Shown here: one piece after another, positions 1-64,000 of the stretch
Layout: every line of letters begins with the position of its first letter
Position numbering within the stretch: the first letter of the stretch is position 1
Assembly: GCA_027451965.1 (NCBI GenBank)
Contig: DAIDHJ010000001.1
Coordinates: 23,639 to 87,638, forward strand
DNA from: Candidatus Adlerbacteria bacterium
GTDB lineage: Bacteria > Patescibacteriota > Minisyncoccia > Phycocordibacterales > SBAW01
Length of the DNA stretch: 64,000 nucleotides
Direction of reading: 5' to 3'
Translations under genes and position numbers: made by a program
The notes under the pieces: generated by a model
Told to the model about the DNA's origin: nothing
What the model saw: the letters and a program-made list of their open reading frames with translations, nothing else
The model's database searches: none

Positions 1-382
1 CGGGCATACGTTTATCCCATGCTCGCATCCCCGCTTCCATGTGGAATACTTTGATACCTCGATGTGATGCCGGCATGACCGAGAGACCACTGTATGTATC
101 ACCATCTATTATGAGTCCATCCGGTTTAACATGAGCAAACAACTCATCGGTTTTTGAGATCACGTCTGCAACTTCACGTCCATAGCTCGATGTATCAATT
201 TCAAGTTGATAATCTGGTTCACGCAATTCAAGATCTCGAAAGAAAAAATCTTTCAATTCTGGAGTAAAATTTTGTCCCGTATGTACCATAATATGTTCAA
301 AATTCGACGATTCGAGTTGTTTCATCGTCGACCACATTTTAATCATTTCAGGACGCGTACCGAAAAGTGATATTACTTTCAT
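1..382 (-). CDS. wecB: UDP-N-acetylglucosamine 2-epimerase, N-terminal part (gene runs off window start)
   Basis: Minus-strand translation from ATG at 380-382 gives MKVISLFGTRPEMIKM...HTGQNF, with the GTRPE and HTGQ signatures of the UDP-GlcNAc 2-epimerase family. Absent from the ORF track because the 3' end is truncated by the window edge. Confidence 0.8.
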   Translation of the reverse strand, partial: MKVISLFGTRPEMIKMWSTMKQLESSNFEHIMVHTGQNFTPELKDFFFRDLELREPDYQLEIDTSSYGREVADVISKTDELFAHVKPDGLIIDGDTYSGLSVMPASHRGIKVFHMEAGMRAWDKRMP

Positions 383-422
383 AGTAATACATTGTGAATG
401 ATACTCAGCTTATCGTCAAAAC

Positions 423-1673
423 CTATTTAGTAGGATACAGAAGAACAGTAGGAAGAGGGATAATAAAGCGACCTCCGTTAGATATATAGTTCGTAGACTT
501 ATTTGCAATTTCATTGTAGAATGTCCATGCAAAAATAAGTACGTAGTCTGGTTGTGTTGTAAGTACCTGCTTATTACAAATTGGCACATGTGTGCCTGGA
601 GTATAGTATCCTTGTTTCATTGGTGCATCATCGATCACACATTCAATATATTGTTGATCAATTCCACAATATTGCATAATGGTGTTTGCTCGACCTGAAG
701 CTCCGTAACCTACGATACGCTTTTTCTCATTTTGTAATCTATTCAAAAGAGATATGAGTTCACTACGGCGCTGTGCACATTTTTTTGCAAATTGTGCATA
801 CCGATCGAAACTATCATATCTTTTCAGACGTTCATCAGCACGGAGTTTATCTACTGCTTTCGAAATATGCTTTGCATGCATACTTGTTTTCTTGCAAGCA
901 TAGTACCGCATTGAACCTCCGTGAATCGATATAGGTTGCACATCAAATATCACCATATCGTGACTTACAAGATGATTTTCAAGTGCTAGTAGCGAGTAGT
1001 AGAAGAGGTGTTCATGATAAATGAAATCATACTGGAGCTCTTCAAGAATTTTTCCAAGATAATGTACTTCAAAGATGAAGATACCATCATCTTTAAGTAG
1101 CTTCTTTACGCCTTCCGTCACACTATGAATATCTTCAATATGTGCAAATACATTGTTTGCAAGCACAAGATCAGCTTGACCATATTTTAATGCAGCACGC
1201 TCCGCAACTACTACATCAAAATAGTCATTAATAACTGTGATCCGAGGATCATTAATCGTCGCTACTACGTTTTGTGCCGGATCAATACCAATCACTGTAT
1301 GAACACCATGTTCCGCAATGTGCTTCAAAAGAATACCATCATTACAACCAATTTCAGCAACAACCGCAGTCGTCGGAGATGGTAAAAAGCGGTTCACAAC
1401 ATCTTCAGCATATTTTATAAAATGTTCTCTCAAAGTACCAATTGCGGATGAGAAATAAAAATAATTTTTAAAAAGTACACTTGGATGAATTCGTTCAGTA
1501 ACCTGTACGGCGTAACAATGTTCGCAAAATGCAAGACAAAGCGGATATTTCTTTTCCCCTGGAAATTGTTCCGGTTTCAAGAAAGCACCTGCAAGGGCAA
1601 CCTTGCCAAAGTCGATAATTTTGCGTAATGTCTGTTGTTTACAGAATATACATAATATCGATAAGTGCTCCAT
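423..1673 (-). CDS. SAM-dependent sugar C-methyltransferase family protein (N-terminal Cys4 zinc ribbon plus class I methyltransferase fold; TylCIII/NovU-like)
   Basis: 416 aa. CxxC...CxxC at the N-terminus, followed by the Rossmann-like motif VAEIGCNDG. This is the overall architecture of NDP-hexose C-methyltransferases (Methyltransf_13/14). Confidence 0.65.
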   Translation of the reverse strand: MEHLSILCIFCKQQTLRKIIDFGKVALAGAFLKPEQFPGEKKYPLCLAFCEHCYAVQVTERIHPSVLFKNYFYFSSAIGTLREHFIKYAEDVVNRFLPSPTTAVVAEIGCNDGILLKHIAEHGVHTVIGIDPAQNVVATINDPRITVINDYFDVVVAERAALKYGQADLVLANNVFAHIEDIHSVTEGVKKLLKDDGIFIFEVHYLGKILEELQYDFIYHEHLFYYSLLALENHLVSHDMVIFDVQPISIHGGSMRYYACKKTSMHAKHISKAVDKLRADERLKRYDSFDRYAQFAKKCAQRRSELISLLNRLQNEKKRIVGYGASGRANTIMQYCGIDQQYIECVIDDAPMKQGYYTPGTHVPICNKQVLTTQPDYVLIFAWTFYNEIANKSTNYISNGGRFIIPLPTVLLYPTK

Positions 1674-1721
1674 AATTTATAACAGTTTATCAAATAAAAC
1701 TTTGTTAATATAATAAAATAA

Positions 1722-2852
1722 TTAGAGAGAGATATTGGAAAGAATCTTTTTTGCTCTATTAGACCATGTATAAACAAGAACTTTATTTTTTGCTTGTTGC
1801 GCATAATTACTTCCGACGGTACGTAATAGATTAAAAATAGAAGAGACTAAAGATTGAATATCAGGATGTATGAGTAAAGCACTATCATCGTCTAGTATTT
1901 CTCGTACACTAGGCAAATCGCTCGCAATAATTGGCACGCCACTTGCCATGTACTCAAAAAGCTTTAATGGAGACATGAAGTGAGCATAATGCTCTGTATT
2001 AGGGTAGTTCATTACCAGAATATCGGCAGCTTTTAGATAGTGAGGTATTCGTGCTTGTGATACATGGCCAAGTATGTACGCATTTCCTTGTAAACCATTC
2101 TTTTCTACCAAATGTTCCACCTCTGAATGTTCATTTGAATTTAAACCGACAATAAGTAAAGCAGTATTTGGGTCTTCCACATGAACTTTTCCAACCGCTA
2201 CAATAATATCTTCTACCCCCTTTGACTCTCCCATCGTTTTATATTTCCCTACATATGCAATCAATTTCTTACTAAGAGGCAAGTGCAATTCCTTACGCAG
2301 TTGCTGTTTTTCTGGTAAATGTTCAAAAGCTTCCAAATCTACCGCATCATGAGCAACTATAATTCTATTTTCTGGTATACCAGCACGCACAAAAACATTT
2401 TTCAAACCTTCTGAAATCGATACAATCGTAATAGGTAATCGTTTTATTTTCTCTAGAATTCGTGCGGTTGGTTTTGTGTGTACTTCCCATACTTTTTTTT
2501 GAATAGATTTGAAATTACTAAAAAAGAATAGAGCTGGATCACGAGAATAGAGTATGTCTACTGAAGATATGCGAATATATTGCAGCGCATACACCATAAA
2601 TGAAATGGTTTGTAGCCAAAAACCAATTCGTCCCCATGATACTGTATCTACGGTTGGTAATCGTGTGACAGTAAAATTATTTTTGACGTTGTAGTACATA
2701 AATGGATCTTCTCGTATGGAAGTCTTTCTTGTGGGAACAACTAATTCAACTGATACACCTTCATTGGCAAAAGCTTCACACATTTTCATAATTTGTACTC
2801 CATGTGCCTTTTCAGTAGGAAGACGTATATTTGCTATGTATAGCAATTTCAT
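1722..2852 (-). CDS. glycosyltransferase family 4 (GT-B, retaining)
   Basis: 376 aa. C-terminal motif KLFEYMASGVPIIASD is typical of GT4 EX7E enzymes. Confidence 0.8.
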   Translation of the reverse strand: MKLLYIANIRLPTEKAHGVQIMKMCEAFANEGVSVELVVPTRKTSIREDPFMYYNVKNNFTVTRLPTVDTVSWGRIGFWLQTISFMVYALQYIRISSVDILYSRDPALFFFSNFKSIQKKVWEVHTKPTARILEKIKRLPITIVSISEGLKNVFVRAGIPENRIIVAHDAVDLEAFEHLPEKQQLRKELHLPLSKKLIAYVGKYKTMGESKGVEDIIVAVGKVHVEDPNTALLIVGLNSNEHSEVEHLVEKNGLQGNAYILGHVSQARIPHYLKAADILVMNYPNTEHYAHFMSPLKLFEYMASGVPIIASDLPSVREILDDDSALLIHPDIQSLVSSIFNLLRTVGSNYAQQAKNKVLVYTWSNRAKKILSNISL

Positions 2853-3616
2853 ATGTGCAAATATTGTTTTACTTTTTCATACCAAGCAATTGCATAGGAA
2901 ATTTTTCCCTTAAACTGAATCATGGTAGTCGTTCTATCAATAGAATTTCTTGGTAGACGAAATATATCGCTCGTAAGAGAAACAATTCCTTCTTTTACTG
3001 TAACTGCTCCTTCAAAATTATTCTTTTTTACTACTTCTACTACAGTATCAGTATAGTCTCCATATGGATATGCGAACACTGAACAACGTTTCTCCAGTCC
3101 GCTTTCAAGTACTGTTTTTGAAATTCTAATCTCTTGTTCTGCCTCTGGTACTAGTACATTTGATAAATGCGGATGAGATGCTGTGTGAGGTTCAATATCA
3201 ATAAGACCAGAATGTTCCATTTCCCTTAACTGTTCTATAGAAAGATATGCTTTATTTTCCCTTCCTTGCATACTAATAAAATTCGTAGTAACAAAGATAG
3301 TTGCTGGAAATTTGAATTCTTTTAAGATGGGAAATGCGTGTTCATAATTATCCGCATATCCATCATCAAACGTAAGTACCACCGCTCCATCTAGTGGCTT
3401 TTTTTGTTGGATACGATATATCAGTTCTTTTAAAGAAATAACAGGAACCTGCATGTCATGCATATATCGCATCTGCTGCTCAAAAGCATACGGAGTAACA
3501 GTAGAAAAATATTTATCAGTACATACAGAATGATACATGAGAATACTTGCATTATTCTCGTACAACTTTCGTTTCGGAATGAAAAAAAATAGGAGATTTT
3601 TGAGTAAGGATTTCAT
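2849..3616 (-). CDS. polysaccharide deacetylase (NodB homology domain)
   Basis: Motif VLTFDDGYADNYEHAFPILKEFKFPATIFV is a NodB signature. The ORF track extends to 3736, but the likely start is MKSLLKNLLFFF at 3616, abutting the upstream gene's stop at 3618. Confidence 0.7.
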   Translation of the reverse strand: MKSLLKNLLFFFIPKRKLYENNASILMYHSVCTDKYFSTVTPYAFEQQMRYMHDMQVPVISLKELIYRIQQKKPLDGAVVLTFDDGYADNYEHAFPILKEFKFPATIFVTTNFISMQGRENKAYLSIEQLREMEHSGLIDIEPHTASHPHLSNVLVPEAEQEIRISKTVLESGLEKRCSVFAYPYGDYTDTVVEVVKKNNFEGAVTVKEGIVSLTSDIFRLPRNSIDRTTTMIQFKGKISYAIAWYEKVKQYLHI

Positions 3617-3617
3617 A

Positions 3618-4643
3618 TCAGGCATTTCGGAACAAATCGAATATTTTATGACAAAGAAGCGTAAGACTGTGGTGTTCTTTGACCCATTCTTGATTTTTTT
3701 GAATAAGGTCCTGCCGTTTAGGGATGCATAGTGCATGCTGTATGGCTTTTGCTACACATGTAGATGTATTCTCTTTCGGCATTAAATCATCAGGCAAAAT
3801 CTCTGTGAGAGCTTCGTTGACAGCTACCACAATGCATCCTGATGCCATGCTTTCTCCTATAGTTTTATCAAAAGATCCAGAAGGAGTGAGATTTACATAG
3901 ATTGCATGCGTGCCATATAACTCTGGCATACGCTCATATGGCACACCAGTGTGAAATGAAACCGTTGGCAGACCAGAGAAATGTTTTTTCAATGCCTGTG
4001 CATATAGTTCATTTCCATAGGTTGCATCTCCGTATATATCCGCAATATATATAACTTTTTCCATATACAGCTGTTCCAAAGCTGCAAGAAATATATTTAG
4101 ATGTTTGACTTTATCCAATCGTCCAGCGAATAGTATGGAATTTTCTTTCCGTACAAAAGATTGGCTTGTGAAAAAATCCGTGTCTATTCCTAGGGGCATT
4201 TGTATACTGTTTTTAAATTGTGCCACATATGCCATAGGTGAGGTATAGCACACATATGTACTTAAAAAACCGGAAAACTGAGTCATAAAAGAACCTTTTT
4301 TATGATTGCGCCATAATATAATTGGTTTTTTATATATATGCCAGAATAGTCCTCCCAGAAGGACGTATTCTTCGTTCATATGTACAAAGACTCTATTGTA
4401 AGTTATGTGATATTTCAAAATAAGCTGTAAAAAACGAATTACATAATGCCATGTCGGAACTCGTCCTCGTTCTTTCCCCAAAGAAAAGACTTGTACATTC
4501 GTTGGTAATGTATGTTCTCCTTCCTTCAAACAAATTACTGTGATGTGATCGTAGTACTTAGAAAATTCTTCAATCCATCTATGAAAAAACCCCAGCACGG
4601 GATCATTGCGATCAACTGTTTGTGTCACAATAAGAAGATTCAT
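3618..4643 (-). CDS. glycosyltransferase family 4
   Basis: GESMASGCIVVAVN is a GT4-type motif. The ORF track extends to 4694; the likely start is MNLLIVTQ at 4643. Confidence 0.7.
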   Translation of the reverse strand: MNLLIVTQTVDRNDPVLGFFHRWIEEFSKYYDHITVICLKEGEHTLPTNVQVFSLGKERGRVPTWHYVIRFLQLILKYHITYNRVFVHMNEEYVLLGGLFWHIYKKPIILWRNHKKGSFMTQFSGFLSTYVCYTSPMAYVAQFKNSIQMPLGIDTDFFTSQSFVRKENSILFAGRLDKVKHLNIFLAALEQLYMEKVIYIADIYGDATYGNELYAQALKKHFSGLPTVSFHTGVPYERMPELYGTHAIYVNLTPSGSFDKTIGESMASGCIVVAVNEALTEILPDDLMPKENTSTCVAKAIQHALCIPKRQDLIQKNQEWVKEHHSLTLLCHKIFDLFRNA

Positions 4644-5638
4644 TGTTTTGGTTCTTCTAATGAAAGAAGGAATGTTTTGTTTTTTTGAAACCATTCCACA
4701 AATTCTCCTATTCCTTTTTCTATAGACACACTTGGTTTATATCCCAGTTTGCGTCGTGCAAGTCGTGTATCAGCAAGCGTATCTGGCACATCTCCCGGCT
4801 GGAGTGGTAGCAATATATATTTTGCTCTTTTTCCTACATACTTTTCAATGAGTTCTACCACACGCAAAAGAGGCACTGCTTCAGATCCACCTAAATTAAA
4901 AATTTCACATCGCTTTGCTGGAGAACGTTTTATTAAAGCAAGTATTGGTGCAACTACATCACTCACATGAGTGAAACTACGTTTCATTTTTCCTCGGTTA
5001 TATAACTTGATCGGTTTACCTGAAAGAATATTTTTCGTAAAAATAAACATTGCCATGTCCGGCCGGCCCCACGGTCCATATACAGTGAAAAAACGTAATC
5101 CTATAACCTCTATGCCAAATAAGTGATGATACGCATACGCCAATACCTCATTGGCCTTTTTTGAAGCTGCATAGACTGAAAGTGGTCTATCTGTTCTATG
5201 TGATTCGGAAAAAGGCGTTTCTGTATTCCCTCCATATACTGAAGAAGAAGAGGCATATATCACTCGAGGAATATGTAAACGACGCGCAGTTTCAAATACA
5301 TTTAACGTACCCACATAGTTATTTTGCGCATATGCCCAAGGATTAACTAACGAATATCGAACACCCGCTTGTGCAGCTAGATGAATAATTTCCCCTACTC
5401 GAGCATGCTTCAGCACCTTTTCAAGTGAGAAATAGTTTATAAGAGACAGTTTATGAAAAGAAAAGGTTTTGTAAGAACGTAACTGTGCTAATCGTTTGCG
5501 TTTCAAACGAAGATCATAATATGGATCCATTGAATCAATACCGATCACTTGATACCCCTTCTGCAACAATGCTTCAGCTACATGAAATCCGATAAAACCC
5601 GCAACTCCAGTTACCGCTATCGAACCCTTTTTCTTCAT
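4640..5638 (-). CDS. NAD-dependent nucleotide-sugar epimerase/dehydratase (extended SDR; UDP-glucuronate 4-epimerase-like)
   Basis: N-terminal TGVAGFIGFH glycine-rich NAD-binding motif and the YASSSSVYG catalytic region. Confidence 0.8.
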   Translation of the reverse strand: MKKKGSIAVTGVAGFIGFHVAEALLQKGYQVIGIDSMDPYYDLRLKRKRLAQLRSYKTFSFHKLSLINYFSLEKVLKHARVGEIIHLAAQAGVRYSLVNPWAYAQNNYVGTLNVFETARRLHIPRVIYASSSSVYGGNTETPFSESHRTDRPLSVYAASKKANEVLAYAYHHLFGIEVIGLRFFTVYGPWGRPDMAMFIFTKNILSGKPIKLYNRGKMKRSFTHVSDVVAPILALIKRSPAKRCEIFNLGGSEAVPLLRVVELIEKYVGKRAKYILLPLQPGDVPDTLADTRLARRKLGYKPSVSIEKGIGEFVEWFQKNKTFLLSLEEPKQ

Positions 5639-6549
5639 ACATTAAATTCTTCTTCAAGAGAGCGAGTTGTTTTCCCATTTGACCCATATACTCCTTCAAG
5701 CAGATCGAGATCTTTTTTACTTTGCTGTAAAAGAGAAATATTTTTTTCTTCAACTGCCGAGAACACTGTAAGTCCAGCGGGATCTCCTACTCGTTCTTCG
5801 TAGATTTCACGAAGTGCAGCAAAATCTTTTATAAAACAATGACCACCTGCTCCTCGACCACTTTTATGTATTGGATTGGCATACCGGTTGGAAATAAGTG
5901 GATCAGCTTTGAGCGCAAGTTCTATATTTTCCCATGAATAACCAAATGATTGTGCAAGATCATACATAAGATTGAATAATATGATTTGCACGTACCCACT
6001 CGCATTATGCGAATATTTCACAATTTCAGCTTCTGTACTGCTCATGATCCGACTGAATGGCGCTTGGGGTAGAATGGAAAGTACCTGTTCAGCTGCGGCA
6101 CGATGGATCGCATCATCAGCCGATATACCGACAATATTACAAAACGGATGTTCAGCATCATATCCAGCAGTAGCCTCAGAAAGAAATTCTGGAGAATAAA
6201 GTACTACCCGATCCGGATAATCTTGTTGAAAAGACTCTGTAGTACCCGGAAGGATGGTTGATTTCACAACAACTATTTTCCCTTCACCTACTAATCCAAT
6301 AGCTCCTCGTACGATGGAATCATCAAAATATGTTTTCTGTCCTTCCTTGCTCGGTACCGTTGGAGTAGGAACGGCAATAAAGACAATATCGCAGGTAGAA
6401 ATTTTTTCCTTGTTAGTGATATACGGCTCCTCAAGGGAATAGCGTACCACTTCATACCCTCGGCGCTCAAAATCATTTGCATAATTTTTCCCAATATACC
6501 CGTGTCCCACGAATCCGATTTTCGGGCGATTGGCGTTCTCTTTCATCAT
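5635..6549 (-). CDS. nucleotide-sugar (UDP-glucose/GDP-mannose) dehydrogenase family protein, short form
   Basis: NAD-binding N-terminus GFVGHGYIG, IAVPTPT, and the catalytic Cys motif GGHCFIKD (compare GGSCFPKD). At 304 aa it lacks the usual C-terminal UDP-binding domain. Confidence 0.6.
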   Translation of the reverse strand: MMKENANRPKIGFVGHGYIGKNYANDFERRGYEVVRYSLEEPYITNKEKISTCDIVFIAVPTPTVPSKEGQKTYFDDSIVRGAIGLVGEGKIVVVKSTILPGTTESFQQDYPDRVVLYSPEFLSEATAGYDAEHPFCNIVGISADDAIHRAAAEQVLSILPQAPFSRIMSSTEAEIVKYSHNASGYVQIILFNLMYDLAQSFGYSWENIELALKADPLISNRYANPIHKSGRGAGGHCFIKDFAALREIYEERVGDPAGLTVFSAVEEKNISLLQQSKKDLDLLEGVYGSNGKTTRSLEEEFNV

Positions 6550-6587
6550 GGCGGTTACTATACTAAAACAATGAGTATTTTAAAAGG

Positions 6588-8762
6588 TTACCTGCTTTCC
6601 TCTATTCCCCTTTTCCACTCCTGAGCCCAGGTTTGTGCAGATGGCAATGGTATGCGTAACGTTCCCCTTTGTCCGGATCCCAGTACCGAAACCACCCCCG
6701 GAGTAATACCTTCTTCGGGCACAATATATGCTCCTGCTTCTCTGGCAATACCAATATCATAGGACACGGTGGGACAATGAGCGGCAAGCGCTTCCACTAC
6801 TGTTGCACCATACCCTTCAAAACGAGCGGGGGTAGCAATAAAGCAATCAGCTCCTTTATAAAGAGAAAAAACATCAGTGCGATTCCCTAAGAACACCACT
6901 TGTTTTTCAATAGCAAGTTGTGCTGCTAAACGTTGGAATTGTTTCTTTTGAGATCCGTCTCCAGCAACCACTAACCCTGCATGAGGAAATACTTTTAGTA
7001 TGTTTGGGAATGCATACAATACATCTGCCACCCTTTTTTCAGGTTCTAAGCGAGAAACAATAAGCAGCGTATGAGAAAATCCATATGAAGTAAAAGAGAA
7101 TGGAGACGCACTATCGATCGCTTCTTTATTAATAAAAATCGGTAATACGGTTATAGGAGCACGCACGCCGGCGGCAAGTAGTTCTTGCTGTAATGCTTCT
7201 GAGACAACTCGAATGCAATCTGCACGGGATAATAGAAATCGCGCCAGTTGGTATTTAATCCAATGAGCTATTGATTGTTGACGAAATGAAGGATGAAAAA
7301 TATTGGTGTGCAGTTGTAGCTGTAATGGAACTCTCTTGTGCTTAGCGATACGCCACGCAATCCATCCCAAAAAGAATGGATCCTGTGCAGTAACGACGTC
7401 ATATATCATTTCTCTCGCCGCCCATATCATTCGGCGAGCAATAACATGCTTAGCACCTACAAACCCTTGTACTACCCCATGCTCTGCTAACGCACAGGAT
7501 TCACTTCTTGTTGCAGGAACATACACTGTAAGAAAACCAGTTTGTTGCGCTTGCAGTACCAAACGAGCGTGCACAGTACTGGTTTTCTGAAGCGCATTCG
7601 CATCTCCACTGATCATCAGTACGCGAAGTGCTGTATCAATATCGAGTGCTGCACAGGTCTTTGCAACTGTATAGGCACGTGTGTACTGTTTTACATGCAT
7701 GCGTGCTGCAGTAGAAAGTTCTTGTGCATACTCAGTATTAGTGAGAAGACGAGAAATAGCCTGTACCAAAGCTTCCGCATTGTTGTATGGAACCATAAGT
7801 CCTGTCTTTCCGTGTTCTAGTGCATCTGCATTACCGGGAATATCGGTAGTAACTACTGGCGTACCGACCGCACATGCTTCAAGAATTTGATGGGAGAATC
7901 CTTCATATCCCGTATTGAGCGCAAACACATCTGCCGCACGCAGCATTTGCATAAGCACATCTCGAGACACACTTCCGGTAAATACTATATCGAACTTCGG
8001 TGATCGCATGGTTGCCGCGTACGCTTCCAACTCCTTGCGCTGCGGTCCATCTCCCACAATCACTAATTGCACAGAAGGTTGGGTTTCTGAAACACTACGC
8101 ACTGCATCCATCAGGACGTGAAACCCTTTCCATGGTACTAATCTCCCGGAAGAAAGAATGATTTTTCGATTCGCATCCCATTGCAACGTGCGCCGACTTT
8201 CTTCTTGAGAGGGTAGTTCTGGCACTTCCACACTATTAGGAACCATAACAATCTTTTCTTTTGGTATACCCCATCGTTCCACAATGCTTCCTAAATAAGA
8301 GCTTTGTACTAAGACTTTTCGAGCATATCTCGCCACCCATCGTTCTATACGAATAAGAAATAGCAATAAAAAAGGAAAGCTACGAGGCGCATGTGCATAT
8401 CGTTCTAAAAATTGATCAGGAAGTTCAGAAACACCGAACCGCTGCATCCCCTGTTCCCACGCATAATCTCCTCCCACACGAAGATATAACCGTGCATGCC
8501 GCAGTCGCGCCGCGAAACATGCGGGAAGACCGACTGATATGGGATCGAGTGCAAACACAATATCTCCTCTTTGTATTGAAAAAAATAGCTTACCGAAATA
8601 CGCTATATGCCGAATAATTTTTGGAAATGTTCGCACCGACCGAAACGGCAATGTGCAGTAGGAAATATGGCGTTCTGCCAATCCTTCTTCAAATAAAGCT
8701 GCAAATGTTGCCGGACCTCCAATCTCAGGAGGATATACGCCAGTGGCAATGATAATTTTCAT
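6588..8762 (-). CDS. tandem glycosyltransferase (two GT4-like GT-B modules fused in one 724-aa protein)
   Basis: The N-terminal half (MKIIIATGVYPPEIGGPATF...) and the C-terminal half (..FEGYGATVVEALAAHCP..) each look like a complete GT4 module. Confidence 0.7.
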   Translation of the reverse strand: MKIIIATGVYPPEIGGPATFAALFEEGLAERHISYCTLPFRSVRTFPKIIRHIAYFGKLFFSIQRGDIVFALDPISVGLPACFAARLRHARLYLRVGGDYAWEQGMQRFGVSELPDQFLERYAHAPRSFPFLLLFLIRIERWVARYARKVLVQSSYLGSIVERWGIPKEKIVMVPNSVEVPELPSQEESRRTLQWDANRKIILSSGRLVPWKGFHVLMDAVRSVSETQPSVQLVIVGDGPQRKELEAYAATMRSPKFDIVFTGSVSRDVLMQMLRAADVFALNTGYEGFSHQILEACAVGTPVVTTDIPGNADALEHGKTGLMVPYNNAEALVQAISRLLTNTEYAQELSTAARMHVKQYTRAYTVAKTCAALDIDTALRVLMISGDANALQKTSTVHARLVLQAQQTGFLTVYVPATRSESCALAEHGVVQGFVGAKHVIARRMIWAAREMIYDVVTAQDPFFLGWIAWRIAKHKRVPLQLQLHTNIFHPSFRQQSIAHWIKYQLARFLLSRADCIRVVSEALQQELLAAGVRAPITVLPIFINKEAIDSASPFSFTSYGFSHTLLIVSRLEPEKRVADVLYAFPNILKVFPHAGLVVAGDGSQKKQFQRLAAQLAIEKQVVFLGNRTDVFSLYKGADCFIATPARFEGYGATVVEALAAHCPTVSYDIGIAREAGAYIVPEEGITPGVVSVLGSGQRGTLRIPLPSAQTWAQEWKRGIEESR

Positions 8763-8807
8763 AGCAGACAGTTATAGAACTAAGAAATTACTATCAAAGT
8801 CACCTTC

Positions 8808-8892
8808 TGGTGGGCATGGGGAGACTCGAACTCCCAAGGATTGCTCCATACGCTTCTGAGACGTACGCGTATACCAATTCCGCCACATGCCC
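8808..8892 (-). tRNA. tRNA-Leu (anticodon CAG), class II with long variable arm
   Basis: Manual fold of the reverse complement: acceptor GGGCATG/CATGCCC, T-arm GGGAG-TTCGAGT-CTCCC, anticodon loop CTCAGAA, 13-nt variable arm, CCA encoded. Confidence 0.85.
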
Positions 8893-8915
8893 ATCACAGC
8901 ATGGTACGAAAAAAA

Positions 8916-8991
8916 TGGTGCGGGCGCTAGGGATCGAACCTAGGACCTTTCGAGTATCAGTCGAATGCTCTACCAACTGAGCTACGCCCGC
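8916..8991 (-). tRNA. tRNA-Ile (anticodon GAT)
   Basis: Reverse complement reads GCGGGCGTAGCTCAGTTGGTAGAGC...CTGATAC...GGTTCGATCCCTAGCGCCCGCACCA, a canonical cloverleaf with anticodon GAT. Confidence 0.9.
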
Positions 8992-9035
8992 TCACAAAGC
9001 ATCCTAACAAAAAAATACATATTTAGAAACACACC

Positions 9036-9052
9036 TTTCTCTTGTTCCGTTC
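9036..9052 (-). repeat. 3' half of pre-16S processing stem (perfect 17-bp inverted repeat with 10716..10732)
   Basis: tttctcttgttccgttc here is the exact reverse complement of gaacggaacaagagaaa at 10716-10732. This resembles the RNase III stem that brackets 16S in bacteria. Confidence 0.7.
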
Positions 9053-9224
9053 GTCACTCATGTATCGCTTCGTACTCTGTGAAACGATGGATGAGTGAAC
9101 GAGGGCCGAGCGCATATCGGCCAAAGCGGACACATCTATAGGATGTAGTGTCATCATCCACATTCACCGAAGTGAACGTATCGCCATTCAGTTCTGACCT
9201 CGTACGAGGGGCAGAACAGCTTGT

Positions 9225-10687
<1,463 letters not shown>

Positions 10688-10715
10688 AGACAGAAGTATC
10701 TGTCTAGCTCGTTAG

Positions 10716-10732
10716 AACGGAACAAGAGAAAA
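10716..10732 (-). repeat. 5' half of pre-16S processing stem
   Basis: Pairs with 9036..9052. Confidence 0.7.
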
Positions 10733-10772
10733 GTGATTTCTCTTGTGTTGCCTTTTTTAGAAAGGACTTTTG

Positions 10773-10801
10773 TACTGGTGTGATCAATATTGCGATTGTC
10801 A
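10773..10801 (-). promoter_or_regulatory. candidate 16S promoter (-35 TTGACA)
   Basis: Minus strand reads TTGACA-17 nt-ACCAGT, between the map terminator and the 16S leader stem. The -10 is poor, so confidence is low. Confidence 0.25.
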
Positions 10802-10820
10802 ACGAACGCGCTCGCTATGA

Positions 10821-10847
10821 GCATAAAAAACTGCCATGACAGGCAGT
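10821..10847 (-). terminator. candidate intrinsic terminator after map
   Basis: Minus strand reads ACTGCC-TGTCAT-GGCAGT followed by TTTTTT, 44 nt downstream of the map stop. The stem is short (6 bp). Confidence 0.45.
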
Positions 10848-10890
10848 ACCGATACAGTATAGTCGCTGAACTGATTCCGTCAAGAGAGCC

Positions 10891-11652
10891 TTACTTAGTA
10901 AGGATTTCAGGGCCTTCCGGCAGGACCACAATCGTGTGTTCGAAGTGCGCCGCCCGGGAGCCGTCCCGCATACGGTAGGTCCATTCATCAGAATCCAACA
11001 TAATATCTCCCTTGCCTTCCGAGAGCATGGGCTCGATAGCAAGCACCATCCCCTCCACAATACGCTCTCCTTCTCCGCGCACTCCTTCGTTGGGGATGTA
11101 AGGATGCTCGTGCACCGCCTTGCCGACTGCGTGTCCCCCCAGGTCTTTGACGATGGAGAATCGATAGCGCGCCGCAACCTCCTCAACCGCCGCACCGATG
11201 TCGCCAATATGGCCTCCGACTCGCACTGCATTGATCGCTGCGGTGGTTGCTTCTCGCGTCGCATCAATGAGCTTTCGTGCAGCCGCATCCCCTTCACCCA
11301 CGCACACCGTAAGCGCCGAATCGACAAAGTACCCTTCATAAGAAAGACCGAGATCAAGCGAGAGTATATCTCCCTGCTCTAAGATGCGATCCTCAAGAGG
11401 AATGCCGTGCACCACTTCATCGTTTATGGAAACGCACAAGACCGCCGGAAACGGGATGCGTGCGCCGCGCGGCTTGTAGCCCAGAAACGCCGGCACGGCT
11501 CCGTGGTCGCGTATGTAGCGCTCTGCGGCGATATCGAGCGCCGCAGTGGTCTGTCCTTCGCGCACAAGCGCAGCCGTCTCTCGCAGTGCCTCTGCCAGGA
11601 TCTTCCCCGCAGTGCGCAGATGTTTCAAATCTTCAGGTGTTTTTATAATCAT
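10891..11652 (-). CDS. map: methionine aminopeptidase type I
   Basis: 253 aa, MIIKTPEDLKHLRTAGKILAEAL..., MetAP pita-bread fold motifs. It sits in the usual position after adk. Confidence 0.9.
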   Translation of the reverse strand: MIIKTPEDLKHLRTAGKILAEALRETAALVREGQTTAALDIAAERYIRDHGAVPAFLGYKPRGARIPFPAVLCVSINDEVVHGIPLEDRILEQGDILSLDLGLSYEGYFVDSALTVCVGEGDAAARKLIDATREATTAAINAVRVGGHIGDIGAAVEEVAARYRFSIVKDLGGHAVGKAVHEHPYIPNEGVRGEGERIVEGMVLAIEPMLSEGKGDIMLDSDEWTYRMRDGSRAAHFEHTIVVLPEGPEILTK

Positions 11653-12266
11653 ATAAGTTCTAGTTGCTTGAGAACAGCAGTATGTACATCTTCAATGGAC
11701 GCTGTTCCATCAATTTCTATATAACGATATGCGGGATTCTCTTGAAAGGTATGGATAACGGGGAGAGTCTGCTCTTTGGTCCAGCGCAATCGTTTGCGGA
11801 TGCTTTCTTCAGTGTCGTCGCTGCGTTCCCGCTTGAGCAGACGCGCAACCGATACTTCTTCCGGAACAGATAGAAATATCAAGATGGGTTGCTTGCGCTC
11901 ATAGAAAGACATAGCAGATTGGAAGAGCATGAGCTGGTCCTCGCTGCGTGGAAAGCCGCTGATAAGGAGATGTTCCTCCCCTTTGAGCCAGTTGATGAAG
12001 AACCGTCCCATGACATGCGCGAGCACAAACATAGGCTGTAATTCCCCACGTGTGAGAGATGTTGCTACGTGGTCCTGCGTAAAACCTCCTTCATGCGCGA
12101 ACGTGCGCAGCTCAGTACCGGCATCAAAATGCACCACGGGCGTGGTGTAGTGATGCAGCAGATAGTTTTTGAGGAGGGCGACTTGCGTATCTTTTCCGCT
12201 TCCTTGCGGGCCGGCAAAAATAACGGTCAGCTGTTCCACACCGGGTATTGTACTTTGAATCAGCAC
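11649..12266 (-). CDS. adk: adenylate kinase (short form, no zinc lid)
   Basis: P-loop GPQGSGKDTQ. Length 205 aa. Confidence 0.8.
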   Translation of the reverse strand: MLIQSTIPGVEQLTVIFAGPQGSGKDTQVALLKNYLLHHYTTPVVHFDAGTELRTFAHEGGFTQDHVATSLTRGELQPMFVLAHVMGRFFINWLKGEEHLLISGFPRSEDQLMLFQSAMSFYERKQPILIFLSVPEEVSVARLLKRERSDDTEESIRKRLRWTKEQTLPVIHTFQENPAYRYIEIDGTASIEDVHTAVLKQLELI

Positions 12267-12272
12267 GCGATG

Positions 12273-12842
12273 CTACTTTCGCAGACGCTCCACCGCTGCA
12301 ATGAATAGTGCTTGCGCATGCGCGAGATCGCCGTTCTTGTTTTCGATGCAGATGTCCGCCTGCGCGGCGAACTGCATTTCATCCGCATACCGCTCCTTTC
12401 GGGCAGCAAGCTCTTCCGGCGTGACCGGCGCGCGCGCCGCAATGCGCGCCGCAAGCTCTTCCCATGACCCGGCAGTGATGAAAATGGTCGCTACCTGACC
12501 CGCTGGCAGGAGCTTCAGCAGCTGGCGCGCACCCTGCACCTCCACTTCGCGTACCACTGTCTTCCCTTGTGCCAAAGCGGGCAGCACTTCCGACTTGAGC
12601 GTGCCGTAGCGGTGTCCGCCGTAGGATGCCCATTCGAGAAACGCATCTTGTGCCAGACGCGCATCGAATGCGGCGTCACTGATAAAGTAATAGGTTTCTC
12701 CTTCCGCCTCGCCCGGACGCTGTGCACGCGTCGTGCAGGAAACGGGAAAGACGATATCGGACGCGCTGTGGCGCAGGTACGACATGAGCGCGCTCTTGCC
12801 GCTGCCGGAAGGGGCGATGACCAGGATCAGTTTTCCCTGCAT
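12273..12842 (-). CDS. gmk: guanylate kinase
   Basis: P-loop APSGSGKSAL plus CTTRAQRPGEAEGETYYFIS, matching the ATTRxPRxGExxGxxYxF guanylate kinase signature. Confidence 0.8.
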   Translation of the reverse strand: MQGKLILVIAPSGSGKSALMSYLRHSASDIVFPVSCTTRAQRPGEAEGETYYFISDAAFDARLAQDAFLEWASYGGHRYGTLKSEVLPALAQGKTVVREVEVQGARQLLKLLPAGQVATIFITAGSWEELAARIAARAPVTPEELAARKERYADEMQFAAQADICIENKNGDLAHAQALFIAAVERLRK

Positions 12843-12845
12843 ACC

Positions 12846-14117
12846 CTAGTATTCTCGCATGGAGACCTGCGCATCAATGCGCCGGGCAAGATCCAAGATA
12901 ACGGACACGACGATAAGAAGCGCGGTGCCGCCGATGGTGAGCTGCTGGAGGTTGGTGAACGACTGCACGACGATTGGCAGTACGGCGATAAGGCCGAGAA
13001 ACAGCGCTCCCACCAAGGTGATGCGCGTGATCACTTTCCCCAAGTGCTCTTCTGTGGAGTGGCCAGGACGCACGCCAGGAATGAACGCACCGTTCTTCTG
13101 CAAATTTTCTGCAATCAGATGCGGATCGAAAGTGACGGCGGTGTAGAAATACGTGAAGAGAAAGACCAGGATGAAATAGACCGCTCCATAGAGCGTAAGG
13201 TTCTGCAGCCAGCCGAGCACCAGGGTGGCGATGTGCGCTACCATGGGCTGCGAAGAGGTTGCAAAGAAGGTTGCTGCCATCTGCGGAAGGAGAAGCAAGG
13301 AAAGCGCAAAGATAATCGGAATCACTCCTGCTTGATTGAGCCGGAGCGGCAGGTACGTGGACTGGCCGCCGAAGAGCTTCATACCCCGGATGCGCTTTGC
13401 ATACGTCACCGGTATAGGGCGTTCTGCTTCAGTGATAAGCACCACAGCCGCTACCACCGCAACCGCAGCGACCAAAAAGGCGATGTAGGTAGGGATCTGG
13501 GTCGTATCGAATGAAAAGAGCAGCTGGTTCATCGCCTGCGGGATGCGCGCCACAATACCGGCAAAGATGATGACGGAAACACCGTTTCCCAGTCCGTATT
13601 CGGAAATGAGTTCACCGATCCACATAAGAAGGACCGAACCGGCGGTGATTGCCAAGAGGTTCACCGCAAACGGGAATGGTCCCAGCGGCGACAGAATGCC
13701 TTCTCGCTGGAGGATAAGCAGAAAACTGATGCCTTGGATTATTGCCACCGGCAGAGTGATGAGGCGGGTGTACATGGCAAACTTTTGTCGGCCGGCCTCC
13801 CCTTCTTCCTGATAGAGCGCTTTAAGCGAAGGGCTCAGCATGGTAAGCAACTGCAAAATGATGGAAGCGGTGATGTAGGGACCCACCCCAAGCATCACGA
13901 TAGAAAGATTAGAAAGACCGCCTCCTGAAAACAGGTTCAACAGACCGAGGAATTGATTGTTCGCAAAAAACAGCTGCAGCTGTGCAACGTTGATACCCGG
14001 AATCGGAATAGCGGCGAGCGCACGGAAAATAGCCAATGCGCCCAATACAAACAGTAAACGATTGCGCAAGCTTTTATCGGAAAGCACGAGCGCGAATTTT
14101 TGCCAAAACGTATTCAT
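12846..14117 (-). CDS. secY: preprotein translocase subunit SecY
   Basis: 423 aa with 10 predicted TM segments, located after rplO. Confidence 0.95.
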   Translation of the reverse strand: MNTFWQKFALVLSDKSLRNRLLFVLGALAIFRALAAIPIPGINVAQLQLFFANNQFLGLLNLFSGGGLSNLSIVMLGVGPYITASIILQLLTMLSPSLKALYQEEGEAGRQKFAMYTRLITLPVAIIQGISFLLILQREGILSPLGPFPFAVNLLAITAGSVLLMWIGELISEYGLGNGVSVIIFAGIVARIPQAMNQLLFSFDTTQIPTYIAFLVAAVAVVAAVVLITEAERPIPVTYAKRIRGMKLFGGQSTYLPLRLNQAGVIPIIFALSLLLLPQMAATFFATSSQPMVAHIATLVLGWLQNLTLYGAVYFILVFLFTYFYTAVTFDPHLIAENLQKNGAFIPGVRPGHSTEEHLGKVITRITLVGALFLGLIAVLPIVVQSFTNLQQLTIGGTALLIVVSVILDLARRIDAQVSMREY

Positions 14118-14120
14118 ACT

Positions 14121-14561
14121 CTATGCAACCGATCCTCCTGCGTGTGTGATTTTCTCCTTTGCGGATGCAGATACCAAACAATCTTTGATGGAAAATGATT
14201 TAGAAAGCGTTCCGGTCGCAAGAATTTTCACCGCGGGAACCGATCCTTTACGTGCGCGGATAACACCTCGTTCAATAAGAACCGTCGGAGTAATGTTGTC
14301 TCCCGCAGAGAAGAGTTGTTCGAGTAGTGCGATATTTACCACCGCCGGCTTTGCAACGATGCTTTTGAGCGATTGTCGTCCGCGTCCGCGCAGTTTTGGA
14401 AGCTTCTTCAGCGTTTCTCGAATGTCCGGCCGAATGCGATGGCCGGAACGGGCTTTCTGTCCTTTCGTTCCCCGACCAGACGTTTTGCCGCGAATACCGC
14501 CGCGTCCAACGCGTTTTGGCTTTTTGTTTTGTGTATGTCGCTGTAGTTCGTGTAATTGCAT
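14121..14561 (-). CDS. rplO: 50S ribosomal protein L15
   Basis: KRVGRGGIRGKTSGRGTKGQKARSG motif. Confidence 0.9.
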   Translation of the reverse strand: MQLHELQRHTQNKKPKRVGRGGIRGKTSGRGTKGQKARSGHRIRPDIRETLKKLPKLRGRGRQSLKSIVAKPAVVNIALLEQLFSAGDNITPTVLIERGVIRARKGSVPAVKILATGTLSKSFSIKDCLVSASAKEKITHAGGSVA

Positions 14562-14566
14562 AGTAG

Positions 14567-15151
14567 TTAGGCTTTCAGTTGGCGTAGCGCTTCAATAGTT
14601 GCACGCGCGTTGTTCAGTCCGTTCTTGCTTCCTGAGTGCAGCTTTGCAACCACATTGGTGATACCGGCAAGCTCAAGCACGGGACGTACGGACGAACCGG
14701 CAACCAAACTGCGTCCCGGAGCCGGCATAAGCATCACGCGTGCCGCGCAGTATTTGGCGGACACTTCATGCGCAATAGACGTATCTTTCGTAAGGTTGAC
14801 GGTGATAAGGTTTTTCTTCGCGTTGCGTACCGCCTTATCAATGGCGAGCGTCGTATCACCTGCCTTTCCAAGGCCTACCCCCACTTTTCCTTTTCTGTTT
14901 CCAATGATGATCGCGACTGAAAATGAAAATCGGCGGCCTCCGGACACCACACGGGCAACGCGGCGAATAGTGATCATCTTCTGATCAAATTCACTGCGCA
15001 CGCGCGGTGCACGCACTGGTGCACGGCCACCCCGCCCACGACGGCCTCCTTGCACATGTCGCTTCCCTCTTTCTTCCACAGCCGCTTTTTCAACAGGTGC
15101 TTCCGTTGGCGTTTCGATAACTTCTTGTGTTGTTGTTTCTGTATCAGTCAT
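14567..15151 (-). CDS. rpsE: 30S ribosomal protein S5 (with ~50-aa acidic/basic N-terminal extension)
   Basis: Core sequence ITIRRVARVVSGGRRFSFSVAIIIGNRKGKVGVGLGKA. Confidence 0.9.
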   Translation of the reverse strand: MTDTETTTQEVIETPTEAPVEKAAVEERGKRHVQGGRRGRGGRAPVRAPRVRSEFDQKMITIRRVARVVSGGRRFSFSVAIIIGNRKGKVGVGLGKAGDTTLAIDKAVRNAKKNLITVNLTKDTSIAHEVSAKYCAARVMLMPAPGRSLVAGSSVRPVLELAGITNVVAKLHSGSKNGLNNARATIEALRQLKA

Positions 15152-15157
15152 ATTGCG

Positions 15158-15505
15158 TTATACCTGAATGCCTGCCTGGCGTACTGCGTCAGCGAGCGTG
15201 GCAACCCGCCCAGTATAGCGGAAACCGCCCCGATCAAACACTACCGCCGTAATACCAGCCGCGTGTGCGCGTTTTGCAAGCTCTTCTCCGAGTTTTCGTG
15301 CGCTTTCCATTTTTTTACCTGGCCATTCCTTGGTGGTACCGGCAGCGATAGTCACTCCCTTGGTATCATCGATGATCTGTGCGTGGAGATAGCGGTTTGA
15401 TTTGTATACCGAAAGACGTGGCCGCTGCGGAGTCCCGTGCACGCGAGCGCGGATGCGGTTGTGACGGCGTTCTTTATTCAGTTGTTTCGTTTTTATTGAG
15501 TACAT
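15158..15505 (-). CDS. rplR: 50S ribosomal protein L18
   Basis: 115 aa in the conserved position between rpsE and rplF. C-terminal [26 protein letters not shown]. Confidence 0.9.
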
Positions 15506-15509
15506 ACCG

Positions 15510-16043
15510 TTATGCAGCTTTCTTTCCTTGCTTGCGGCGGATCACTTCTCCGTCGTAGCGAATACCTTTTCCTTTGTACGGTTCAGGCTTCTTGAGCGCA
15601 CGAATATTTGCCGCGAACTGTCCGACCAATTCCTTATCAAAGCCGCTGATCGTAAGGCTGTTTTTTTCTGCAGTGACCGTAAGGCCCTCCGGAATGGTTT
15701 TTTTGACCGGATGAGAAAATCCCAATGAAAGAGTGAGTTGCTTTCCTGCTACTTCCCACTTGTACCCCACTCCTTCAACGAGCAGTTTTTTTGTAAATCC
15801 TTCATGTACCCCATGGAGCATGTTGCGCACATGTGCCGCATAGGTACCGATGCTTGCTCGAGACTCTATGGTTTTTCCTTTCGGCAGTACTTGAATACCA
15901 TCCGGGCTCACGGTGATCGAGACGTGGCGGTTTAGTTTGCGAGTCAGCGTTCCTTTTGGTCCGGTGATGCGCAATTCATCCCCCGATATCTGTGCTTCGG
16001 TTTTAGGAGGGACAACAATAGCTGTTTTTGCAAGTCGAGACAT
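15510..16043 (-). CDS. rplF: 50S ribosomal protein L6
   Basis: Start taken at [14 protein letters not shown] (ATG at 16041-16043). The ORF-track start at 16097 would overlap rpsH. Confidence 0.85.
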
Positions 16044-16047
16044 AGTA

Positions 16048-16434
16048 TTACCAAATTTCAAACAGCACCTCTCCTCCCAAGCGCTTCTGTCGAGCATCCT
16101 TACCGGTCATCACTCCACCGGGAGTGGAGAGCACTACCAATCCATGGCCGCGCTTTACCGGTCGAATATCTCGCACACCCAGGTACATGCGGCGAGACGG
16201 TTTGGAAATACGCTTAAAACCGGAGATAACAGGACGATTATTTTTGTATGCCAATGTGAGCGAAAGCGTGTGGTTCTTTTTTGGTTTTTCAACCTCTCCC
16301 ACATACCCTTCTTTCTCCAGCACTTCGGCAATGGCAAGTTTCATGCGGGAGGAAGGAAGTGTTACACGAGTCTTGCCCACGCGTGACGCGTTTTGCAATC
16401 GGACCAACAAATCTGCAATAGAGTCAGTTACCAT
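16048..16434 (-). CDS. rpsH: 30S ribosomal protein S8
   Basis: 128 aa, MVTDSIADLLVRLQNASRVGK... Confidence 0.9.
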   Translation of the reverse strand: MVTDSIADLLVRLQNASRVGKTRVTLPSSRMKLAIAEVLEKEGYVGEVEKPKKNHTLSLTLAYKNNRPVISGFKRISKPSRRMYLGVRDIRPVKRGHGLVVLSTPGGVMTGKDARQKRLGGEVLFEIW

Positions 16435-16437
16435 AGA

Positions 16438-16623
16438 TTACCAAGAAGATTTACGCACACCCGGAATGAGTCCTTCGTTTGCCGCTTCGCGGAAGCAGGC
16501 TCGGCACATTTGAAAATCGCGCATGAAAGCACGTTTACGTCCGCAACGGAAACAGCGTCGAACCACCCGTGATGCAAATTTCGGAGTGCGATTTGAGCGT
16601 GCTATTGTTGATTTTTTTGCCAT
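16438..16623 (-). CDS. rpsN: 30S ribosomal protein S14 type Z (zinc-binding, 61 aa)
   Basis: [23 protein letters not shown], i.e. CxxC...CxxC. Confidence 0.9.
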
Positions 16624-16693
16624 ATTCTACACAAAAAGGCCACGCGGCCTTCGCAGGCCAGAATAACACAAGGCCTGCGTCAGCGCAATTCTA

Positions 16694-17233
16694 CTATTTC
16701 TTGAACGGAAATCCGAGGTGCGCGAGGTATGCTTGCGCCTCTTTTTTCGTCTTTGCAGTGGTTACAATGGTAACGGCGATACCGAATACATCCTTCAATT
16801 CCTCATCGGCTGTTTCTGGAAATACTGTATGTTCTTTCATACCAAGCGTGTAATTACCCATGGCGTCGATACTGGCGGTAGAAATGCCTTTAAAGTCCTT
16901 AGTACGCGGAAGCGCGATATGAATAAGGCGATTCGTAAAATCCTGTGCCCGCGCTCCGCGCAGTGTCACCTGATACCCGACCTTGTCTCCAATGCGGGTT
17001 TTGTAGCTGGCAATGGATTTTTTTGCACCGCGGCTTACTGGCTGCTGGCCGGTAATTTTTGCGAGACGATCGGCGACCAGTTCCACCTTGTGTTTATCTT
17101 TCGCCATTTTACCGACCCCAACGGACACGATGACCTTCTCTATGCGAGGAGTTTGCATCGCGTTTTTCCATGCAAACGTATCCTTGAGGGTAGCGAATGC
17201 TGTTTTCTGTTTTTCTTGAATGAGTTGCGGCAT
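16694..17233 (-). CDS. rplE: 50S ribosomal protein L5
   Basis: Start taken at MPQLIQEKQK (ATG at 17231-17233). The ORF-track upstream extension overlaps rplX. Confidence 0.85.
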   Translation of the reverse strand: MPQLIQEKQKTAFATLKDTFAWKNAMQTPRIEKVIVSVGVGKMAKDKHKVELVADRLAKITGQQPVSRGAKKSIASYKTRIGDKVGYQVTLRGARAQDFTNRLIHIALPRTKDFKGISTASIDAMGNYTLGMKEHTVFPETADEELKDVFGIAVTIVTTAKTKKEAQAYLAHLGFPFKK

Positions 17234-17234
17234 A

Positions 17235-17483
17235 TTATTTCTTAGCTCGTTTCTTATGTTTGCTGATTTCCATGACCTTGCTGACATGTATCGGGTGCTG
17301 CTTATCGATGATTTGCCCTGATTGTCCTTCCCGGCGCGGCTTCTGATGCTTCTTTTTCATGCCAATGCCTTCTACCAGTACCATCTCTCGCTTTGGAAAC
17401 ACCTCAAGCACCTTGCCGGTTTTTCCTTTTTCATTGCCGGAAAGCACAAATACCGTATCTCCTTTTTTTACATGTAGTTTCAT
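17235..17483 (-). CDS. rplX: 50S ribosomal protein L24
   Basis: KOW motif: [25 protein letters not shown]. Confidence 0.9.
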
Positions 17484-17488
17484 ATGCG

Positions 17489-17869
17489 TTACACCACTTC
17501 AGGAGCGCGAGAAATAATAGCTTGATAACCCAGTTCGGAAAGCTCTCGAGGAATCGGACCGAAAATACGCCCAGCTTTTGGTTTCTTTTTATCCTTTCCT
17601 GAAATATCGAGAATCACTACCGCATTGTCATCAAAACGGATGTATGAACCGTCTTTGCGGCGAAACGGTTTTCGTTGGCGCACAACCACTGCATGGAGTA
17701 CCTCTTTCTTCTTTACTGCCTTACGTGGTTCTGCAGTTTGCACCGACAAGATCACCACTTCGCCGATTTGCGCATAGCGTTTCTTTGAAGAGCCGACAAT
17801 CTTGAATATGCGCCCTATCTTTGCGCCTGAATTATCTGCTATTTGTACGAGTGATCGGTCTTGAATCAT
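17489..17869 (-). CDS. rplN: 50S ribosomal protein L14
   Basis: [17 protein letters not shown]... Confidence 0.9.
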
Positions 17870-17875
17870 AAGCCA

Positions 17876-18121
17876 TTAGGAAAAAACGATTTCGAAGCGC
17901 TTCAAGCGAGAGAGCGGGCGGCATGCACGGATAGTTACCGTATCCCCTTCCTTAGCGCGATTTCCTTCGTTGTGTGCATGGTAGTTCTTGGTGCGCTTGA
18001 GATACTTCTTATATTTCGGATGTTTTACATAGCGAGACACAGACACAACAGCAGTATTCGTCATTTTGTCTGAAATGACTATGCCGCGAAGTATTTTTCG
18101 TTTTGCAGTGTTCTGTTCCAT
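17876..18121 (-). CDS. rpsQ: 30S ribosomal protein S17
   Basis: 81 aa, OB-fold; in the conserved operon position. Confidence 0.85.
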   Translation of the reverse strand: MEQNTAKRKILRGIVISDKMTNTAVVSVSRYVKHPKYKKYLKRTKNYHAHNEGNRAKEGDTVTIRACRPLSRLKRFEIVFS

Positions 18122-18126
18122 AGTGT

Positions 18127-18315
18127 TTATGCGCGCCGATTTCGTTCCGTAAGTGCCCGAGCAATCTGGTGACGCAACTGTATCGCTTTCTTTACATTCT
18201 GATTTTTACTTCCTGCAACAGAAAAAAGCAAGCCGCGTAGCTCGTCTCGAGACTGTGCTACGAAACGATCGAGTTCTTCGGGAGTATACGTACTGAAGGT
18301 TTGTTTCTTTGCCAT
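18127..18315 (-). CDS. rpmC: 50S ribosomal protein L29
   Basis: 62 aa helical protein; in the conserved operon position. Confidence 0.8.
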   Translation of the reverse strand: MAKKQTFSTYTPEELDRFVAQSRDELRGLLFSVAGSKNQNVKKAIQLRHQIARALTERNRRA

Positions 18316-18322
18316 ATAGATG

Positions 18323-18748
18323 TTAGTGCGAGATGCGAGAGACTACTTTCGCCTTAAGGGGCAGTTTTTTTGCTGCCTTGATAAGGGCTTGTGTTGCAAT
18401 ATCATCAGCGACGCCGTCCACCTCGAACAGCACGCGGCCAGGCCATATTTCCACTTCATAACCGACCGGGTCTCCTTTTCCTTTACCCAATTTCACTTCC
18501 GGTGGTTTCTTCGTAAACGGCTTATCGGGGAAAATGCGCACCCATAGTTTCCCTGTCTTGCCAAGGCTGCGTACTACCACCTTGCGAGCGCTTTCAATTT
18601 GGTTTGATTTCACTCGTGCGTGCGTGGTCGCTTTCAGTCCATGACTCCCGAACGCAACCGTAATGCCACGAGTCGCTTGCCGCATCTTCTTTGGATTAGA
18701 GCGATTCGTCTGCCACTTTCTGAATTTTACCTTTTTCGGGAATAACAT
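18323..18748 (-). CDS. rplP: 50S ribosomal protein L16
   Basis: Start at MLFPKKVKFRKWQ. The ORF-track N-terminal extension overlaps rpsC. Confidence 0.85.
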   Translation of the reverse strand: MLFPKKVKFRKWQTNRSNPKKMRQATRGITVAFGSHGLKATTHARVKSNQIESARKVVVRSLGKTGKLWVRIFPDKPFTKKPPEVKLGKGKGDPVGYEVEIWPGRVLFEVDGVADDIATQALIKAAKKLPLKAKVVSRISH

Positions 18749-18752
18749 ATGT

Positions 18753-19430
18753 TTATTTTTCTTTCTTGTCTTTTCCTCGTTCTGCAAACACCTCACCGCG
18801 GTAGATCCATACCTTTACGCCGATCACCCCAAGCGGCAAGTTTGCTCGTTCACGGGCAAAATCAATGTCAGAACGGAGCGTCTGGAGCGGAACGCGGCCC
18901 TTCTTAAGCTCTTCGCGGCGCGACATAGAGCCACCGCCAAGCATGCCGGAGAGTGCGATGCGGACTCCTTTCACATCTCGGTTTGCCATAGCTTTTTCTA
19001 TGGTCTGTTTGAGCACGCGGCGAAACGGCAGTCGTTTTTCAAGGCCTTCCACGACCATAGAAGCGACGATTGCAGCATTGCTCTCCGGGGAACGGATCTC
19101 TTCAATATCCAATTTTATTTCCGGCGTCTGGAGCGATCGCTTTTGCAAGAATGTTGCAATTTTTGTGCGCAATTTCTGTGATCCTTCTCCAGATCGGCCG
19201 ATAATCATACCTGGACGCGATGTTTTGATGATGACGCGAAGTGTCTTTTCATTGCGTTCAATTTCTATGCCGCCCACGTACATGCTGCGCAATTCTTTCT
19301 GTAAAAATTCACGAAGGAGAATGTCCGCCTTAAGGTACTGATGGTATTTCTCACCGGTAGCAAACCAGCGATGTCGCCAATCGCGCAATATTCCTAATCG
19401 ATGAGCATATGGATGGACTACCTTTGACAT
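18753..19430 (-). CDS. rpsC: 30S ribosomal protein S3
   Basis: 225 aa with KH domain and S3-C domain. MSKVVHPYAHRLGILRDW... Confidence 0.9.
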   Translation of the reverse strand: MSKVVHPYAHRLGILRDWRHRWFATGEKYHQYLKADILLREFLQKELRSMYVGGIEIERNEKTLRVIIKTSRPGMIIGRSGEGSQKLRTKIATFLQKRSLQTPEIKLDIEEIRSPESNAAIVASMVVEGLEKRLPFRRVLKQTIEKAMANRDVKGVRIALSGMLGGGSMSRREELKKGRVPLQTLRSDIDFARERANLPLGVIGVKVWIYRGEVFAERGKDKKEK

Positions 19431-19434
19431 ACAA

Positions 19435-19791
19435 TTATTGTGTTGCTTCTTCCGATGCAGCTTTCCGTTCTGGAGTGCTTACTGCCAAGGAAATGTGGCT
19501 GGTTCGCTTTTTAATAAGAGATGCTCGGCCTCGAGCGCGCGGCATATGGCGTTTAAATACGACGCCGCCATTCACTTCTATTTTTGAGATAACTAAATCA
19601 TGCGCTCCGGTCTTTGCGTTCGCTACCGCGCTGCGGATGAGCTGCTGGAGAGGACCTGATGCGCGTCGGGGAAGCGCTTCGAGAATCGCTAATGCCCGAT
19701 CTACACGCTTGCCGCGTACCAAGTCGGCAACCAGGCGCACCTTGCGAGGTGCTTGACGATAGTTTGAAAGTTTTGCGGTTGCCTGTGCCAT
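19435..19791 (-). CDS. rplV: 50S ribosomal protein L22
   Basis: 118 aa; position and motifs. Confidence 0.85.
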   Translation of the reverse strand: MAQATAKLSNYRQAPRKVRLVADLVRGKRVDRALAILEALPRRASGPLQQLIRSAVANAKTGAHDLVISKIEVNGGVVFKRHMPRARGRASLIKKRTSHISLAVSTPERKAASEEATQ

Positions 19792-19797
19792 AGAATA

Positions 19798-20145
19798 TTA
19801 TTTCTTCTTCGCCGTGTCCGTTGCAGCTTTAGCAGCCTGTGCAGCAGCGATTTCTGCTTCTTTCTGTTTCTGTTCAATTTCTTTCTGCATTTTACCGCCG
19901 TGTCGTACGAACTTTTTCGTAGGAGAAAACTCTCCCAACCGATGTCCCACCATATCTTCACTGACAAGCACTGGGACATGCGCTTTACCGTTATGAACGC
20001 CGAAAGTAAATCCGACCATTTCCGGTGCGATCTGACTACGACGCGCCCATGTTTGAATCACCCCAGCGGTCTGCGGCTTTTTCCCCTCAATCTTCTTGAG
20101 AAGTTTTTCATCTACATATGGACCTTTTTTTATTGATCGTGCCAT
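19798..20145 (-). CDS. rpsS: 30S ribosomal protein S19 (with Lys/Ala-rich C-terminal tail)
   Basis: Start at [12 protein letters not shown] (ATG at 20143-20145). Confidence 0.85.
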
Positions 20146-20227
20146 GAAATGCAATGTAAAACCCGCCAAAGCGGGATTGGCATTATAGTACAGGAAAGCA
20201 GAAAAGAGTCAACTAATTAGCCCTTTT

Positions 20228-21070
20228 TTACTTCCGCTTGCCTACTTTGCGACGAGAGACAATGAGATAGTTAGAGTACTTCTTCGGAGCACGGGTTTTC
20301 TGACCCTTTCCGGTCGGCTTACCCCACAAGCTTTTTGCACGGCGCAAACCTCTTCCTTGACGGCCTTCACCTCCTCCGTGTGGATGGTCTACCGGATTCA
20401 TCGCCGTACCGCGCACGGTAGGACGTACGCCTTTCCAGCGACTGCGTCCCGCCTTTCCGATGTGCACCAAATGGTGCTCTTCATTGGACACTTCTCCAAC
20501 AGTGGCCCAACAAATTTCGCGCACCTTTCGCACTTCGCTCGACGGCATTTTCAAATCGACATACCCCTGATCGCGTGCGATCACCGTAAGATAGGTGCCG
20601 GCAGCGCGAGCAAGCTTGCCCCCCTGCCCCGGCTTGAGCTCAACGTTGTATACGAAGGTGCCAATAGGAATATTCTTGAGCGGGAGACGGTTCCCCGGAG
20701 TAGCAGCTGCCTGTTCGCCACTTTCAATCGCATCGCCAACATGTACCGATTTTGGCAAGAGTGCATAGCGGCGCTCTCCATCTCGATAGCGCAAAAGGCC
20801 GATAAATCCGGATCGGTTTGGATCATACTCAACGGTCTCTACGACCGCAGGAACACCTTTTTTGCCATAGGTGAAATCAACATCACGGAAAAGACGTTTG
20901 TGTCCTCCTCCTTTGTGGCGTACGGTAATGCGTCCTTGTGAATTGCGGCCAACATGCCGTTTTCCTCCTGCGGTGAGCGGCTTATATGGCGTATCGGTCG
21001 TAAGCTTGTCTCGGAATGAGACAGTAGTCATATGCCGACGTGATTTTGTATATGGTCTGTAGTGTTTCAT
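20228..21070 (-). CDS. rplB: 50S ribosomal protein L2
   Basis: 280 aa with GRNSQGRITVRHKGGGHKR motif. Confidence 0.95.
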   Translation of the reverse strand: MKHYRPYTKSRRHMTTVSFRDKLTTDTPYKPLTAGGKRHVGRNSQGRITVRHKGGGHKRLFRDVDFTYGKKGVPAVVETVEYDPNRSGFIGLLRYRDGERRYALLPKSVHVGDAIESGEQAAATPGNRLPLKNIPIGTFVYNVELKPGQGGKLARAAGTYLTVIARDQGYVDLKMPSSEVRKVREICWATVGEVSNEEHHLVHIGKAGRSRWKGVRPTVRGTAMNPVDHPHGGGEGRQGRGLRRAKSLWGKPTGKGQKTRAPKKYSNYLIVSRRKVGKRK

Positions 21071-21072
21071 AA

Positions 21073-21372
21073 CTATGTAAATTCAATGGTATCCCCTTGT
21101 TTAAGGTATACATATGCCTTCTTGCCCCCCGCAGTCATACCGGAGCGATTCGTACCGCGCACACTCACGCGTTTGCGTGGAATGCGCACAATACGGATTT
21201 GCCGTGGTGTAACCTTATACATAAGTTGAATTGCTTCTGCAATCTCTTTTTTATTTGCTCCTACGGAAACATTGAAAACATACGCATTGTCATGAGATGC
21301 GACAAGTGCTCCTTTTTCCGTAATGCGCGGTGAGCGTAGGATATCGATGATATGTTTGTGTGTAGATTTCAT
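21073..21372 (-). CDS. rplW: 50S ribosomal protein L23
   Basis: 99 aa; in the conserved operon position. Confidence 0.85.
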   Translation of the reverse strand: MKSTHKHIIDILRSPRITEKGALVASHDNAYVFNVSVGANKKEIAEAIQLMYKVTPRQIRIVRIPRKRVSVRGTNRSGMTAGGKKAYVYLKQGDTIEFT

Positions 21373-21376
21373 ACGC

Positions 21377-22039
21377 CTATTTCTTTACTACCTGCTTGTG
21401 TGAGAGCGTTTCCAATGCGCTTTTCGGATCACTGATGATGAGATACTTGCTGCTCAATACAGAAACCGGATTGAGATTTCGTACGTCTGTAACATCGACA
21501 CTGCCGATGTTGCGGAAGCTTTTCTGTGTTGTTGCGTGCGTGCCAGGAAGTGCGAGCAATGCAGCATTGCGGGATTTATTCAGTTTTGGAAACTCTTTTG
21601 CCAGAGCAGTAAGTACCTGCTTTGCTTGCTTGGTCTTTGGTGCTTCCAGTTGCAGTGCTTCTACAAAGATAAGCTCGCCATCCTTCGCTTTGCGAGAAAG
21701 TGCTACGAGCAAGGCCTTCTGGCGCATTTTTTGATTTATCTTTCGTTCGTAGCTCTTTTCATTGCGAGGACCATGCGACACACCTCCTCCTTTCCAAATA
21801 GGCGAACGGCTAGATCCGTGGCGGGCTCGGCCCGTACCTTTTTGACGCCATGGCTTCTTGCCGCCGCCGCGTACTTCTCCTCGATCCTTGGTATGTGCAG
21901 TACCCATGCGTGCATTTCCCTGCATTGAGGTTACTACCTGGTGCACAAGATCACCGTTCCAAGGCAACCCGAAAATAGTTTCTGGCAGATCCAGAGTGCC
22001 TGTTTTTTCGCCGCGTATGTTGTAAATAGGTGTATTCAT
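21377..22039 (-). CDS. rplD: 50S ribosomal protein L4
   Basis: 220 aa, GTGRARHGSSRSPIWKGGG. Confidence 0.9.
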   Translation of the reverse strand: MNTPIYNIRGEKTGTLDLPETIFGLPWNGDLVHQVVTSMQGNARMGTAHTKDRGEVRGGGKKPWRQKGTGRARHGSSRSPIWKGGGVSHGPRNEKSYERKINQKMRQKALLVALSRKAKDGELIFVEALQLEAPKTKQAKQVLTALAKEFPKLNKSRNAALLALPGTHATTQKSFRNIGSVDVTDVRNLNPVSVLSSKYLIISDPKSALETLSHKQVVKK

Positions 22040-22046
22040 AATAGTT

Positions 22047-22670
22047 TTATCCGCGTACTTCTACCAAGGTGCCTCGACGGCCCGGGATGGCGCCGCGCAG
22101 CACGAGCTCGTTTGTTTCCGGATGCACTTGCAACACCGCAAGATTGCGTACAGTCACTCGATCGCTACCCATGCGACCTGCCATGCGCATGCCTTTGGCA
22201 ACGCGTCCTCCTGCTCGACCGCCGCCTCCTCCGATAGATCCTGGCGCGCGTTCAGAATGTTTCTGACCGTGTGAGCGTGGACCGCCATGGAAACCATGAC
22301 GCTTCACTACTCCCTGGAATCCCTTTCCTTTTGAAATAGCTGAAACAGTCACTTTATCACCAACGATAAATGCAGAAATATCGATGGTGTTACCTACTGC
22401 AACATCTTCAGGTAGAGTGTTATCTCGAGTTCGATATTCTCGAAAATGACGGAGTGCCTTGCCTTTGGCATGACCGAGTTGTGCCTTCGTTACGTGGTGT
22501 TCTTTTGTTTCTCCTGCGCCAATCTGCACCGCGTTATAGCCGTCCTTTTCCACTGTTTTTATCTGTGAGACGAGTGCTGGTGCAGCAGTAATGACTGTTG
22601 CTGCATGAGCGCGACCGTCTTCAGTAAAAACGGTGAGCATGTGGCCTTTTGTACCAAGAATAAATTTCAT
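22047..22670 (-). CDS. rplC: 50S ribosomal protein L3
   Basis: Start at MKFILGTKGHMLTVFTEDG, aligning with the L3 N-terminus. The ORF track extends 12 codons further upstream. Confidence 0.9.
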   Translation of the reverse strand: MKFILGTKGHMLTVFTEDGRAHAATVITAAPALVSQIKTVEKDGYNAVQIGAGETKEHHVTKAQLGHAKGKALRHFREYRTRDNTLPEDVAVGNTIDISAFIVGDKVTVSAISKGKGFQGVVKRHGFHGGPRSHGQKHSERAPGSIGGGGGRAGGRVAKGMRMAGRMGSDRVTVRNLAVLQVHPETNELVLRGAIPGRRGTLVEVRG

Positions 22671-22746
22671 GTTGTCTATTGGTCCGCCGAAGCGTACATG
22701 GATCAACTATATTGCCGCCCGAGGGGCAAAATATAGAGTCCAAAGC

Positions 22747-22774
22747 ACTATACCAAAGGATAGGTAAAACGCAA
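22747..22774 (-). promoter_or_regulatory. candidate sigma70-type promoter for the rplC operon (TTGCGT-16 nt-TATAGT)
   Basis: Read on the minus strand, just downstream of the upstream terminator and about 75 nt upstream of the rplC ATG. A palindrome CTATATT...AATATAG flanking GCCCCTCGGGCGGC lies in the 5' UTR. Confidence 0.45.
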
Positions 22775-22780
22775 CGGTAT

Positions 22781-22812
22781 AAAAAGAAAGGGCTTACCTA
22801 CGTGGTAAGCCC
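22781..22812 (-). terminator. intrinsic terminator (9-bp GC-rich stem GGGCTTACC/GGTAAGCCC, then TTTCTTTTT on the minus strand)
   Basis: Hairpin overlaps the stop codon of the 88-aa ORF and separates it from the rplC promoter. Confidence 0.7.
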
Positions 22813-23064
22813 GGACAGTATTGCTCCGATTCGGGTGATACGAGTATCTCCTTGTGGAGTGGTCTCTTCTACTCCACAGAGAGGGTACGTCAGATCGCTG
22901 TAGAGCTGTTTTTCCAGCTGAGATGTCGCTTCATCGGAAAACGAGCTTTTGGTAAGAACCTCACGCGTTCTCGTTGCCTTGTATCTCGATATCCCTTCTA
23001 ACAACCCGGGAGTGTCGAGTAACGTTTGAATCCGAGAGCGCAATTCCAGTGCAGTAGCCAACAT
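22798..23064 (-). CDS. hypothetical protein (88 aa); not recognisable as S10
   Basis: Intact ORF ending inside a terminator hairpin. No motif match to rpsJ, which would normally occupy this position. Confidence 0.3.
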   Translation of the reverse strand: MLATALELRSRIQTLLDTPGLLEGISRYKATRTREVLTKSSFSDEATSQLEKQLYSDLTYPLCGVEETTPQGDTRITRIGAILSGLTT

Positions 23065-23115
23065 GCACTCTCCTTTCTGAGAGAGAAAATATAATACAAT
23101 TATAGTTGTGTCAAG

Positions 23116-24033
23116 CTATTTCTTTCCCCTCTTCCCCGGTTTGCGCTGCACTCGCTCCCACACCACCAGCAATGGACACGCAAGAAGCATGGATGAATAG
23201 GTACCGGCGATCATACCGACCGTGAGCGTCAATGCGAATGTTTTTGTTGACGCAGGTCCAAGGAAGTAAAGGGCGAGAAGCATGATAACCACCGTCAACG
23301 ACGTATTGATGGAACGCGCGAGCGTCTGCATGATGCTGTGCCCCACCACCTGACTGAATGATTCTTCTTTGTGGCGCTCTTCATTGCGGCGAAGATTTTC
23401 ACGAATGCGGTCAAACACCACGATCTTGTCATTGATAGAAATACCGAAGATAGTCAGGAGCGCCACGATGAACAGTGAGTCGATTTCAGCACCCGTAAGG
23501 TGACCTAGGAGAGCAAATACACCAACCGGAATCAATACGTCGTGGAGCAACGTCACGATAGCAACTACCCCATATTTCCAGGAAGCAACTGGCTTTGAGA
23601 CTTGCCGAAATGCGAAGGCAATAAAGATGATGATACAGAGGATCACCAGTCCAAATGCGATCAACCCCTTTTGGAGCAGTTCGGCCCCTATGGAAGGTCC
23701 GATTGAGGTAAACGACTGCTCCTGTATAGGACCGAGCGTAGCAAGCGCGGTTTCAAGTGATTGTTTCTGATCCGGCGAGAGGAATTGCAGGCGAAGAATA
23801 TATGCATTGGCATCAGTCGGCTGTACCATCACTGCGCCGAATCGGAGTGGAGCAATGGCTGTTTGTATTTGTTCTACGCTAGGAACAGTTTGCGTATAGG
23901 CTATTTGTAGCTGCGAGCCACCTACAAGATCAATACCTAACTTGGGAGGCCATACCACCAAGGCGATAATCGCCAGTATCGAGAATACCGCTGGAATAAT
24001 AAACAGAAAATTATTGTAACGTTGCATATTCAT
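23116..24033 (-). CDS. secF: protein-export membrane protein SecF
   Basis: 305 aa; C-terminal six-TM SecD/F fold directly downstream of secD. Confidence 0.85.
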   Translation of the reverse strand: MNMQRYNNFLFIIPAVFSILAIIALVVWPPKLGIDLVGGSQLQIAYTQTVPSVEQIQTAIAPLRFGAVMVQPTDANAYILRLQFLSPDQKQSLETALATLGPIQEQSFTSIGPSIGAELLQKGLIAFGLVILCIIIFIAFAFRQVSKPVASWKYGVVAIVTLLHDVLIPVGVFALLGHLTGAEIDSLFIVALLTIFGISINDKIVVFDRIRENLRRNEERHKEESFSQVVGHSIMQTLARSINTSLTVVIMLLALYFLGPASTKTFALTLTVGMIAGTYSSMLLACPLLVVWERVQRKPGKRGKK

Positions 24034-24038
24034 ACGGG

Positions 24039-25367
24039 TTATCGGATACCAGAACGCATCAAAAAACGACCGAACTTGGAATCAGCACGGACACCAAGAG
24101 CCAAGAGGAACGTGCGGGAAATAGTGATAGCTGAAAGCAGTGAGACAAATACGCCCAGTCCAAATACCAGCGCGAATCCTCGAATGATAGAAGTGCCCAT
24201 CCAGAACAGAATGACAGCGGCAATGAGGTGGGCCGTATTGGAATCACGAATAGCGCTCCACGCACGTGAGAATCCTTCTCGAATCGCCTCAGAAGAACTG
24301 CGTCCCTCTTGTAGCTCTTCCTTCATGCGTTCAGCGATAAGGATGTTTGCATCAACCGCCAGACCGACTGAAAGAATGAATCCTGCAATGCCTGCTGCGG
24401 TAAGCACCACGGGAATCAACTTGAATAGCACGAGCATGAGAATAACGTAAATGGCGAGTGATACCACTGCCACTAATCCCGGCAGGCGGTACCACAAGAG
24501 CATAAAGAGTGCCAGCGCCAAAAATCCGACCAATGCTGCCAACATGCCCGCGCGGAGCGCGTCAGAGCCGAGCGTAGCTCCGATACTTTGTGAACTGACG
24601 AGATGAATAGGTACTGGCAGAGCACCGAGATTAAGATTTGTAGCAAGATCTTTCGCCTGCTGTGCAGTGAAGTTTCCAGAAATAATGGCAGTTCCGTTGT
24701 CTATTTTGTCTTGAATGACCGGAGGGGGGTTGGTAATAAGATTGCCATCCAGGAAAATAGCGAGTTCATGTCCGACATTCGCATCGGTAATTTGTGAGAA
24801 CAATGCGGTACCTTGCGCATTAAACATGAGTTTTACCACCGGCTGTGCGGCCGCAATACCCGTGCCATTTCCAAATTGCAGCTGTGCGCCAGAAAGATAT
24901 GCACCGGTGAGTCCGGTATCTTCAAATGCGGCGGGATTGGGGTTGCCAAGCGCATCAGTGGTGGACGCTTCATATCCTGGCTTTACCAATTTGAATTCAA
25001 GTAACGGTGTTTGCCCGATACGGTTGATTGCATCGGTAATATTCGTAACTCCAGGAAGTTCAACGATGAGACGGTGGTCACCATTTCCAAGTGCTCCCCC
25101 TTGTTCAAGAGCAACTACTGGTTCTGCTACTCCAAATGCGTTTACACGGCGTTCAATGACGCTCTGCAGTGCAGTGAGCGAATCTTGTACTTCGTTCTGA
25201 GGAAGATTGCTAGTATCTGCGCTATAGGTGAGTTCCGTACCACCGGAAAGATCGAGACCAAGCTTGAAGGTGAACGGGTTCCCGGAGGTGTTGGTTTTGA
25301 ACACAAAAAAGCCGAGAGCAAGCGCTGCGGCAAGAATAAGGATGGCGGCGTATCGTACTGCGAACAT
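24039..25367 (-). CDS. secD: protein-export membrane protein SecD
   Basis: 442 aa, N-terminal TM segment, periplasmic domain, C-terminal six-TM bundle. Confidence 0.85.
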   Translation of the reverse strand: MFAVRYAAILILAAALALGFFVFKTNTSGNPFTFKLGLDLSGGTELTYSADTSNLPQNEVQDSLTALQSVIERRVNAFGVAEPVVALEQGGALGNGDHRLIVELPGVTNITDAINRIGQTPLLEFKLVKPGYEASTTDALGNPNPAAFEDTGLTGAYLSGAQLQFGNGTGIAAAQPVVKLMFNAQGTALFSQITDANVGHELAIFLDGNLITNPPPVIQDKIDNGTAIISGNFTAQQAKDLATNLNLGALPVPIHLVSSQSIGATLGSDALRAGMLAALVGFLALALFMLLWYRLPGLVAVVSLAIYVILMLVLFKLIPVVLTAAGIAGFILSVGLAVDANILIAERMKEELQEGRSSSEAIREGFSRAWSAIRDSNTAHLIAAVILFWMGTSIIRGFALVFGLGVFVSLLSAITISRTFLLALGVRADSKFGRFLMRSGIR

Positions 25368-25388
25368 GGCGCGGATTATAGCTTAGCT

Positions 25389-26207
25389 TCACAAAGAAGG
25401 CAAAAGCGTGTTGCCAGCCAGGGAGAACAGATTTTTAAACAATTCGACCACAGCAATAGGGCCGATTCCTCCCGGAACAGGCGTAAATAATACTGCTTTT
25501 GCAGCGCAGGCCGGATCAGCATCCCCTACCACCTTCCCTTGCATCTCACTGGCGCCGGCATCAAGGATAATGACACCTTCTTTAATCATAGAAGGTATGA
25601 GCAACCCCGGAGAGCCAGCTCCTAATATGATGATATCTGCCAGAGGCGCCTGCTGTGCTACTGCTTCTGAAGTGTTTGCAGTCATCGGCGTGATACCGCG
25701 CTGCTTGAGCCATTGCTGCACTGGTGCGCCAACCAGCCTTCCTTGTCCCACGACAAGTATCTGTTTATCGGGCAATGAAATCTGCTCACGGTTGAGTATC
25801 TCTTCCATGGCGGCCGGGACAGGAGAAAGTACCTGTCGAGCCCCTTCTGTTCCAATGCCATCAACGTCTTTTTCCGCAGGGAGCGCTGCAAGTATCGTTT
25901 CAGTAGCAATATGCGGAGGGAGTGGTAATTGCACGATTACCCCATGTGTCTGTGTAATGAGTTTTTGTAGTGCTAAAAGTGCATCCTGAGTAGTGTGCTC
26001 GTCACTGAGTTCTTCGCAATACACTTCAACCGCTAAACGTGCTGCAACGCGTTTTTTGATGCGTACAAACGAAGCGACTGCCGCATCTCCCCCGCTCATG
26101 AGTACCCCTAATCGTATTGAGGGAACGGCAGGTCGTTGTGCCAGAAGCGTACCAAGTAATTCTTCCGCTATGTGTTTTCCATCAACCACCATTCCTTTAT
26201 TATGCAT
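25389..26207 (-). CDS. folD: bifunctional methylenetetrahydrofolate dehydrogenase/methenyl-THF cyclohydrolase
   Basis: 272 aa. The motif TPVPGGIGPIAVVELF corresponds to the FolD VPGGVGPMT signature. Confidence 0.85.
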   Translation of the reverse strand: MHNKGMVVDGKHIAEELLGTLLAQRPAVPSIRLGVLMSGGDAAVASFVRIKKRVAARLAVEVYCEELSDEHTTQDALLALQKLITQTHGVIVQLPLPPHIATETILAALPAEKDVDGIGTEGARQVLSPVPAAMEEILNREQISLPDKQILVVGQGRLVGAPVQQWLKQRGITPMTANTSEAVAQQAPLADIIILGAGSPGLLIPSMIKEGVIILDAGASEMQGKVVGDADPACAAKAVLFTPVPGGIGPIAVVELFKNLFSLAGNTLLPSL

Positions 26208-27546
26208 TTCCTCTGATCAGCAGCCGGCGAATGGTTTGTACTGCAATAACAAGGTCAAGCGTGAGAGAACGATGTTTGAGATAGTACAAGTCATAGGCAA
26301 GCTTCATTTTTGTCGCCTCGACGTCCGTACCATGATGCGGATCCGCATGATAGTGCAGCTGTGCCCATCCTGATAATCCCGGCTTGATAAGATTTCGCGC
26401 TCCATAATATGGAATGACACTCTCATATTGTGTGACGAGCGCGGGCAATTCCAGACGTGGACCGATGAGAGAAAGATTGCCACCGAGCACATTCCACAAT
26501 TGGGGTAGCTCATCAAAACGCCACGCGCGTAAGAAACGCCCTACTTTTGTTACACGCAAAGTGGTAGCACCATTCACGTAATGCCCGTTATCATTTCCAG
26601 ACATGCTGCGAAACTTATAAATGTGCACCAGCACGTTATTTTTTCCTACTCGATCTTGTGCAATGAATATAGGAAATCCATCTTCCAGAAGAATGGCGAG
26701 TGCGATAAACGGATAGAACACGAGCGATACACAAGCCAGTACAAACCCTGCCAGTATATCGATGGCCATTTTAGTGAAATCGTAGAGGATGCGTGAATAA
26801 GAAGATACATGCTGTGCAAGCCAGGTGTCATTGATATGGGAGAGCGGTACCCGTCCGAACACTTCTTCATACAATGCGGATGCATCAAAGAAACATATGC
26901 CTTGTGCAAGCAAGTTATAGAGGGAAGGAAACGCAGCATCAACCCGTTTTTCGCTGAAATCTGCGATAACAAAGCGCGGTTTGTATTCTGCCAATGCATT
27001 CGCGATTGCCGACGATAATGTTTCTTGGGAAGGAGTGATGACAGCGGCAATATATGCCAAGGCATGCGGTGCACCTCGCAAAGCCTGTACCAGTTCTTCA
27101 ACTTCCTTTCCTTCTCCTACTACGATTGCACTTTCCCTGACCTGGAGTCCTAAACGAGGAAACAGAAACACGCGCCAGCACAGCACCAGAAAAAAAGAGA
27201 CGATAAGATAGATAAGCAGGACCGTCTTAGGAGTAACGCCGAAAATCGGTACGAAGAAAAAGAATAATGCCGCGATCAATGTGTTGACTATTTGTGCGAT
27301 GAGAAGTGTTATAGAAAGCGTGCGGCGCGGAAAAATAACGGAACGGCTTTCATACAACCCCGCAATGAAAAAAACCCCTACGGAAAGAATCGCAAGGAAT
27401 AGAAACGGAAACGCGTATGCTGCAAGCAGCGCCGTGCCGGGAATTTGGAACGCTCGTAAAAAAAGCGACAGCCAAAGCGAGAAGCCTAAGAAAAAGATAT
27501 CTCCCAGAAACAGCACCATCAGGCGTGGACGAAATACAGTTTTCAT
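26200..27546 (-). CDS. polyprenyl-phosphate sugar-phosphate transferase (bacterial sugar transferase family, WbaP/WcaJ-like)
   Basis: Multi-TM N-terminus plus a C-terminal catalytic domain with DELPQLWNVLGGNLSLIGPRLELP. Confidence 0.85.
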   Translation of the reverse strand: MKTVFRPRLMVLFLGDIFFLGFSLWLSLFLRAFQIPGTALLAAYAFPFLFLAILSVGVFFIAGLYESRSVIFPRRTLSITLLIAQIVNTLIAALFFFFVPIFGVTPKTVLLIYLIVSFFLVLCWRVFLFPRLGLQVRESAIVVGEGKEVEELVQALRGAPHALAYIAAVITPSQETLSSAIANALAEYKPRFVIADFSEKRVDAAFPSLYNLLAQGICFFDASALYEEVFGRVPLSHINDTWLAQHVSSYSRILYDFTKMAIDILAGFVLACVSLVFYPFIALAILLEDGFPIFIAQDRVGKNNVLVHIYKFRSMSGNDNGHYVNGATTLRVTKVGRFLRAWRFDELPQLWNVLGGNLSLIGPRLELPALVTQYESVIPYYGARNLIKPGLSGWAQLHYHADPHHGTDVEATKMKLAYDLYYLKHRSLTLDLVIAVQTIRRLLIRGNA

Positions 27547-27573
27547 GGAACGCGTACATAGTACAACAACTTT

Positions 27574-28731
27574 ATGAAAAGGAAAGTTCTCTTTGTTATC
27601 ACTAAATCAAACTGGGGCGGCGCACAGCGGTATGTATTTGATATCGCAACTGCTATTGCAGATACTTATACCTGTGTAGTGGCGCTCGGCGGAACAGGAA
27701 CACGGAACGCTCCGGCAGGTCTTCTTGCTAGCGCTCTTGAGCAGGCAGGGATTCGTACGGTGCAGATAAATGCATTCATGCGCAATATTTCCCTTCCACA
27801 GGAATTGCGCGCTTTTTTTGAATTACGGCGACTGTTTCTGAAAGAAAAACCAGACGTGGTGCATCTCAACAGTTCAAAAGCAGGAGGACTCGGCGCTCTC
27901 GCCGCACGGTTCGCCCACGTACCTACTATTGTATTTACGGCGCATGGACTGCCCTATGAAGAAGATCGCCCTTTCCTACAAAAAGGAATCATCTTCTATG
28001 TGACTTGGTGCACTTTTCTTCTTGCGACACACGTCATCGCCATAGCCGAGCCGCACTATGCGGCAATCCGCCGCATGTGGGGATGCAAGAAAAAGGTGGT
28101 ATTGATACACAATGGCATTCCCCCGCTTTCCTATGTTCCCCGAGAGGAAGGGAGAAAAGAGCTTGCCACTCGTGCATTCACTGCACTACCTCCGCAGACC
28201 GTATGGATCGGCTGTATTGCGGAGTATACGAAAAATAAAGGCCTTCTCTACTTAGTGGATGCAGTGCATCAGCTGCGCCAGCAGAACACGCTAGTCGCCC
28301 TGTTTCTTATCGGAGAAGGAGAGGAACGCCGCCGATTAGAGCAACATATTGAACACTTGCAGGCGCAGCAGTATGTATTTTTATGCGGGTTCATGGAACA
28401 GGCATACCGATACACTCCGAGTTTTGATCTCATGGTTCTTCCTTCACTCAAAGAAGGGCTTCCCTACACACTCCTTGAAGCAGGGCAAGCAGGAGCCGCT
28501 GTCGTAGCAAGTGCTGTGGGCGGCATACCGGACATCATTGAACAGCGGGTATCCGGATTGCTCTGTGAACCGAAGGATACCGAAGCTCTTGCCCGTGCAC
28601 TGGATATACTCGTGAAAAACACCCCACTGAGAGAGACTTATATTGCAAACCTGCAGCACAAAGTGAAAGAAGCCTTCTCATTGACTACCATGGTGGCGAA
28701 AACAGTGGCACTCTATTCAACTACGTCGTAG
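27574..28731 (+). CDS. glycosyltransferase family 4
   Basis: 385 aa, MKRKVLFVITKSNWGGAQRY..., C-terminal ..LEAGQAGAAVVASAVGGIPDII. Confidence 0.8.
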   Translation: MKRKVLFVITKSNWGGAQRYVFDIATAIADTYTCVVALGGTGTRNAPAGLLASALEQAGIRTVQINAFMRNISLPQELRAFFELRRLFLKEKPDVVHLNSSKAGGLGALAARFAHVPTIVFTAHGLPYEEDRPFLQKGIIFYVTWCTFLLATHVIAIAEPHYAAIRRMWGCKKKVVLIHNGIPPLSYVPREEGRKELATRAFTALPPQTVWIGCIAEYTKNKGLLYLVDAVHQLRQQNTLVALFLIGEGEERRRLEQHIEHLQAQQYVFLCGFMEQAYRYTPSFDLMVLPSLKEGLPYTLLEAGQAGAAVVASAVGGIPDIIEQRVSGLLCEPKDTEALARALDILVKNTPLRETYIANLQHKVKEAFSLTTMVAKTVALYSTTS

Positions 28732-29879
28732 CCTCCGGAAAATTCTTTCTGCAGATGTGCGCGCGGCGCGGCGCGGGCATATCGGCGTTGTGCAGAAACA
28801 ATACCAAGAGATAGAAATTCGGTGACCAGGTGCGAGCCTCCGTAACTCATGAATGGCACGGTAGTTCCAGTCACGGGCAGAATTCCCATATTGATACCTA
28901 CATGGAGTATGAAGTGTGCCAGGAAATAAGAGAGTACTCCCCACGCAAAGAACATTTCAAAATTAGAGGCTCCGCGCATGGCAGAGGCGGCGACTCGGAA
29001 AAAAATAATTCCATACAAAGCAAATACGATGAGAATACCTATGAATCCCCATTCCTCAGAAAATGCCGCAAAAATAAAGTCCGTTTGGTATTCTGGTAAA
29101 AAACGCAATCTGCTCTGCGTACCGTATCCGATACCCTTACCAAGCAGTTGTCCCGACCCCACAGCGATAGTGGACTGGTATGCGTTATACCCTGCCCCGT
29201 GTATATCGCCCGCCGGATTGATAAAGGTGAGAATACGTTCACGTTGATAGGTATGGAATCCAAAAAACCATAATCCGGTAAACGCTATCGTTCCTATGAG
29301 TATCACCGCAAGCAAGTGCGTTTTGGACATACCAGAAAAAAGCACCATGCTTAGCCATATGAGAAATACAATAATTGCTCCACCAAAATCAGGCTGTAGC
29401 GCTACAAGCACAAAGACAATCATGGTGTATGCCAGAGACACCAGAATGTGACGAGTGTTGCGTATTTCAATATGCCGACGCGAGAAATATTTTGCCAGCA
29501 CGATGATAAGCGCCAGCTTTGCGAACTCCACCGGCTCAATACCAAGGCCGCCCAGTACGAACCAGCTTTTCGCTCCCTTTACTGCTCGTCCGAGAATCAA
29601 TAGAAATATCAAGGGAATGACAAACAAAGCATACAACCCTGCCGCCACGCCGCTGCGCCGTAAAAATCGCCAATCGACGTTGCTTGCAGCAAAAAATACA
29701 ATAAGGCTGAACACGATCCAGGCGCTCTGTCGTACAAGAAAAGGATCGTTTCCTGTAAAGGAACTCATAGTGAGCAGTCCGATGATACTCAAGGTGACTG
29801 CCGCACCAAGCGCAATCCAATCTACGGAATCGGTGTATCGCTTACCAACGGAGACAATGCTGGAGACAAAAGTAGACAC
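28713..29879 (-). CDS. SEDS-family peptidoglycan glycosyltransferase (FtsW/RodA/SpoVE)
   Basis: 388 aa, 10 TM segments, conserved FSEEWGFIG and PVTGTTVPFMSYGGS regions. Confidence 0.85.
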   Translation of the reverse strand: MSTFVSSIVSVGKRYTDSVDWIALGAAVTLSIIGLLTMSSFTGNDPFLVRQSAWIVFSLIVFFAASNVDWRFLRRSGVAAGLYALFVIPLIFLLILGRAVKGAKSWFVLGGLGIEPVEFAKLALIIVLAKYFSRRHIEIRNTRHILVSLAYTMIVFVLVALQPDFGGAIIVFLIWLSMVLFSGMSKTHLLAVILIGTIAFTGLWFFGFHTYQRERILTFINPAGDIHGAGYNAYQSTIAVGSGQLLGKGIGYGTQSRLRFLPEYQTDFIFAAFSEEWGFIGILIVFALYGIIFFRVAASAMRGASNFEMFFAWGVLSYFLAHFILHVGINMGILPVTGTTVPFMSYGGSHLVTEFLSLGIVSAQRRYARAAPRAHLQKEFSGGYDVVE

Positions 29880-29881
29880 GA

Positions 29882-30652
29882 TTAAAAGGAAGGGAGAAGA
29901 GTAATTTCTGCATGGGTAACCGACGGAGCGCTTTGTGGCCAGGTAAAGACCACTGTTTGAGACGCGTGCGAAGGGAGCGATGTGATGAGACTTTTAGATG
30001 CCGCAATAGCGACATCATGTGCGTCAAACAGCACAGCAACCGCCGTTAAATTCGTAACTGGAATTAAGGAATTATTGGTAACCGTTGCAGAAAGGCGCGT
30101 ACCATCAGGGGCAAGGGTTTCATCGGCAAGAGAAAGGGCGGGCAAATCTTGCGCCGGCACGATGTTCCATGTCGGTGTTTGCGAAAAAGAGAATAGCGTG
30201 CGCGCAACGGTACGTTTTCCGGTATCTATGCCGGTTTCTACGATAGGAATGGTTTGTACGGGCGGCAAATCGGTCACTCCTGAATGCTCAAGAATAAGCG
30301 AATTGTTTGCATCGAAGAACTGGAATGAGTACTGTACACTTTTTGCACCGCCTCCTACATTCGTATTTTCTACATATGCTGCGGCAGTGTAGAGTGTACC
30401 CCCGTCAGTACTGCTTGCCACCGGAAACGCTCTGGACCAAAGCACTATGGGATCATGTGCCTGGTTTGCGCAGATGCGCGCACATGAGCCGCCACAATCT
30501 ACTCCCGTTTCTGTGCCATCCTGTCTCCCATCGAAACAGGTAGGTGCGGTATTGAAAAAAAACAGATAGGAAGCCGTCAAAGCGACGCTGATCACTATGA
30601 CTGAAACAGAAATATAGAGTATTTTTCTCTGCGTTCCCCATCCCACGCTCAT
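29882..30652 (-). CDS. hypothetical membrane-anchored/secreted protein with a Cys-rich N-terminal segment
   Basis: N-terminal TM helix, then CFDGRQDGTETGVDCGGSCARICANQ. No recognised domain. Confidence 0.5.
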   Translation of the reverse strand: MSVGWGTQRKILYISVSVIVISVALTASYLFFFNTAPTCFDGRQDGTETGVDCGGSCARICANQAHDPIVLWSRAFPVASSTDGGTLYTAAAYVENTNVGGGAKSVQYSFQFFDANNSLILEHSGVTDLPPVQTIPIVETGIDTGKRTVARTLFSFSQTPTWNIVPAQDLPALSLADETLAPDGTRLSATVTNNSLIPVTNLTAVAVLFDAHDVAIAASKSLITSLPSHASQTVVFTWPQSAPSVTHAEITLLPSF

Positions 30653-30709
30653 AAGTGCCTCAATCCTACCACAGAAATTAGGTGATTTTTATATATATTT
30701 AGACTCTCT

Positions 30710-30828
30710 ACTCTGGCGGCTAGCTACTCTCCCCCACAAGGAGTACCATCGCCGCTGGTGAGCTTAACTTCCGTGTTCGGAATGAGAACGGGTGTTTCCC
30801 CACCGCCAAACCACCAGAGTAGAATTTC
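30710..30828 (-). rRNA. rrf: 5S rRNA
   Basis: Reverse complement reads TCTGGTGGTTTGGCGGTGGGGAAACACCCGTTCTCATTCCGAACACGGAAGTTAAGCTCACCAGCGGCGATGGTACTCC...GCCGCCAGAG. Helix I pairs. Confidence 0.9.
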
Positions 30829-30862
30829 TAAACCAACAACAAATTATTGCGATACTCAAGCC

Positions 30863-34136
<3,274 letters not shown>

Positions 34137-34444
34137 GTTTCTCTCTCATTTGCAGAGAAAGAAGCTTAAGAACCGCAATAATTTGTTGTTGTGTATGTTT
34201 TCTTACCTACCCATTTCCATACCCCGCAAGACCCACCTGAGCAAGATATGTAATGGCATGTAATTTTCAAAGGACGGGGTGCTGTTAGAAATGAAAAAGC
34301 CGCTTCGTTTGCAGAAGCGGCGCTTCAGTAAGCATGATGCTTACCGTCTCCGCTTCGTTGGCTTCTTCGTAAGTAACATACCCTGTGACAGAGAGTATAC
34401 GGGAGTGCACAGGTCGTGTCAAATTCACCTCTCTATCCCATACA

Positions 34445-34470
34445 AAATGCCCCGGCTAGCGGGGCATTTT
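34445..34470 (-). terminator. candidate bidirectional intrinsic terminator
   Basis: 6-bp GC stem GCCCCG/CGGGGC flanked by A- and T-tracts, immediately downstream of the 229-aa membrane protein gene and upstream of the 23S leader. Confidence 0.5.
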
Positions 34471-34491
34471 GATACCTATCGTTTTCAATGA

Positions 34492-35181
34492 TTACTCTTT
34501 GCCGTGAAGCATTTCTTTGCGTACGCGTTCAATGGCGCGTCCTGCAGCATCTTGCCCTCCCAGTCCGAATGCCAGACCGAAAGCAAGGGATACTGCTACG
34601 ACGAGTCCAGTGAAGATCGTCTGGATGAATGGTGTCACACCCAACTGATCAAGTGCGGCAAGAATGGCAAAAATCCAAATTGCCCAGCGTGTTACTGCAC
34701 CGGCAACACCTGCAGAAGTGACTCCTGCAGCACGTGCTGATCCAGTGACCACATTCTGCATAACCTCAGCAACCACCGCAGCAAGCAGAATAATGAGTAC
34801 TGCAATAATGACGTGTGGAAGATACGAGAGCACCACGGTTTGCAGGAAGACGTTCACATCGGTAAGTCCAAGCACTTGCAGTGATGCAATCAAGAACACT
34901 GCGATGATGAACCATTTCACCAAACCGCCCAAGAATGCACCGGAATCAAGATGGTATCCTGCTTGTCGCACGACACCCTCTACACCCGCAGCGCGGAGCG
35001 CTTGATCTACTTTGATGGCGCGGATTGCTTGTGCAATTGCCCATCCTACCCACACACCGATAAACCATCCGATGACGAAGATGATGATCGCCAACACCAG
35101 GCTTGGAAGGAAACTAATAATGCCGTAAAACAGCGAATAAAAGGATTGCTGCAATACGTTCATCCATGTCTGAAGAATCAT
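34492..35181 (-). CDS. integral membrane protein (multi-TM; MscS-TM-like / TM-helix-repeat)
   Basis: 229 aa, about 6 hydrophobic helices, no soluble domain. Confidence 0.5.
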   Translation of the reverse strand: MILQTWMNVLQQSFYSLFYGIISFLPSLVLAIIIFVIGWFIGVWVGWAIAQAIRAIKVDQALRAAGVEGVVRQAGYHLDSGAFLGGLVKWFIIAVFLIASLQVLGLTDVNVFLQTVVLSYLPHVIIAVLIILLAAVVAEVMQNVVTGSARAAGVTSAGVAGAVTRWAIWIFAILAALDQLGVTPFIQTIFTGLVVAVSLAFGLAFGLGGQDAAGRAIERVRKEMLHGKE

Positions 35182-35294
35182 ATGGAAATAACAATTACGT
35201 TAATAGTTAATGAATAATCTACTCTTTTATTGTAACAACACGAACACTACTTTTGGCTAGTAGGTGGGGATAATAAAGTCCTTATTTTGAGCCT

Positions 35295-35873
35295 TTACTT
35301 TAATCCTACGTTTAACTTATCGAGCACAATCCGATGAGGGTAATCAATTACATCGCGTACGAGCCGATCATTCATATTAAGACGATACAGGAAATTATCA
35401 GTCGGGAGCATGGAAAAGCGAAGTTCTCTGCCCAATTCTGCTTCCAGTCTTTTTACCCGATCACGTAACTTTCGTTCCTTTAATTTATCGCCTACGACAA
35501 GGAGATCAATAACGCCGTTCCAGTCTCCAAGAAAAATTCCTGACAAAGCAACAAATTTTACTACTCCCAATCCGCGAATAGAAGTAAGAATGGTTTCTCC
35601 TCTCGTTGGCGCGCTGAGTAAGAGATGCTGCAGAGCTTCCGTGTATTGAAAATCAGGAGCGAGTGTGTAGCGAATCCCCTTCCCTCGTGCACTGCGCGTG
35701 ATAAGTCCTACGGATGCAAAGGTTTGTACCTCACGGCGCGCTTCAAGCGCAGGAACGCGAGAGCGTGCCGCTAATTCGGGAAGGGTGAACGATTGACGAG
35801 CATTAAAGAGAAAAAGTCGAAGCAACTTTACTCGTGCCGGACTGCCAAACAGTTTCGAAAGCGGATCAGTCAT
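35295..35873 (-). CDS. winged-helix DNA-binding domain fused to a minimal nucleotidyltransferase-like domain
   Basis: The N-terminal wHTH is LKLLRLFLFNARQSFTLPELAARSRV. The C-terminal LSGIFLGDWNGVIDLLVVGD resembles the pol-beta-type NTase GS...D.D motif. Confidence 0.45.
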   Translation of the reverse strand: MTDPLSKLFGSPARVKLLRLFLFNARQSFTLPELAARSRVPALEARREVQTFASVGLITRSARGKGIRYTLAPDFQYTEALQHLLLSAPTRGETILTSIRGLGVVKFVALSGIFLGDWNGVIDLLVVGDKLKERKLRDRVKRLEAELGRELRFSMLPTDNFLYRLNMNDRLVRDVIDYPHRIVLDKLNVGLK

Positions 35874-35930
35874 ACGTCAAGATGGATACGGCCATTCTAT
35901 AACCTTTACCCGTGCATGCAAGCATATAAA

Positions 35931-35963
35931 AATACCCGCTCAAGGCGGGTATTTTTATATGGA
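35931..35963 (-). terminator. bidirectional intrinsic terminator after rplL
   Basis: ATACCCGC-TCAAG-GCGGGTAT stem with A-tract and T-tract on both sides. Confidence 0.7.
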
Positions 35964-35972
35964 ATAGAAAAG

Positions 35973-36377
35973 TTATTTCAACTCCACCTTTCCTCCAGCA
36001 GCTTCGACTGCCGCTTTCAGTTTCTCTGCATCTTCCTTTTTCATTCCGTCTTTGAGGAGAGTCGGTGCTGCGTCTACCAAATCCTTTGCCTCTTTGAGAC
36101 CGAGACCGAGCGCATCTTTCACCGCTTTGATCACTTGCACTTTCTGCGCACCGGCATCAGTAAGATGCACATTGAATGCAGTTTTTTCTTCCTCAGCTGC
36201 CGCTGCAGATGCTGCAGGAGCTGCTGCGACTGCTGCTGCCGACACACCGAAGTGTGCTTCGAGTGCTTTCACTAATTCGTGGAGTTCCAATACAGAAAGT
36301 TTTTCTACTTTCTCTACCAAATCTTTGAATTTTTCAGGAACTTTCGTTTCTTCTGTGACTGTTGTTTCTTCTGCCAT
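35973..36377 (-). CDS. rplL: 50S ribosomal protein L7/L12
   Basis: 134 aa with Ala-rich hinge and C-terminal [22 protein letters not shown]. Confidence 0.95.
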
Positions 36378-36387
36378 AGATATGTCA

Positions 36388-36870
36388 TTACTGCTTCTGT
36401 GCGATTTGATCGAGCACTACTGCCAATCGCTGAAGCGGACTGTTAATCAATTGTACGAACTGCGCACGTAGTATCTGCATACCCGGGATTGCCGCAATGG
36501 AAGTGATTTCATCTTTAGTGATGTACTTTCCTCCAAATATGCCTCCAGCGAACGCCAGCTGTTCTGGATACTTCTTCACAAACACCGCAAACTCGCGTGC
36601 TGGTGCAAGTTCATCTTCACCGTACACCAAGCTGATTTCCCCATTCAGTTCAGGCATATCGCCTGCGAATGTGTCGCCGAATCCGCGTCGCACGAGATTT
36701 TTCTTTGCGACCGTGTATCCAATTCCCTGGGCACGCAGCGCCTGGCGGAGTTCGTTCTGCTGGTTTACCGGCAGTTTTTTGAAGTTTGCAAAGACAATGG
36801 TTTTTGCAGTCTGTGCAATACCGTGTACTTTTTCTACTACTTCTGTTTTTTTCTCTTTTGTAATTGCCAT
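36388..36870 (-). CDS. rplJ: 50S ribosomal protein L10
   Basis: Start at [15 protein letters not shown] (ATG at 36868-36870). The ORF-track extension to 37011 reads through the leader. Confidence 0.85.
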
Positions 36871-37014
36871 AGTACGTGTTGGGTAATAAAAATACCCTCT
36901 TGATTGAAGGCTTTCGACACCCATCCAACGATTGGAGAGATTTCGACCTCGGTAGGTGCGTAACGCATTAGACTCGTGATGAGTACCTACTGTCTTAAGC
37001 CTATGCACCAAACG
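36871..37014 (-). promoter_or_regulatory. rplJL 5' leader (candidate L10-leader autoregulatory region)
   Basis: A ~145-nt untranslated GC-rich region between the small upstream ORF and rplJ. This position is typical of the L10(L12)4-binding leader. Confidence 0.35.
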
Positions 37015-37164
37015 TTACTGTACGGCAGTGGTATTGTCAACGGATGGTACTGATCGCTGCTTTACAGCGTATCCGGCCGCGATAAGTACACCAAGCGCAA
37101 TGATGATGATGGCAAGGAACCCAAAGAAGAAACGGATGAAGGTTTTGGTAAAAAATCTATTCAT
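37015..37164 (-). CDS. small hypothetical membrane protein (49 aa, single TM)
   Basis: Manual translation MNRFFTKTFIRFFFGFLAIIIIALGVLIAAGYAVKQRSVPSVDNTTAVQ. Its start abuts the TPR gene stop. Below the ORF-track size cutoff. Confidence 0.3.
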   Translation of the reverse strand: MNRFFTKTFIRFFFGFLAIIIIALGVLIAAGYAVKQRSVPSVDNTTAVQ

Positions 37165-37166
37165 GC

Positions 37167-37853
37167 CTACTGCCCGCTTTGCAGCTGCGACTGCAGCTGG
37201 AGCAAGGTTGCATTTCCCGGATTTGCCTTCAATCCTTGTGCGAGGATAGCTGCCGCAGCTGTCGGATTATTCTCTTTGTAGCGGTACAACATATAGAGAT
37301 TGTTATAGAGATCTATGTTGGATGGGTTCAGCTTTATTGCCGCCAAATAATTAGTTTCCGCCTTCGGATAATCGATAAGGAAGTTTGTGTATAGATCACC
37401 TAGATCAGCAAAAGCTATGTAATTTGAAGGAAGAGCTTGTGTAAGATATGTCCAAACATTTGCTGCGGCAACATAATCCCCGGCCTCCTTATAGTCTATA
37501 GCGAGTTGAAGCCAGTTCTGTGTATTTGAGGGGTTGGTTTTAAGTTGGGCCCTTAATTGAGCAATTTGCGTTTGTAGTTGAGTAACAATATCTGTTGATA
37601 GAGTAGAAGAATAGGTTACTTGTTGTGTAAGGCTTGGAAGGGTTACATTTTGAAGTATGTGCACCGTCGCTCCTGCTGGAAGGCCAGTGATGGATATTCC
37701 ATTACCTAATGCAGTGGACGAGGATACATTTCCAGGCATTTGCGTTTCCGTCTTTTGTTGAGTTTCAAGTTTGTGTCTTAAAAATAACCCCCCAATAGCT
37801 ACGAGCAGTAGTATGATCCAAAAACTGAGCCATGAGTATTGTTTATAATGCAT
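37167..37853 (-). CDS. TPR-repeat protein with N-terminal membrane anchor
   Basis: Start at MHYKQYSWLSFWIILLL. The C-terminal half holds several TPR-like repeats (AIDYKEAGDYVAAANVWTYL, LAAIKLNPSN...). Confidence 0.7.
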   Translation of the reverse strand: MHYKQYSWLSFWIILLLVAIGGLFLRHKLETQQKTETQMPGNVSSSTALGNGISITGLPAGATVHILQNVTLPSLTQQVTYSSTLSTDIVTQLQTQIAQLRAQLKTNPSNTQNWLQLAIDYKEAGDYVAAANVWTYLTQALPSNYIAFADLGDLYTNFLIDYPKAETNYLAAIKLNPSNIDLYNNLYMLYRYKENNPTAAAAILAQGLKANPGNATLLQLQSQLQSGQ

Positions 37854-37859
37854 GTTTCC

Positions 37860-37888
37860 ATTGTATCGTGGTCCATATTTCAAGGCAA
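37860..37888 (-). promoter_or_regulatory. candidate promoter TTGCCT-17 nt-TACAAT giving a near-leaderless TPR transcript
   Basis: The -10 element ends about 7 nt before the ATG at 37853. Confidence 0.4.
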
Positions 37889-37911
37889 AAATTTTTATTT
37901 CCCCACAACAC

Positions 37912-37940
37912 AAAAACCCCTCCAATTGGAGGGGTTTTTG
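37912..37940 (-). terminator. bidirectional intrinsic terminator after the 1153-aa gene
   Basis: AAAAA-CCCCTCC-AATT-GGAGGGG-TTTTT. Confidence 0.75.
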
Positions 37941-37988
37941 TTTCCTTCTAACTAAGCTTGATTGATCTTAGGAGATCGAACCAGAGGG

Positions 37989-40900
37989 TTAGTTAGTTCG
38001 GTTTTGAGTAATACCAACCGATGGAAGACCTGCTACGCCATAACCGTTTGTCCAGTCGCTAACCGTCGTAACTGTAGTAGTGGTTGCGTTTGGTGACCAG
38101 ACGAAGTTACTGCCGTTCACTTGAGATACAGTTCCCATGTTACCGGACGTAAGACCAGTTGGGTATGCTGCATCACCATTGAGTGTCGTGCTGACGTTAT
38201 AGGTCGTACCAGAGCCCGCGACAGTACCTACGAGCGAGAAGTAGTAGGTGCCACCTGCTGGAATTTCAAGTGGTCCTGTACCGTTATTTACCACAACGGT
38301 AACTTTCTGAGATCCGGTTGCGCCAAGTACTGAGAGTGCAGAGCTGTTAAGCACACCGCTTGCAAATCCAGGAACTGGTTGAGAGTACCCAGAATCAGTG
38401 TAAGCGTAAAGATTTACGTTAGACACTGTTGCAGAAGTGGTTGCTACTCCGAATACGAGCTGGTTGATACCAATAGGATTCTGAGAACCAGCAGAGATGC
38501 TGAAGCGGATAAGGTGACCATCAGAGACACCGTTTGAGGTCAGTCCAGAGCCAAGTGCGACTGTTGGAACTGAGTGGAATACACGAACTCCTGAAGAAGC
38601 AGTAGTTCCTGTGCTGTAGATGGTTGTACCTGAGTTTGCACCAACACCCTGTGCATCCTTAAGGTCGACTGCAACAAGGTCACCCTCTGTTGCTGGCTGG
38701 AATGAACCAACCGCAGCAATATCACCCTTCACAAGGATCTGCGCATCCTGATTGTTTGGAAGCTGAACCACTGTAGAGAGCGTTGAAGTTGCTACCGTCG
38801 AACCGCTTGGGAATTGCATAGTACCAAGCAATGTACCTGGTGCTACTGCTGCTCCGCCAGTCGTGTACACATTATTTCCTGCGTACAAGTACACATTGCT
38901 GAGATCAGCTGCAGAAGATGAAGCGGTTGCAGTTGTGAGAGACAATGCAATCTTCTGAAGATTGACCGGCTCGTTTGCTGCATGAAGCTTGATCACATTA
39001 AGAAGTGCACCAGTTGTACCACCTGCAACGAGCGTGTAGGACGGTGAAGATGGGTCAATAGATGCTGCAAGCGTTGCGCCAGAAGAGATGGTCATAGTAG
39101 GAGCAGTACCTACGCCCGTAAAGGTTGGGGTTACTGAGCTACCAGATACTGAACCGCTCACTGACCAATCACCTGCCGTGCTGTCTACACCCCACTGGTA
39201 GGTACCAGTAGCGGATGAAGAAACACTACACTGGAGATTAAGGCTGAGGATCGTTCCTTTCGGAATAACAAGCGAGTTATCGAGGCTGAAGTTTGTCTTT
39301 CCGCCTGATGTCGTGTTGATGTTTGAACCATTGATTACACGAGTACCAGTATTCAATGCAGTAGATCCGTTATAGATCTGACAAGCACTGAGATTAAGCT
39401 GTCCGTTTGTACCGCTGAAGGTAAGATCGAGCGGTATTGAAGAAAGACGGATGTCTTCTCCAGATTGTGAAGCATCAAGAGAAACAGTAGCGAATACTAC
39501 ATTGCTTCCTCCAGCAACCACATTCTGTGAGACTGGAGTCGTGCCATTAGTAGCATTAAGCGTTGCCGCTTGTACCGTCATCGTGTTCATGGTGACAGTA
39601 TTGCTTGGCAAGCTAATAGTGTTTCCTGTGGTATTTCCAGTCACACTGCTCCAATCAGTTGATGGAGTAGTTGAAGCCTGGATCGTAATACCACCAGCAG
39701 TTCCACTCGGCACTTCACCTTGCAGGGTGTACGTTGCCGCACCTGTTGGGAAGTTGATTGCTCCGGTGAAGGTTACGGACTCATCGGTGCAGGTAGCACC
39801 GGCATTACAGGTCGCATTGTATGGACCGGCAATAACGCTGCCGTTCTGATTCACCAACGAAACGTTCGTAAGCGGTGAGATAGAAGCACTGCTGTGGAAG
39901 TGTACCGTTACGCTCTGTGCAGTGATTGACTCACCAGTGAGGTTCGTCTGGAAACCACCGAGAGGCTGATTAAGTACGTTCACACCAATGTTCTGTGCTG
40001 CTACTGAGGTTGCGTTCTGGAAGGTTGAGATCGAGCCCGCAGTTACAGTAACGGTTGCACCGAAGTAGAACGGGTTGCTTGAAGCTTGGAAGCCAGAATT
40101 AGCATTGTTCGTCGTTGAGTAAGTACCTGAACCAGTTGCCGTTGGCGTGATGCCATAGCCATAGGTATTGCCTACGAGATAAATATCGGTTGCGCGATAG
40201 ATATCGAACTCTGCTGTGGAATTAGCATTCGTGTTAGAGCTGAGATCACCCTGCACATAGAGGTCGAGTGATTGACCCTTTGGAATCACAATGCCGCTTG
40301 GGAATGTAGAAGTGTAGTAGCGTCCAGTCGCATCAACGGTCGTCGGATATGACGTACCATTTACTACTGTAACTACGTTAGAAACTCCTGAAGCAGATCC
40401 TGATTGATACCAAGTGATTGACTTGAGTGTCTGATCTTCAGCAGAACCAGCCTGGAGACGGATTGCTGAGAAGCGATATCCGGATGTGCCAATTGGTTGA
40501 CTTGAAGAAGAACGTGGGTCAAACGATGAGAATGACACCGTGTTGGTACCAATGGTAAGCGTATTGTTCATCGTCACGCTTGCACCGGTGATCGGGAGTG
40601 ATCCTGATACTGATGAAGACGTATTGATTGCAGTGACTGCAATAGACGCAACATCACCAGAACCAACAGAAGATGCAATATTACCTGCCACTTGGAAGGT
40701 CATTGAGGTTCCTGCTGGGATAGTGATCGGCTGACCGATGGTTGCGCTGTGATTGGCATCAAACACATGGGAGATACCCATCTGCTGGCCAGTTGCAACG
40801 TTGATGAGCTCTACTCCAGAGAAATCAGTGTCGAGGGATGGACCCTGTCGTACGATTGAAACACTGTTAAGTGTTACTGGAGCGCCGTTTGCCGTAACCG

Positions 40901-41450
40901 TGAAGGTGGTAAACGGAACGCGAGACGCAAGCTTAGGAGCAACTGAATTTGCTGGCTGAGCAGCAACAGATACTACTGCAGTACCTGCAGCGGTTCCTGT
41001 CGTGGTCGTGCCAGTGCCAGTGCTACCGCCAGTTGTTGAACCGGAGGTCGTACCTGCGCACAGTGCATTTGCTTCTGCGCGAGATGATGGACCCCAGTAG
41101 CCTGATGCAACAGAAAGTCCGACTGGAGCAAGCACGTTAGAAGCGTACTTGGTCTGGAACTTCTTGATTGCCGCGGTCGTGAGCGGTCCGAGGTACGTAG
41201 TCTCATTTCCTGGAGATCCTGCACCTACGGAAGCGACCATCGTGTCCGGACTGGAGTTCAAGAACTGCTGAAGCTGCATGACTGCTGTTCCGGTAGAACC
41301 TTTCTTAAGGTTCATTGAGAACGTGGTGCCTGGGCAGATAGATGCTGCGTGTGCTGGAGCAACAGAAACTGTTGCGAACACAAATGCAGCAAGCGCTACG
41401 ACACCAAAGGTCAAGGCAGCAAGCCCTGTAGAACGATTGGTTAATGTCAT
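37989..41450 (-). CDS. large secreted cell-surface protein: signal peptide, PG_binding_1-like domain, Thr/Gly-rich linker, ~1000 aa of repetitive beta-rich Ser/Thr/Gly/Val modules
   Basis: N-terminus: hydrophobic signal with AHA-AS cleavage site. Peptidoglycan-binding motif: LKKGSTGTAVMQLQQFL...LGPLTTAAIKKFQ. The rest is low-complexity repeats. Confidence 0.7.
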   Translation of the reverse strand: MTLTNRSTGLAALTFGVVALAAFVFATVSVAPAHAASICPGTTFSMNLKKGSTGTAVMQLQQFLNSSPDTMVASVGAGSPGNETTYLGPLTTAAIKKFQTKYASNVLAPVGLSVASGYWGPSSRAEANALCAGTTSGSTTGGSTGTGTTTTGTAAGTAVVSVAAQPANSVAPKLASRVPFTTFTVTANGAPVTLNSVSIVRQGPSLDTDFSGVELINVATGQQMGISHVFDANHSATIGQPITIPAGTSMTFQVAGNIASSVGSGDVASIAVTAINTSSSVSGSLPITGASVTMNNTLTIGTNTVSFSSFDPRSSSSQPIGTSGYRFSAIRLQAGSAEDQTLKSITWYQSGSASGVSNVVTVVNGTSYPTTVDATGRYYTSTFPSGIVIPKGQSLDLYVQGDLSSNTNANSTAEFDIYRATDIYLVGNTYGYGITPTATGSGTYSTTNNANSGFQASSNPFYFGATVTVTAGSISTFQNATSVAAQNIGVNVLNQPLGGFQTNLTGESITAQSVTVHFHSSASISPLTNVSLVNQNGSVIAGPYNATCNAGATCTDESVTFTGAINFPTGAATYTLQGEVPSGTAGGITIQASTTPSTDWSSVTGNTTGNTISLPSNTVTMNTMTVQAATLNATNGTTPVSQNVVAGGSNVVFATVSLDASQSGEDIRLSSIPLDLTFSGTNGQLNLSACQIYNGSTALNTGTRVINGSNINTTSGGKTNFSLDNSLVIPKGTILSLNLQCSVSSSATGTYQWGVDSTAGDWSVSGSVSGSSVTPTFTGVGTAPTMTISSGATLAASIDPSSPSYTLVAGGTTGALLNVIKLHAANEPVNLQKIALSLTTATASSSAADLSNVYLYAGNNVYTTGGAAVAPGTLLGTMQFPSGSTVATSTLSTVVQLPNNQDAQILVKGDIAAVGSFQPATEGDLVAVDLKDAQGVGANSGTTIYSTGTTASSGVRVFHSVPTVALGSGLTSNGVSDGHLIRFSISAGSQNPIGINQLVFGVATTSATVSNVNLYAYTDSGYSQPVPGFASGVLNSSALSVLGATGSQKVTVVVNNGTGPLEIPAGGTYYFSLVGTVAGSGTTYNVSTTLNGDAAYPTGLTSGNMGTVSQVNGSNFVWSPNATTTTVTTVSDWTNGYGVAGLPSVGITQNRTN

Positions 41451-41904
41451 AAATTTTCGAACGAAAAAATTATTTTTAATGCTACGAATAAAGCGAACTA
41501 ATAAACCTACCTGCCAACATCATTGTTTTTCTCAATCCATAGTCTCTGTTTAAAGAAAGTACGAGATGAAAAAACACACATGACAGCTTAGGTAGCAAGA
41601 GAGAAGTGGAATCGGTCAGGCAACCAAAACAGAGCGAGGAGGATTCCATATAGATGAAAGGTGCAAAAAAACACCCTCACGCACTTACAACTAACAATAC
41701 TGAAGACGCGATTTACTCGCGTATCTTACCTATGTTTTTCACGAACAAGTTCTGTATGCAGTTGTCAATGAGCGGGTATTTTCTGCCCTAAGCAAAAGCC
41801 CAGAATGCCTGGATAGAACCTGGTACTATTATAGGCAGGGCCAAAAAAGCCTGCAAAAATACCGTGTGGATAAGGTTACACTAGGCCAGATGGAGGGTCA
41901 ATGC

Positions 41905-42621
41905 TCACTGGGTCGTCGGCAGATATATGCTCCAGCGACGCTCCCCTACTTTTTTTACCGATCCTTCCTTTATGAGCTGCACCAGCTCTCGCTGTATGGT
42001 TTTCTCACTGCAATTACGGACAATATTAGAAATTTCTTTGATTGAAACGCCTTTTTTACTTTTTATAAAATTCAGGATCTTCGCTGTGCGATCAGTTTGA
42101 GATGGAAGTGTTGAGTGTGCTGATATAGGGTGTCCTTTACTATGTCCTTTATATAGTGAAGCAGGAGACTCTGTCTTTCCTGGCAAAACCGGCATTTCTT
42201 CTCCCGTAAAAAACGGTACGGCGAATTGTTCCGGAGATACAAGCAGCGGCGTTCTTTCTTCCTCTAATCGCTCAGCGATACCCTCGCATTCAGCGATGAT
42301 AAGCAGTCCGTTTTCTTCACTCAGCAATCCTTGCAGCATGGCCGATCGCAGTATCGATATAAGTGAAAATACATTTCCCAGTGCCTCACTACGATGCACG
42401 CTTCCCGCACAAAAGTATATGATCCCGTCTGTCACCTTTTGCGCTTTACCGAGCACGTCTTTCCATATAGATGCAGTGCCGGGTATGCTGTGTTGTCCTA
42501 GATAGGCAAGCGTATGCGCAACCCGTTCCGATTTCAAATAGCAAAAATAATACTGAGACCGTCCTTTAAAAAGCGCTGAAGAGAGAGCGAAATCATGAAA
42601 CTTTTTTGTCTTTTCTGGCAT
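41905..42621 (-). CDS. putative transcriptional regulator with C-terminal winged-helix HTH
   Basis: C-terminal GVSIKEISNIVRNCSEKTIQRELVQLIKEGSVKKVG. The N-terminal ~170 aa are unassigned. Confidence 0.45.
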   Translation of the reverse strand: MPEKTKKFHDFALSSALFKGRSQYYFCYLKSERVAHTLAYLGQHSIPGTASIWKDVLGKAQKVTDGIIYFCAGSVHRSEALGNVFSLISILRSAMLQGLLSEENGLLIIAECEGIAERLEEERTPLLVSPEQFAVPFFTGEEMPVLPGKTESPASLYKGHSKGHPISAHSTLPSQTDRTAKILNFIKSKKGVSIKEISNIVRNCSEKTIQRELVQLIKEGSVKKVGERRWSIYLPTTQ

Positions 42622-42748
42622 GTCCGTTGTATGACTTTTTATGTATGTCTTTTATTAAAATAGCTGAGCTATAAGACACATATAAAGTGTCCTAGAGTAT
42701 ATATCGAAACGAAAAAAAGTCTACGGACGTGCGTGCTATGATGATTCC

Positions 42749-44959
42749 ATGGCGCGTAAAAAGAAGGGTAAAACAACGGAAGAACGACCGTCATTTTCGC
42801 GTATTCCAGAGACAACAAAAAAGGCAACGTTAGTGATTCTGTTTGTGGTATTGGGCTGTTTCCTCGCCCTTGCCGGATTCGGCGGTGCGGGCATTGCCGG
42901 TACCGATGTATACGGTGCTATCACCTATATCGTGGGAATAGGGTACTTTCTTTTTCCCGTACTCGCCTTTCTTCTGGCCGGTACTATGTTCCGTGAAGAG
43001 CGCCCGGCGCTTGATATCCTGAAAGCAATCGTAAGCGTTCTTTTTATTCTCTCCGGATTAGGCTTGGTCGACATTCTCGCCGGCCATGGCGGTCTCTTGG
43101 GAGACCTGCTCGGCAAAGCGGCGCTGCGATACTTTGCCTTTTATGCCTCGCTCATCGTGCTCGGAGGTGTAACCCTCATCTCACTCCTTATTCTTCTTGG
43201 AGAAGCACTTCCATTCGGCTTGCTGGCTGCGGCAGGCAACGGCATCCTCTCTTTTCTGAGTTCATCGCTTGGACGGATACGTCTCAAACAAGATGCAGAT
43301 AAAGAAGACCTTCCGTATGAAACAGAACCTGAAGACTTGCCGGAAGCAGCGCCGGTAACGGTTCCAGAACCGGAGGAAGAAGTGTTTATTCCTTCTCCAA
43401 TCACAAAACCGGCGTCCGAGCCGGAACCCGCGCGAGCTCTGCGTTCCACCGCTTCACTGCTGAAAACGTTGCTGGGAACATACACTCCTCCCCCGCTGTC
43501 GCTGCTGGAGCGCGACCAAGGAAGGCCGGGTGTGGGAGATGTGAAGGCCAATGCAAACATCATCAAACGCACGCTGCAGAACTTCGGCATCACGGTTGAG
43601 TTGGATGAAATTTCCATCGGCCCATCAGTGACCCGCTACGCCATAAAACCGGCGGAAGGAGTCCGTTTGCAGAAAATTGTCTCTCTGCAAACCAATCTTG
43701 AACTTGCGCTTGCCGCCCATCCGGTGCGCATTGAAGCACCTATCCCTGGCAAATCGCTCGTCGGCATTGAAGTGCCGAACCACGCAAAAGTCACCGTGGG
43801 CCTCGGCACGCTCCTTGAAGCGCGGGAATTTTCAGAATCACACAAGCCGTTGCTCGTGGCGCTGGGGCGCGATATCGCCGGTGGATCCCATTTCGGCAAT
43901 GTCGCTAAGATGCCGCATGCGCTCATCGCCGGAGCAACCGGTTCAGGAAAATCCGTGACCATCCATGCGCTCATCACTTCCCTGCTCTACCGATGCGGGC
44001 CGCAGCAGCTGCGCTTCCTCATGATCGATCCGAAGCGCGTGGAGCTGACGCTCTATAACCGGCTGCCGCATTTGTTGTGTCCGGTCATTACTGATGCGAA
44101 AAAAGCAATCGTGGCGCTGCGCTGGGCAGGCAAAGAAATGGAACGGCGATATAACATACTTGAAACGGAACGCGTGCGCGACATTGAATCGTATCATCAG
44201 AACATTCTCACTCCTGCGCTTGAAAAGCTTCGAAAGAAAGGCGCTAGCGAGGAGGAAGCGCAGCTGCCTGAAGCAATGCCCTACATCGTGGTCGTTATCG
44301 ACGAACTTGCCGATATCATGCAGACATTCCCCCGCGAACTGGAAGCGGCCATTGTCCGCCTGGCACAGATGAGCCGCGCGGTGGGCATTCATCTCCTTAT
44401 TTCGACCCAGCGTCCGAGCGTGAATGTCATCACCGGTCTCATCAAGGCAAACATTCCTTCTCGTATTGCCCTGCAGGTTGCTTCACAAATAGATTCACGC
44501 ACCATTTTGGATCAGGCAGGTGCAGAAAAACTGCTTGGCGCCGGAGACATGCTGTATCTCTCTGGAGATATGAGCAAGCCAGTGCGTCTGCAAAGCGCCT
44601 TCATCAGCGAATCAGAGGTGAAAAAAGTGACCGATTTTATTACGAAGCACAATGAAGCAAGTTTGCCGGTAGATATCGCAGCACCGCAAAACGGCGACAA
44701 TGGCCTGCAGGCGTCAATATCACTGAGCGATGACGAAGACATCGACGATGATTTGTATGAAGCGGCGTACGCGGCAGTCATTGAAGCAGGAAAGGCATCC
44801 ACATCCTACTTGCAACGAAAACTGCGTGTCGGATACGCCCGCGCCGCCCGTCTTATGGACGTACTTGAGGAACGCGGCGTCATCGGACCGCAAGACGGCG
44901 CCAAGCCGCGCGAAGTGCTCACTAAAGGAGACATGGAAACCCCTACTGCGGTAGAGTAG
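42749..44959 (+). CDS. ftsK: DNA translocase FtsK/SpoIIIE
   Basis: N-terminal TM segments, Pro/Glu-rich linker, Walker A GATGSGKS, C-terminal gamma wHTH domain. Confidence 0.9.
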   Translation: MARKKKGKTTEERPSFSRIPETTKKATLVILFVVLGCFLALAGFGGAGIAGTDVYGAITYIVGIGYFLFPVLAFLLAGTMFREERPALDILKAIVSVLFILSGLGLVDILAGHGGLLGDLLGKAALRYFAFYASLIVLGGVTLISLLILLGEALPFGLLAAAGNGILSFLSSSLGRIRLKQDADKEDLPYETEPEDLPEAAPVTVPEPEEEVFIPSPITKPASEPEPARALRSTASLLKTLLGTYTPPPLSLLERDQGRPGVGDVKANANIIKRTLQNFGITVELDEISIGPSVTRYAIKPAEGVRLQKIVSLQTNLELALAAHPVRIEAPIPGKSLVGIEVPNHAKVTVGLGTLLEAREFSESHKPLLVALGRDIAGGSHFGNVAKMPHALIAGATGSGKSVTIHALITSLLYRCGPQQLRFLMIDPKRVELTLYNRLPHLLCPVITDAKKAIVALRWAGKEMERRYNILETERVRDIESYHQNILTPALEKLRKKGASEEEAQLPEAMPYIVVVIDELADIMQTFPRELEAAIVRLAQMSRAVGIHLLISTQRPSVNVITGLIKANIPSRIALQVASQIDSRTILDQAGAEKLLGAGDMLYLSGDMSKPVRLQSAFISESEVKKVTDFITKHNEASLPVDIAAPQNGDNGLQASISLSDDEDIDDDLYEAAYAAVIEAGKASTSYLQRKLRVGYARAARLMDVLEERGVIGPQDGAKPREVLTKGDMETPTAVE

Positions 44960-44964
44960 AGGTC

Positions 44965-45327
44965 ATGGTGCGCCAAGGAATACTACTGCTGTACATAGGA
45001 ATCATCAGTGCTGCCCTCATTGCCGGATATACCCTGTTTGAAGGGCATAAGCTGCTAGAAGGACCGCAAATCAGTATTGCGAGCCCTCGAGATGGGAGTG
45101 CAACCTCTTCCCCAATGGTGCTGGTCTCAGGCGAGGCCTATAACATTGCGTTTTTGAGCATCGATAACGCTCCTGCGTACGTAGATACCAAGGGCCACTT
45201 TATGGAGGTCATTTCCCCGCCGCCGGGGTATAGTGTACTCACAGTGACCGCCAAGGATCAGTTCGGACGCACTGTCTCCAAGGTGGTGCACTTCACGGTC
45301 ACCAATTACTGTCCGCTTAATGCATAA
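44965..45327 (+). CDS. hypothetical small exported/membrane-anchored protein
   Basis: 120 aa with an N-terminal hydrophobic helix, lying between ftsK and recA in the same operon. Confidence 0.45.
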
Positions 45328-45332
45328 CAAGC

Positions 45333-46412
45333 ATGATCAAAGAAAAAACAAAGAAAAAATCTGCGACTCCAGTCAAAGTAAAGGACACCAGCGCCATTGA
45401 CGCGGCAATCCGGGAAATAAAAACAAAATTTGGTGACGAAGCCATTATGAAGCTGGGAGATACTCCTCGAGTCAATGTTGATGCTGTTCCTTCCGGATCG
45501 ATCGGTCTTGATTGGGCGCTCGGCATCGGCGGCTATCCGCGGGGCCGCATTATTGAAGTGTTCGGCCCGGAATCCTCCGGCAAAACGACACTGAGCCTGC
45601 ATGCCATTGCCGAAGCGCAAAAGAAAGGCGGCGTCTGCGCCTTTATAGACGCTGAACACGCACTTGATCCGGAATATGCAAAACGGATCGGCGTAAACAC
45701 CAACAATCTCCTGGTATCACAGCCAGATACCGGCGAACAGGCGCTCGAAATCGTAGAAAGCCTCGTGCGCTCGGGAAAGGTGGATATCATCGTGGTTGAC
45801 TCTGTCGCCGCTCTCACTCCCAAGGACGAAATTGAGGGAGATATGGGGCAGGCGCATGTCGGCAAACAGGCACGCTTGATGTCGCAGGCATTGCGCAAGC
45901 TCACCAGTATCGTCGCTAAAAGCAAAACGGTGGTCATTTTCATCAACCAGATACGCATGCAGATCGGTGTCATGTTCGGCAATCCGGAAACCACTCCGGG
46001 AGGAAAAGCGCTCAAGTTCTATACCTCAGTACGACTTGATATCCGTCGCGTAGCACAGATTAAAAAAGGAGAAGAGGTGGTCGGCGGCCGGCATCGCGTA
46101 AAAGTCGTGAAGAACAAAGTGGCTGCTCCCTTCCGAAACGTTGAATTTGATCTCCTCTACAACGAAGGTATTTCACGAGAAGGAGAATTGATCGCCTTGG
46201 GAGAAAAACTTGGTGTCATTCAGAAAAGCGGAGCTGCATACGCGTTCCATGATGAAAAACTGGGACGAGGATACGATGCAACCCGCACCTACCTCCGGGA
46301 AAACAAGAAAACGGCGAGCGAAGTACTCAAGGAGATACGCAAGTGCCTGGAGGAAAACGCTACGCTAAAGAAGACTTCCGAGCACGCGGCAGAAGACGAA
46401 GCGAGCGAATAA
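45333..46412 (+). CDS. recA: recombinase RecA
   Basis: [10 protein letters not shown] Walker A, L1/L2 loop regions. 359 aa. Confidence 0.95.
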
Positions 46413-46698
46413 TATCAGTACTAAGAAGCAGGAGCGCGCCTGCTCCCACCAACAACGCTACCTGTACCACTATTTTCGTTCGCATCACCGCTGCGAGCAG
46501 GAACGTACCAATGCCAAGCAATCCATGATTTGCCACGGAGAAAAGATTGGTGAGTACATGCGGCACGGAAACAAGAGTCGCAATGCCGATCAAAGAAAGC
46601 AGAAGCACGTAGGATTCAAATGCCAAGCGGGTCGTACACAGACGCGCTACATAAATGATGCGTACGGTTGCCATGACGTGTTTTTCTATAGTGCTCAT
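46360..46698 (-). CDS. small two-TM membrane protein, candidate anti-sigma factor (by position only)
   Basis: Start overlaps the stop of the upstream ECF sigma gene. The 3' end overlaps the convergent recA by about 50 nt. Confidence 0.4.
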
Positions 46699-47327
46699 AT
46701 GCTACGGGTTACTGATTGATATAGTTTTCTAAATTCACGCTTGGCCCGGTGCACGCGCGTCTTGATTGCTCCCACCGATACTCCTTCGATCTGCGCCATT
46801 TCCTCCTGAGATCGGCCTTCAAGAAAGAAAAGAGTGAGAACGCGGGCAAACAAGGGTGACATGCGGGATAGCACCGATGCGACTTCATCAGTGAGCTCAC
46901 GCTTTTCAAACTGGCGGCTTTCCTGATCAGGAATGAGCTGCCACAATTCATCTTCAAGCATCACTGCGTGCTGATTCTGGCGTTTCCGTTTCTGGTAGTG
47001 CGACAGTGCGACATTGATGAGAATACGATAGCCCCACGAAGAAAATTGAGCGCCTTCCTGTTTTTTAAACCGTCCGGCATTGAGATATATTTTAGTGAAG
47101 GCTTCCTGCACAATGTCCTGCGCTGCCTCCTCATCCCGGATGATGCTGAGTGCCTTTCGCAGGAACGGTTGCTCATATTTGCGCACCAATGCCGCAAACG
47201 CAGAGGGGTGTGATACGGAAAGGGCCAGTATTTCCTCGTCAGGACGATTGAGTTCTGACTGTTCCATGTCCACAGGATATATCATTGCGTACCGTTTACA
47301 ACAGATGAGATGCTTCGCACGTTTCAA
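46695..47327 (-). CDS. RNA polymerase sigma factor, ECF (sigma-70 region 2 + region 4)
   Basis: Region 2: QDIVQEAFTKIYLNAGRF. Region 4 HTH: EEMAQIEGVSVGAIKTRVHRAKREFRK. The true start may be an internal Met (MIYPVDMEQ). Confidence 0.8.
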   Translation of the reverse strand: MKRAKHLICCKRYAMIYPVDMEQSELNRPDEEILALSVSHPSAFAALVRKYEQPFLRKALSIIRDEEAAQDIVQEAFTKIYLNAGRFKKQEGAQFSSWGYRILINVALSHYQKRKRQNQHAVMLEDELWQLIPDQESRQFEKRELTDEVASVLSRMSPLFARVLTLFFLEGRSQEEMAQIEGVSVGAIKTRVHRAKREFRKLYQSVTRSI

Positions 47328-47396
47328 CGTATCCTCGACAGACGCGTATTTTTGCCTATACTAGGCACATCGCCTACCAAGGCACCTTTTTATTAC

Positions 47397-47966
47397 ATGC
47401 TTGAATACAACGAAATTTTGCCCAAAAAAGTGATTCTCTTCGATGGCAATCCCTACGAGGTACTGGATGCGCACGTGTTTCGAAAACAGCAGCGTAAACC
47501 GGTCAATCAAACCAAGCTGCGCAACCTTATTACCGGAAAAGTGACCGAACAGGCATTTCATGTGGCGGACAAGGTGGACGAAGCCGACCTGACGACACGT
47601 ACCGTGAAATACCTCTATCATCATCGGGATGAATGGTGGTTCTGTGACGAAAAAGATCAGAGTAATCGGTTTTCTCTTCCTGAATCAATCGTCGGCACGC
47701 CAGGAACTTTTCTCAAACCCAATACGTTGGTTGAAGCGCTCGTATTCAATGAGGGGATCATTGCGCTTCGTGTGCCGATAAAAGTGGAGCTCACAGTGAA
47801 AGAAGCTCCGCCGGCGGTACGCGGGAACACTGCCCAAGGCGGCAACAAGCAGGTAGTACTCGAGACGGGCGCCGTAGTGAATGTTCCTCTCTTCGTTAAC
47901 GAAGGCGATGTACTCCGTATCAATACGGAACTGGGAACGTACGTAGAACGCGTAGAAAAGCGCTAA
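47397..47966 (+). CDS. efp: elongation factor P
   Basis: Start at MLEYNEILPKKVILFDGNPYEVLD (KOW-like domain I). The ORF-track extension from 47310 is upstream read-through. Confidence 0.8.
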   Translation: MLEYNEILPKKVILFDGNPYEVLDAHVFRKQQRKPVNQTKLRNLITGKVTEQAFHVADKVDEADLTTRTVKYLYHHRDEWWFCDEKDQSNRFSLPESIVGTPGTFLKPNTLVEALVFNEGIIALRVPIKVELTVKEAPPAVRGNTAQGGNKQVVLETGAVVNVPLFVNEGDVLRINTELGTYVERVEKR

Positions 47967-47975
47967 ATGTAGGAG

Positions 47976-48170
47976 TTAGCGGATGATATACGGCAGGAGT
48001 GCCATGTATCGAGCCTGCTTGATGACTTTTGCAAGTGCTCGCTGATTCACCAATGAAAGACCAGTGCGGCGGCGTGGAAGTATCTTCCCGTGTGGATTAA
48101 GAAACTGCCGCAATGTTTCAACATCTTTGTAATCAATTTTCTGAAATTGTGGTTTCGTATCGTTATTCAT
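47976..48170 (-). CDS. rpsR: 30S ribosomal protein S18
   Basis: 64 aa, [17 protein letters not shown]...[11 protein letters not shown]. Confidence 0.9.
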
Positions 48171-48178
48171 AGGCCTTG

Positions 48179-48613
48179 TTAAAATGGTATATCGTCTGGA
48201 TTAATGTCTTCTTCCGGATATTCGATCACATCCTCCTTTGGTGCTATTGGAAGCTCCTCTCCTGCCGCAGAAGCTGCCCCAGTACCAGCGCTTCGGGGAC
48301 CAAACTGGATGCGCTCAGCGATGATTTCGGTTCGATACTGTTTTCCTTTCTCCCCTTCCCAGCTCCTGGTTTGCAGTCTTCCTTCTACAAATACACCACT
48401 GCCTTTGCGTAAATACTGACCGCATGTTTCCGCCTGCCTACCAAATACTACGATGTTATGGTATTCAACCTGCTCTTGTTTTGAGCCATCCGCTTTTTTG
48501 AATACTCGATTGGTAGCAATGCTGAATGAGCATACCTGCCCTCCGGAAGGAAGGGCGCGCAATTCCGGATCGCGAGTAAGATTGCCGTATACTAATGCCT
48601 TGTTGATGTACAT
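48179..48613 (-). CDS. ssb: single-stranded DNA-binding protein
   Basis: OB fold and acidic C-terminal tail ending DIPF. Confidence 0.9.
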
Positions 48614-48615
48614 AG

Positions 48616-49083
48616 TTAGGATACGAGCGCCTCTATCGATTTATCCAGATCCTCATCGGATACCTCTTCACTCTTTTCCGAGGCGACCGTCGGTTTCTGA
48701 ATGGTTGCGCCTTCGAGTCGGTCCGAGATGAATACTGCTCGGCGCGGTGTCACCATTTCGCTGCGCGTCGCTTCAACGATGATGAACCGGAGCACGTTGT
48801 ACATGTTCTTATACGCTTCTGAGAGAGCCGGTATTGCCTGGGACTCCGCGGTAAACTTTATCCAACCGAAATAGCTTTCGGTATATTTCTCCCGCTTGCC
48901 GGATATGGAGCGCTCAATACGATATGCAAGCGTCATGCGCTCTGGAAGGTGTTCGGTGACGATATGTGCCCCCTGCTTGCTGAGCGCGGCACGGATAGCA
49001 TCCACGCTGTCCTGCACTGCTTTTTCATCAAGTACGGGCAAGAGATGGAAGCCGACCTCATAGGCGGTTTCTTGTTCCTGCAT
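48616..49083 (-). CDS. rpsF: 30S ribosomal protein S6
   Basis: Start at MQEQETAYEVGFHLLP. Classic rpsF-ssb-rpsR arrangement. Confidence 0.8.
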   Translation of the reverse strand: MQEQETAYEVGFHLLPVLDEKAVQDSVDAIRAALSKQGAHIVTEHLPERMTLAYRIERSISGKREKYTESYFGWIKFTAESQAIPALSEAYKNMYNVLRFIIVEATRSEMVTPRRAVFISDRLEGATIQKPTVASEKSEEVSDEDLDKSIEALVS

Positions 49084-49175
49084 CCCAGATGGAGTGGGAG
49101 CAGCGTTCGCTTGGGTGAAAGCCGATGTAGCGGCTTGCGACGTTTCTGCCATGCAAGCACCCTACCACAGCCAAC

Positions 49176-49955
49176 CTACGAGCGCAAGGAAAAGGCTTTT
49201 TGGGCATTTGCCGCCACTTGTTCCCCTAACTCCGCAAGTGGTATGCCCTTAATATTCGCTATTTTCTCCAGGACGTGTGCCACATACACCGGCTCATTTC
49301 GTTTTCCACGATACGGCACCGGTGCGGCAAACGGCGTATCTGTTTCAGTCAGTATGGCAGCAAGCGGCGCTACTCGTATGGAGTCGTCGTACATGTCCGT
49401 ATAGGTGATAGGTCCAGGAAAAGAGAGATAGCTTCCTAGGGCAAGATATTGCTGCGCCAGTGCACCGGAACCGGTAAAGAAATGCATGACAATCTGTAGC
49501 GCATCGCCATGGAGTTCTTTATACTTCGTCAGCAGCATAAGCATGTCCTCATGCGCTTCCCGACAATGAATGATCAGTGGTTTTCGCAAGGAAACGGCGA
49601 GAGCAACGTGCTGGGCAAACCGTTCTTGCTGCAATGCTCGTTCTTCTTGTGTTTTTGCAGAACGAAAGTAATCGAGTCCGCATTCCCCTATCGCCACTAC
49701 TTTCGGATGCTCCGCAAGCGATCTGAATCCCTCCATATCGAACTCCTCTTCTGGATTGTCATTGGGATGCAAACCCACTGACGCCCATAAAAAATCCTGC
49801 TGCGCGGCAAGCGCGACTGCAGCAGCACTGAGTGCCATATCGGTGCCAACGACGATTGCTCCCATATTCTGTTCCCGCATGCGGGTAAGTACTGCGTCGC
49901 GGTCAGTATCAAATTGCGAGAACTGCACATGGCAGTGTGCATCAAATAGTTTCAT
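49176..49955 (-). CDS. tatD: TatD-family metal-dependent hydrolase (DNase)
   Basis: MKLFDAHCHVQF..., TIM-barrel His/Asp motifs. Confidence 0.85.
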   Translation of the reverse strand: MKLFDAHCHVQFSQFDTDRDAVLTRMREQNMGAIVVGTDMALSAAAVALAAQQDFLWASVGLHPNDNPEEEFDMEGFRSLAEHPKVVAIGECGLDYFRSAKTQEERALQQERFAQHVALAVSLRKPLIIHCREAHEDMLMLLTKYKELHGDALQIVMHFFTGSGALAQQYLALGSYLSFPGPITYTDMYDDSIRVAPLAAILTETDTPFAAPVPYRGKRNEPVYVAHVLEKIANIKGIPLAELGEQVAANAQKAFSLRS

Positions 49956-49960
49956 ATGGA

Positions 49961-51391
49961 TTACTCTTTTCGAGGAAACAGCGTTGGAGGTTTTTTATTT
50001 TCGCGCAGCGCCTTCTGCATGATTTCAGCAGTAGCGGGCATAAAAGGCATGAGCATGACAGCAATCCCCTGCAGTCGTATCACTACGTCCCGGATGAGCG
50101 CCTTTCCTTTTTCGGAATCCTCTTTCACGACCCGAAACGGCTCCTGTTCGGTTATAGCCTGATTCAGGCCGGCAATTTCTGTAAAAATAATTTCCATTGC
50201 ACGGTTAATATCCAAAGCAGCAAATGCTTCTCGAAAGGAAACTGGCATTTCTTCCTGAGAGGAAATTGGTTGCGATAGATGTGCTTCTGAAAGAGTCATG
50301 ATACGGCTTACCAAATTACCCAGTCCGTTTGCCAGATGCGCATTGTATGCATCTTTGAATGCCTCTCGTGTCATGTCACCGTCCTCAAACAGCGCGATGT
50401 GACGTGCTAGAAAATATCGCACGGCATCGGTGCCATATTCCGAGAGCAGTTCCTGCGGATCAATGACGTTGCCGAGCGTCTTGGACATTTTTTTTCCGCC
50501 CGAGGTGATAAATCCATGTACGAGGAGTGTCTGAGGTAGCGGCAACTCTGCAGAAAGAAGCATTGCCGGCCAGATAGCGGCGTGAAAGCGAAGAATATCT
50601 TTTCCCAGCACCTGCACTGCTGCGGGCCAGAAGAGGTCATACAGCGTTGAATCGGTACCGTACCCAAGTGCCGTAAGGTAATTGGAGAGTGCATCGCACC
50701 ATACATACATGACTTGCGACGGATCTTCCGGAATCGGTACGCCCAGACCCTTCGGCCAATCTGCGCGACGAGGACGCGAAAAACTTACATCTTCAAGTCC
50801 GCGATCGATAAATGCGAGAATTTCATGCTTGCGCGAAGCAGGGATGATATGTAGACGGTCGGAGACGATCGCTTCGCGCAGGGCATCTCCATATCGCGAA
50901 AGACGGAAAAAGTAATTTCGTTCTTTCAGGTGTTCCGGCTTCAAGTTATGATCAGGACATACCCCATCTACAAGATCTTTCTCGGTGATGAATGCCTCAT
51001 GTCCTGTGCAATAGAGACCTTCATACTCTTTTTCATACAGATCTCCGGCGGCAGCAAGCCGCCGCCACAGTTCCTGCGCGCCTGGCCAATGCCGCTTTTG
51101 ATCAGTGGTGCGAATAAACTGATCACATGAGATATTGAGCGTTCCGTACAATCCATGAAACTGCGCGACAATCTCTTCTAGAAACTGAAGCGGTTCTTTA
51201 CCGGCGCTGCGCGCCGCATCGACCATTTTTTGCGTATTTTCGTCGGAACCCGAAAGAAAATATACCGATTCGCCGAGCTGTCGGTGATATCGAGCAATAA
51301 TGTCGGCGACAGTAGTGGTATAGGCATGCCCCATATGGAGCTTCGCGTTGGGATAAAAAATAGGAGTAGTGATGTAAAAGCCTTTTGCCAT
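49961..51391 (-). CDS. metG: methionine--tRNA ligase (short form, no C-terminal tRNA-binding domain)
   Basis: HIGH-type motif HMGHAY and KMSKT. Confidence 0.9.
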   Translation of the reverse strand: MAKGFYITTPIFYPNAKLHMGHAYTTTVADIIARYHRQLGESVYFLSGSDENTQKMVDAARSAGKEPLQFLEEIVAQFHGLYGTLNISCDQFIRTTDQKRHWPGAQELWRRLAAAGDLYEKEYEGLYCTGHEAFITEKDLVDGVCPDHNLKPEHLKERNYFFRLSRYGDALREAIVSDRLHIIPASRKHEILAFIDRGLEDVSFSRPRRADWPKGLGVPIPEDPSQVMYVWCDALSNYLTALGYGTDSTLYDLFWPAAVQVLGKDILRFHAAIWPAMLLSAELPLPQTLLVHGFITSGGKKMSKTLGNVIDPQELLSEYGTDAVRYFLARHIALFEDGDMTREAFKDAYNAHLANGLGNLVSRIMTLSEAHLSQPISSQEEMPVSFREAFAALDINRAMEIIFTEIAGLNQAITEQEPFRVVKEDSEKGKALIRDVVIRLQGIAVMLMPFMPATAEIMQKALRENKKPPTLFPRKE

Positions 51392-51405
51392 GAATGAAAG
51401 CGGTT

Positions 51406-52470
51406 TCAGGATACCTCGTGCTTGGCGTTTTCCAGACGCGCAAGCGAGCGCCGCTTTTCACTATCCACGTCGCTGATAAATTCTTGTATGGCGGTAGCAA
51501 TCGGTACTGCAAGAAGCGCCCCTAAGAAACCGGCCAGCTTAAATCCTATAAGCATTGAGAGAATAACGAGAATCGGCGGCACACCAACCACTTTCTTTAC
51601 CACCACTGGATAAATGAGATGCGCTTCAAACTGCTGCACGATAAGGTATAGACCGGTCACTACTAGGCCAGTAGTCACTCCTCCGGTAGTAAATCCGATG
51701 ACAATGGCCGGCACCGCAGCCAGATATTGGCCGAATACCGGAATGAGTTCGAATACCGCCGCTACTACGGCAAGCAGCAATGCATACTGCACACCGATGA
51801 TGAGTAAGCCGAGATAAAGGAGTATGCCGACGAGCACAGCGAGCACTAACTGCCCTTGCATCCATTTTCCTATTTTTTCCTGGGAGCGTTTCCACAGATT
51901 GAGCACGTACGGCTGCTTATCAACCGGCGTAACAATGCGCAGAAAATTCTCTACACCCGTATCCTGCACTGAAAAATAAAATGACAGGATCAGTATCAGG
52001 AAGAATGAAGTGAGACCGCCGAAGAATGCTGAAAGCGCCGCAAGCGCGCTGCCGCTTGAGGTGGCAATACCGCCAGAAATGCTGTTAAGCAGATCCGCAG
52101 AAGAAAGCGCACTATTTCCTAGAGGAATCAGTCCGTGAGTGAATTCGGTGATATTGAATGACCCTAAGACGCCGGGAAGCTGACGAAGAAATGTTGCCGT
52201 GTCATTCAGAAGCGGTGGAACAAAGAAAAATACCAATGCCAGTAAAATTGCCACTACTGTGAGATAGAGAATCACCACGCCGAGCACGCGACTAACATGA
52301 TGTCGTTGGAGAAATATGATTCCCGGTTCCAATGCTGATGCGATTACGATCGATGCAAGCACAATGAGCACCAAGTCTCGTATATACCAGACAAATACCA
52401 GTAATAAGATAAAAAGGAGTGCCGTAATGATGCTTCCGGAACTGACATGTACATGTACATCCTTATTCAT
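51406..52470 (-). CDS. AI-2E family transporter (UPF0118 permease)
   Basis: 354 aa, about 8 TM segments, typical family topology. Confidence 0.7.
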   Translation of the reverse strand: MNKDVHVHVSSGSIITALLFILLLVFVWYIRDLVLIVLASIVIASALEPGIIFLQRHHVSRVLGVVILYLTVVAILLALVFFFVPPLLNDTATFLRQLPGVLGSFNITEFTHGLIPLGNSALSSADLLNSISGGIATSSGSALAALSAFFGGLTSFFLILILSFYFSVQDTGVENFLRIVTPVDKQPYVLNLWKRSQEKIGKWMQGQLVLAVLVGILLYLGLLIIGVQYALLLAVVAAVFELIPVFGQYLAAVPAIVIGFTTGGVTTGLVVTGLYLIVQQFEAHLIYPVVVKKVVGVPPILVILSMLIGFKLAGFLGALLAVPIATAIQEFISDVDSEKRRSLARLENAKHEVS

Positions 52471-52479
52471 ATATCTATG

Positions 52480-53862
52480 TTATACCGCAAGCTTCTCGCG
52501 CAACAAGGAAAGTAGCTCTTCGAGGGATACGCGTTCTTGGGAAGCGCTATCCCTATCCCGGAGAGTAACCGTATTGTCTGCAAGCGTGTCAAAATCGATA
52601 GTGATGCACCAGGGCGTGCCGATCTCATCTTGGCGCCGATAGCGCTTCCCAATGTTTCCGTTATCGTCCCACATGACATGGTAGAGTTCCGGTTTAAGCA
52701 TGCGATACACCGCCTTCGCTTTTTCCACCAGCTCTGGCTTGTTTTTAAGCAAAGGAAACACGGCAACTTTTATCGGAGAGAGGTGTGGCGGAAATCGTAG
52801 ATAGGTTCTCGCTTCCCCGCCCACGGTATCAGTGGTATACGCCTTCGTAATAACGGCGAGCAGATGCCGCCCAAGCCCGAATGTCGGTTCAAGCACATGC
52901 GGCAGAAGTTTTTCGTTTGAAACAGGATCGGTATAGTGAAGTTCAACGCCGCTATGCGTCATATGGCTGCGAAGATCAAAATCAGTACGGTACGCCAATC
53001 CGGCAATTTCTTTAAACCCCATCGGATAGCGGAAATAAAAATCGAGCGTACGTTTTGAGTAATGGGCACGTTCCTGCGCCGGCACTTCCACTTCTTTAAT
53101 ATCGTCCTTAGCAAATCCCAGTAATGCGAACCATGCGTGCATTTCTGTTTGCCAGTAGGAAAAGAGTTCTTGCCATTGCGATTCAGGCATAAAATACTCG
53201 AGTTCCATGATTTCAAGTTCTCGCACGCGAAATATAAAATCGCGCGGAGCAATTTCGTTCCGGAACGCCTTCCCGATCTGCGCGATACCGAACGGAAGTT
53301 TTGGATGATATGCATCGACGATATTCTTGAAATTCACAAACATCCCCTGCGCTGTTTCCGGGCGCAAGTATACCGTATGCTCATCTCCCTCTACGGGACC
53401 GATAGAGCTTCGGAACATCATATTGAACTGCTGTGGCTCCGTCAGTTCATTACCCTCAGGAGAGCGAATTCCTTTTTCCATAATCGTTTTTCCAATAGCT
53501 TCCAAGGACATACCCGAAGGATCGATGCCATGTTCTTCAAGCAGATGGTCTGCCCGATACCGCTTGTGTGTCTTCTTATCCTCCACTAACGGATCATGAA
53601 AGCCGCCGACATGACCGCTCGCTTCCCAGATTCGCTTATTCATGAGTATGGCGCTCTCTATGCCATACATATCGTCACGCCTGTCCACAAAGCGCCGCCA
53701 CCACGCCTCGGAGATATTATTTTTGAGCATGAGGCCGAGCGGTCCGTAGTCCCACGTACCAGCCAATCCGCCATATATTTCCGATCCTTGGAAGATAAAT
53801 CCTCGCCGTTTGCACAGCGATACAATAGCTTCCATGCTCTTTTCTTCCATATCGGCCATCAT
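52480..53862 (-). CDS. glyQS: glycine--tRNA ligase (class II, alpha2 type)
   Basis: FQGSEIYGGLAGTWDYGPLG and class II motifs. 460 aa. Confidence 0.9.
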   Translation of the reverse strand: MMADMEEKSMEAIVSLCKRRGFIFQGSEIYGGLAGTWDYGPLGLMLKNNISEAWWRRFVDRRDDMYGIESAILMNKRIWEASGHVGGFHDPLVEDKKTHKRYRADHLLEEHGIDPSGMSLEAIGKTIMEKGIRSPEGNELTEPQQFNMMFRSSIGPVEGDEHTVYLRPETAQGMFVNFKNIVDAYHPKLPFGIAQIGKAFRNEIAPRDFIFRVRELEIMELEYFMPESQWQELFSYWQTEMHAWFALLGFAKDDIKEVEVPAQERAHYSKRTLDFYFRYPMGFKEIAGLAYRTDFDLRSHMTHSGVELHYTDPVSNEKLLPHVLEPTFGLGRHLLAVITKAYTTDTVGGEARTYLRFPPHLSPIKVAVFPLLKNKPELVEKAKAVYRMLKPELYHVMWDDNGNIGKRYRRQDEIGTPWCITIDFDTLADNTVTLRDRDSASQERVSLEELLSLLREKLAV

Positions 53863-53892
53863 ACTCTGGATTGGATGTTTGAGAAAACACTA

Positions 53893-55839
53893 CTACCGGG
53901 AAACTACTTGCCCCATCTGAGCGGTATACCGTGAATCATTAGATAGTATGGTGGAAAGAGCATCTGCGGTTTCTTGCACATTCGTCTGTGTGAATTGATC
54001 CTGACCTACGAGCACGCTTTGCGTGGTAAGCGCGGGTGCGGTTCCCACTTGAGAAAGGCTCGGCGTAAGCGCCACTTGAAATGCTGCTTGCAGTGCGGCG
54101 CTGGAATATCCGGTACCGGCGGTTACCGTACGCACATTCCAGGTTACGGTACGGCTGCTGGCATCGTATGAGACATTTGATCCTGGTTGCGCGGCGACAA
54201 ATTGGACATACGGAGGCAATGTGGTGGTTACCATGACATTGGTGAGCGAATTCGAAGAATTCTTAATGGACCACAGCACCGTATAGGCTGTATTTTCTCC
54301 AACCACCGGTGGCATAGGTCCGGGATCGGAAAATGGACCGCTGAAATGCAGTGCCTGTGCAGTAAGAGTCACCAGAGAGGAAATAAGCACGTTTGCATTT
54401 GCTGCAGAAGATACCGTGCTGGGCACACTGGTCTGCCCCTCTGGAGTACCGTTGAGAGAAAGATTCAGGAATACTGAAGGATTTGTACTCCCTTTCGTGT
54501 TCGCTATAGAAAATGAGAACGGAAATGATCCAGTTCCTCCGGGAGGAATGGAAGCAAGCTGTGCATCCTCTTGCGAATCCCAGGTAATGGTTGAATTGGA
54601 GGACTGATAAAATCCATCCGGGGCGCTGACTGAACTTTTATCAAGCGCATCTCCGGTAAGGGATAGTTGGAGCGAAAGGTTTGATACGGCGGTAGACAGA
54701 TTGTTCGTCCAGGTGACAGTGCCGTTTACGGTGCTATTCGGGGCTACTGATACCGTACCCCCCGACTGCCCATTCAAAGCCAATAGTGCCTGTACAAAGG
54801 GCTGCTGCACCGTCAAGGTCTGCGGTACAGAAAGAAACGGTACAGCAACATGTACATCGGTTGGATTACTGTCAGACCCAACAAGGAAACGGAATACGCG
54901 CTCATCGCCGTTTTGTCCTTGAAGGGCGCCGACGATATGAATCGTTTTAATATCTCCCGGTTGCAGCGTGCCTAACCGCCAAATAGTTCCTCCAGCATCT
55001 CCCTGCGGAGTCGATGAAGCAATGGAAAATCCGAATGGATACTGAGCTTCTAACATGACATCTGGAATGGGCGTAGCTGCATTTGCCTGTACCGTGAGGT
55101 CCATGGAGAATGATTGTCCAGATATCGCTTGAGACGGTGCATTTACTGATACGGACACCGGAGATGATCCGACAAGAAAATTCACCGAAGCTTGTTTTTG
55201 AAATACTGCATTTGAACCGGGTACGCTATATTCAAGGGTCACATTTACTGTCTGCTGCATCCCTTGCTGTCCGTAAAAAATAGCGTTCAGCGTATTGTGT
55301 ATCTGTCCTCCTGAAGGGATGGTGCCGATGGTTTGCGTATCATGTTGGAGCGCCTGAGATGGATCACTGGCGCTGTGTGTGCCGTCCGGATAATCAATAA
55401 TGAGATCGGCGAGTGTCAGTGCCGTTTTGTTATGGTTATCGATAATGACCTGCAGCGTGGCGCTCTTTCCTCCTTCAACCACCGACGGAGCAACAATCTG
55501 CATATCAATGTTCTGTGAGGAGATGAAATTCGCACCGCCAAAAAAGAGATATGCCGCCGCTGCTGCTGCGCCGACGAAAAAGAGAATGGAGACAATAAGA
55601 AATTTGCCGGCAAACGACGCGCCCTTCCTCTTTTTCGATTCTGTAAATTGCGTGAGCGGAGGCGCTGTCGGCTCTGCCGTTTCCATTTCAGGAGATGTCT
55701 CCCAAGCATGCGGCACTTCTTCCTCAAATGGAGAGAGCGGCGTGCGGATATCATTTCCTACTGCCGGTTTTTGTGTACGCGAATAGAGTTCTTTTTTGAG
55801 CCGCTCAATAGCATCCTTATCGTCATGCCCCATGAGCAA
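53893..55839 (-). CDS. membrane-anchored surface protein: cytoplasmic N-terminus, one TM segment, ~500-aa Ser/Thr/Asn-rich repetitive beta-rich ectodomain
   Basis: 648 aa. TM segment is FLIVSILFFVGAAAAAAYLFF. The ectodomain is low-complexity (SVSVNAPS..., TVTW...). Confidence 0.6.
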   Translation of the reverse strand: MLMGHDDKDAIERLKKELYSRTQKPAVGNDIRTPLSPFEEEVPHAWETSPEMETAEPTAPPLTQFTESKKRKGASFAGKFLIVSILFFVGAAAAAAYLFFGGANFISSQNIDMQIVAPSVVEGGKSATLQVIIDNHNKTALTLADLIIDYPDGTHSASDPSQALQHDTQTIGTIPSGGQIHNTLNAIFYGQQGMQQTVNVTLEYSVPGSNAVFQKQASVNFLVGSSPVSVSVNAPSQAISGQSFSMDLTVQANAATPIPDVMLEAQYPFGFSIASSTPQGDAGGTIWRLGTLQPGDIKTIHIVGALQGQNGDERVFRFLVGSDSNPTDVHVAVPFLSVPQTLTVQQPFVQALLALNGQSGGTVSVAPNSTVNGTVTWTNNLSTAVSNLSLQLSLTGDALDKSSVSAPDGFYQSSNSTITWDSQEDAQLASIPPGGTGSFPFSFSIANTKGSTNPSVFLNLSLNGTPEGQTSVPSTVSSAANANVLISSLVTLTAQALHFSGPFSDPGPMPPVVGENTAYTVLWSIKNSSNSLTNVMVTTTLPPYVQFVAAQPGSNVSYDASSRTVTWNVRTVTAGTGYSSAALQAAFQVALTPSLSQVGTAPALTTQSVLVGQDQFTQTNVQETADALSTILSNDSRYTAQMGQVVSR

Positions 55840-55851
55840 AGTATATCGTAC

Positions 55852-56424
55852 TCACAAATCACTTGCCCGAAGCGATTCATTTATCATGCTGACAAGTAAC
55901 CGCCGCGACTGTTCGGCCTGTGAAAGAAGTCCGGTTGAAAAGGTGTTGTCCGTTAAGAACGGCAGCAGCGCGTCTGGCGGAGAAACATATCCCAAATGTG
56001 CAAGAATCCTCAGAACAAGGACCCATTCTACCGGAGCAAGTGTGGTGCGATCTGCAGAGGCAAGTGTACTGAGCCCTTGTTCCGCTGCTTCATATACCAA
56101 TGGAATCGGTTCTTGCCCTTGAATAAGGCGCAGCAGCAGCAGCACAATGCGGCCTGCTGCTGCTGTAGCAGATATATCTCCAGCAAACCCCGTGATCTGC
56201 TCTGCGCCGACCAAACGCCATTCGTGCTTTCCGCGCACGAATGCAAAGCGAGCTGTGGTAAGCGGTTCGACGCCGTAACGGAGCTTTGATCGTTCAAGAC
56301 GAACGCTACGTGCATGCACCCGCAAGAGACCGTATTCTTCGGTAAGGATAGTGACAATGCTGTGCGACTCTCCCACTGGATATTTTTTCAATACAATCCC
56401 CCGGCTAGTCGCGATGTTATACAT
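55852..56424 (-). CDS. recO: DNA repair protein RecO
   Basis: Start at MYNIATSRGIVLKKYPVGESH (N-terminal OB fold). The ORF-track extension overlaps ileS. Confidence 0.75.
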   Translation of the reverse strand: MYNIATSRGIVLKKYPVGESHSIVTILTEEYGLLRVHARSVRLERSKLRYGVEPLTTARFAFVRGKHEWRLVGAEQITGFAGDISATAAAGRIVLLLLRLIQGQEPIPLVYEAAEQGLSTLASADRTTLAPVEWVLVLRILAHLGYVSPPDALLPFLTDNTFSTGLLSQAEQSRRLLVSMINESLRASDL

Positions 56425-59400
56425 GAGAAATCGTGCAGGTGATCGGAAAAGGAAATTCCGGATGCATGTCTCCTCCTTCTTCAAGGATGAGTGCTGCCAG
56501 ACCTGTCTCTGCGATAACGTTTTCTCGAACCGCTTCAAGAAATGCTTTCCCTTCTTCGTTTGTGGCGACAGAAAGCTCGGGACGATCCGTAATCGTCAGT
56601 CCTTCTTTCTTGCGCAAATCCTGCACAGTCCGGATCATGTCCCGCAACCATCCTTCCCGCTTGAGCTCTGGCGTGAGGATGGTATCAAGCAATACTTCTT
56701 CTGCTTGCGAAGGATTTTCTTTTACTGTTTTTACATTCACCTCTTCAGCAAGAATGGCGTGCAAACGAGCATCTGCAGGAAGGGTGCGAGCACTCAAAGA
56801 TGCAAGAGGTTGGCGCACTTTTATTCCCGATCGCTCTCGCAGTTCAAGCCCACGAGAAGCAAGCGTGCGTATGTGTGCCATAGCCTCGAGAAGCGGTTGA
56901 TCTGAAGGAAGTCCTGTCGGCCACTGGGAAAGATGCACGCTTTCCGGATCAGCATCTTGTTTCACTTGTTGAAACAGATATTCGGCAAAGAAGGGCATGA
57001 CGGGAGCGATGATATGGGAAAGGGTGTAGAGGACATACCGCATGGTAGCAAACGCTGTATGGTCGTTCTTTTTAAAGCGATCTCGAGAACGTCGCAGATA
57101 CCATGTCGAAAGATCATCAATAAACAGTGCTAGAGGACGCACCGCAAGATCAAGTTGGTATGTTTCAAATCCTTGTGTCGTTTCTGCCAGCAATGCACCT
57201 AAACGGGACAGTATCCACTGATCCAGAGGGTGCGCACTGCTGGCACTGCGTGTTACGCCGACATGTTCTCCGGCATACATTGCATAAAATGAGTGGACAT
57301 TATCGAGGCGCATGAGCAGCTTTTTTGAAACCTCTTCTACGCCACGCGTGGAAAACCGGAGATCTTCTCCGCGAACTACCGGCGAAGCGAGCATGTAATA
57401 GCGCATGGCATCCACACCGTACTGTTCTATGACATCGAGTGGATCAGGATAATTTTTGAGTCGTTTGCTCATTTTTTGCCCGTCTTCCGCAAGGATGAGC
57501 CCGTTTACAATCACATGCTTATACGGAGCTCGATTGAACAATGCACTTCCGAGCACCATGAGGGAATAGAACCATCCTCTTGTCTGATCGAGACCCTCAG
57601 CAATGAAATCGGCAGGGTATCTCAGTGGCGCTAATCCAAACAGTCGTTTCGGATTAAATCTTCCGCGTACGAATGGATAGTGATTGCTGGCAAACGGCAT
57701 GGATCCTGATTCAAACCAACAATCAAATACGTCTGGAATGCGTTTCCAGTGCCCTTGTATGGCATCTCCCAAAGGAATGTCATCTATATACGGACGATGC
57801 AGATCCAATTCAAATAATGCATTGTGCGGAAATGCTACAAAGGAAAGTTCCTTCCATTCTCCTACCTCTGGATACCATGCACGCCGCATCGTTTTCTCTT
57901 CTTCGATTGAAATACGATTACTGATGTCATACATGAGCCATGCAGGATCGCCGTGCGTAATACACAAAATATTTTTTCCGGTATATCGCCGCTCTACATC
58001 AAATAGAAATTCACCGACACGCTGCCGCACCGCAGGATACGTTTCCATTCCTTCTGGCACACGTGCAGAGTCAAAATGATCTGCATGAGAAAATGCCTTT
58101 CTCCATTCCTCGATAGGTTTTCCATTGAACGGTCCGCTTTGTAATTCTGTTAGGCGTTCATCTACCATCACTGCCGCATCAGGAAGCCCGAGCACTGTTT
58201 GCACAATACGCGCAGTTTCTTGCGCACGCGCAAGCGGCGACGTGACAATATAATCAATACGCATCTGCGAGCGCAGTGATTGGGCTTGCTGTTGAACACG
58301 TTCCTTGCCCTGCTGGGTAACATGATCAGGAATTCGATCATCACAATGCAATATCCCGGAAACATTGTGATCTGCTTCTCCGTGACGCATCACTATATAG
58401 CGATTACCCGAACGGCGTATCAAGGAAAGGAGTTCAGCAACTGATCCGATAACACGCACTGCTTTTGTTTTGGTATTCCGCCATACCGGAATCGGCGCTC
58501 CCCAGTACCTGCTTCGAGATATTGCCCAATCAGGCGCTCCTGCAATACCTTTATGGAAGCGATTCTTTCCTACATATTCCGGCACCCAGGTGACTTTGCT
58601 GTTTTCCTTAAGCAATTTTGTTTTGAGTGCAGCTACTTTTACAAACCAGGAATGTGCCGCCCAATTAAGAAGCGGGGTATCGCATCGCCAGCAGTGAGGA
58701 TAGCTGTGTTTTATTTTTTCTTGTGCAAACAGCAGATGCTGTGCTTCTAAGTAGGAAACGATTTTTTGATCCGTTTCCATATGCCTTCCTTTCGGTTTCA
58801 CTGGAAGATTGGCAAAATCGATCACCTCTTGCGTAAATTTCCCTTCTTCAGTGACATGGTGGATAAGCGGAATTTTTTCCTTCTGCGCAAGCAGCAGATC
58901 TTCTTCGCCAAATGCAGGGGCCAGATGCACAATGCCGGTACCATCTTCGTCCGTTACATACGGAGCGGCATACACCTTGAACGCATGCGTTTTATGCTTA
59001 TGAAGCGTGTCTATAAAGTATGGAAACGGCGGCTGATAACGTTTTCCCAGGAGCTGTTTTGGTTCAATCGAACTCACAATAGTTGCAGTATCTCCGAACA
59101 CCGACGAAACCCGGTTGCGTGCGAGAATAAAGTACTCATTTTCTCGCTCCACTTTGACGTATGCGAGAGAAGGGTTGATTGCAGCGGCAGAATTTGCCGG
59201 AAGCGTCCAGGGTGTCGTTGTCCAAATAAGCAACGAGGTACGCTCCTCATCAAGGAGTGGCAGTTTTACGGTAACTGCAATGTCTTCTATCTCCTTGTAG
59301 CCGAGAGCAACTTCAAAATTAGCGAGCGTGGTCCCGCATCGGGGACAGAGGTGAAGCGCTTTAAATCCTTCATATATCAAGCCTTGTTCAAACAAATTTT

Positions 59401-59923
59401 TGAATGCCCACCATACGCTTTCCGTGTAAGACGGATCCATAGTGCGATAATCCTCTTCCATGTCGACCCATCTGCCGATGCGCGGTATGATGCGCTTCCA
59501 ATCGGCAACATCCTTCATGATGCTTTTGCGCGCGGTTTCATTGAATTGCGCAATGCCGAACTGCTCTATGTCCCGCTTTGATTTGAATCCTAATTCCTTC
59601 TCTACCAGATTCTCTACAGGAAGACCGTGACAGTCCCACCCCCAACGGCGCGCGACATGATAGCCTCGCATAGTGCGATAGCGCGGAATAGCATCCTTTA
59701 TAGTGGAGGCGAGAATGTGACCATAGTGCGGTAAACCATTGGCAAAGGGCGGTCCATCATAAAAGACGAATGATCCTTTTGGAGCAGGCTTCGTAAGCGA
59801 TTTTTCAAAAATATGCTCTTGCTGCCAAAACGCTAGCGTCTGTTCTTCTCGTTGTGCAAATACGCTTTTTGGTTTTGGAATAGTATGATGCAGCTCTTCG
59901 CCTCCTTGCTGACGGTCGTCCAT
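56417..59923 (-). CDS. ileS: isoleucine--tRNA ligase (type 2, KMSKR) carrying an inserted histidine-phosphatase (PGAM-like) domain
   Basis: HYGH, TTPWTLP editing motif, DWAISRSRYWGAPIP, DVFDCWFESGSMP, KMSKRLKNYPDP. The inserted ~199 aa (57806..58402) carry RHGEADHN, SPLARAQETA and CITHGD. Confidence 0.9.
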   Translation of the reverse strand: MDDRQQGGEELHHTIPKPKSVFAQREEQTLAFWQQEHIFEKSLTKPAPKGSFVFYDGPPFANGLPHYGHILASTIKDAIPRYRTMRGYHVARRWGWDCHGLPVENLVEKELGFKSKRDIEQFGIAQFNETARKSIMKDVADWKRIIPRIGRWVDMEEDYRTMDPSYTESVWWAFKNLFEQGLIYEGFKALHLCPRCGTTLANFEVALGYKEIEDIAVTVKLPLLDEERTSLLIWTTTPWTLPANSAAAINPSLAYVKVERENEYFILARNRVSSVFGDTATIVSSIEPKQLLGKRYQPPFPYFIDTLHKHKTHAFKVYAAPYVTDEDGTGIVHLAPAFGEEDLLLAQKEKIPLIHHVTEEGKFTQEVIDFANLPVKPKGRHMETDQKIVSYLEAQHLLFAQEKIKHSYPHCWRCDTPLLNWAAHSWFVKVAALKTKLLKENSKVTWVPEYVGKNRFHKGIAGAPDWAISRSRYWGAPIPVWRNTKTKAVRVIGSVAELLSLIRRSGNRYIVMRHGEADHNVSGILHCDDRIPDHVTQQGKERVQQQAQSLRSQMRIDYIVTSPLARAQETARIVQTVLGLPDAAVMVDERLTELQSGPFNGKPIEEWRKAFSHADHFDSARVPEGMETYPAVRQRVGEFLFDVERRYTGKNILCITHGDPAWLMYDISNRISIEEEKTMRRAWYPEVGEWKELSFVAFPHNALFELDLHRPYIDDIPLGDAIQGHWKRIPDVFDCWFESGSMPFASNHYPFVRGRFNPKRLFGLAPLRYPADFIAEGLDQTRGWFYSLMVLGSALFNRAPYKHVIVNGLILAEDGQKMSKRLKNYPDPLDVIEQYGVDAMRYYMLASPVVRGEDLRFSTRGVEEVSKKLLMRLDNVHSFYAMYAGEHVGVTRSASSAHPLDQWILSRLGALLAETTQGFETYQLDLAVRPLALFIDDLSTWYLRRSRDRFKKNDHTAFATMRYVLYTLSHIIAPVMPFFAEYLFQQVKQDADPESVHLSQWPTGLPSDQPLLEAMAHIRTLASRGLELRERSGIKVRQPLASLSARTLPADARLHAILAEEVNVKTVKENPSQAEEVLLDTILTPELKREGWLRDMIRTVQDLRKKEGLTITDRPELSVATNEEGKAFLEAVRENVIAETGLAALILEEGGDMHPEFPFPITCTISHV

Positions 59924-59963
59924 ATCAAAAAACTATACCTTGAAGGCACCTTTTCTTCCATTC

Positions 59964-61628
59964 TTACATTTGTTCAGGAGCAGACATCCCAAGTAAAAAT
60001 AAACCCTGGCGAAGTACTGATTCAACCGCGGATACCAACAGTAATCCATACGAAGGATATATTCCTCCCACAACTCGTTCATGGGCATACCAGGAATTAA
60101 ATACGCCCGCTAATTCAGTGAGATATGTCGTGATGTAATGCGGTTCAAGCTCTTGCGCCGCGCGTTCCACCACTTCTGGGAAGTGCACCAGTGTTCGCTC
60201 TAGGATACCCAGTTCTTCTGGAATATCGGTAATACCAGCCTGTATACCAGCCTTCTGAGCCGTGCGAATAAGAGAGAGTGCCCGCGTGTGCGCATACTGC
60301 ACATAGGGCCCAGAATCTCCTTCCAGTGAAAGGGATTTTTCTGGATCGAACACCATATCCTTGCCGCTGTGCTGTTTGAGGATGGCATACTTTACCGCCC
60401 CTACTGCTACTTCCTCTGCCACTTGCTCCTGCGGAATGTCACGACCGGTCATTTTTGCTTTTGCCGCTTCCTGTAGATCGTGCAGCAATGATTCTCCCGT
60501 AATGACGTTTCCTTTTCGGGAAGACATTTTTCCAGATGCAAAACGCATCATCCCATGGGCTCGATGTATGTATTTCCCGGCAACATCGTGAAAAATGGCC
60601 TGGGCCGCAGTAAGGACAACCTTGAAGTAATCAGTTTGCTCGGACGCAGTGACGGTGATGGAAACATCAAATGCACAGCGTTCTCGCTTGAGTTCAATGA
60701 GACCTAGATCTTTCGCTTCGTAGGTGGGCAATCCGTGCGAATTGATGAAAACGCGGGTATGCAATCCATACGGTTCTCCTCGAAATACGATGGCTCCCTC
60801 GCTGAATTCAAATACCTCCGGATGCGCTCGCACAATGTCTATACCCCTTGGCCCTGTTTCGCTTTCAAAGAAATACAGATCAAATTTCGTGCCGAGTATA
60901 CGGTACAGCTCTTCAAAATGCTCAAGTGAGATTCGTTTCCCCCATGCATACAGTTCGTTTACCTGTGGATCGCTGTGCTCATAAATCTTTTTATTAAGAG
61001 CATCGATTGCTTCTTTATCAGCCTGATGCTCCTCATAGAGCTGGTTTCCTTTTACATATGCCTCCCCTATTTCCGCAATAGACGGTTTTAGGTTCTGTTG
61101 CTGTAGCAGAACGTATAGAGCCTTCGCCACATGCGGCCCAACATCCCCTTGATAATTAGCGCGGATGACTTGCGCGCTCGCATACGTCAATACTCGGGTG
61201 ATGCTTTCTCCGAGCGTATTACTCATGAGATGGCCGATATGAAACGGTTTGAACGGATTAGGCTGGGTATATTCCACCAGTACTCTTTTCCCCTGATAGT
61301 AGGCGCTGTGTGCCCAGGTTTTCTCTCCAGCCGCTTGCTCCACCTCACGTAGCAAAGCAGCATTAGAAAGAAAGAAGTTGATGAATCCGTTCCCCGCAAC
61401 TACTATCTCACGCACTCCTTCTATATGTTGTGCACAAAGAGCGTCACAGAGCTCTTGCGCAATGTCTTTCGGATTTTTATGCAATAGTGATGCTGCAATC
61501 AGTGCTGCATTGGTCGCATAATCCCCATGTGTAGCTTGTCCAGGACGTTCAAGCGTAAAAGAAACATGCTCTGCGGCAAGCGATGTAAGCGCTGTAGTAA
61601 TTGCTTGTGTAATAGCAGAACGGATCAT
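59964..61628 (-). CDS. argS: arginine--tRNA ligase
   Basis: PNPFKPFHIGH HIGH motif. 554 aa. C-terminal DALR anticodon-binding region. Confidence 0.9.
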   Translation of the reverse strand: MIRSAITQAITTALTSLAAEHVSFTLERPGQATHGDYATNAALIAASLLHKNPKDIAQELCDALCAQHIEGVREIVVAGNGFINFFLSNAALLREVEQAAGEKTWAHSAYYQGKRVLVEYTQPNPFKPFHIGHLMSNTLGESITRVLTYASAQVIRANYQGDVGPHVAKALYVLLQQQNLKPSIAEIGEAYVKGNQLYEEHQADKEAIDALNKKIYEHSDPQVNELYAWGKRISLEHFEELYRILGTKFDLYFFESETGPRGIDIVRAHPEVFEFSEGAIVFRGEPYGLHTRVFINSHGLPTYEAKDLGLIELKRERCAFDVSITVTASEQTDYFKVVLTAAQAIFHDVAGKYIHRAHGMMRFASGKMSSRKGNVITGESLLHDLQEAAKAKMTGRDIPQEQVAEEVAVGAVKYAILKQHSGKDMVFDPEKSLSLEGDSGPYVQYAHTRALSLIRTAQKAGIQAGITDIPEELGILERTLVHFPEVVERAAQELEPHYITTYLTELAGVFNSWYAHERVVGGIYPSYGLLLVSAVESVLRQGLFLLGMSAPEQM

Positions 61629-61666
61629 GGTGTTAGAGTATCAGCTTCAGAGATCCTCTCAAAGAG

Positions 61667-62935
61667 CTATGAAAAGCTGGTGGGTATGGGAAACTGGATA
61701 CATAGAGATCGTATCTGTTCCCGTATCGCCTGCAGTTTTGTTCTATCTTCTCTATACAAAAGAGCATCAAGCAGCAGATGGGCCACTTGTGCACTTTCTG
61801 TTTCCATAAATCCGCGAGTAGTGATTGCCGGAGTACCAAACCGAATACCCGACGGGTCGGTTGGCTTGCGCGGATCATCTGCAATCGCATTCATATTGAG
61901 CGTAATGCCTACCGTATCAAGCAGTTCTTGCGCTTCTTTTCCAGAGACGCCGAGCGAATGGAATATATCAGCCAGAATGAGATGATTACTGGTACCGCCT
62001 CCGATCATACGGATATTGCGTTCCCGAAGTACTCCCTCCATTGCTTTGGCATTCTTCAAGACTTGCTGCGCATATATTTTGAATTGCGGTTGCAGTGCTT
62101 CCCCGAATGCAACGGCTTTTGCAGCGATAACGTGCATGAGCGGCCCTCCTTGGAGTCCGGGGAACACCGCTTTGTCTATTTTTCGTGCAAGCTCCTCGTT
62201 GTCTCTCGTGAGAATGAGACCTCCTCGCGGACCCCGCAGCGTTTTATGTGTCGTTGAGGTCATCACATCAAATCCGTAGGTAAATGGATTTTTAGCCGCC
62301 CCCCCGGCGATCAATCCGGCGATATGCGCAACGTCAATAACCGCATATGCTCCTATTTCCCGAGCGATGGCAACAAACTTTTCATAATCCAATTCTCGTG
62401 AATATGCTGAGAATCCGGCAAGAATAATTTTTGGTCTGGTCTCATGAGCCACCTTGCGCATATCCTCGTAATCAATTTCTCCTGTATCCGGATTTTTCAT
62501 CTTGTAGCGAACAAAATGGAAAAAGTTGGTGATGTAGGTGACCGGATGTCCGTGCGTTAAATGGCCTCCATGGGAAAGATCCATACCTAGCACCGTATCT
62601 CCCGGGGAAAGCAACGCGAAGTACATGGCGACATTTGCGTTTGCTCCCGAATGCGGTTGTACGTTCGCGAACTGAGCGTCAAATAATTTTTTTGCCCGGT
62701 CTATAGCAATTGTTTCTATTTGATCAGTAAAGGCTTGGCCGCCATAGTATCGCTTCCCGGGATATCCTTCCGAATACTTATTCGTGAGAATAGATCCCTG
62801 CGCTTCACGCACTGCTTGTGAGACATAATTTTCAGAAGGAATCAGTTCAAGACCGTCTCGTTCTCGAATCTCTTCTCCTTCCATAGCAGCGTATACCGCG
62901 CTATCTTGCTTCCGTATTGAATCGTACATATCCAT
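61667..62935 (-). CDS. glyA: serine hydroxymethyltransferase
   Basis: LIPSENYVSQAV and the PLP-lysine region THKTLRGPRGG. Start at MDMYDS; the ORF-track extension overlaps tmk. Confidence 0.9.
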   Translation of the reverse strand: MDMYDSIRKQDSAVYAAMEGEEIRERDGLELIPSENYVSQAVREAQGSILTNKYSEGYPGKRYYGGQAFTDQIETIAIDRAKKLFDAQFANVQPHSGANANVAMYFALLSPGDTVLGMDLSHGGHLTHGHPVTYITNFFHFVRYKMKNPDTGEIDYEDMRKVAHETRPKIILAGFSAYSRELDYEKFVAIAREIGAYAVIDVAHIAGLIAGGAAKNPFTYGFDVMTSTTHKTLRGPRGGLILTRDNEELARKIDKAVFPGLQGGPLMHVIAAKAVAFGEALQPQFKIYAQQVLKNAKAMEGVLRERNIRMIGGGTSNHLILADIFHSLGVSGKEAQELLDTVGITLNMNAIADDPRKPTDPSGIRFGTPAITTRGFMETESAQVAHLLLDALLYREDRTKLQAIREQIRSLCIQFPIPTSFS

Positions 62936-62939
62936 ATCA

Positions 62940-63563
62940 CTATACAAGCAACGGAGCGACCGCCGCATACACGTCGTTCCACACCGCTTCGATTGAACGG
63001 TCAGTATCAATCACATGAGGTACGCCAAATTCTGCGACATGCTGCTTATACCCTTCGCGCACTCGTTCGTGAAATGTCACCGTTTCCTCATCAAATCGGG
63101 TAGTTTCTTCATGTCGTTGTCGGACACGTTGCAGACCAATACTTGGAGTGACGTCGAGCAAAATGCATATGTCCGGCGTGCAGGTATCTGTAACAAATGC
63201 GCTTACTTCTCGTAAAAATGGAAGGTAGTCATGCCGATTTCTTCCGTATATCTGATACGCAATCGTGGAAAGTCCAAATCGGTTAGTGATGACAGTTTTT
63301 CCTTCTGAAAGTGCTGGAGTAATAATCTGAGCGATGAGCTGCGCCCGTGCAGCTAAAAATAAGAGTAGCTCCGTCCGCACATCCATATCCGATATATCCT
63401 TTCCAAGAAGTAATGCGCGTATACGCTCCCCGATAACAGTACCTCCCGGTTCACGAGTGAAAACAGTATTTTGCGGATGAGTCAATTTCAGACGTTCAAT
63501 GATGGTATCTTTTCCCGATCCTTCGCCTCCCTCAAACACAATGAAACTGCCTCGTTTGTCCAT
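62940..63563 (-). CDS. tmk: thymidylate kinase
   Basis: P-loop FEGGEGSGKDT. 207 aa. Confidence 0.85.
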   Translation of the reverse strand: MDKRGSFIVFEGGEGSGKDTIIERLKLTHPQNTVFTREPGGTVIGERIRALLLGKDISDMDVRTELLLFLAARAQLIAQIITPALSEGKTVITNRFGLSTIAYQIYGRNRHDYLPFLREVSAFVTDTCTPDICILLDVTPSIGLQRVRQRHEETTRFDEETVTFHERVREGYKQHVAEFGVPHVIDTDRSIEAVWNDVYAAVAPLLV

Positions 63564-63611
63564 AGCGCCTTTCGTATGTCTCTATGCTACAGTGAGAACA
63601 CTAAAAAACCT

Positions 63612-64000
63612 ATGGCGCTTTCAGACAAACAAATTCTGGCTGCAATCAAAAAAGGTGACATCGTGATTGAGCCGTTTGTCCGTGCCAACCTCTCCACCTC
63701 CAGCTATGACGTAACTCTGGGAGAGTATTTTTTTGCCGAACAGCACCCTCCTCATTTTGAAAATCTCTACAATATATACGACAAGAAGCATGTTGATCGT
63801 GTCTGGGGCACCAAACCGCTGAAAGCGAAGCCCGCTCGTGAAATTCTTAAAAATTACCAGTTTGATTTTCACGGTATCGGACCGGAAGAGCATATTATTC
63901 TGTTGGCACCGGGAGAGACTATTCTCGCGCATACTCAGGAATTTATCGGCGGCAAGGATCACATTACGACCATGATGAAAGCGCGATCCTCATTGGGTCG
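63612..64000 (+). CDS. dcd: dCTP deaminase family protein (N-terminal part; continues beyond window end)
   Basis: MALSDKQILAAIKKGDIVIEPF...SYDVTLG matches the dCTP deaminase/dUTPase-fold N-terminus. Not in the ORF track because no stop codon falls within the window. Confidence 0.7.
   Translation, partial: MALSDKQILAAIKKGDIVIEPFVRANLSTSSYDVTLGEYFFAEQHPPHFENLYNIYDKKHVDRVWGTKPLKAKPAREILKNYQFDFHGIGPEEHIILLAPGETILAHTQEFIGGKDHITTMMKARSSLG

Follow-up and report, generated by a model that had tools for sequence, protein, structure and literature searches.

What kind of protein does the largest gene of a compact four-gene envelope locus encode in a Paceibacteria genome, and do the genes around it belong with it? 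A large part of bacterial diversity belongs to the CPR bacteria, or Patescibacteria, whose episymbiotic life is mediated by their envelope; to our knowledge, no Paceibacteria envelope protein has been experimentally characterised. The locus considered here lies in a 64-kb stretch of DNA, hereafter the window, from an ultra-small bacterium of the Paceibacteria (CPR). The four genes named in the original prediction were all found, each on the minus strand, as was the 454-nt non-coding gap that it had described before the large gene (41451-41904). From the evidence below, we conclude that the 1153-aa gene probably encodes an S-layer, or surface-coat, protein of this bacterium. The S-layer assignment of the protein family is already published as a prediction, of which the window protein would be a further predicted member, and the protein assignment itself is thus not new. 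What we add concerns the locus as a whole and its regulation: we describe here for the first time the synteny of the locus, its long upstream gap, a conserved terminator, a leaderless-looking TPR gene, and an invariant promoter box. The features that we resolve are collected in Table 1.

Table 1. Features of the locus, in window coordinates
Feature	Position	Strand	Details
Four open reading frames	42621..41905; 41450..37989; 37925..37167; 37164..37015	-	238 aa; 1153 aa; TPR protein, longer form; 49 aa
Regulator gene	41905..42621	-	238 aa; four-helix bundle (residues 1-121), disordered linker (~125-170), winged HTH (173-235)
TTATCCACA element	41865..41873	-	Identical to the DnaA-box consensus (9/9 match); directly upstream of the promoter
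Sigma-70-type promoter	41828..41857	-	TTTGCA-18 nt-TATAAT; consensus match at 10/12 positions
Putative 5' untranslated leader of large gene	41451..41821	-	~370 nt, from a predicted transcription start site
Large surface protein gene, predicted S-layer protein	37989..41450	-	1153 aa; mature form 1118 aa, 112 kDa, pI 4.8
Signal peptide	41346..41450	-	Residues 1-35, cleavage after AHA; sequence features, pLDDT <50 for residues 1-36
PG_binding_1-type peptidoglycan-binding domain	41052..41345	-	Residues 36-133; bracketed by Cys39 and Cys131
Thr/Gly-rich flexible linker	40986..41051	-	Residues 134-155; pLDDT <50 for residues 134-152
Six beta-sandwich (Ig-like) modules	38166..40985	-	~158 aa each; profile self-alignment and all-beta model; D1 156-302, D2 303-466, D3 467-623, D4 624-782, D5 783-952, D6 953-1095
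Conserved C-terminal tail	37992..38165	-	Residues 1096-1153; NFVWSPNATTT...DWTNGYGV.GLPS.G..QTRSN
Strong intrinsic terminator ending the large-gene transcript	37910..37941	.	Palindromic A-tract/GC stem/T-tract; 14-bp stem
Promoter-like site	37860..37888	-	TTGCCT-17 nt-TACAAT; ends 6 nt before the TPR ATG; leaderless-type mRNA
Membrane-anchored TPR protein gene	37167..37853	-	228 aa from ATG 37853; N-terminal TM helix, Ser/Thr-rich spacer, TPR at residues ~80-225
Single-pass membrane micro-protein gene	37015..37164	-	49 aa; start codon 2 nt past the TPR stop codon

The large protein is rich in Thr (14.6%), Ser (13.4%), Gly (11.4%), Ala (10.3%), Val (9.4%), and Asn (7.0%), and its mature form is acidic with only 6.4% charged residues. 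The N-terminus, which reads MTLTNRSTGLAALTFGVVALAAFVFATVSVAPAHA followed by AS, looks like a Sec signal peptide in its n-region, h-region, and AXA motif, and this segment is unstructured in an AlphaFold2 model whose mean pLDDT over the protein is 87.6. Residues 54-102 match PG_binding_1 (PF01471) with an E-value of 4.7e-4 and a score of 20.7 bits, just below the Pfam cut-off of 23. The assignment is supported at the level of the family, where a profile built from 73 sequences matches the PG-binding domain of 1lbu (E=9.6e-6) and most homologs carry PF01471 in precomputed annotation. The cleavable signal peptide, the PG_binding_1-type domain, and the Thr/Gly-rich linker (a putative O-glycosylation substrate) that had been proposed for this protein are all recovered.

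Beyond residue 133, the model contains only beta structure, and most of the module region has a pLDDT above 90. While self-BLAST of the large protein yielded no repeat match, a profile self-comparison (E=4e-20) gives offsets of ~147, 330, 473, and 635 residues and therefore six modules, the boundaries of which are our own parse. The repeated beta-rich modules of the original prediction are thus real, but the word repetitive overstated their similarity: the six modules are strongly diverged, fixed in number, and ancient, and they are not recently expanded repeats. In the C-terminal tail, W1118 and D1132 are invariant and many further positions are near-invariant among 73 homologs. The protein ends in ...GLPSVGITQNRTN, with neither an LPXTG motif nor a C-terminal transmembrane segment, and Pfam and NCBIfam searches returned no SLH domain (PF00395) at E<=1 and no catalytic domain. 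Domain searches assigned the modules to no family with a non-surface role.

Homologs in at least 343 Paceibacteria species representatives share this architecture over their full length, with identities of 42-61%, and at an E-value of 1e-30 or better the family spans at least 3011 clusters defined at 50% identity. Both the length (~1064-1233 aa) and the number of six modules are constant in 72 loci, and conservation is high along the whole protein, with 60 invariant columns among 73 homologs, and on par with that of ribosomal protein L10 encoded in the same loci. Such conservation is unusual for S-layer proteins, most of which are poorly conserved. The nearest relative of the window protein comes from an Adlerbacteria MAG (61% identity). 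By exact sequence look-up, the ORF at 5989..9510 of locus L054 is UniRef100_A0A0G1WWP5, which is 43% identical to the window protein over residues 3-1153 and has the same locus synteny. A0A0G1WWP5 is one of the predicted S-layer proteins of Patescibacteria in the supplementary table of a 2024 preprint, which gives it a '6+2,3' hexagonal lattice; the lattice is an AlphaFold-multimer prediction (10.1101/2024.05.28.596244). The predicted S-layer proteins of that preprint also include Nealsonbacteria A0A1G2EN61, Parcubacteria GMX59286.1, and others. An apparent S-layer has been seen by cryo-EM on Nealsonbacteria, a Paceibacteria lineage (10.1101/2022.04.20.488981), and S-layers are reported in some species of the phylum according to a review (PMC13293708). 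The combination of an anchor-linker-beta-module architecture, a Paceibacteria genome, and an ortholog that is a predicted S-layer protein supports the earlier proposal of a peptidoglycan-anchored S-layer or adhesin-type protein of an episymbiont.

A single-protein sequence search of the PDB gave no match, and the family profile matched the PG-binding domain only. A Foldseek search of the whole model against the PDB returned Ig-like arrays, including PrgB (8beg, E=2e-16), macroglobulin MG domains, and integrin alpha legs, and no solved S-layer protein is among the top 50 PDB matches. Across the PDB and viral models, the matches are generic Ig/FN3/MG/DUF11 arrays only, with TM-scores of ~0.1, and they do not discriminate between an S-layer protein and an adhesin. 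The best of them are arrays of adhesins and receptors (PrgB and the integrin legs), as would suit a host-attachment adhesin or fibril that forms no lattice: its PG-binding domain would sit on the wall of either the bacterium or its host, and the six modules would reach out as an extended stalk to contact the host cell. A wall anchor combined with Ig-like arrays is also suited to fibrillar adhesins, one cluster member is auto-annotated as 'Serine-rich adhesin, platelet-type', and Kuroda et al. assign a role in host attachment to strongly expressed Paceibacteria proteins that carry a PG-binding domain (PMC10936435). Nevertheless, we regard a purely adhesive stalk as unlikely. The fixed module number, the high full-length conservation, and the 60 invariant columns are atypical for adhesins facing diverse hosts, and the protein lacks an LPXTG motif and a separate tip or ligand-binding domain, nor does its repeat number vary. 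Moreover, the hosts of the cited Paceibacteria are archaea, which lack peptidoglycan, and a planar lattice is predicted for an ortholog. S-layer and adhesin roles are compatible and not mutually exclusive.

The macroglobulin matches, which extend to MG-domain arrays of bacterial and eukaryotic alpha-2-macroglobulins with E-values of ~1e-10 to 1e-12, raise the separate question of whether the protein is a wall-associated structural or protective protein that forms no lattice, such as a peptidoglycan-tethered spacer or shield or a macroglobulin-like protease trap. The high conservation would also suggest a housekeeping role. We find this quite improbable, as the protein lacks a helical thioester domain, a CxEQ motif, and an A2M Pfam match, and its six Cys residues (39, 131, 548, 554, 690, and 741) lie in other contexts. 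At TM-scores of ~0.1 and identities of 8-10%, the resemblance is that of generic beta-sandwich arrays only.

For the S-layer protein that we favor, a path to the cell surface can be proposed. The Sec pathway would export the large protein, with the signal peptide cut after AHA, and the N-terminal PG_binding_1 domain would then attach to the peptidoglycan of the same cell. The Thr/Gly linker would span the wall, and the six Ig-like modules together with the C-terminal tail would pack side by side into a two-dimensional lattice as the outermost layer.

The large gene is an autonomous and probably very strongly expressed unit, with a sigma-70-type promoter, a leader of ~370 nt, and a strong terminator. 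The gap upstream of it is always long (330-1063 nt with a median of 646 nt in 77 loci), and a hairpin equivalent to the terminator follows the gene in 72/79 loci, at a median of 46 nt past the stop codon. The original prediction had placed a terminator after the large gene (37912-37940), which agrees with the stem that we find, whereas its description of the locus as flanked by strong terminators does not hold: within the locus, the sole strong terminator separates the large gene from the TPR gene. Classic S-layer genes are monocistronic with a long leader and a strong terminator, and by analogy, the monocistronic layout, long leader, and conserved strong terminator observed here would fit this pattern. 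An Rfam search of the 454-nt gap found no credible RNA, the sole match being to a eukaryotic snoRNA model (E=0.4, far below the gathering score), and the gap folds no more stably than shuffled sequence (z=-1.1). In 13 close relatives, the leader contains conserved blocks, which consist of UCGUUGACAACUnCAUA, an invariant CUACC...GGUAG pair, and a hairpin with three compensatory pairs.

The most sharply defined element of the gap is the 9-mer TTATCCACA at 41865-41873, which occurs without mismatch nowhere else in the 64-kb window. Of 78 orthologous gaps, 71 contain the exact 9-mer and all 78 contain it with at most one mismatch; the commonest variant is TTGTCCACA, the actinobacterial DnaA-box consensus. 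The box is always on the strand of the gene, its distance to the downstream -10 box is 30-32 nt in 51 loci and 40-44 nt in 14, and TATAAT-like -10 boxes lie at a fixed distance from it across loci. The box also occurs, at this spacing, at the genes for an MscS-like channel, FtsK, and several secreted proteins, which together are a candidate regulon. As an invariant promoter element of a predicted S-layer protein family, the box is previously undescribed.

The DnaA box, TTATCCACA or TT(A/T)TNCACA, is the 9-bp site of DnaA, which is both the replication initiator and a transcription factor. The promoter element is asymmetric, like a monomer-binding DnaA box, but unlike the clusters of boxes at origins, it is a single box in a promoter. 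A replication origin in this gap was considered and rejected because there is only one box, near-matches are not enriched in the window (10 versus 13.5 expected), and the position is fixed relative to the promoter. The adjacent wHTH regulator, the recognition helix of which is also invariant, would be as plausible a binder of the box as DnaA. We tentatively propose that TTATCCACA, at about -48 or, one helical turn further, about -58, could be an activator site through which DnaA or the co-inherited regulator activates transcription of the S-layer gene together with a small set of envelope genes, with the leaderless TPR/micro-protein pair as a new S-layer assembly or anchoring factor. If this rather speculative scheme were true, surface-coat synthesis in these ultra-small bacteria would be tied to replication initiation or cell-cycle state.

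The AlphaFold2 model of the regulator (mean pLDDT 85.2) shows a winged HTH with helices at residues 173-188, 194-200, and 206-218 and a beta wing. Foldseek matches this domain to BlaI, MecI, and HlyU at an rmsd of ~2-2.7 Å, i.e., to BlaI/MecI/ArsR-type folds. The window regulator alone falls below the Pfam cut-offs for HTH models, and HTH_36 and HTH_DeoR are found in 33/45 and 31/45 members of its family, respectively; the C-terminal wHTH that had been proposed is thus confirmed at the level of family and fold. The 170-aa N-terminal domain proposed with it is present as a region, but it consists of a four-helix bundle of 121 residues and, after it, ~50 residues of disordered linker. No sequence relative of this N-domain was found, and Foldseek gives a weak resemblance to the four-helix bundle of 2gsc.

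Downstream of the large gene, the TPR reading frame has a longer form of 252 aa from a TTG start (37925..37167), and the true start is likely the ATG at 37853 because the TTG falls within the terminator hairpin. The TPR assignment made earlier stands: TPR_14 scores 28.2 bits, above its cut-off of 23.5, and weaker matches come from eight further TPR models. From its sequence, the gene looks leaderless, and the ATG lies 6-9 nt past a -10-like hexamer in 21/53 loci. The ectodomain contains only 9.8% charged residues, compared with 22-33% in cytoplasmic neighbors. The micro-protein family has a conserved motif of its own, YF(D/T)KxFxxFxxGFxAI; SecE, a candidate because the 49-aa peptide sits upstream of rplJ, was rejected, as neither Pfam nor NCBIfam gives a SecE match.

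The regulator-SLP-TPR core is syntenic across ~80 species: the regulator gene is upstream of the large gene in 81/84 loci, the TPR gene is downstream in 73/84, and a small TM ORF homologous to the 49-aa peptide follows the TPR gene in 39/66. This order could be a product of genome compaction only, with the regulator, TPR protein, and peptide unrelated to the large protein. CPR synteny is generally high, and the recA-ftsK and rplJL orders are likewise conserved around these loci; in locus L004, the peptide is parted from the TPR gene by other genes and still adjoins rplJ. We nonetheless consider compaction alone rather unlikely. The regulator-SLP-TPR order is kept in 73-81 of the 84 loci, including where other genes have been inserted, and it persists where rplJ/rplL have moved away (47/84 loci). 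The TPR ectodomain and the large protein are also alike in their low charge and Ser/Thr-rich composition. If the neighbors do serve the S-layer protein, the co-inherited regulator, TPR protein, and micro-protein would most likely control its expression and help to anchor or assemble it where membrane and wall meet. The locus thus provides a concrete and very widespread coat-protein candidate with conserved partners and a sharply defined cis-regulatory site, and these candidates are open to experiment now that the first Paceibacteria co-cultures exist.

Among known systems, the predicted S-layer protein A0A0G1WWP5 of Kaiserbacteria (1173 aa) shares its family, length class, PG-binding N-terminus, Ig-like body, and locus with the window protein, which is from a different species. 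The preprint that reports it gives a table entry and a predicted lattice only, without the locus, regulator, TPR and peptide genes, leader, or promoter element (10.1101/2024.05.28.596244). The proteins of Kuroda et al. 2024 are of the same class, from Paceibacteria that parasitise archaea, and they too have a signal peptide, a PG-binding domain, and Ig-like folds (PMC10936435). In three Paceibacteria, genes for PG-binding-domain proteins with signal peptides rank among the five secreted genes with the highest expression, with one reaching a log2(RPKM+1) of 16.7 versus 12.0 for ribosomal protein S13, and the proteins are read as host-attachment enzymes or adhesins. The highly transcribed PMX_810_sub_00350 of that study has 692 aa and is shorter than the window protein, to which it is likened by domain make-up and class only; GMX59286.1 is a 1185-aa protein from the same study. 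PrgB, an Enterococcus surface adhesin and the best structural match, is likewise a string of Ig-like domains. Unlike the window protein, PrgB has an LPXTG anchor and a separate adhesin domain, and the two compare at 9% identity and a TM-score of 0.13-0.19.

The classic S-layer proteins SbsB of Geobacillus and Sap/EA1 of Bacillus anthracis consist of a signal peptide, an N-terminal wall anchor, and about six beta-sandwich or Ig-like domains that form the lattice, and the SLH-type S-layer genes of Bacillaceae are monocistronic and highly expressed with a long leader. Neither SbsB nor Sap/EA1 is among the top 50 Foldseek PDB matches of the window protein, there is no detectable sequence similarity, and the anchor is PG_binding_1 rather than three SLH repeats. 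What the window protein has in common with them is the same signal peptide-anchor-six-module logic, encoded by a monocistronic gene.

The cell-envelope locus of the original prediction, with its ORFs, 454-nt non-coding gap and hairpin, is present in the window, with the exception that the strong terminators said to flank it are not borne out. For the TPR gene, the TTG start of the 252-aa reading falls within the terminator hairpin; the preferred ATG at 37853, placed 6 nt past a TACAAT -10 box, gives a 228-aa protein, in keeping with the 232-274-aa orthologs. The 127-nt region between the divergent regulator and ftsK genes holds an imperfect inverted repeat of 25 nt (76% complementary, 15 nt apart), which may be an operator. 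The DNA comes from a CPR bacterium, class Paceibacteria. Its 16S and 23S-5S rRNA genes are unlinked and stand some 20 kb apart, separated by protein-coding genes, and the 23S match measures 3273 nt versus 2925 nt for the model, implying ~350 nt of insertions. A class I tRNA synthetase (isoleucyl type, 1168 aa) carries a histidine-phosphatase domain (His_Phos_1) inserted at residues 510-666, within the catalytic domain.

Features of the locus and its surroundings, with the number of orthologous loci having a tblastn match to the window's protein
Feature	Position	Strand	Loci matched
Regulator ORF, 238 aa (ORF call), upstream of large gene, same strand	42621..41905	-	81/84
Non-coding gap, 454 nt, between regulator and 1153-aa ORFs	41451-41904	-	
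Promoter element TTATCCACA	41865-41873	-	
Aligned leader	41451-41821	-	
Large-protein ORF, 1153 aa (ORF call)	41450..37989	-	
Palindromic hairpin (terminator), between large-protein and TPR ORFs	37910-37941		
TPR ORF, downstream of large gene	from 37853		73/84
49-aa ORF, start codon 2 nt past TPR stop codon	37164..37015	-	
rplJ, rplL, beyond 49-aa ORF, last in minus-strand order		-	47/84 (rplJ)
ftsK, upstream of and divergent from large gene			80/84
Inverted repeat	42630-42694		
Ig-domain protein gene	44965-45327	+	70/84 (between ftsK and recA)
MscS-like channel gene	34492-35181		
Element ahead of channel gene	35265-35273	-	
Glycan-biosynthesis island	423-8762	-	
16S; 23S-5S rRNA genes	9225-10687; 30711-34145	-	
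DUF11 protein gene	53893-55839	-	
tRNA synthetase gene	56417-59923	-	

Thr, Ser, Gly, Ala, Val and Asn abound in the large protein, whose mature form has a pI of 4.8 and only 6.4% charged residues. Its sole Pfam match is PG_binding_1 at residues 54-102 (E=4.7e-4; 20.7 bits versus a cut-off of 23), and searches of NCBIfam and of PDB sequences return no match in either. A family profile built from 73 homologs hits the PG-binding domain of 1lbu, a DD-carboxypeptidase from Streptomyces (E=9.6e-6), which makes the assignment of a PG-binding anchor sound. Self-BLAST finds no repeats, and the repeated modules that had been proposed emerge from profile-profile self-alignment (E=4e-20), where offsets of ~147, 330, 473 and 635 residues define six modules of ~158 residues each, spanning residues 156-1095. 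In an AlphaFold2 model computed from the family alignment (mean pLDDT of 87.6), a disordered signal peptide (residues 1-36) precedes a helical PG-binding domain and a disordered Thr/Gly linker (residues 134-152), and the rest of the protein is all-beta. Foldseek matches in the PDB are Ig-like beta-sandwich arrays, namely PrgB (8beg), alpha-2-macroglobulin MG domains and integrin alpha legs; at 8-10% identity and a TM-score of ~0.1, these matches to the model fix the fold class and nothing beyond. Neither Pfam, NCBIfam nor inspection of the sequence reveals an SLH domain, LPXTG motif, thioester motif or enzyme domain. A 648-aa protein with a DUF11 match is a further candidate surface protein of the window, and the best hit of the large protein among viral models in Foldseek is likewise a DUF11 protein. 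The window additionally contains a glycan-biosynthesis island of low GC content (36-37% versus ~49%) that may be horizontally acquired and could be a source of wall or S-layer glycans; the island has genes for a polysaccharide deacetylase, a sugar C-methyltransferase, a UDP-glucose dehydrogenase-like protein, an NAD-dependent epimerase/dehydratase and three GT4 glycosyltransferases, one of them, 724 aa long, a double GT4.

A word-indexed search recovers 608 homologs of the large protein, nearly all 1120-1220 aa long with full-length coverage, and an exhaustive profile search with a threshold of E<=1e-30 yields at least 3011 clusters at 50% identity. The homologs all derive from Paceibacterota/Parcubacteria MAGs, and relatives are encoded by at least 343 GTDB species representatives, with Adler-, Kaiser-, Zambryski-, Nomura-, Yonath- and Taylorbacteria among them. 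Within the family, 60 columns of the alignment do not vary; these include Cys690, Cys741 and a C-terminal motif. Across the 84 orthologous loci, identity of the large protein is 42-61%, comparable to that of L10 (37-71%) and above that of the TPR protein (22-56%) and the regulator (23-60%). An exposed protein is not usually this conserved, which points to a structural role under constraint.

The companion genes are conserved alongside. In 39 of 66 loci, a small TM ORF with the common motif YF(D/T)KxFxxFxxGFxAI lies 3' of the TPR gene, and this recurrence marks the 49-aa ORF as a real gene. Charged residues make up 9.8% of the TPR ectodomain, resembling the large protein and unlike the cytoplasmic neighbours (22-33%), from which we infer that this part of the TPR protein is extracytoplasmic. 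The regulator is confidently modelled as a four-helix bundle (residues 1-121), a disordered linker and the C-terminal wHTH that had been predicted, whose recognition helix is invariant among 45 members; sequence and structure searches with the bundle find no informative relative. A gene between ftsK and recA encodes a TM-anchored protein of 120 aa whose Ig domain is Glucodextran_B-like. In three species (L052, L053 and L068), the large-protein match extends over ~5 kb (6001-~11000), and the large gene is directly followed by another promoter of the TTATCCACA type and by additional genes for small secreted proteins, suggesting local cassette expansion.

The gap contains a TTTGCA-18-TATAAT promoter, and 7 nt upstream of its -35 hexamer lies the 9-mer TTATCCACA, which is identical to the DnaA-box consensus. 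Among 78 orthologous gaps, 71 have an exact copy and all have one when a single mismatch is allowed, oriented with the gene's strand in every case. The end of the 9-mer precedes the -10 box by 30-32 nt in 51 loci and by 40-44 nt in 14, two classes that are one helical turn apart. In 1.09 Mb of loci the 9-mer occurs 116 times, versus ~8 expected by chance; 70 of these copies sit in 50 kb of gaps, and the other 46 are mostly ahead of neighbouring membrane- or secreted-protein genes, such as ftsK and the MscS-like channel. The window's channel gene is preceded by ATTATCCCCA-N30-TACAAT, and its orthologs carry ATTATCCACA in five loci (L049, L052, L053, L055 and L074) or related variants (TTTATCCACA) in L051 and L071. 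The box recurs at ftsK and at the genes of several small secreted "ATTISTNI.T.GTL" proteins, a distribution that hints at a small envelope regulon. The fixed phasing and weak -35 boxes suggest a putative activator site, for which either DnaA or the co-inherited wHTH regulator is a candidate binder. Our literature search found no paper describing this promoter element.

A gap 5' of the large gene is found in all 77 measurable loci, and its length (330-1063 nt, median of 646 nt) is very long given the compactness of these genomes. An Rfam search of the gap gives no credible known RNA, the only match being a snoRNA model at E=0.4, and its predicted fold is unremarkable. Among 13 close relatives, the aligned leader contains a conserved block UCGUUGACAACUnCAUA, an invariant CUACC...GGUAG pair, GAUUACAAGUAA close to the start codon, and one small hairpin, CUCCUUUAAUAGGAG, with three compensatory pairs; no Shine-Dalgarno sequence precedes the ATG. 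A strong A-tract/GC-stem/T-tract terminator follows the large gene in 72 of 79 loci. The near-leaderless TPR gene of the original prediction proves to be a conserved feature, as the ATG lies 6-9 nt past a -10-like hexamer in 21 of 53 loci.

The Kaiserbacteria GW2011_GWA2_52_12 ortholog (1173 aa) shares 43% identity with the window protein over residues 3-1153, and an exact look-up identifies it as UniRef100_A0A0G1WWP5. In a supplementary table of predicted S-layer proteins of Patescibacteria, A0A0G1WWP5 is entered with the lattice symmetry "6+2,3" (bioRxiv 10.1101/2024.05.28.596244), and thus an S-layer role for this family has already been proposed computationally. In Nealsonbacteria, cryo-EM revealed an apparent S-layer for which PG-binding proteins were named as candidates (10.1101/2022.04.20.488981), and a 2026 review mentions that some species of the phylum have S-layers (PMC13293708). 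Kuroda et al. place signal-peptide proteins with PG-binding domains in the top five expressed secreted genes of three Paceibacteria (PMC10936435). These cryo-EM, review and expression observations fit an S-layer; the main rival is that the large protein is an adhesin, and Kuroda et al. read such proteins as attachment factors (PMC10936435). The PG-binding anchor, beta modules and homology to A0A0G1WWP5 support a PG-anchored surface protein of S-layer or adhesin type, as originally predicted, and of the two we consider, with reasonable confidence, the S-layer the better reading. The window protein is therefore best described as an added member of a computationally predicted S-layer family, and to that prior prediction our analysis adds a conserved four-gene cassette, a long leader, a leaderless TPR operon and a DnaA-box-like promoter element.

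Follow-up and report, generated by a model that had tools for sequence, protein, structure and literature searches.

Does the isoleucyl-tRNA synthetase (IleRS) gene of this genome encode a complete second enzyme and, if so, what could that enzyme do within a synthetase? Few enzymes have been studied as thoroughly as the aminoacyl-tRNA synthetases (aaRSs), whose insertion modules serve to trace how the genetic code evolved. It is unusual for the catalytic domain of such an essential enzyme to harbour another, complete enzyme. The original prediction, derived from a 64,000-nucleotide stretch of DNA (the window), had proposed such a case, namely an IleRS with an embedded histidine phosphatase (His_Phos) domain.

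Identity of the host synthetase and integrity of its gene

An ORF check yielded one uninterrupted frame on the minus strand (56417..59923), which starts with ATG, contains no N and codes for 1168 amino acids plus a stop. The protein scores 858.3 bits against the NCBIfam model TIGR00392 (ileS; cut-off 621.4) and thus lies above the curated equivalog threshold. It contains the HIGH and KMSKS signatures and aligns to 8C8V, a solved type-2 IleRS that served as the reference for determining the size of the insertion. The Pfam domain tRNA-synt_1 is split by the insert (first stretch aa 29-501); Anticodon_1 covers aa 901-1040 and DUF5915 aa 1075-1142. The overall IleRS fold, including the anticodon-binding and the C-terminal domains, is present, and so is the CP1 editing domain with its Thr-rich motif and the conserved His and Asp. 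In the alignment of IleRS homologues, the editing residues W234, T235, T236, T237, W239, H333 and D342 are invariant. These results show that the protein is, as predicted, an IleRS. It belongs to a Patescibacteria (CPR; Adlerbacteria/Paceibacteria-like) genome, its synthetic and editing motifs are all intact, and it is taken to be the housekeeping copy. The window also encodes an ArgRS, a MetRS and one class II aaRS, all of normal size.

The nomenclature of the CP subdomains was taken from PMC7191050 and PMC7955072. CP3 is the name given in the literature to the subdomain between the GSxxEL helix and the DLH[KR]xxID motif. It usually comprises 25-77 residues, has no assigned function and, among IleRSs, is hypervariable by nature in both length and fold. 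The CP2-3 linker, located just upstream of CP3, lines the tRNA A76 pocket. The features of the gene are as follows.

56417..59923, minus strand: type-2 isoleucyl-tRNA synthetase with nested histidine phosphatase domain, complete ORF
58418..59923, minus strand: IleRS N-terminal portion, aa 1-502, with first Rossmann half, CP core, CP1 editing domain, CP2, CP2-3 linker and start of CP3, extending through GSVAELLSL (tRNA-synt_1 29-501; 8C8V residues 11-458)
59717..59728, minus strand: HIGH signature HYGH, aa 66-69 (H66, G68 and H69 invariant in 69 homologues)
59204..59221, minus strand: Thr-rich motif TTTPWT of the editing site, aa 235-240 (conserved in the homologue alignment)
57806..58417, minus strand: histidine phosphatase (branch 1) insert, aa 503-706, in CP3 directly before DLHR (site A)
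58379..58387, minus strand: RHG motif R513, H514, G515, with H514 as predicted phospho-accepting nucleophile (R513 and H514 in 100% of 289 domains)
58226..58228, minus strand: R566, second phosphate-binding Arg, SPLxR motif (S562 and R566 100% conserved)
58145..58147, minus strand: E593, predicted general acid (Glu in 95%, Asp in nearly all others; alignment with PhoE 1EBB)
57953..57955, minus strand: H657, second catalytic His, ITHG motif (99.7% conserved)
56420..57805, minus strand: IleRS C-terminal portion, aa 707-1168, with the remaining CP3 (DLHRPYID), second Rossmann half, KMSKS region, anticodon-binding domain and DUF5915 (8C8V residues 483-905; Pfam)
57461..57475, minus strand: KMSKS signature KMSKR, aa 817-821 (K817, M818 and K820 invariant in 69 homologues)

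The sequence is MAG-derived, which is the sole general ground for considering an assembly chimera, a frameshift-fused gene pair or a mis-binned contig. However, the frame is continuous and free of N, and the GC content of the insert (0.44-0.50) is the same as that of its flanks. Furthermore, NCBI holds an identical protein on a 548-kb contig, the same insert junctions recur in hundreds of independent assemblies, and the IleRS part, the insert and the junction are all confidently predicted in the AF2 model. The probability of an artefact is therefore negligible.

Extent, catalytic residues and family of the nested domain

Residues 482-703 of the query correspond to residues 458-483 of the 8C8V chain, which amounts to a net insertion of approximately 196 residues; insert-less IleRS relatives from CPR are 950-1000 residues long. 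The estimate of about 200 residues beyond a typical type-2 IleRS was thus accurate. All motifs named in the original prediction were found in their places: IGSVAEL (492-498), RHGEADHN (513-520), SPLARAQETA (562-571), ERLTEL (589-594), CITHGD (654-659), DLHRPYID (707-714) and DVFDCWFESGSMP (731-743). The nucleotides assigned to the extra segment, 57806..58402, encode aa 508-706. The alignment with 8C8V also agrees with the proposed insertion into a surface loop, which lies between the GSxxEL helix and DLH[KR]xxID and hence in CP3. Compared to the enzymes from T. thermophilus (1ILE) and Priestia megaterium (IleRS2, 8C8U/8C8V), CP3 of the query is enlarged by an enzyme domain of about 196 residues. 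The query lineage is devoid of the four zinc-knuckle cysteines of CP3, whereas about half of the insert-bearing relatives retain them.

The Pfam model His_Phos_1 (PF00300) matches aa 510-666 with E=3.3e-27 and 95.8 bits (cut-off 21.7), and the alpha/beta fold of the superfamily is present. When modelled alone, the insert reached a pLDDT of 96.9; together with the confident AF2 junction, this bears out the view of a self-contained domain. It is therefore practically certain that an autonomous branch-1 histidine phosphatase of about 200 residues is nested in CP3 of the IleRS.

The expected catalytic set of branch 1 (R513, H514, R566, E593 and H657) is intact. Its conservation was counted over 289 distinct insert domains, some of which are only about 30% identical. 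N520 is conserved in 94% of these domains, and the counterpart of E593 in the alignment with PhoE (1EBB) is the Glu of its RLREIHLG motif. Identity to the query is 46% for the insert as a whole vs 72-77% for the Rossmann core. Least conserved are the cap (aa 602-626) and the segments 523-535 and 661-690, which contain 1.1-1.4 bits vs 2.3-2.7 bits in the catalytic motifs. A near-invariant catalytic set within an otherwise drifting domain suggests that the active site is under selection, and on these grounds the insert is very probably catalytically active.

Alternatively, the insert could lack catalytic activity and serve as a structural or spacer module, i.e. an exapted fold that only replaces or enlarges CP3. 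The hypervariability of CP3 and its lack of an assigned function would be compatible with this role, as would the overall evolution of the insert, which is faster than that of the core. However, the catalytic set is near-invariant in the 289 domains and in the readable copies at all four insertion sites described below, while neighbouring positions drift. This is not expected of a spacer, which makes a silent module very improbable.

The insert had been termed PGAM-like. This holds for its superfamily membership only; the insert clearly falls short of the mutase equivalog models, and its nearest neighbours are phosphatases. Hallmarks of dPGMs are residues that bind a second phosphate or carboxylate and follow the catalytic Glu, plus a long mutase cap. 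This combination was not found in the insert, whose cap (602-626) is short and weakly conserved (1.3 bits). The scores stayed below the cut-offs of dPGM_arch (80.5-82.5 vs 225 bits), pgm_1 (18.4 vs 81.7) and GpmB (37-41 vs 261). The same is true for CobC (TIGR03162, 59-64 vs 162.9), PspA (NF045917, 44-48 vs 350) and SixA (TIGR00249, 39-42 vs 74.5). By these curated cut-offs, the insert is no equivalog of dPGM, CobC, PspA or SixA. The closest neighbours in sequence and structure are small-cap phosphatases of about 200 residues: PhoE (1H2E/1EBB), PspA (4IJ5), GpgP Rv2419c (4PZ9/6S2Q), CobC (6E4B/6NRU) and the riboflavin-pathway HFP (9MMH). Lower scores were obtained for mutases and for SixA, a capless protein phosphatase; in the structure comparison, mutases align with a worse rmsd and longer targets. 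The insert is only 19-25% identical to these small-cap phosphatases; it differs from them in failing all specific equivalog models and in being nested in an IleRS throughout the searches done.

Distribution and insertion sites in Patescibacteria

The insert-bearing architecture was found in 61 of the 80 best GTDB loci, in all 120 nearest database homologues and in 193 distinct 50%-identity clusters (E<=1e-30). All these carriers are Patescibacteria. In a large clade of this group the insert is the norm and not a rarity. The architecture had been called non-standard; within its own lineage it is not unusual. The reservation that such inserts might be widespread and already annotated applies in part: they are widespread among Patescibacteria, and precomputed Pfam annotation lists PF00300. 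However, the source names do not go beyond "isoleucyl-tRNA synthetase" or "class I tRNA ligase family protein". Full-text literature searches gave no description of an IleRS-His_Phos fusion.

For the classification of insertion sites, the sequences were mapped to a profile of insert-less IleRSs. In the relatives, His_Phos domains occupy four different sites (A-D), all of which lie in loops, either within the latter half of the catalytic core or in the region past KMSKS. Some proteins contain two domains, in the combinations A+B, B+C, C+D and A+D. Double domains that appeared to be in tandem are separate insertions at sites A and B, which flank the DLH motif. At all four sites, every copy with readable catalytic positions is intact. 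An apparent natural deletion of part of the domain in one locus (L064) was a run of 100 N.

A search of the available sequence for ValRS and LeuRS turned up MetRS genes only, and specificity was therefore gauged against MetRS. A His_Phos insert is absent from all 120 nearest homologues of MetRS in the same lineages. The insertion of His_Phos domains at four sites of the related IleRSs, catalytically intact in all readable copies and absent from these MetRSs, is new here. A nested phosphatase is conserved over a large radiation of uncultured bacteria, at four points of one protein.

In a crude NJ tree, insert-less IleRSs from CPR are interspersed among insert-bearing ones. No position of the IleRS core co-varies strongly with the presence of the insert; weak signals were seen only at the junction residue R710 and at A131. 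An exhaustive search of 1.84 billion proteins returned no close free-standing relative of the insert within its 150 best hits, and neither the window nor the flanks of the 80 loci contain a free-standing His_Phos gene. One candidate for a free-standing homologue (P0001; 186 residues, 42% identical) proved to be a piece of a frameshift-broken IleRS. Its contig keeps the SHMT-ArgRS-IleRS-RecO synteny.

Possible functions of the nested phosphatase

We infer a bifunctional protein that combines an IleRS with an active phosphomonoesterase, which would follow the standard chemistry of the superfamily. The phosphate of the substrate would be held by R513, R566, N520 and H657 and passed to H514. E593 would protonate the leaving group, and the phospho-histidine would then be hydrolysed.

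Concerning the substrate, we favour a small molecule and no direct involvement in the IleRS reaction, with a confidence just short of even. The insert would be a phosphomonoesterase similar to PhoE, PspA, GpgP and CobC, probably of loose specificity, that rides on the IleRS as a compact fixed module without a direct role in aminoacylation. The type of phosphatase is suggested by the nearest neighbours, all of which are small-cap enzymes of about 200 residues. Loose specificity and a lack of RNA binding are suggested by the poorly conserved cap and segments and by a median net charge of -2 of the insert domains. The invariance of the HIGH, KMSKS and editing residues, the lack of strong co-variation and the interspersed insert-less enzymes indicate that the IleRS was not remodelled. 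Fixation on an essential, constitutively expressed IleRS would result in an obligatory 1:1 stoichiometry. The lineage would have kept the module on the IleRS specifically, and sites A-D would have arisen as it was copied or relocated inside this gene; retention and specificity are reflected in its frequency among loci, homologues and clusters vs its absence from MetRSs. An unrelated housekeeping phosphatase of this kind would represent a striking packaging of functions in extremely streamlined genomes, and the insert would also be useful as a marker of Patescibacteria lineages.

Several observations speak against this reading, since they agree poorly with mere hitch-hiking of the domain. They are the four sites and the double-domain combinations, with all readable copies catalytically intact, the lack of a close free-standing relative among the top 150 hits, the conserved junction residues, and the upstream CP2-3 linker that lines the A76 pocket. 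At the junction, N507 and P699 are each conserved in 84% of the domains, and R503, S505, G506, F695, H700 and N701 in at least 90% of the close set, which suggests a fixed docking geometry.

These same observations are consistent with a phosphatase that is mechanistically coupled to the IleRS cycle and has, in cis, a phosphorylated ligand or product of the IleRS as its substrate. Candidate substrates are a blocked end of tRNA-Ile (3'-phosphate, 5' or 2' phosphate), AMP, other NMPs and PPi, and the insert would add a third catalytic site to those for synthesis and editing. Within the available data, only IleRS carries the domain (120/120 vs 0/120 for MetRS), the four sites lie in loops around the second Rossmann half and the KMSKS/stem-contact region, and CP3 comes straight after the linker of the A76 pocket. 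Moreover, a weakly conserved cap would fit a substrate that is presented by the body of the IleRS and not recognised by the cap. On the other hand, the domain is mildly acidic and without an RNA-binding signature, core residues do not strongly co-vary with it, sister lineages without the insert exist, and no precedent was found in the literature for a member of the superfamily that acts on RNA ends. A single ancient insertion with later duplication inside the gene would also explain both the restriction to a single gene and the multiple sites. Coupling is therefore possible but rather unlikely. It is more doubtful still that a third site acting in cis on tRNA-Ile or an IleRS-bound nucleotide evolved repeatedly at four positions around the active site. 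Such a site may, for example, free the acceptor end of the tRNA from a blocking phosphate or clear a phosphorylated by-product. It would be a previously unknown repair or quality-control activity resident in an aaRS, and any coupling to aminoacylation would mean a new accessory activity of the synthetase.

Hip-type toxin kinases inactivate some aaRSs via phosphorylation. The insert could accordingly be a protein phosphatase or regulatory module, which dephosphorylates the IleRS or a partner, for example after inhibitory phosphorylation through a toxin-type kinase, or which senses a phosphorylated metabolite and tunes the activity of the IleRS. The superfamily includes protein phosphatases, SixA, PGAM5 and Sts are among the structural neighbours, and a macromolecular substrate would be in keeping with the variable cap. 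We consider this role improbable.

The architecture can be compared with known fusions. NCBIfam NF040702 (ileS_w_GNAT) is a curated precedent for an IleRS with an additional enzyme domain, for which a literature search gave nothing relevant. It carries a GNAT instead of a His_Phos domain, and the query is not a member (322 bits vs cut-off 1999). His_Phos_1 domains joined to an unrelated enzyme or a nucleic-acid-related protein occur in Rv2228c-type RNase H/acid phosphatase (NF005567; query 68-72 bits vs cut-off 326), PFK-2/FBPase-2 (1BIF) and TFIIIC tau55 (2YN0), and these domains turn up among the sequence or structure neighbours of the insert. In all three the His_Phos domain is a terminal fusion, whereas in the query it is nested within a loop of the catalytic domain of its host.

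The ileS gene and its nested histidine phosphatase domain

The domain under study is encoded within a single ORF:

56417-59923, minus strand: ileS, one unbroken frame that opens with ATG and encodes 1168 aa

All motifs listed in the original prediction were found in the translated ORF at the residues assigned to them. A frameshift or an assembly chimera, the concern raised there, is excluded because the GC content is even across the insert junctions and an identical protein exists on an NCBI record, on a 548-kb contig; the frame is continuous, and the ileS region of the window contains no N. The chance that the insert is an artefact is in our view negligible.

The Pfam family tRNA-synt_1 is split around the insert and followed downstream by Anticodon_1 (901-1040) and DUF5915 (1075-1142). 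The NCBIfam equivalog TIGR00392 (ileS) was passed with 858 bits (cut-off 621). HIGH, KMSKS, and the Thr-rich motif and His/Asp of the editing site show no variation among IleRS homologues, and the IleRS part appears to be without visible alteration. On the grounds of these intact motifs and of the conserved synteny, we take the query to be the organism's housekeeping IleRS rather than a specialised paralogue. When the core was scanned for positions separating insert-bearing from insert-less IleRSs, none stood out strongly; only two, A131 and the junction residue R710, weakly track the presence of the insert. Residue 131 (window approximately 59531-59533) is a Cys in 19 of 19 insert-less relatives and an Ala in 60% of the insert-bearing enzymes. 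Residue 710 (approximately 57794-57796), the last of the DLH-K/R motif, is an Arg in 84% of the insert-bearing and a Lys in 84% of the insert-less enzymes.

Residues 510-666 matched His_Phos_1 (PF00300) with E=3.3e-27 and 95.8 bits (gathering score 21.7), which places the extra segment in the histidine phosphatase family as proposed. In an AF2 model of the full-length protein (mean pLDDT 79, pTM 0.71), residues 490-700 fold into a confidently predicted alpha/beta domain (pLDDT by block mostly 84-97). Modelled alone, the insert reached a pLDDT of 96.9 and a pTM of 0.92; it is therefore an autonomous fold, which answers the earlier question of whether the domain is self-contained. A Foldseek search with the isolated insert yielded TM values of 0.70-0.75 at only 19-25% identity, with PhoE, PspA and CobC foremost; the same three were top-ranked in a PDB sequence search. 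The insert passed none of the specific NCBIfam equivalog models.

Scores of the insert for NCBIfam models (cut-off in brackets)
dPGM_arch: 80 bits (225)
Rv2228c-type acid phosphatase: 68-72 bits (326)
CobC: 59-64 bits (163)
PspA: 44-48 bits (350)
SixA: 39-42 bits (74.5)

The insert is therefore a bona fide member of the superfamily that falls into no characterised subfamily. The earlier label "PGAM-like" is correct for the superfamily but not in the sense of a mutase: the low dPGM_arch score and the nearest relatives mark the insert as phosphatase-type.

Aligned with 8C8V, the type-2 IleRS structure from Priestia megaterium, the query stretch 482-703 is matched by just 25 residues (458-483), a net insertion of approximately 196 aa. 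This confirmed the proposed surface-loop position, which by the nomenclature of solved eukaryote-type IleRSs is the CP3 subdomain. CP3 comprises residues 473-534 in the eukaryote-type Candida IleRS (PMC7191050) and 459-526 in yeast IleRS (PMC7955072). Its topology varies with the type of IleRS: Thermus has a zinc finger at this place, Staphylococcus three helices (PMC7191050). In a catalogue of aaRS insertion modules, CP3 is entered as a cysteine-rich zinc finger of 25-77 aa without assigned function (PMC10810186). The ARDWxxSRxRYWG linker directly upstream of CP3 lines the pocket for tRNA A76 and reveromycin (PMC7955072). Aligned with insert-less relatives, the junction is a clean cut-and-paste: '...VVGSxxELExLS/GxxIxDLHKxxVDxI...' becomes '...IGSVAELLSLIRRS[His_Phos]...PHNALFELDLHRPYIDDI...'. 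The four zinc-knuckle cysteines that flank the insert are all kept in approximately 55% of the insert-bearing enzymes and were lost in the lineage of the query.

Distribution and insertion sites

In a GTDB scan with one genome per species, a homologous insert was present in 61 of the best 80 IleRS loci. All 61 belong to Patescibacteria/CPR bins (Adlerbacteria, Taylorbacteria, Nomurabacteria, Paceibacterota and similar) or to a few bins whose labels are evidently wrong. The insert is absent from 19 loci, which originate from other CPR lineages (Nealsonbacteria, Moranbacteria, Peregrinibacteria and others) and from Lentisphaerae/Chlamydiae. Furthermore, PF00133, PF00300, PF08264 and PF19302 occur together in 120/120 nearest homologues from a database of 5.8 billion proteins, whose source names say no more than "isoleucyl-tRNA synthetase" or "class I tRNA ligase family protein". 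When 1.84 billion cluster representatives were searched exhaustively by HMMER, with the insert and short flanks as query, 193 clusters matched at E<=1e-30; of the 150 matches listed, nearly all cover the insert and both flanks. The judgement that this is not a standard architecture consequently needs revision within the clade, where the fusion is the norm and not the oddity of one genome.

Two apparent exceptions were discarded. P0001, a database protein that resembled a free-standing relative, is a fragment of a frameshifted IleRS gene with SHMT-ArgRS-IleRS-RecO synteny kept. In the related locus L064 (CAZTPW010000016.1), 100 consecutive N replace most of the phosphatase domain (approximately residue 440-476 of the IleRS ORF) and mimicked its deletion. 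Surveys of the insert based on length should therefore be read with caution.

In relatives of the query, His_Phos domains were also found at three further sites of IleRS. Sites were assigned by the landmarks WGxP, DLH[KR], DCWFESG and KMSK and independently by mapping to a profile of insert-less IleRSs, on which a further 41 domains, in fragments, were not placeable.

Insertion sites of His_Phos domains in IleRS
Site A: just before DLH, profile column 495; 165 domains placed, e.g. query
Site B: between DLH and DCWFESG, inside the second zinc knuckle, column 510; 4 domains, e.g. related loci L045 (508-692 aa) and L047 (504-690 aa)
Site C: after DCWFESG, before GxDQ/KMSKS, column 548; 3 domains, e.g. 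Peregrinibacteria enzyme MBT4937439.1
Site D: approximately 77 positions after KMSKS, before the anticodon-binding domain, column 676-677; 3 domains, e.g. homologous proteins P0210 and P0232

Several homologues carry two domains, namely at A and B (P0247, P0185, P0263, P0221), B and C (P0227), C and D (P0232) or A and D (P0210, P0223). The C and D form occurs in six independent assemblies, one of them a contig of 1.06 Mb. IleRSs with extra sites or double domains, among them P0264, reach lengths of up to 1419-1489 aa. The full catalytic set is kept in every copy whose catalytic positions are readable; for the first domain of P0221, the detected stretch begins too late to show R513, H514 and N520. 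Copies from the same site share 36-67% identity, those from different sites approximately 30-35%, even inside one protein. Stepwise intragenic duplication of the domain with a flank, followed by loss, would be consistent with the adjacent pairs AB, BC and CD; alternatively, the extra sites may stem from independent capture. In a crude NJ tree of the IleRS core, which carries no support values, the multi-site variants lie in one basal grade and insert-less CPR IleRSs are interspersed among insert-bearing ones. Such a pattern could result from one old gain followed by several losses, or from more than one gain.

Both parts of the protein are well-known families, and the fusion can be found in public databases, where Pfam tags were assigned to it automatically. 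It is thus widespread in CPR and annotated to this extent, the outcome against which the original prediction had been set; full-text literature searches found no paper that describes a histidine phosphatase nested in CP3 of IleRS. A curated precedent is the NCBIfam "IleRS with N-acetyltransferase domain", which the query fails (322 bits vs 1999). Other precedents are proteins in which His_Phos is joined to RNase H (Rv2228c type) or PFK-2, or lies within TFIIIC tau55; those three are known as terminal fusions, not as nested insertions. The nested domain is a genuine and ancient feature of IleRS, widespread among CPR bacteria, and the earlier interpretation stands with two corrections, its normality in the clade and its phosphatase type. 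For an aaRS specialist, the surprise would lie in a conserved, repeatedly re-positioned second enzyme within the catalytic domain.

Conservation and possible function of the insert

Conservation was computed over 289 distinct insert domains, some only approximately 30% identical.

Conservation of insert residues (query numbering)
R513, H514, S562, R566: 100%
H657: 99.7%
R635: 99%
E627: 98%
E593: Glu in 95%, remainder almost all Asp
N520: 94%

The catalytic motifs are the most constrained part, at 2.3-2.7 bits; conservation is loose, at 1.1-1.4 bits, in the cap (602-626), the 523-535 loop and the 661-690 segment. In close homologues, the whole insert is 46% identical to the query, the Rossmann halves 72-77%. 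The net charge of the insert domains is slightly negative (median -2). This pattern is characteristic of an active phosphatase that has neither a strongly conserved specificity pocket nor an RNA-binding surface.

By sequence, the query is a composite protein with two intact catalytic machineries. The insert would hydrolyse a phosphomonoester via a phospho-H514 intermediate, with E593 as the probable general acid. That so conserved a catalytic set serves a structural role only is highly improbable; a protein phosphatase or regulatory role appears improbable as well, if less so. With somewhat less than even confidence, we favour a small-molecule phosphatase of loose specificity that acts independently and has IleRS as its carrier. 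Evidence for it comes from the nearest relatives and the cap architecture, the autonomous fold, the acidic surface and the variable cap, and also from the IleRS core, which is not remodelled, and from the existence of insert-less sisters.

It is possible, if on balance unlikely, that selection acted instead on physical proximity of the insert to the IleRS reaction or to tRNA-Ile. The domain is restricted to IleRS when compared with the MetRS of the window: PF00300 occurs in 0/120 nearest MetRS homologues (476-491 aa, same lineages as the fused IleRSs) and in 120/120 for IleRS. Several of these MetRSs lie on contigs equal in length to those of fused IleRSs. The control covers MetRS; the closest structural cousins of IleRS are ValRS and LeuRS. 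Such a coupling would also agree with the four sites around the second half of the catalytic core, the double copies, the conserved junctions, the adjacency of the insert to the A76-pocket linker and the absence of close free-standing relatives from the search results. Neither the window nor the regions flanking the 80 loci contain a further His_Phos ORF. However, an unrelated passenger is at least as likely, and the independent phosphatase remains our preferred reading.

Gene neighbourhood and other features of the window

The ileS gene lies in an aaRS-rich string:

49961-63010, minus strand: SHMT, ArgRS, IleRS, RecO, a 648-aa DUF11 protein, a class II aaRS, an AI-2E transporter and MetRS

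The class II aaRS (460 aa) consists of tRNA-synt_2b and HGTP_anticodon; the other synthetases of the string are of normal size and contain no His_Phos domain. The RecO ORF as listed (55852-56538, minus strand, TTG start at 56538) would overlap the 3' end of ileS by 122 nt; since its Pfam match does not set in before residue 43, translation probably starts further downstream. The order SHMT-ArgRS-IleRS-RecO is also found in the related metagenomic contig L081. There, two proteins are encoded at 3937-6022, between ArgRS and a frameshift-broken IleRS-His_Phos gene: one of 419 aa that weakly matches the IS605 OrfB HTH, and a solo Cas1 of 254 aa. This may reflect a mobile-element insertion beside ileS or an error-rich assembly.

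Further features were noted elsewhere in the window:

6588-8762, minus strand: 724-aa protein with two tandem GT4-type glycosyltransferase modules (Glycos_transf_1 x2, Glyco_trans_4 x2)
8808-8991, minus strand: tRNA-Ile(GAU) and tRNA-Leu(CAG), which come after the 16S gene
9225-10687, minus strand: 16S rRNA
30711-30818, minus strand: 5S rRNA
30873-34145, minus strand: 23S rRNA match, 3273 nt vs a 2925-position model
37989-41450, minus strand: 1153-aa ORF, large uncharacterised protein with no Pfam match at E<=1e-5

The rRNA genes are unlinked, with the 16S gene approximately 20 kb from the 23S-5S pair. The extra 23S sequence (approximately 350 nt) is possibly a CPR-type rRNA insertion or an intron. 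The 724-aa glycosyltransferase protein is another fused or duplicated enzyme of the small genome that carries the ileS fusion.
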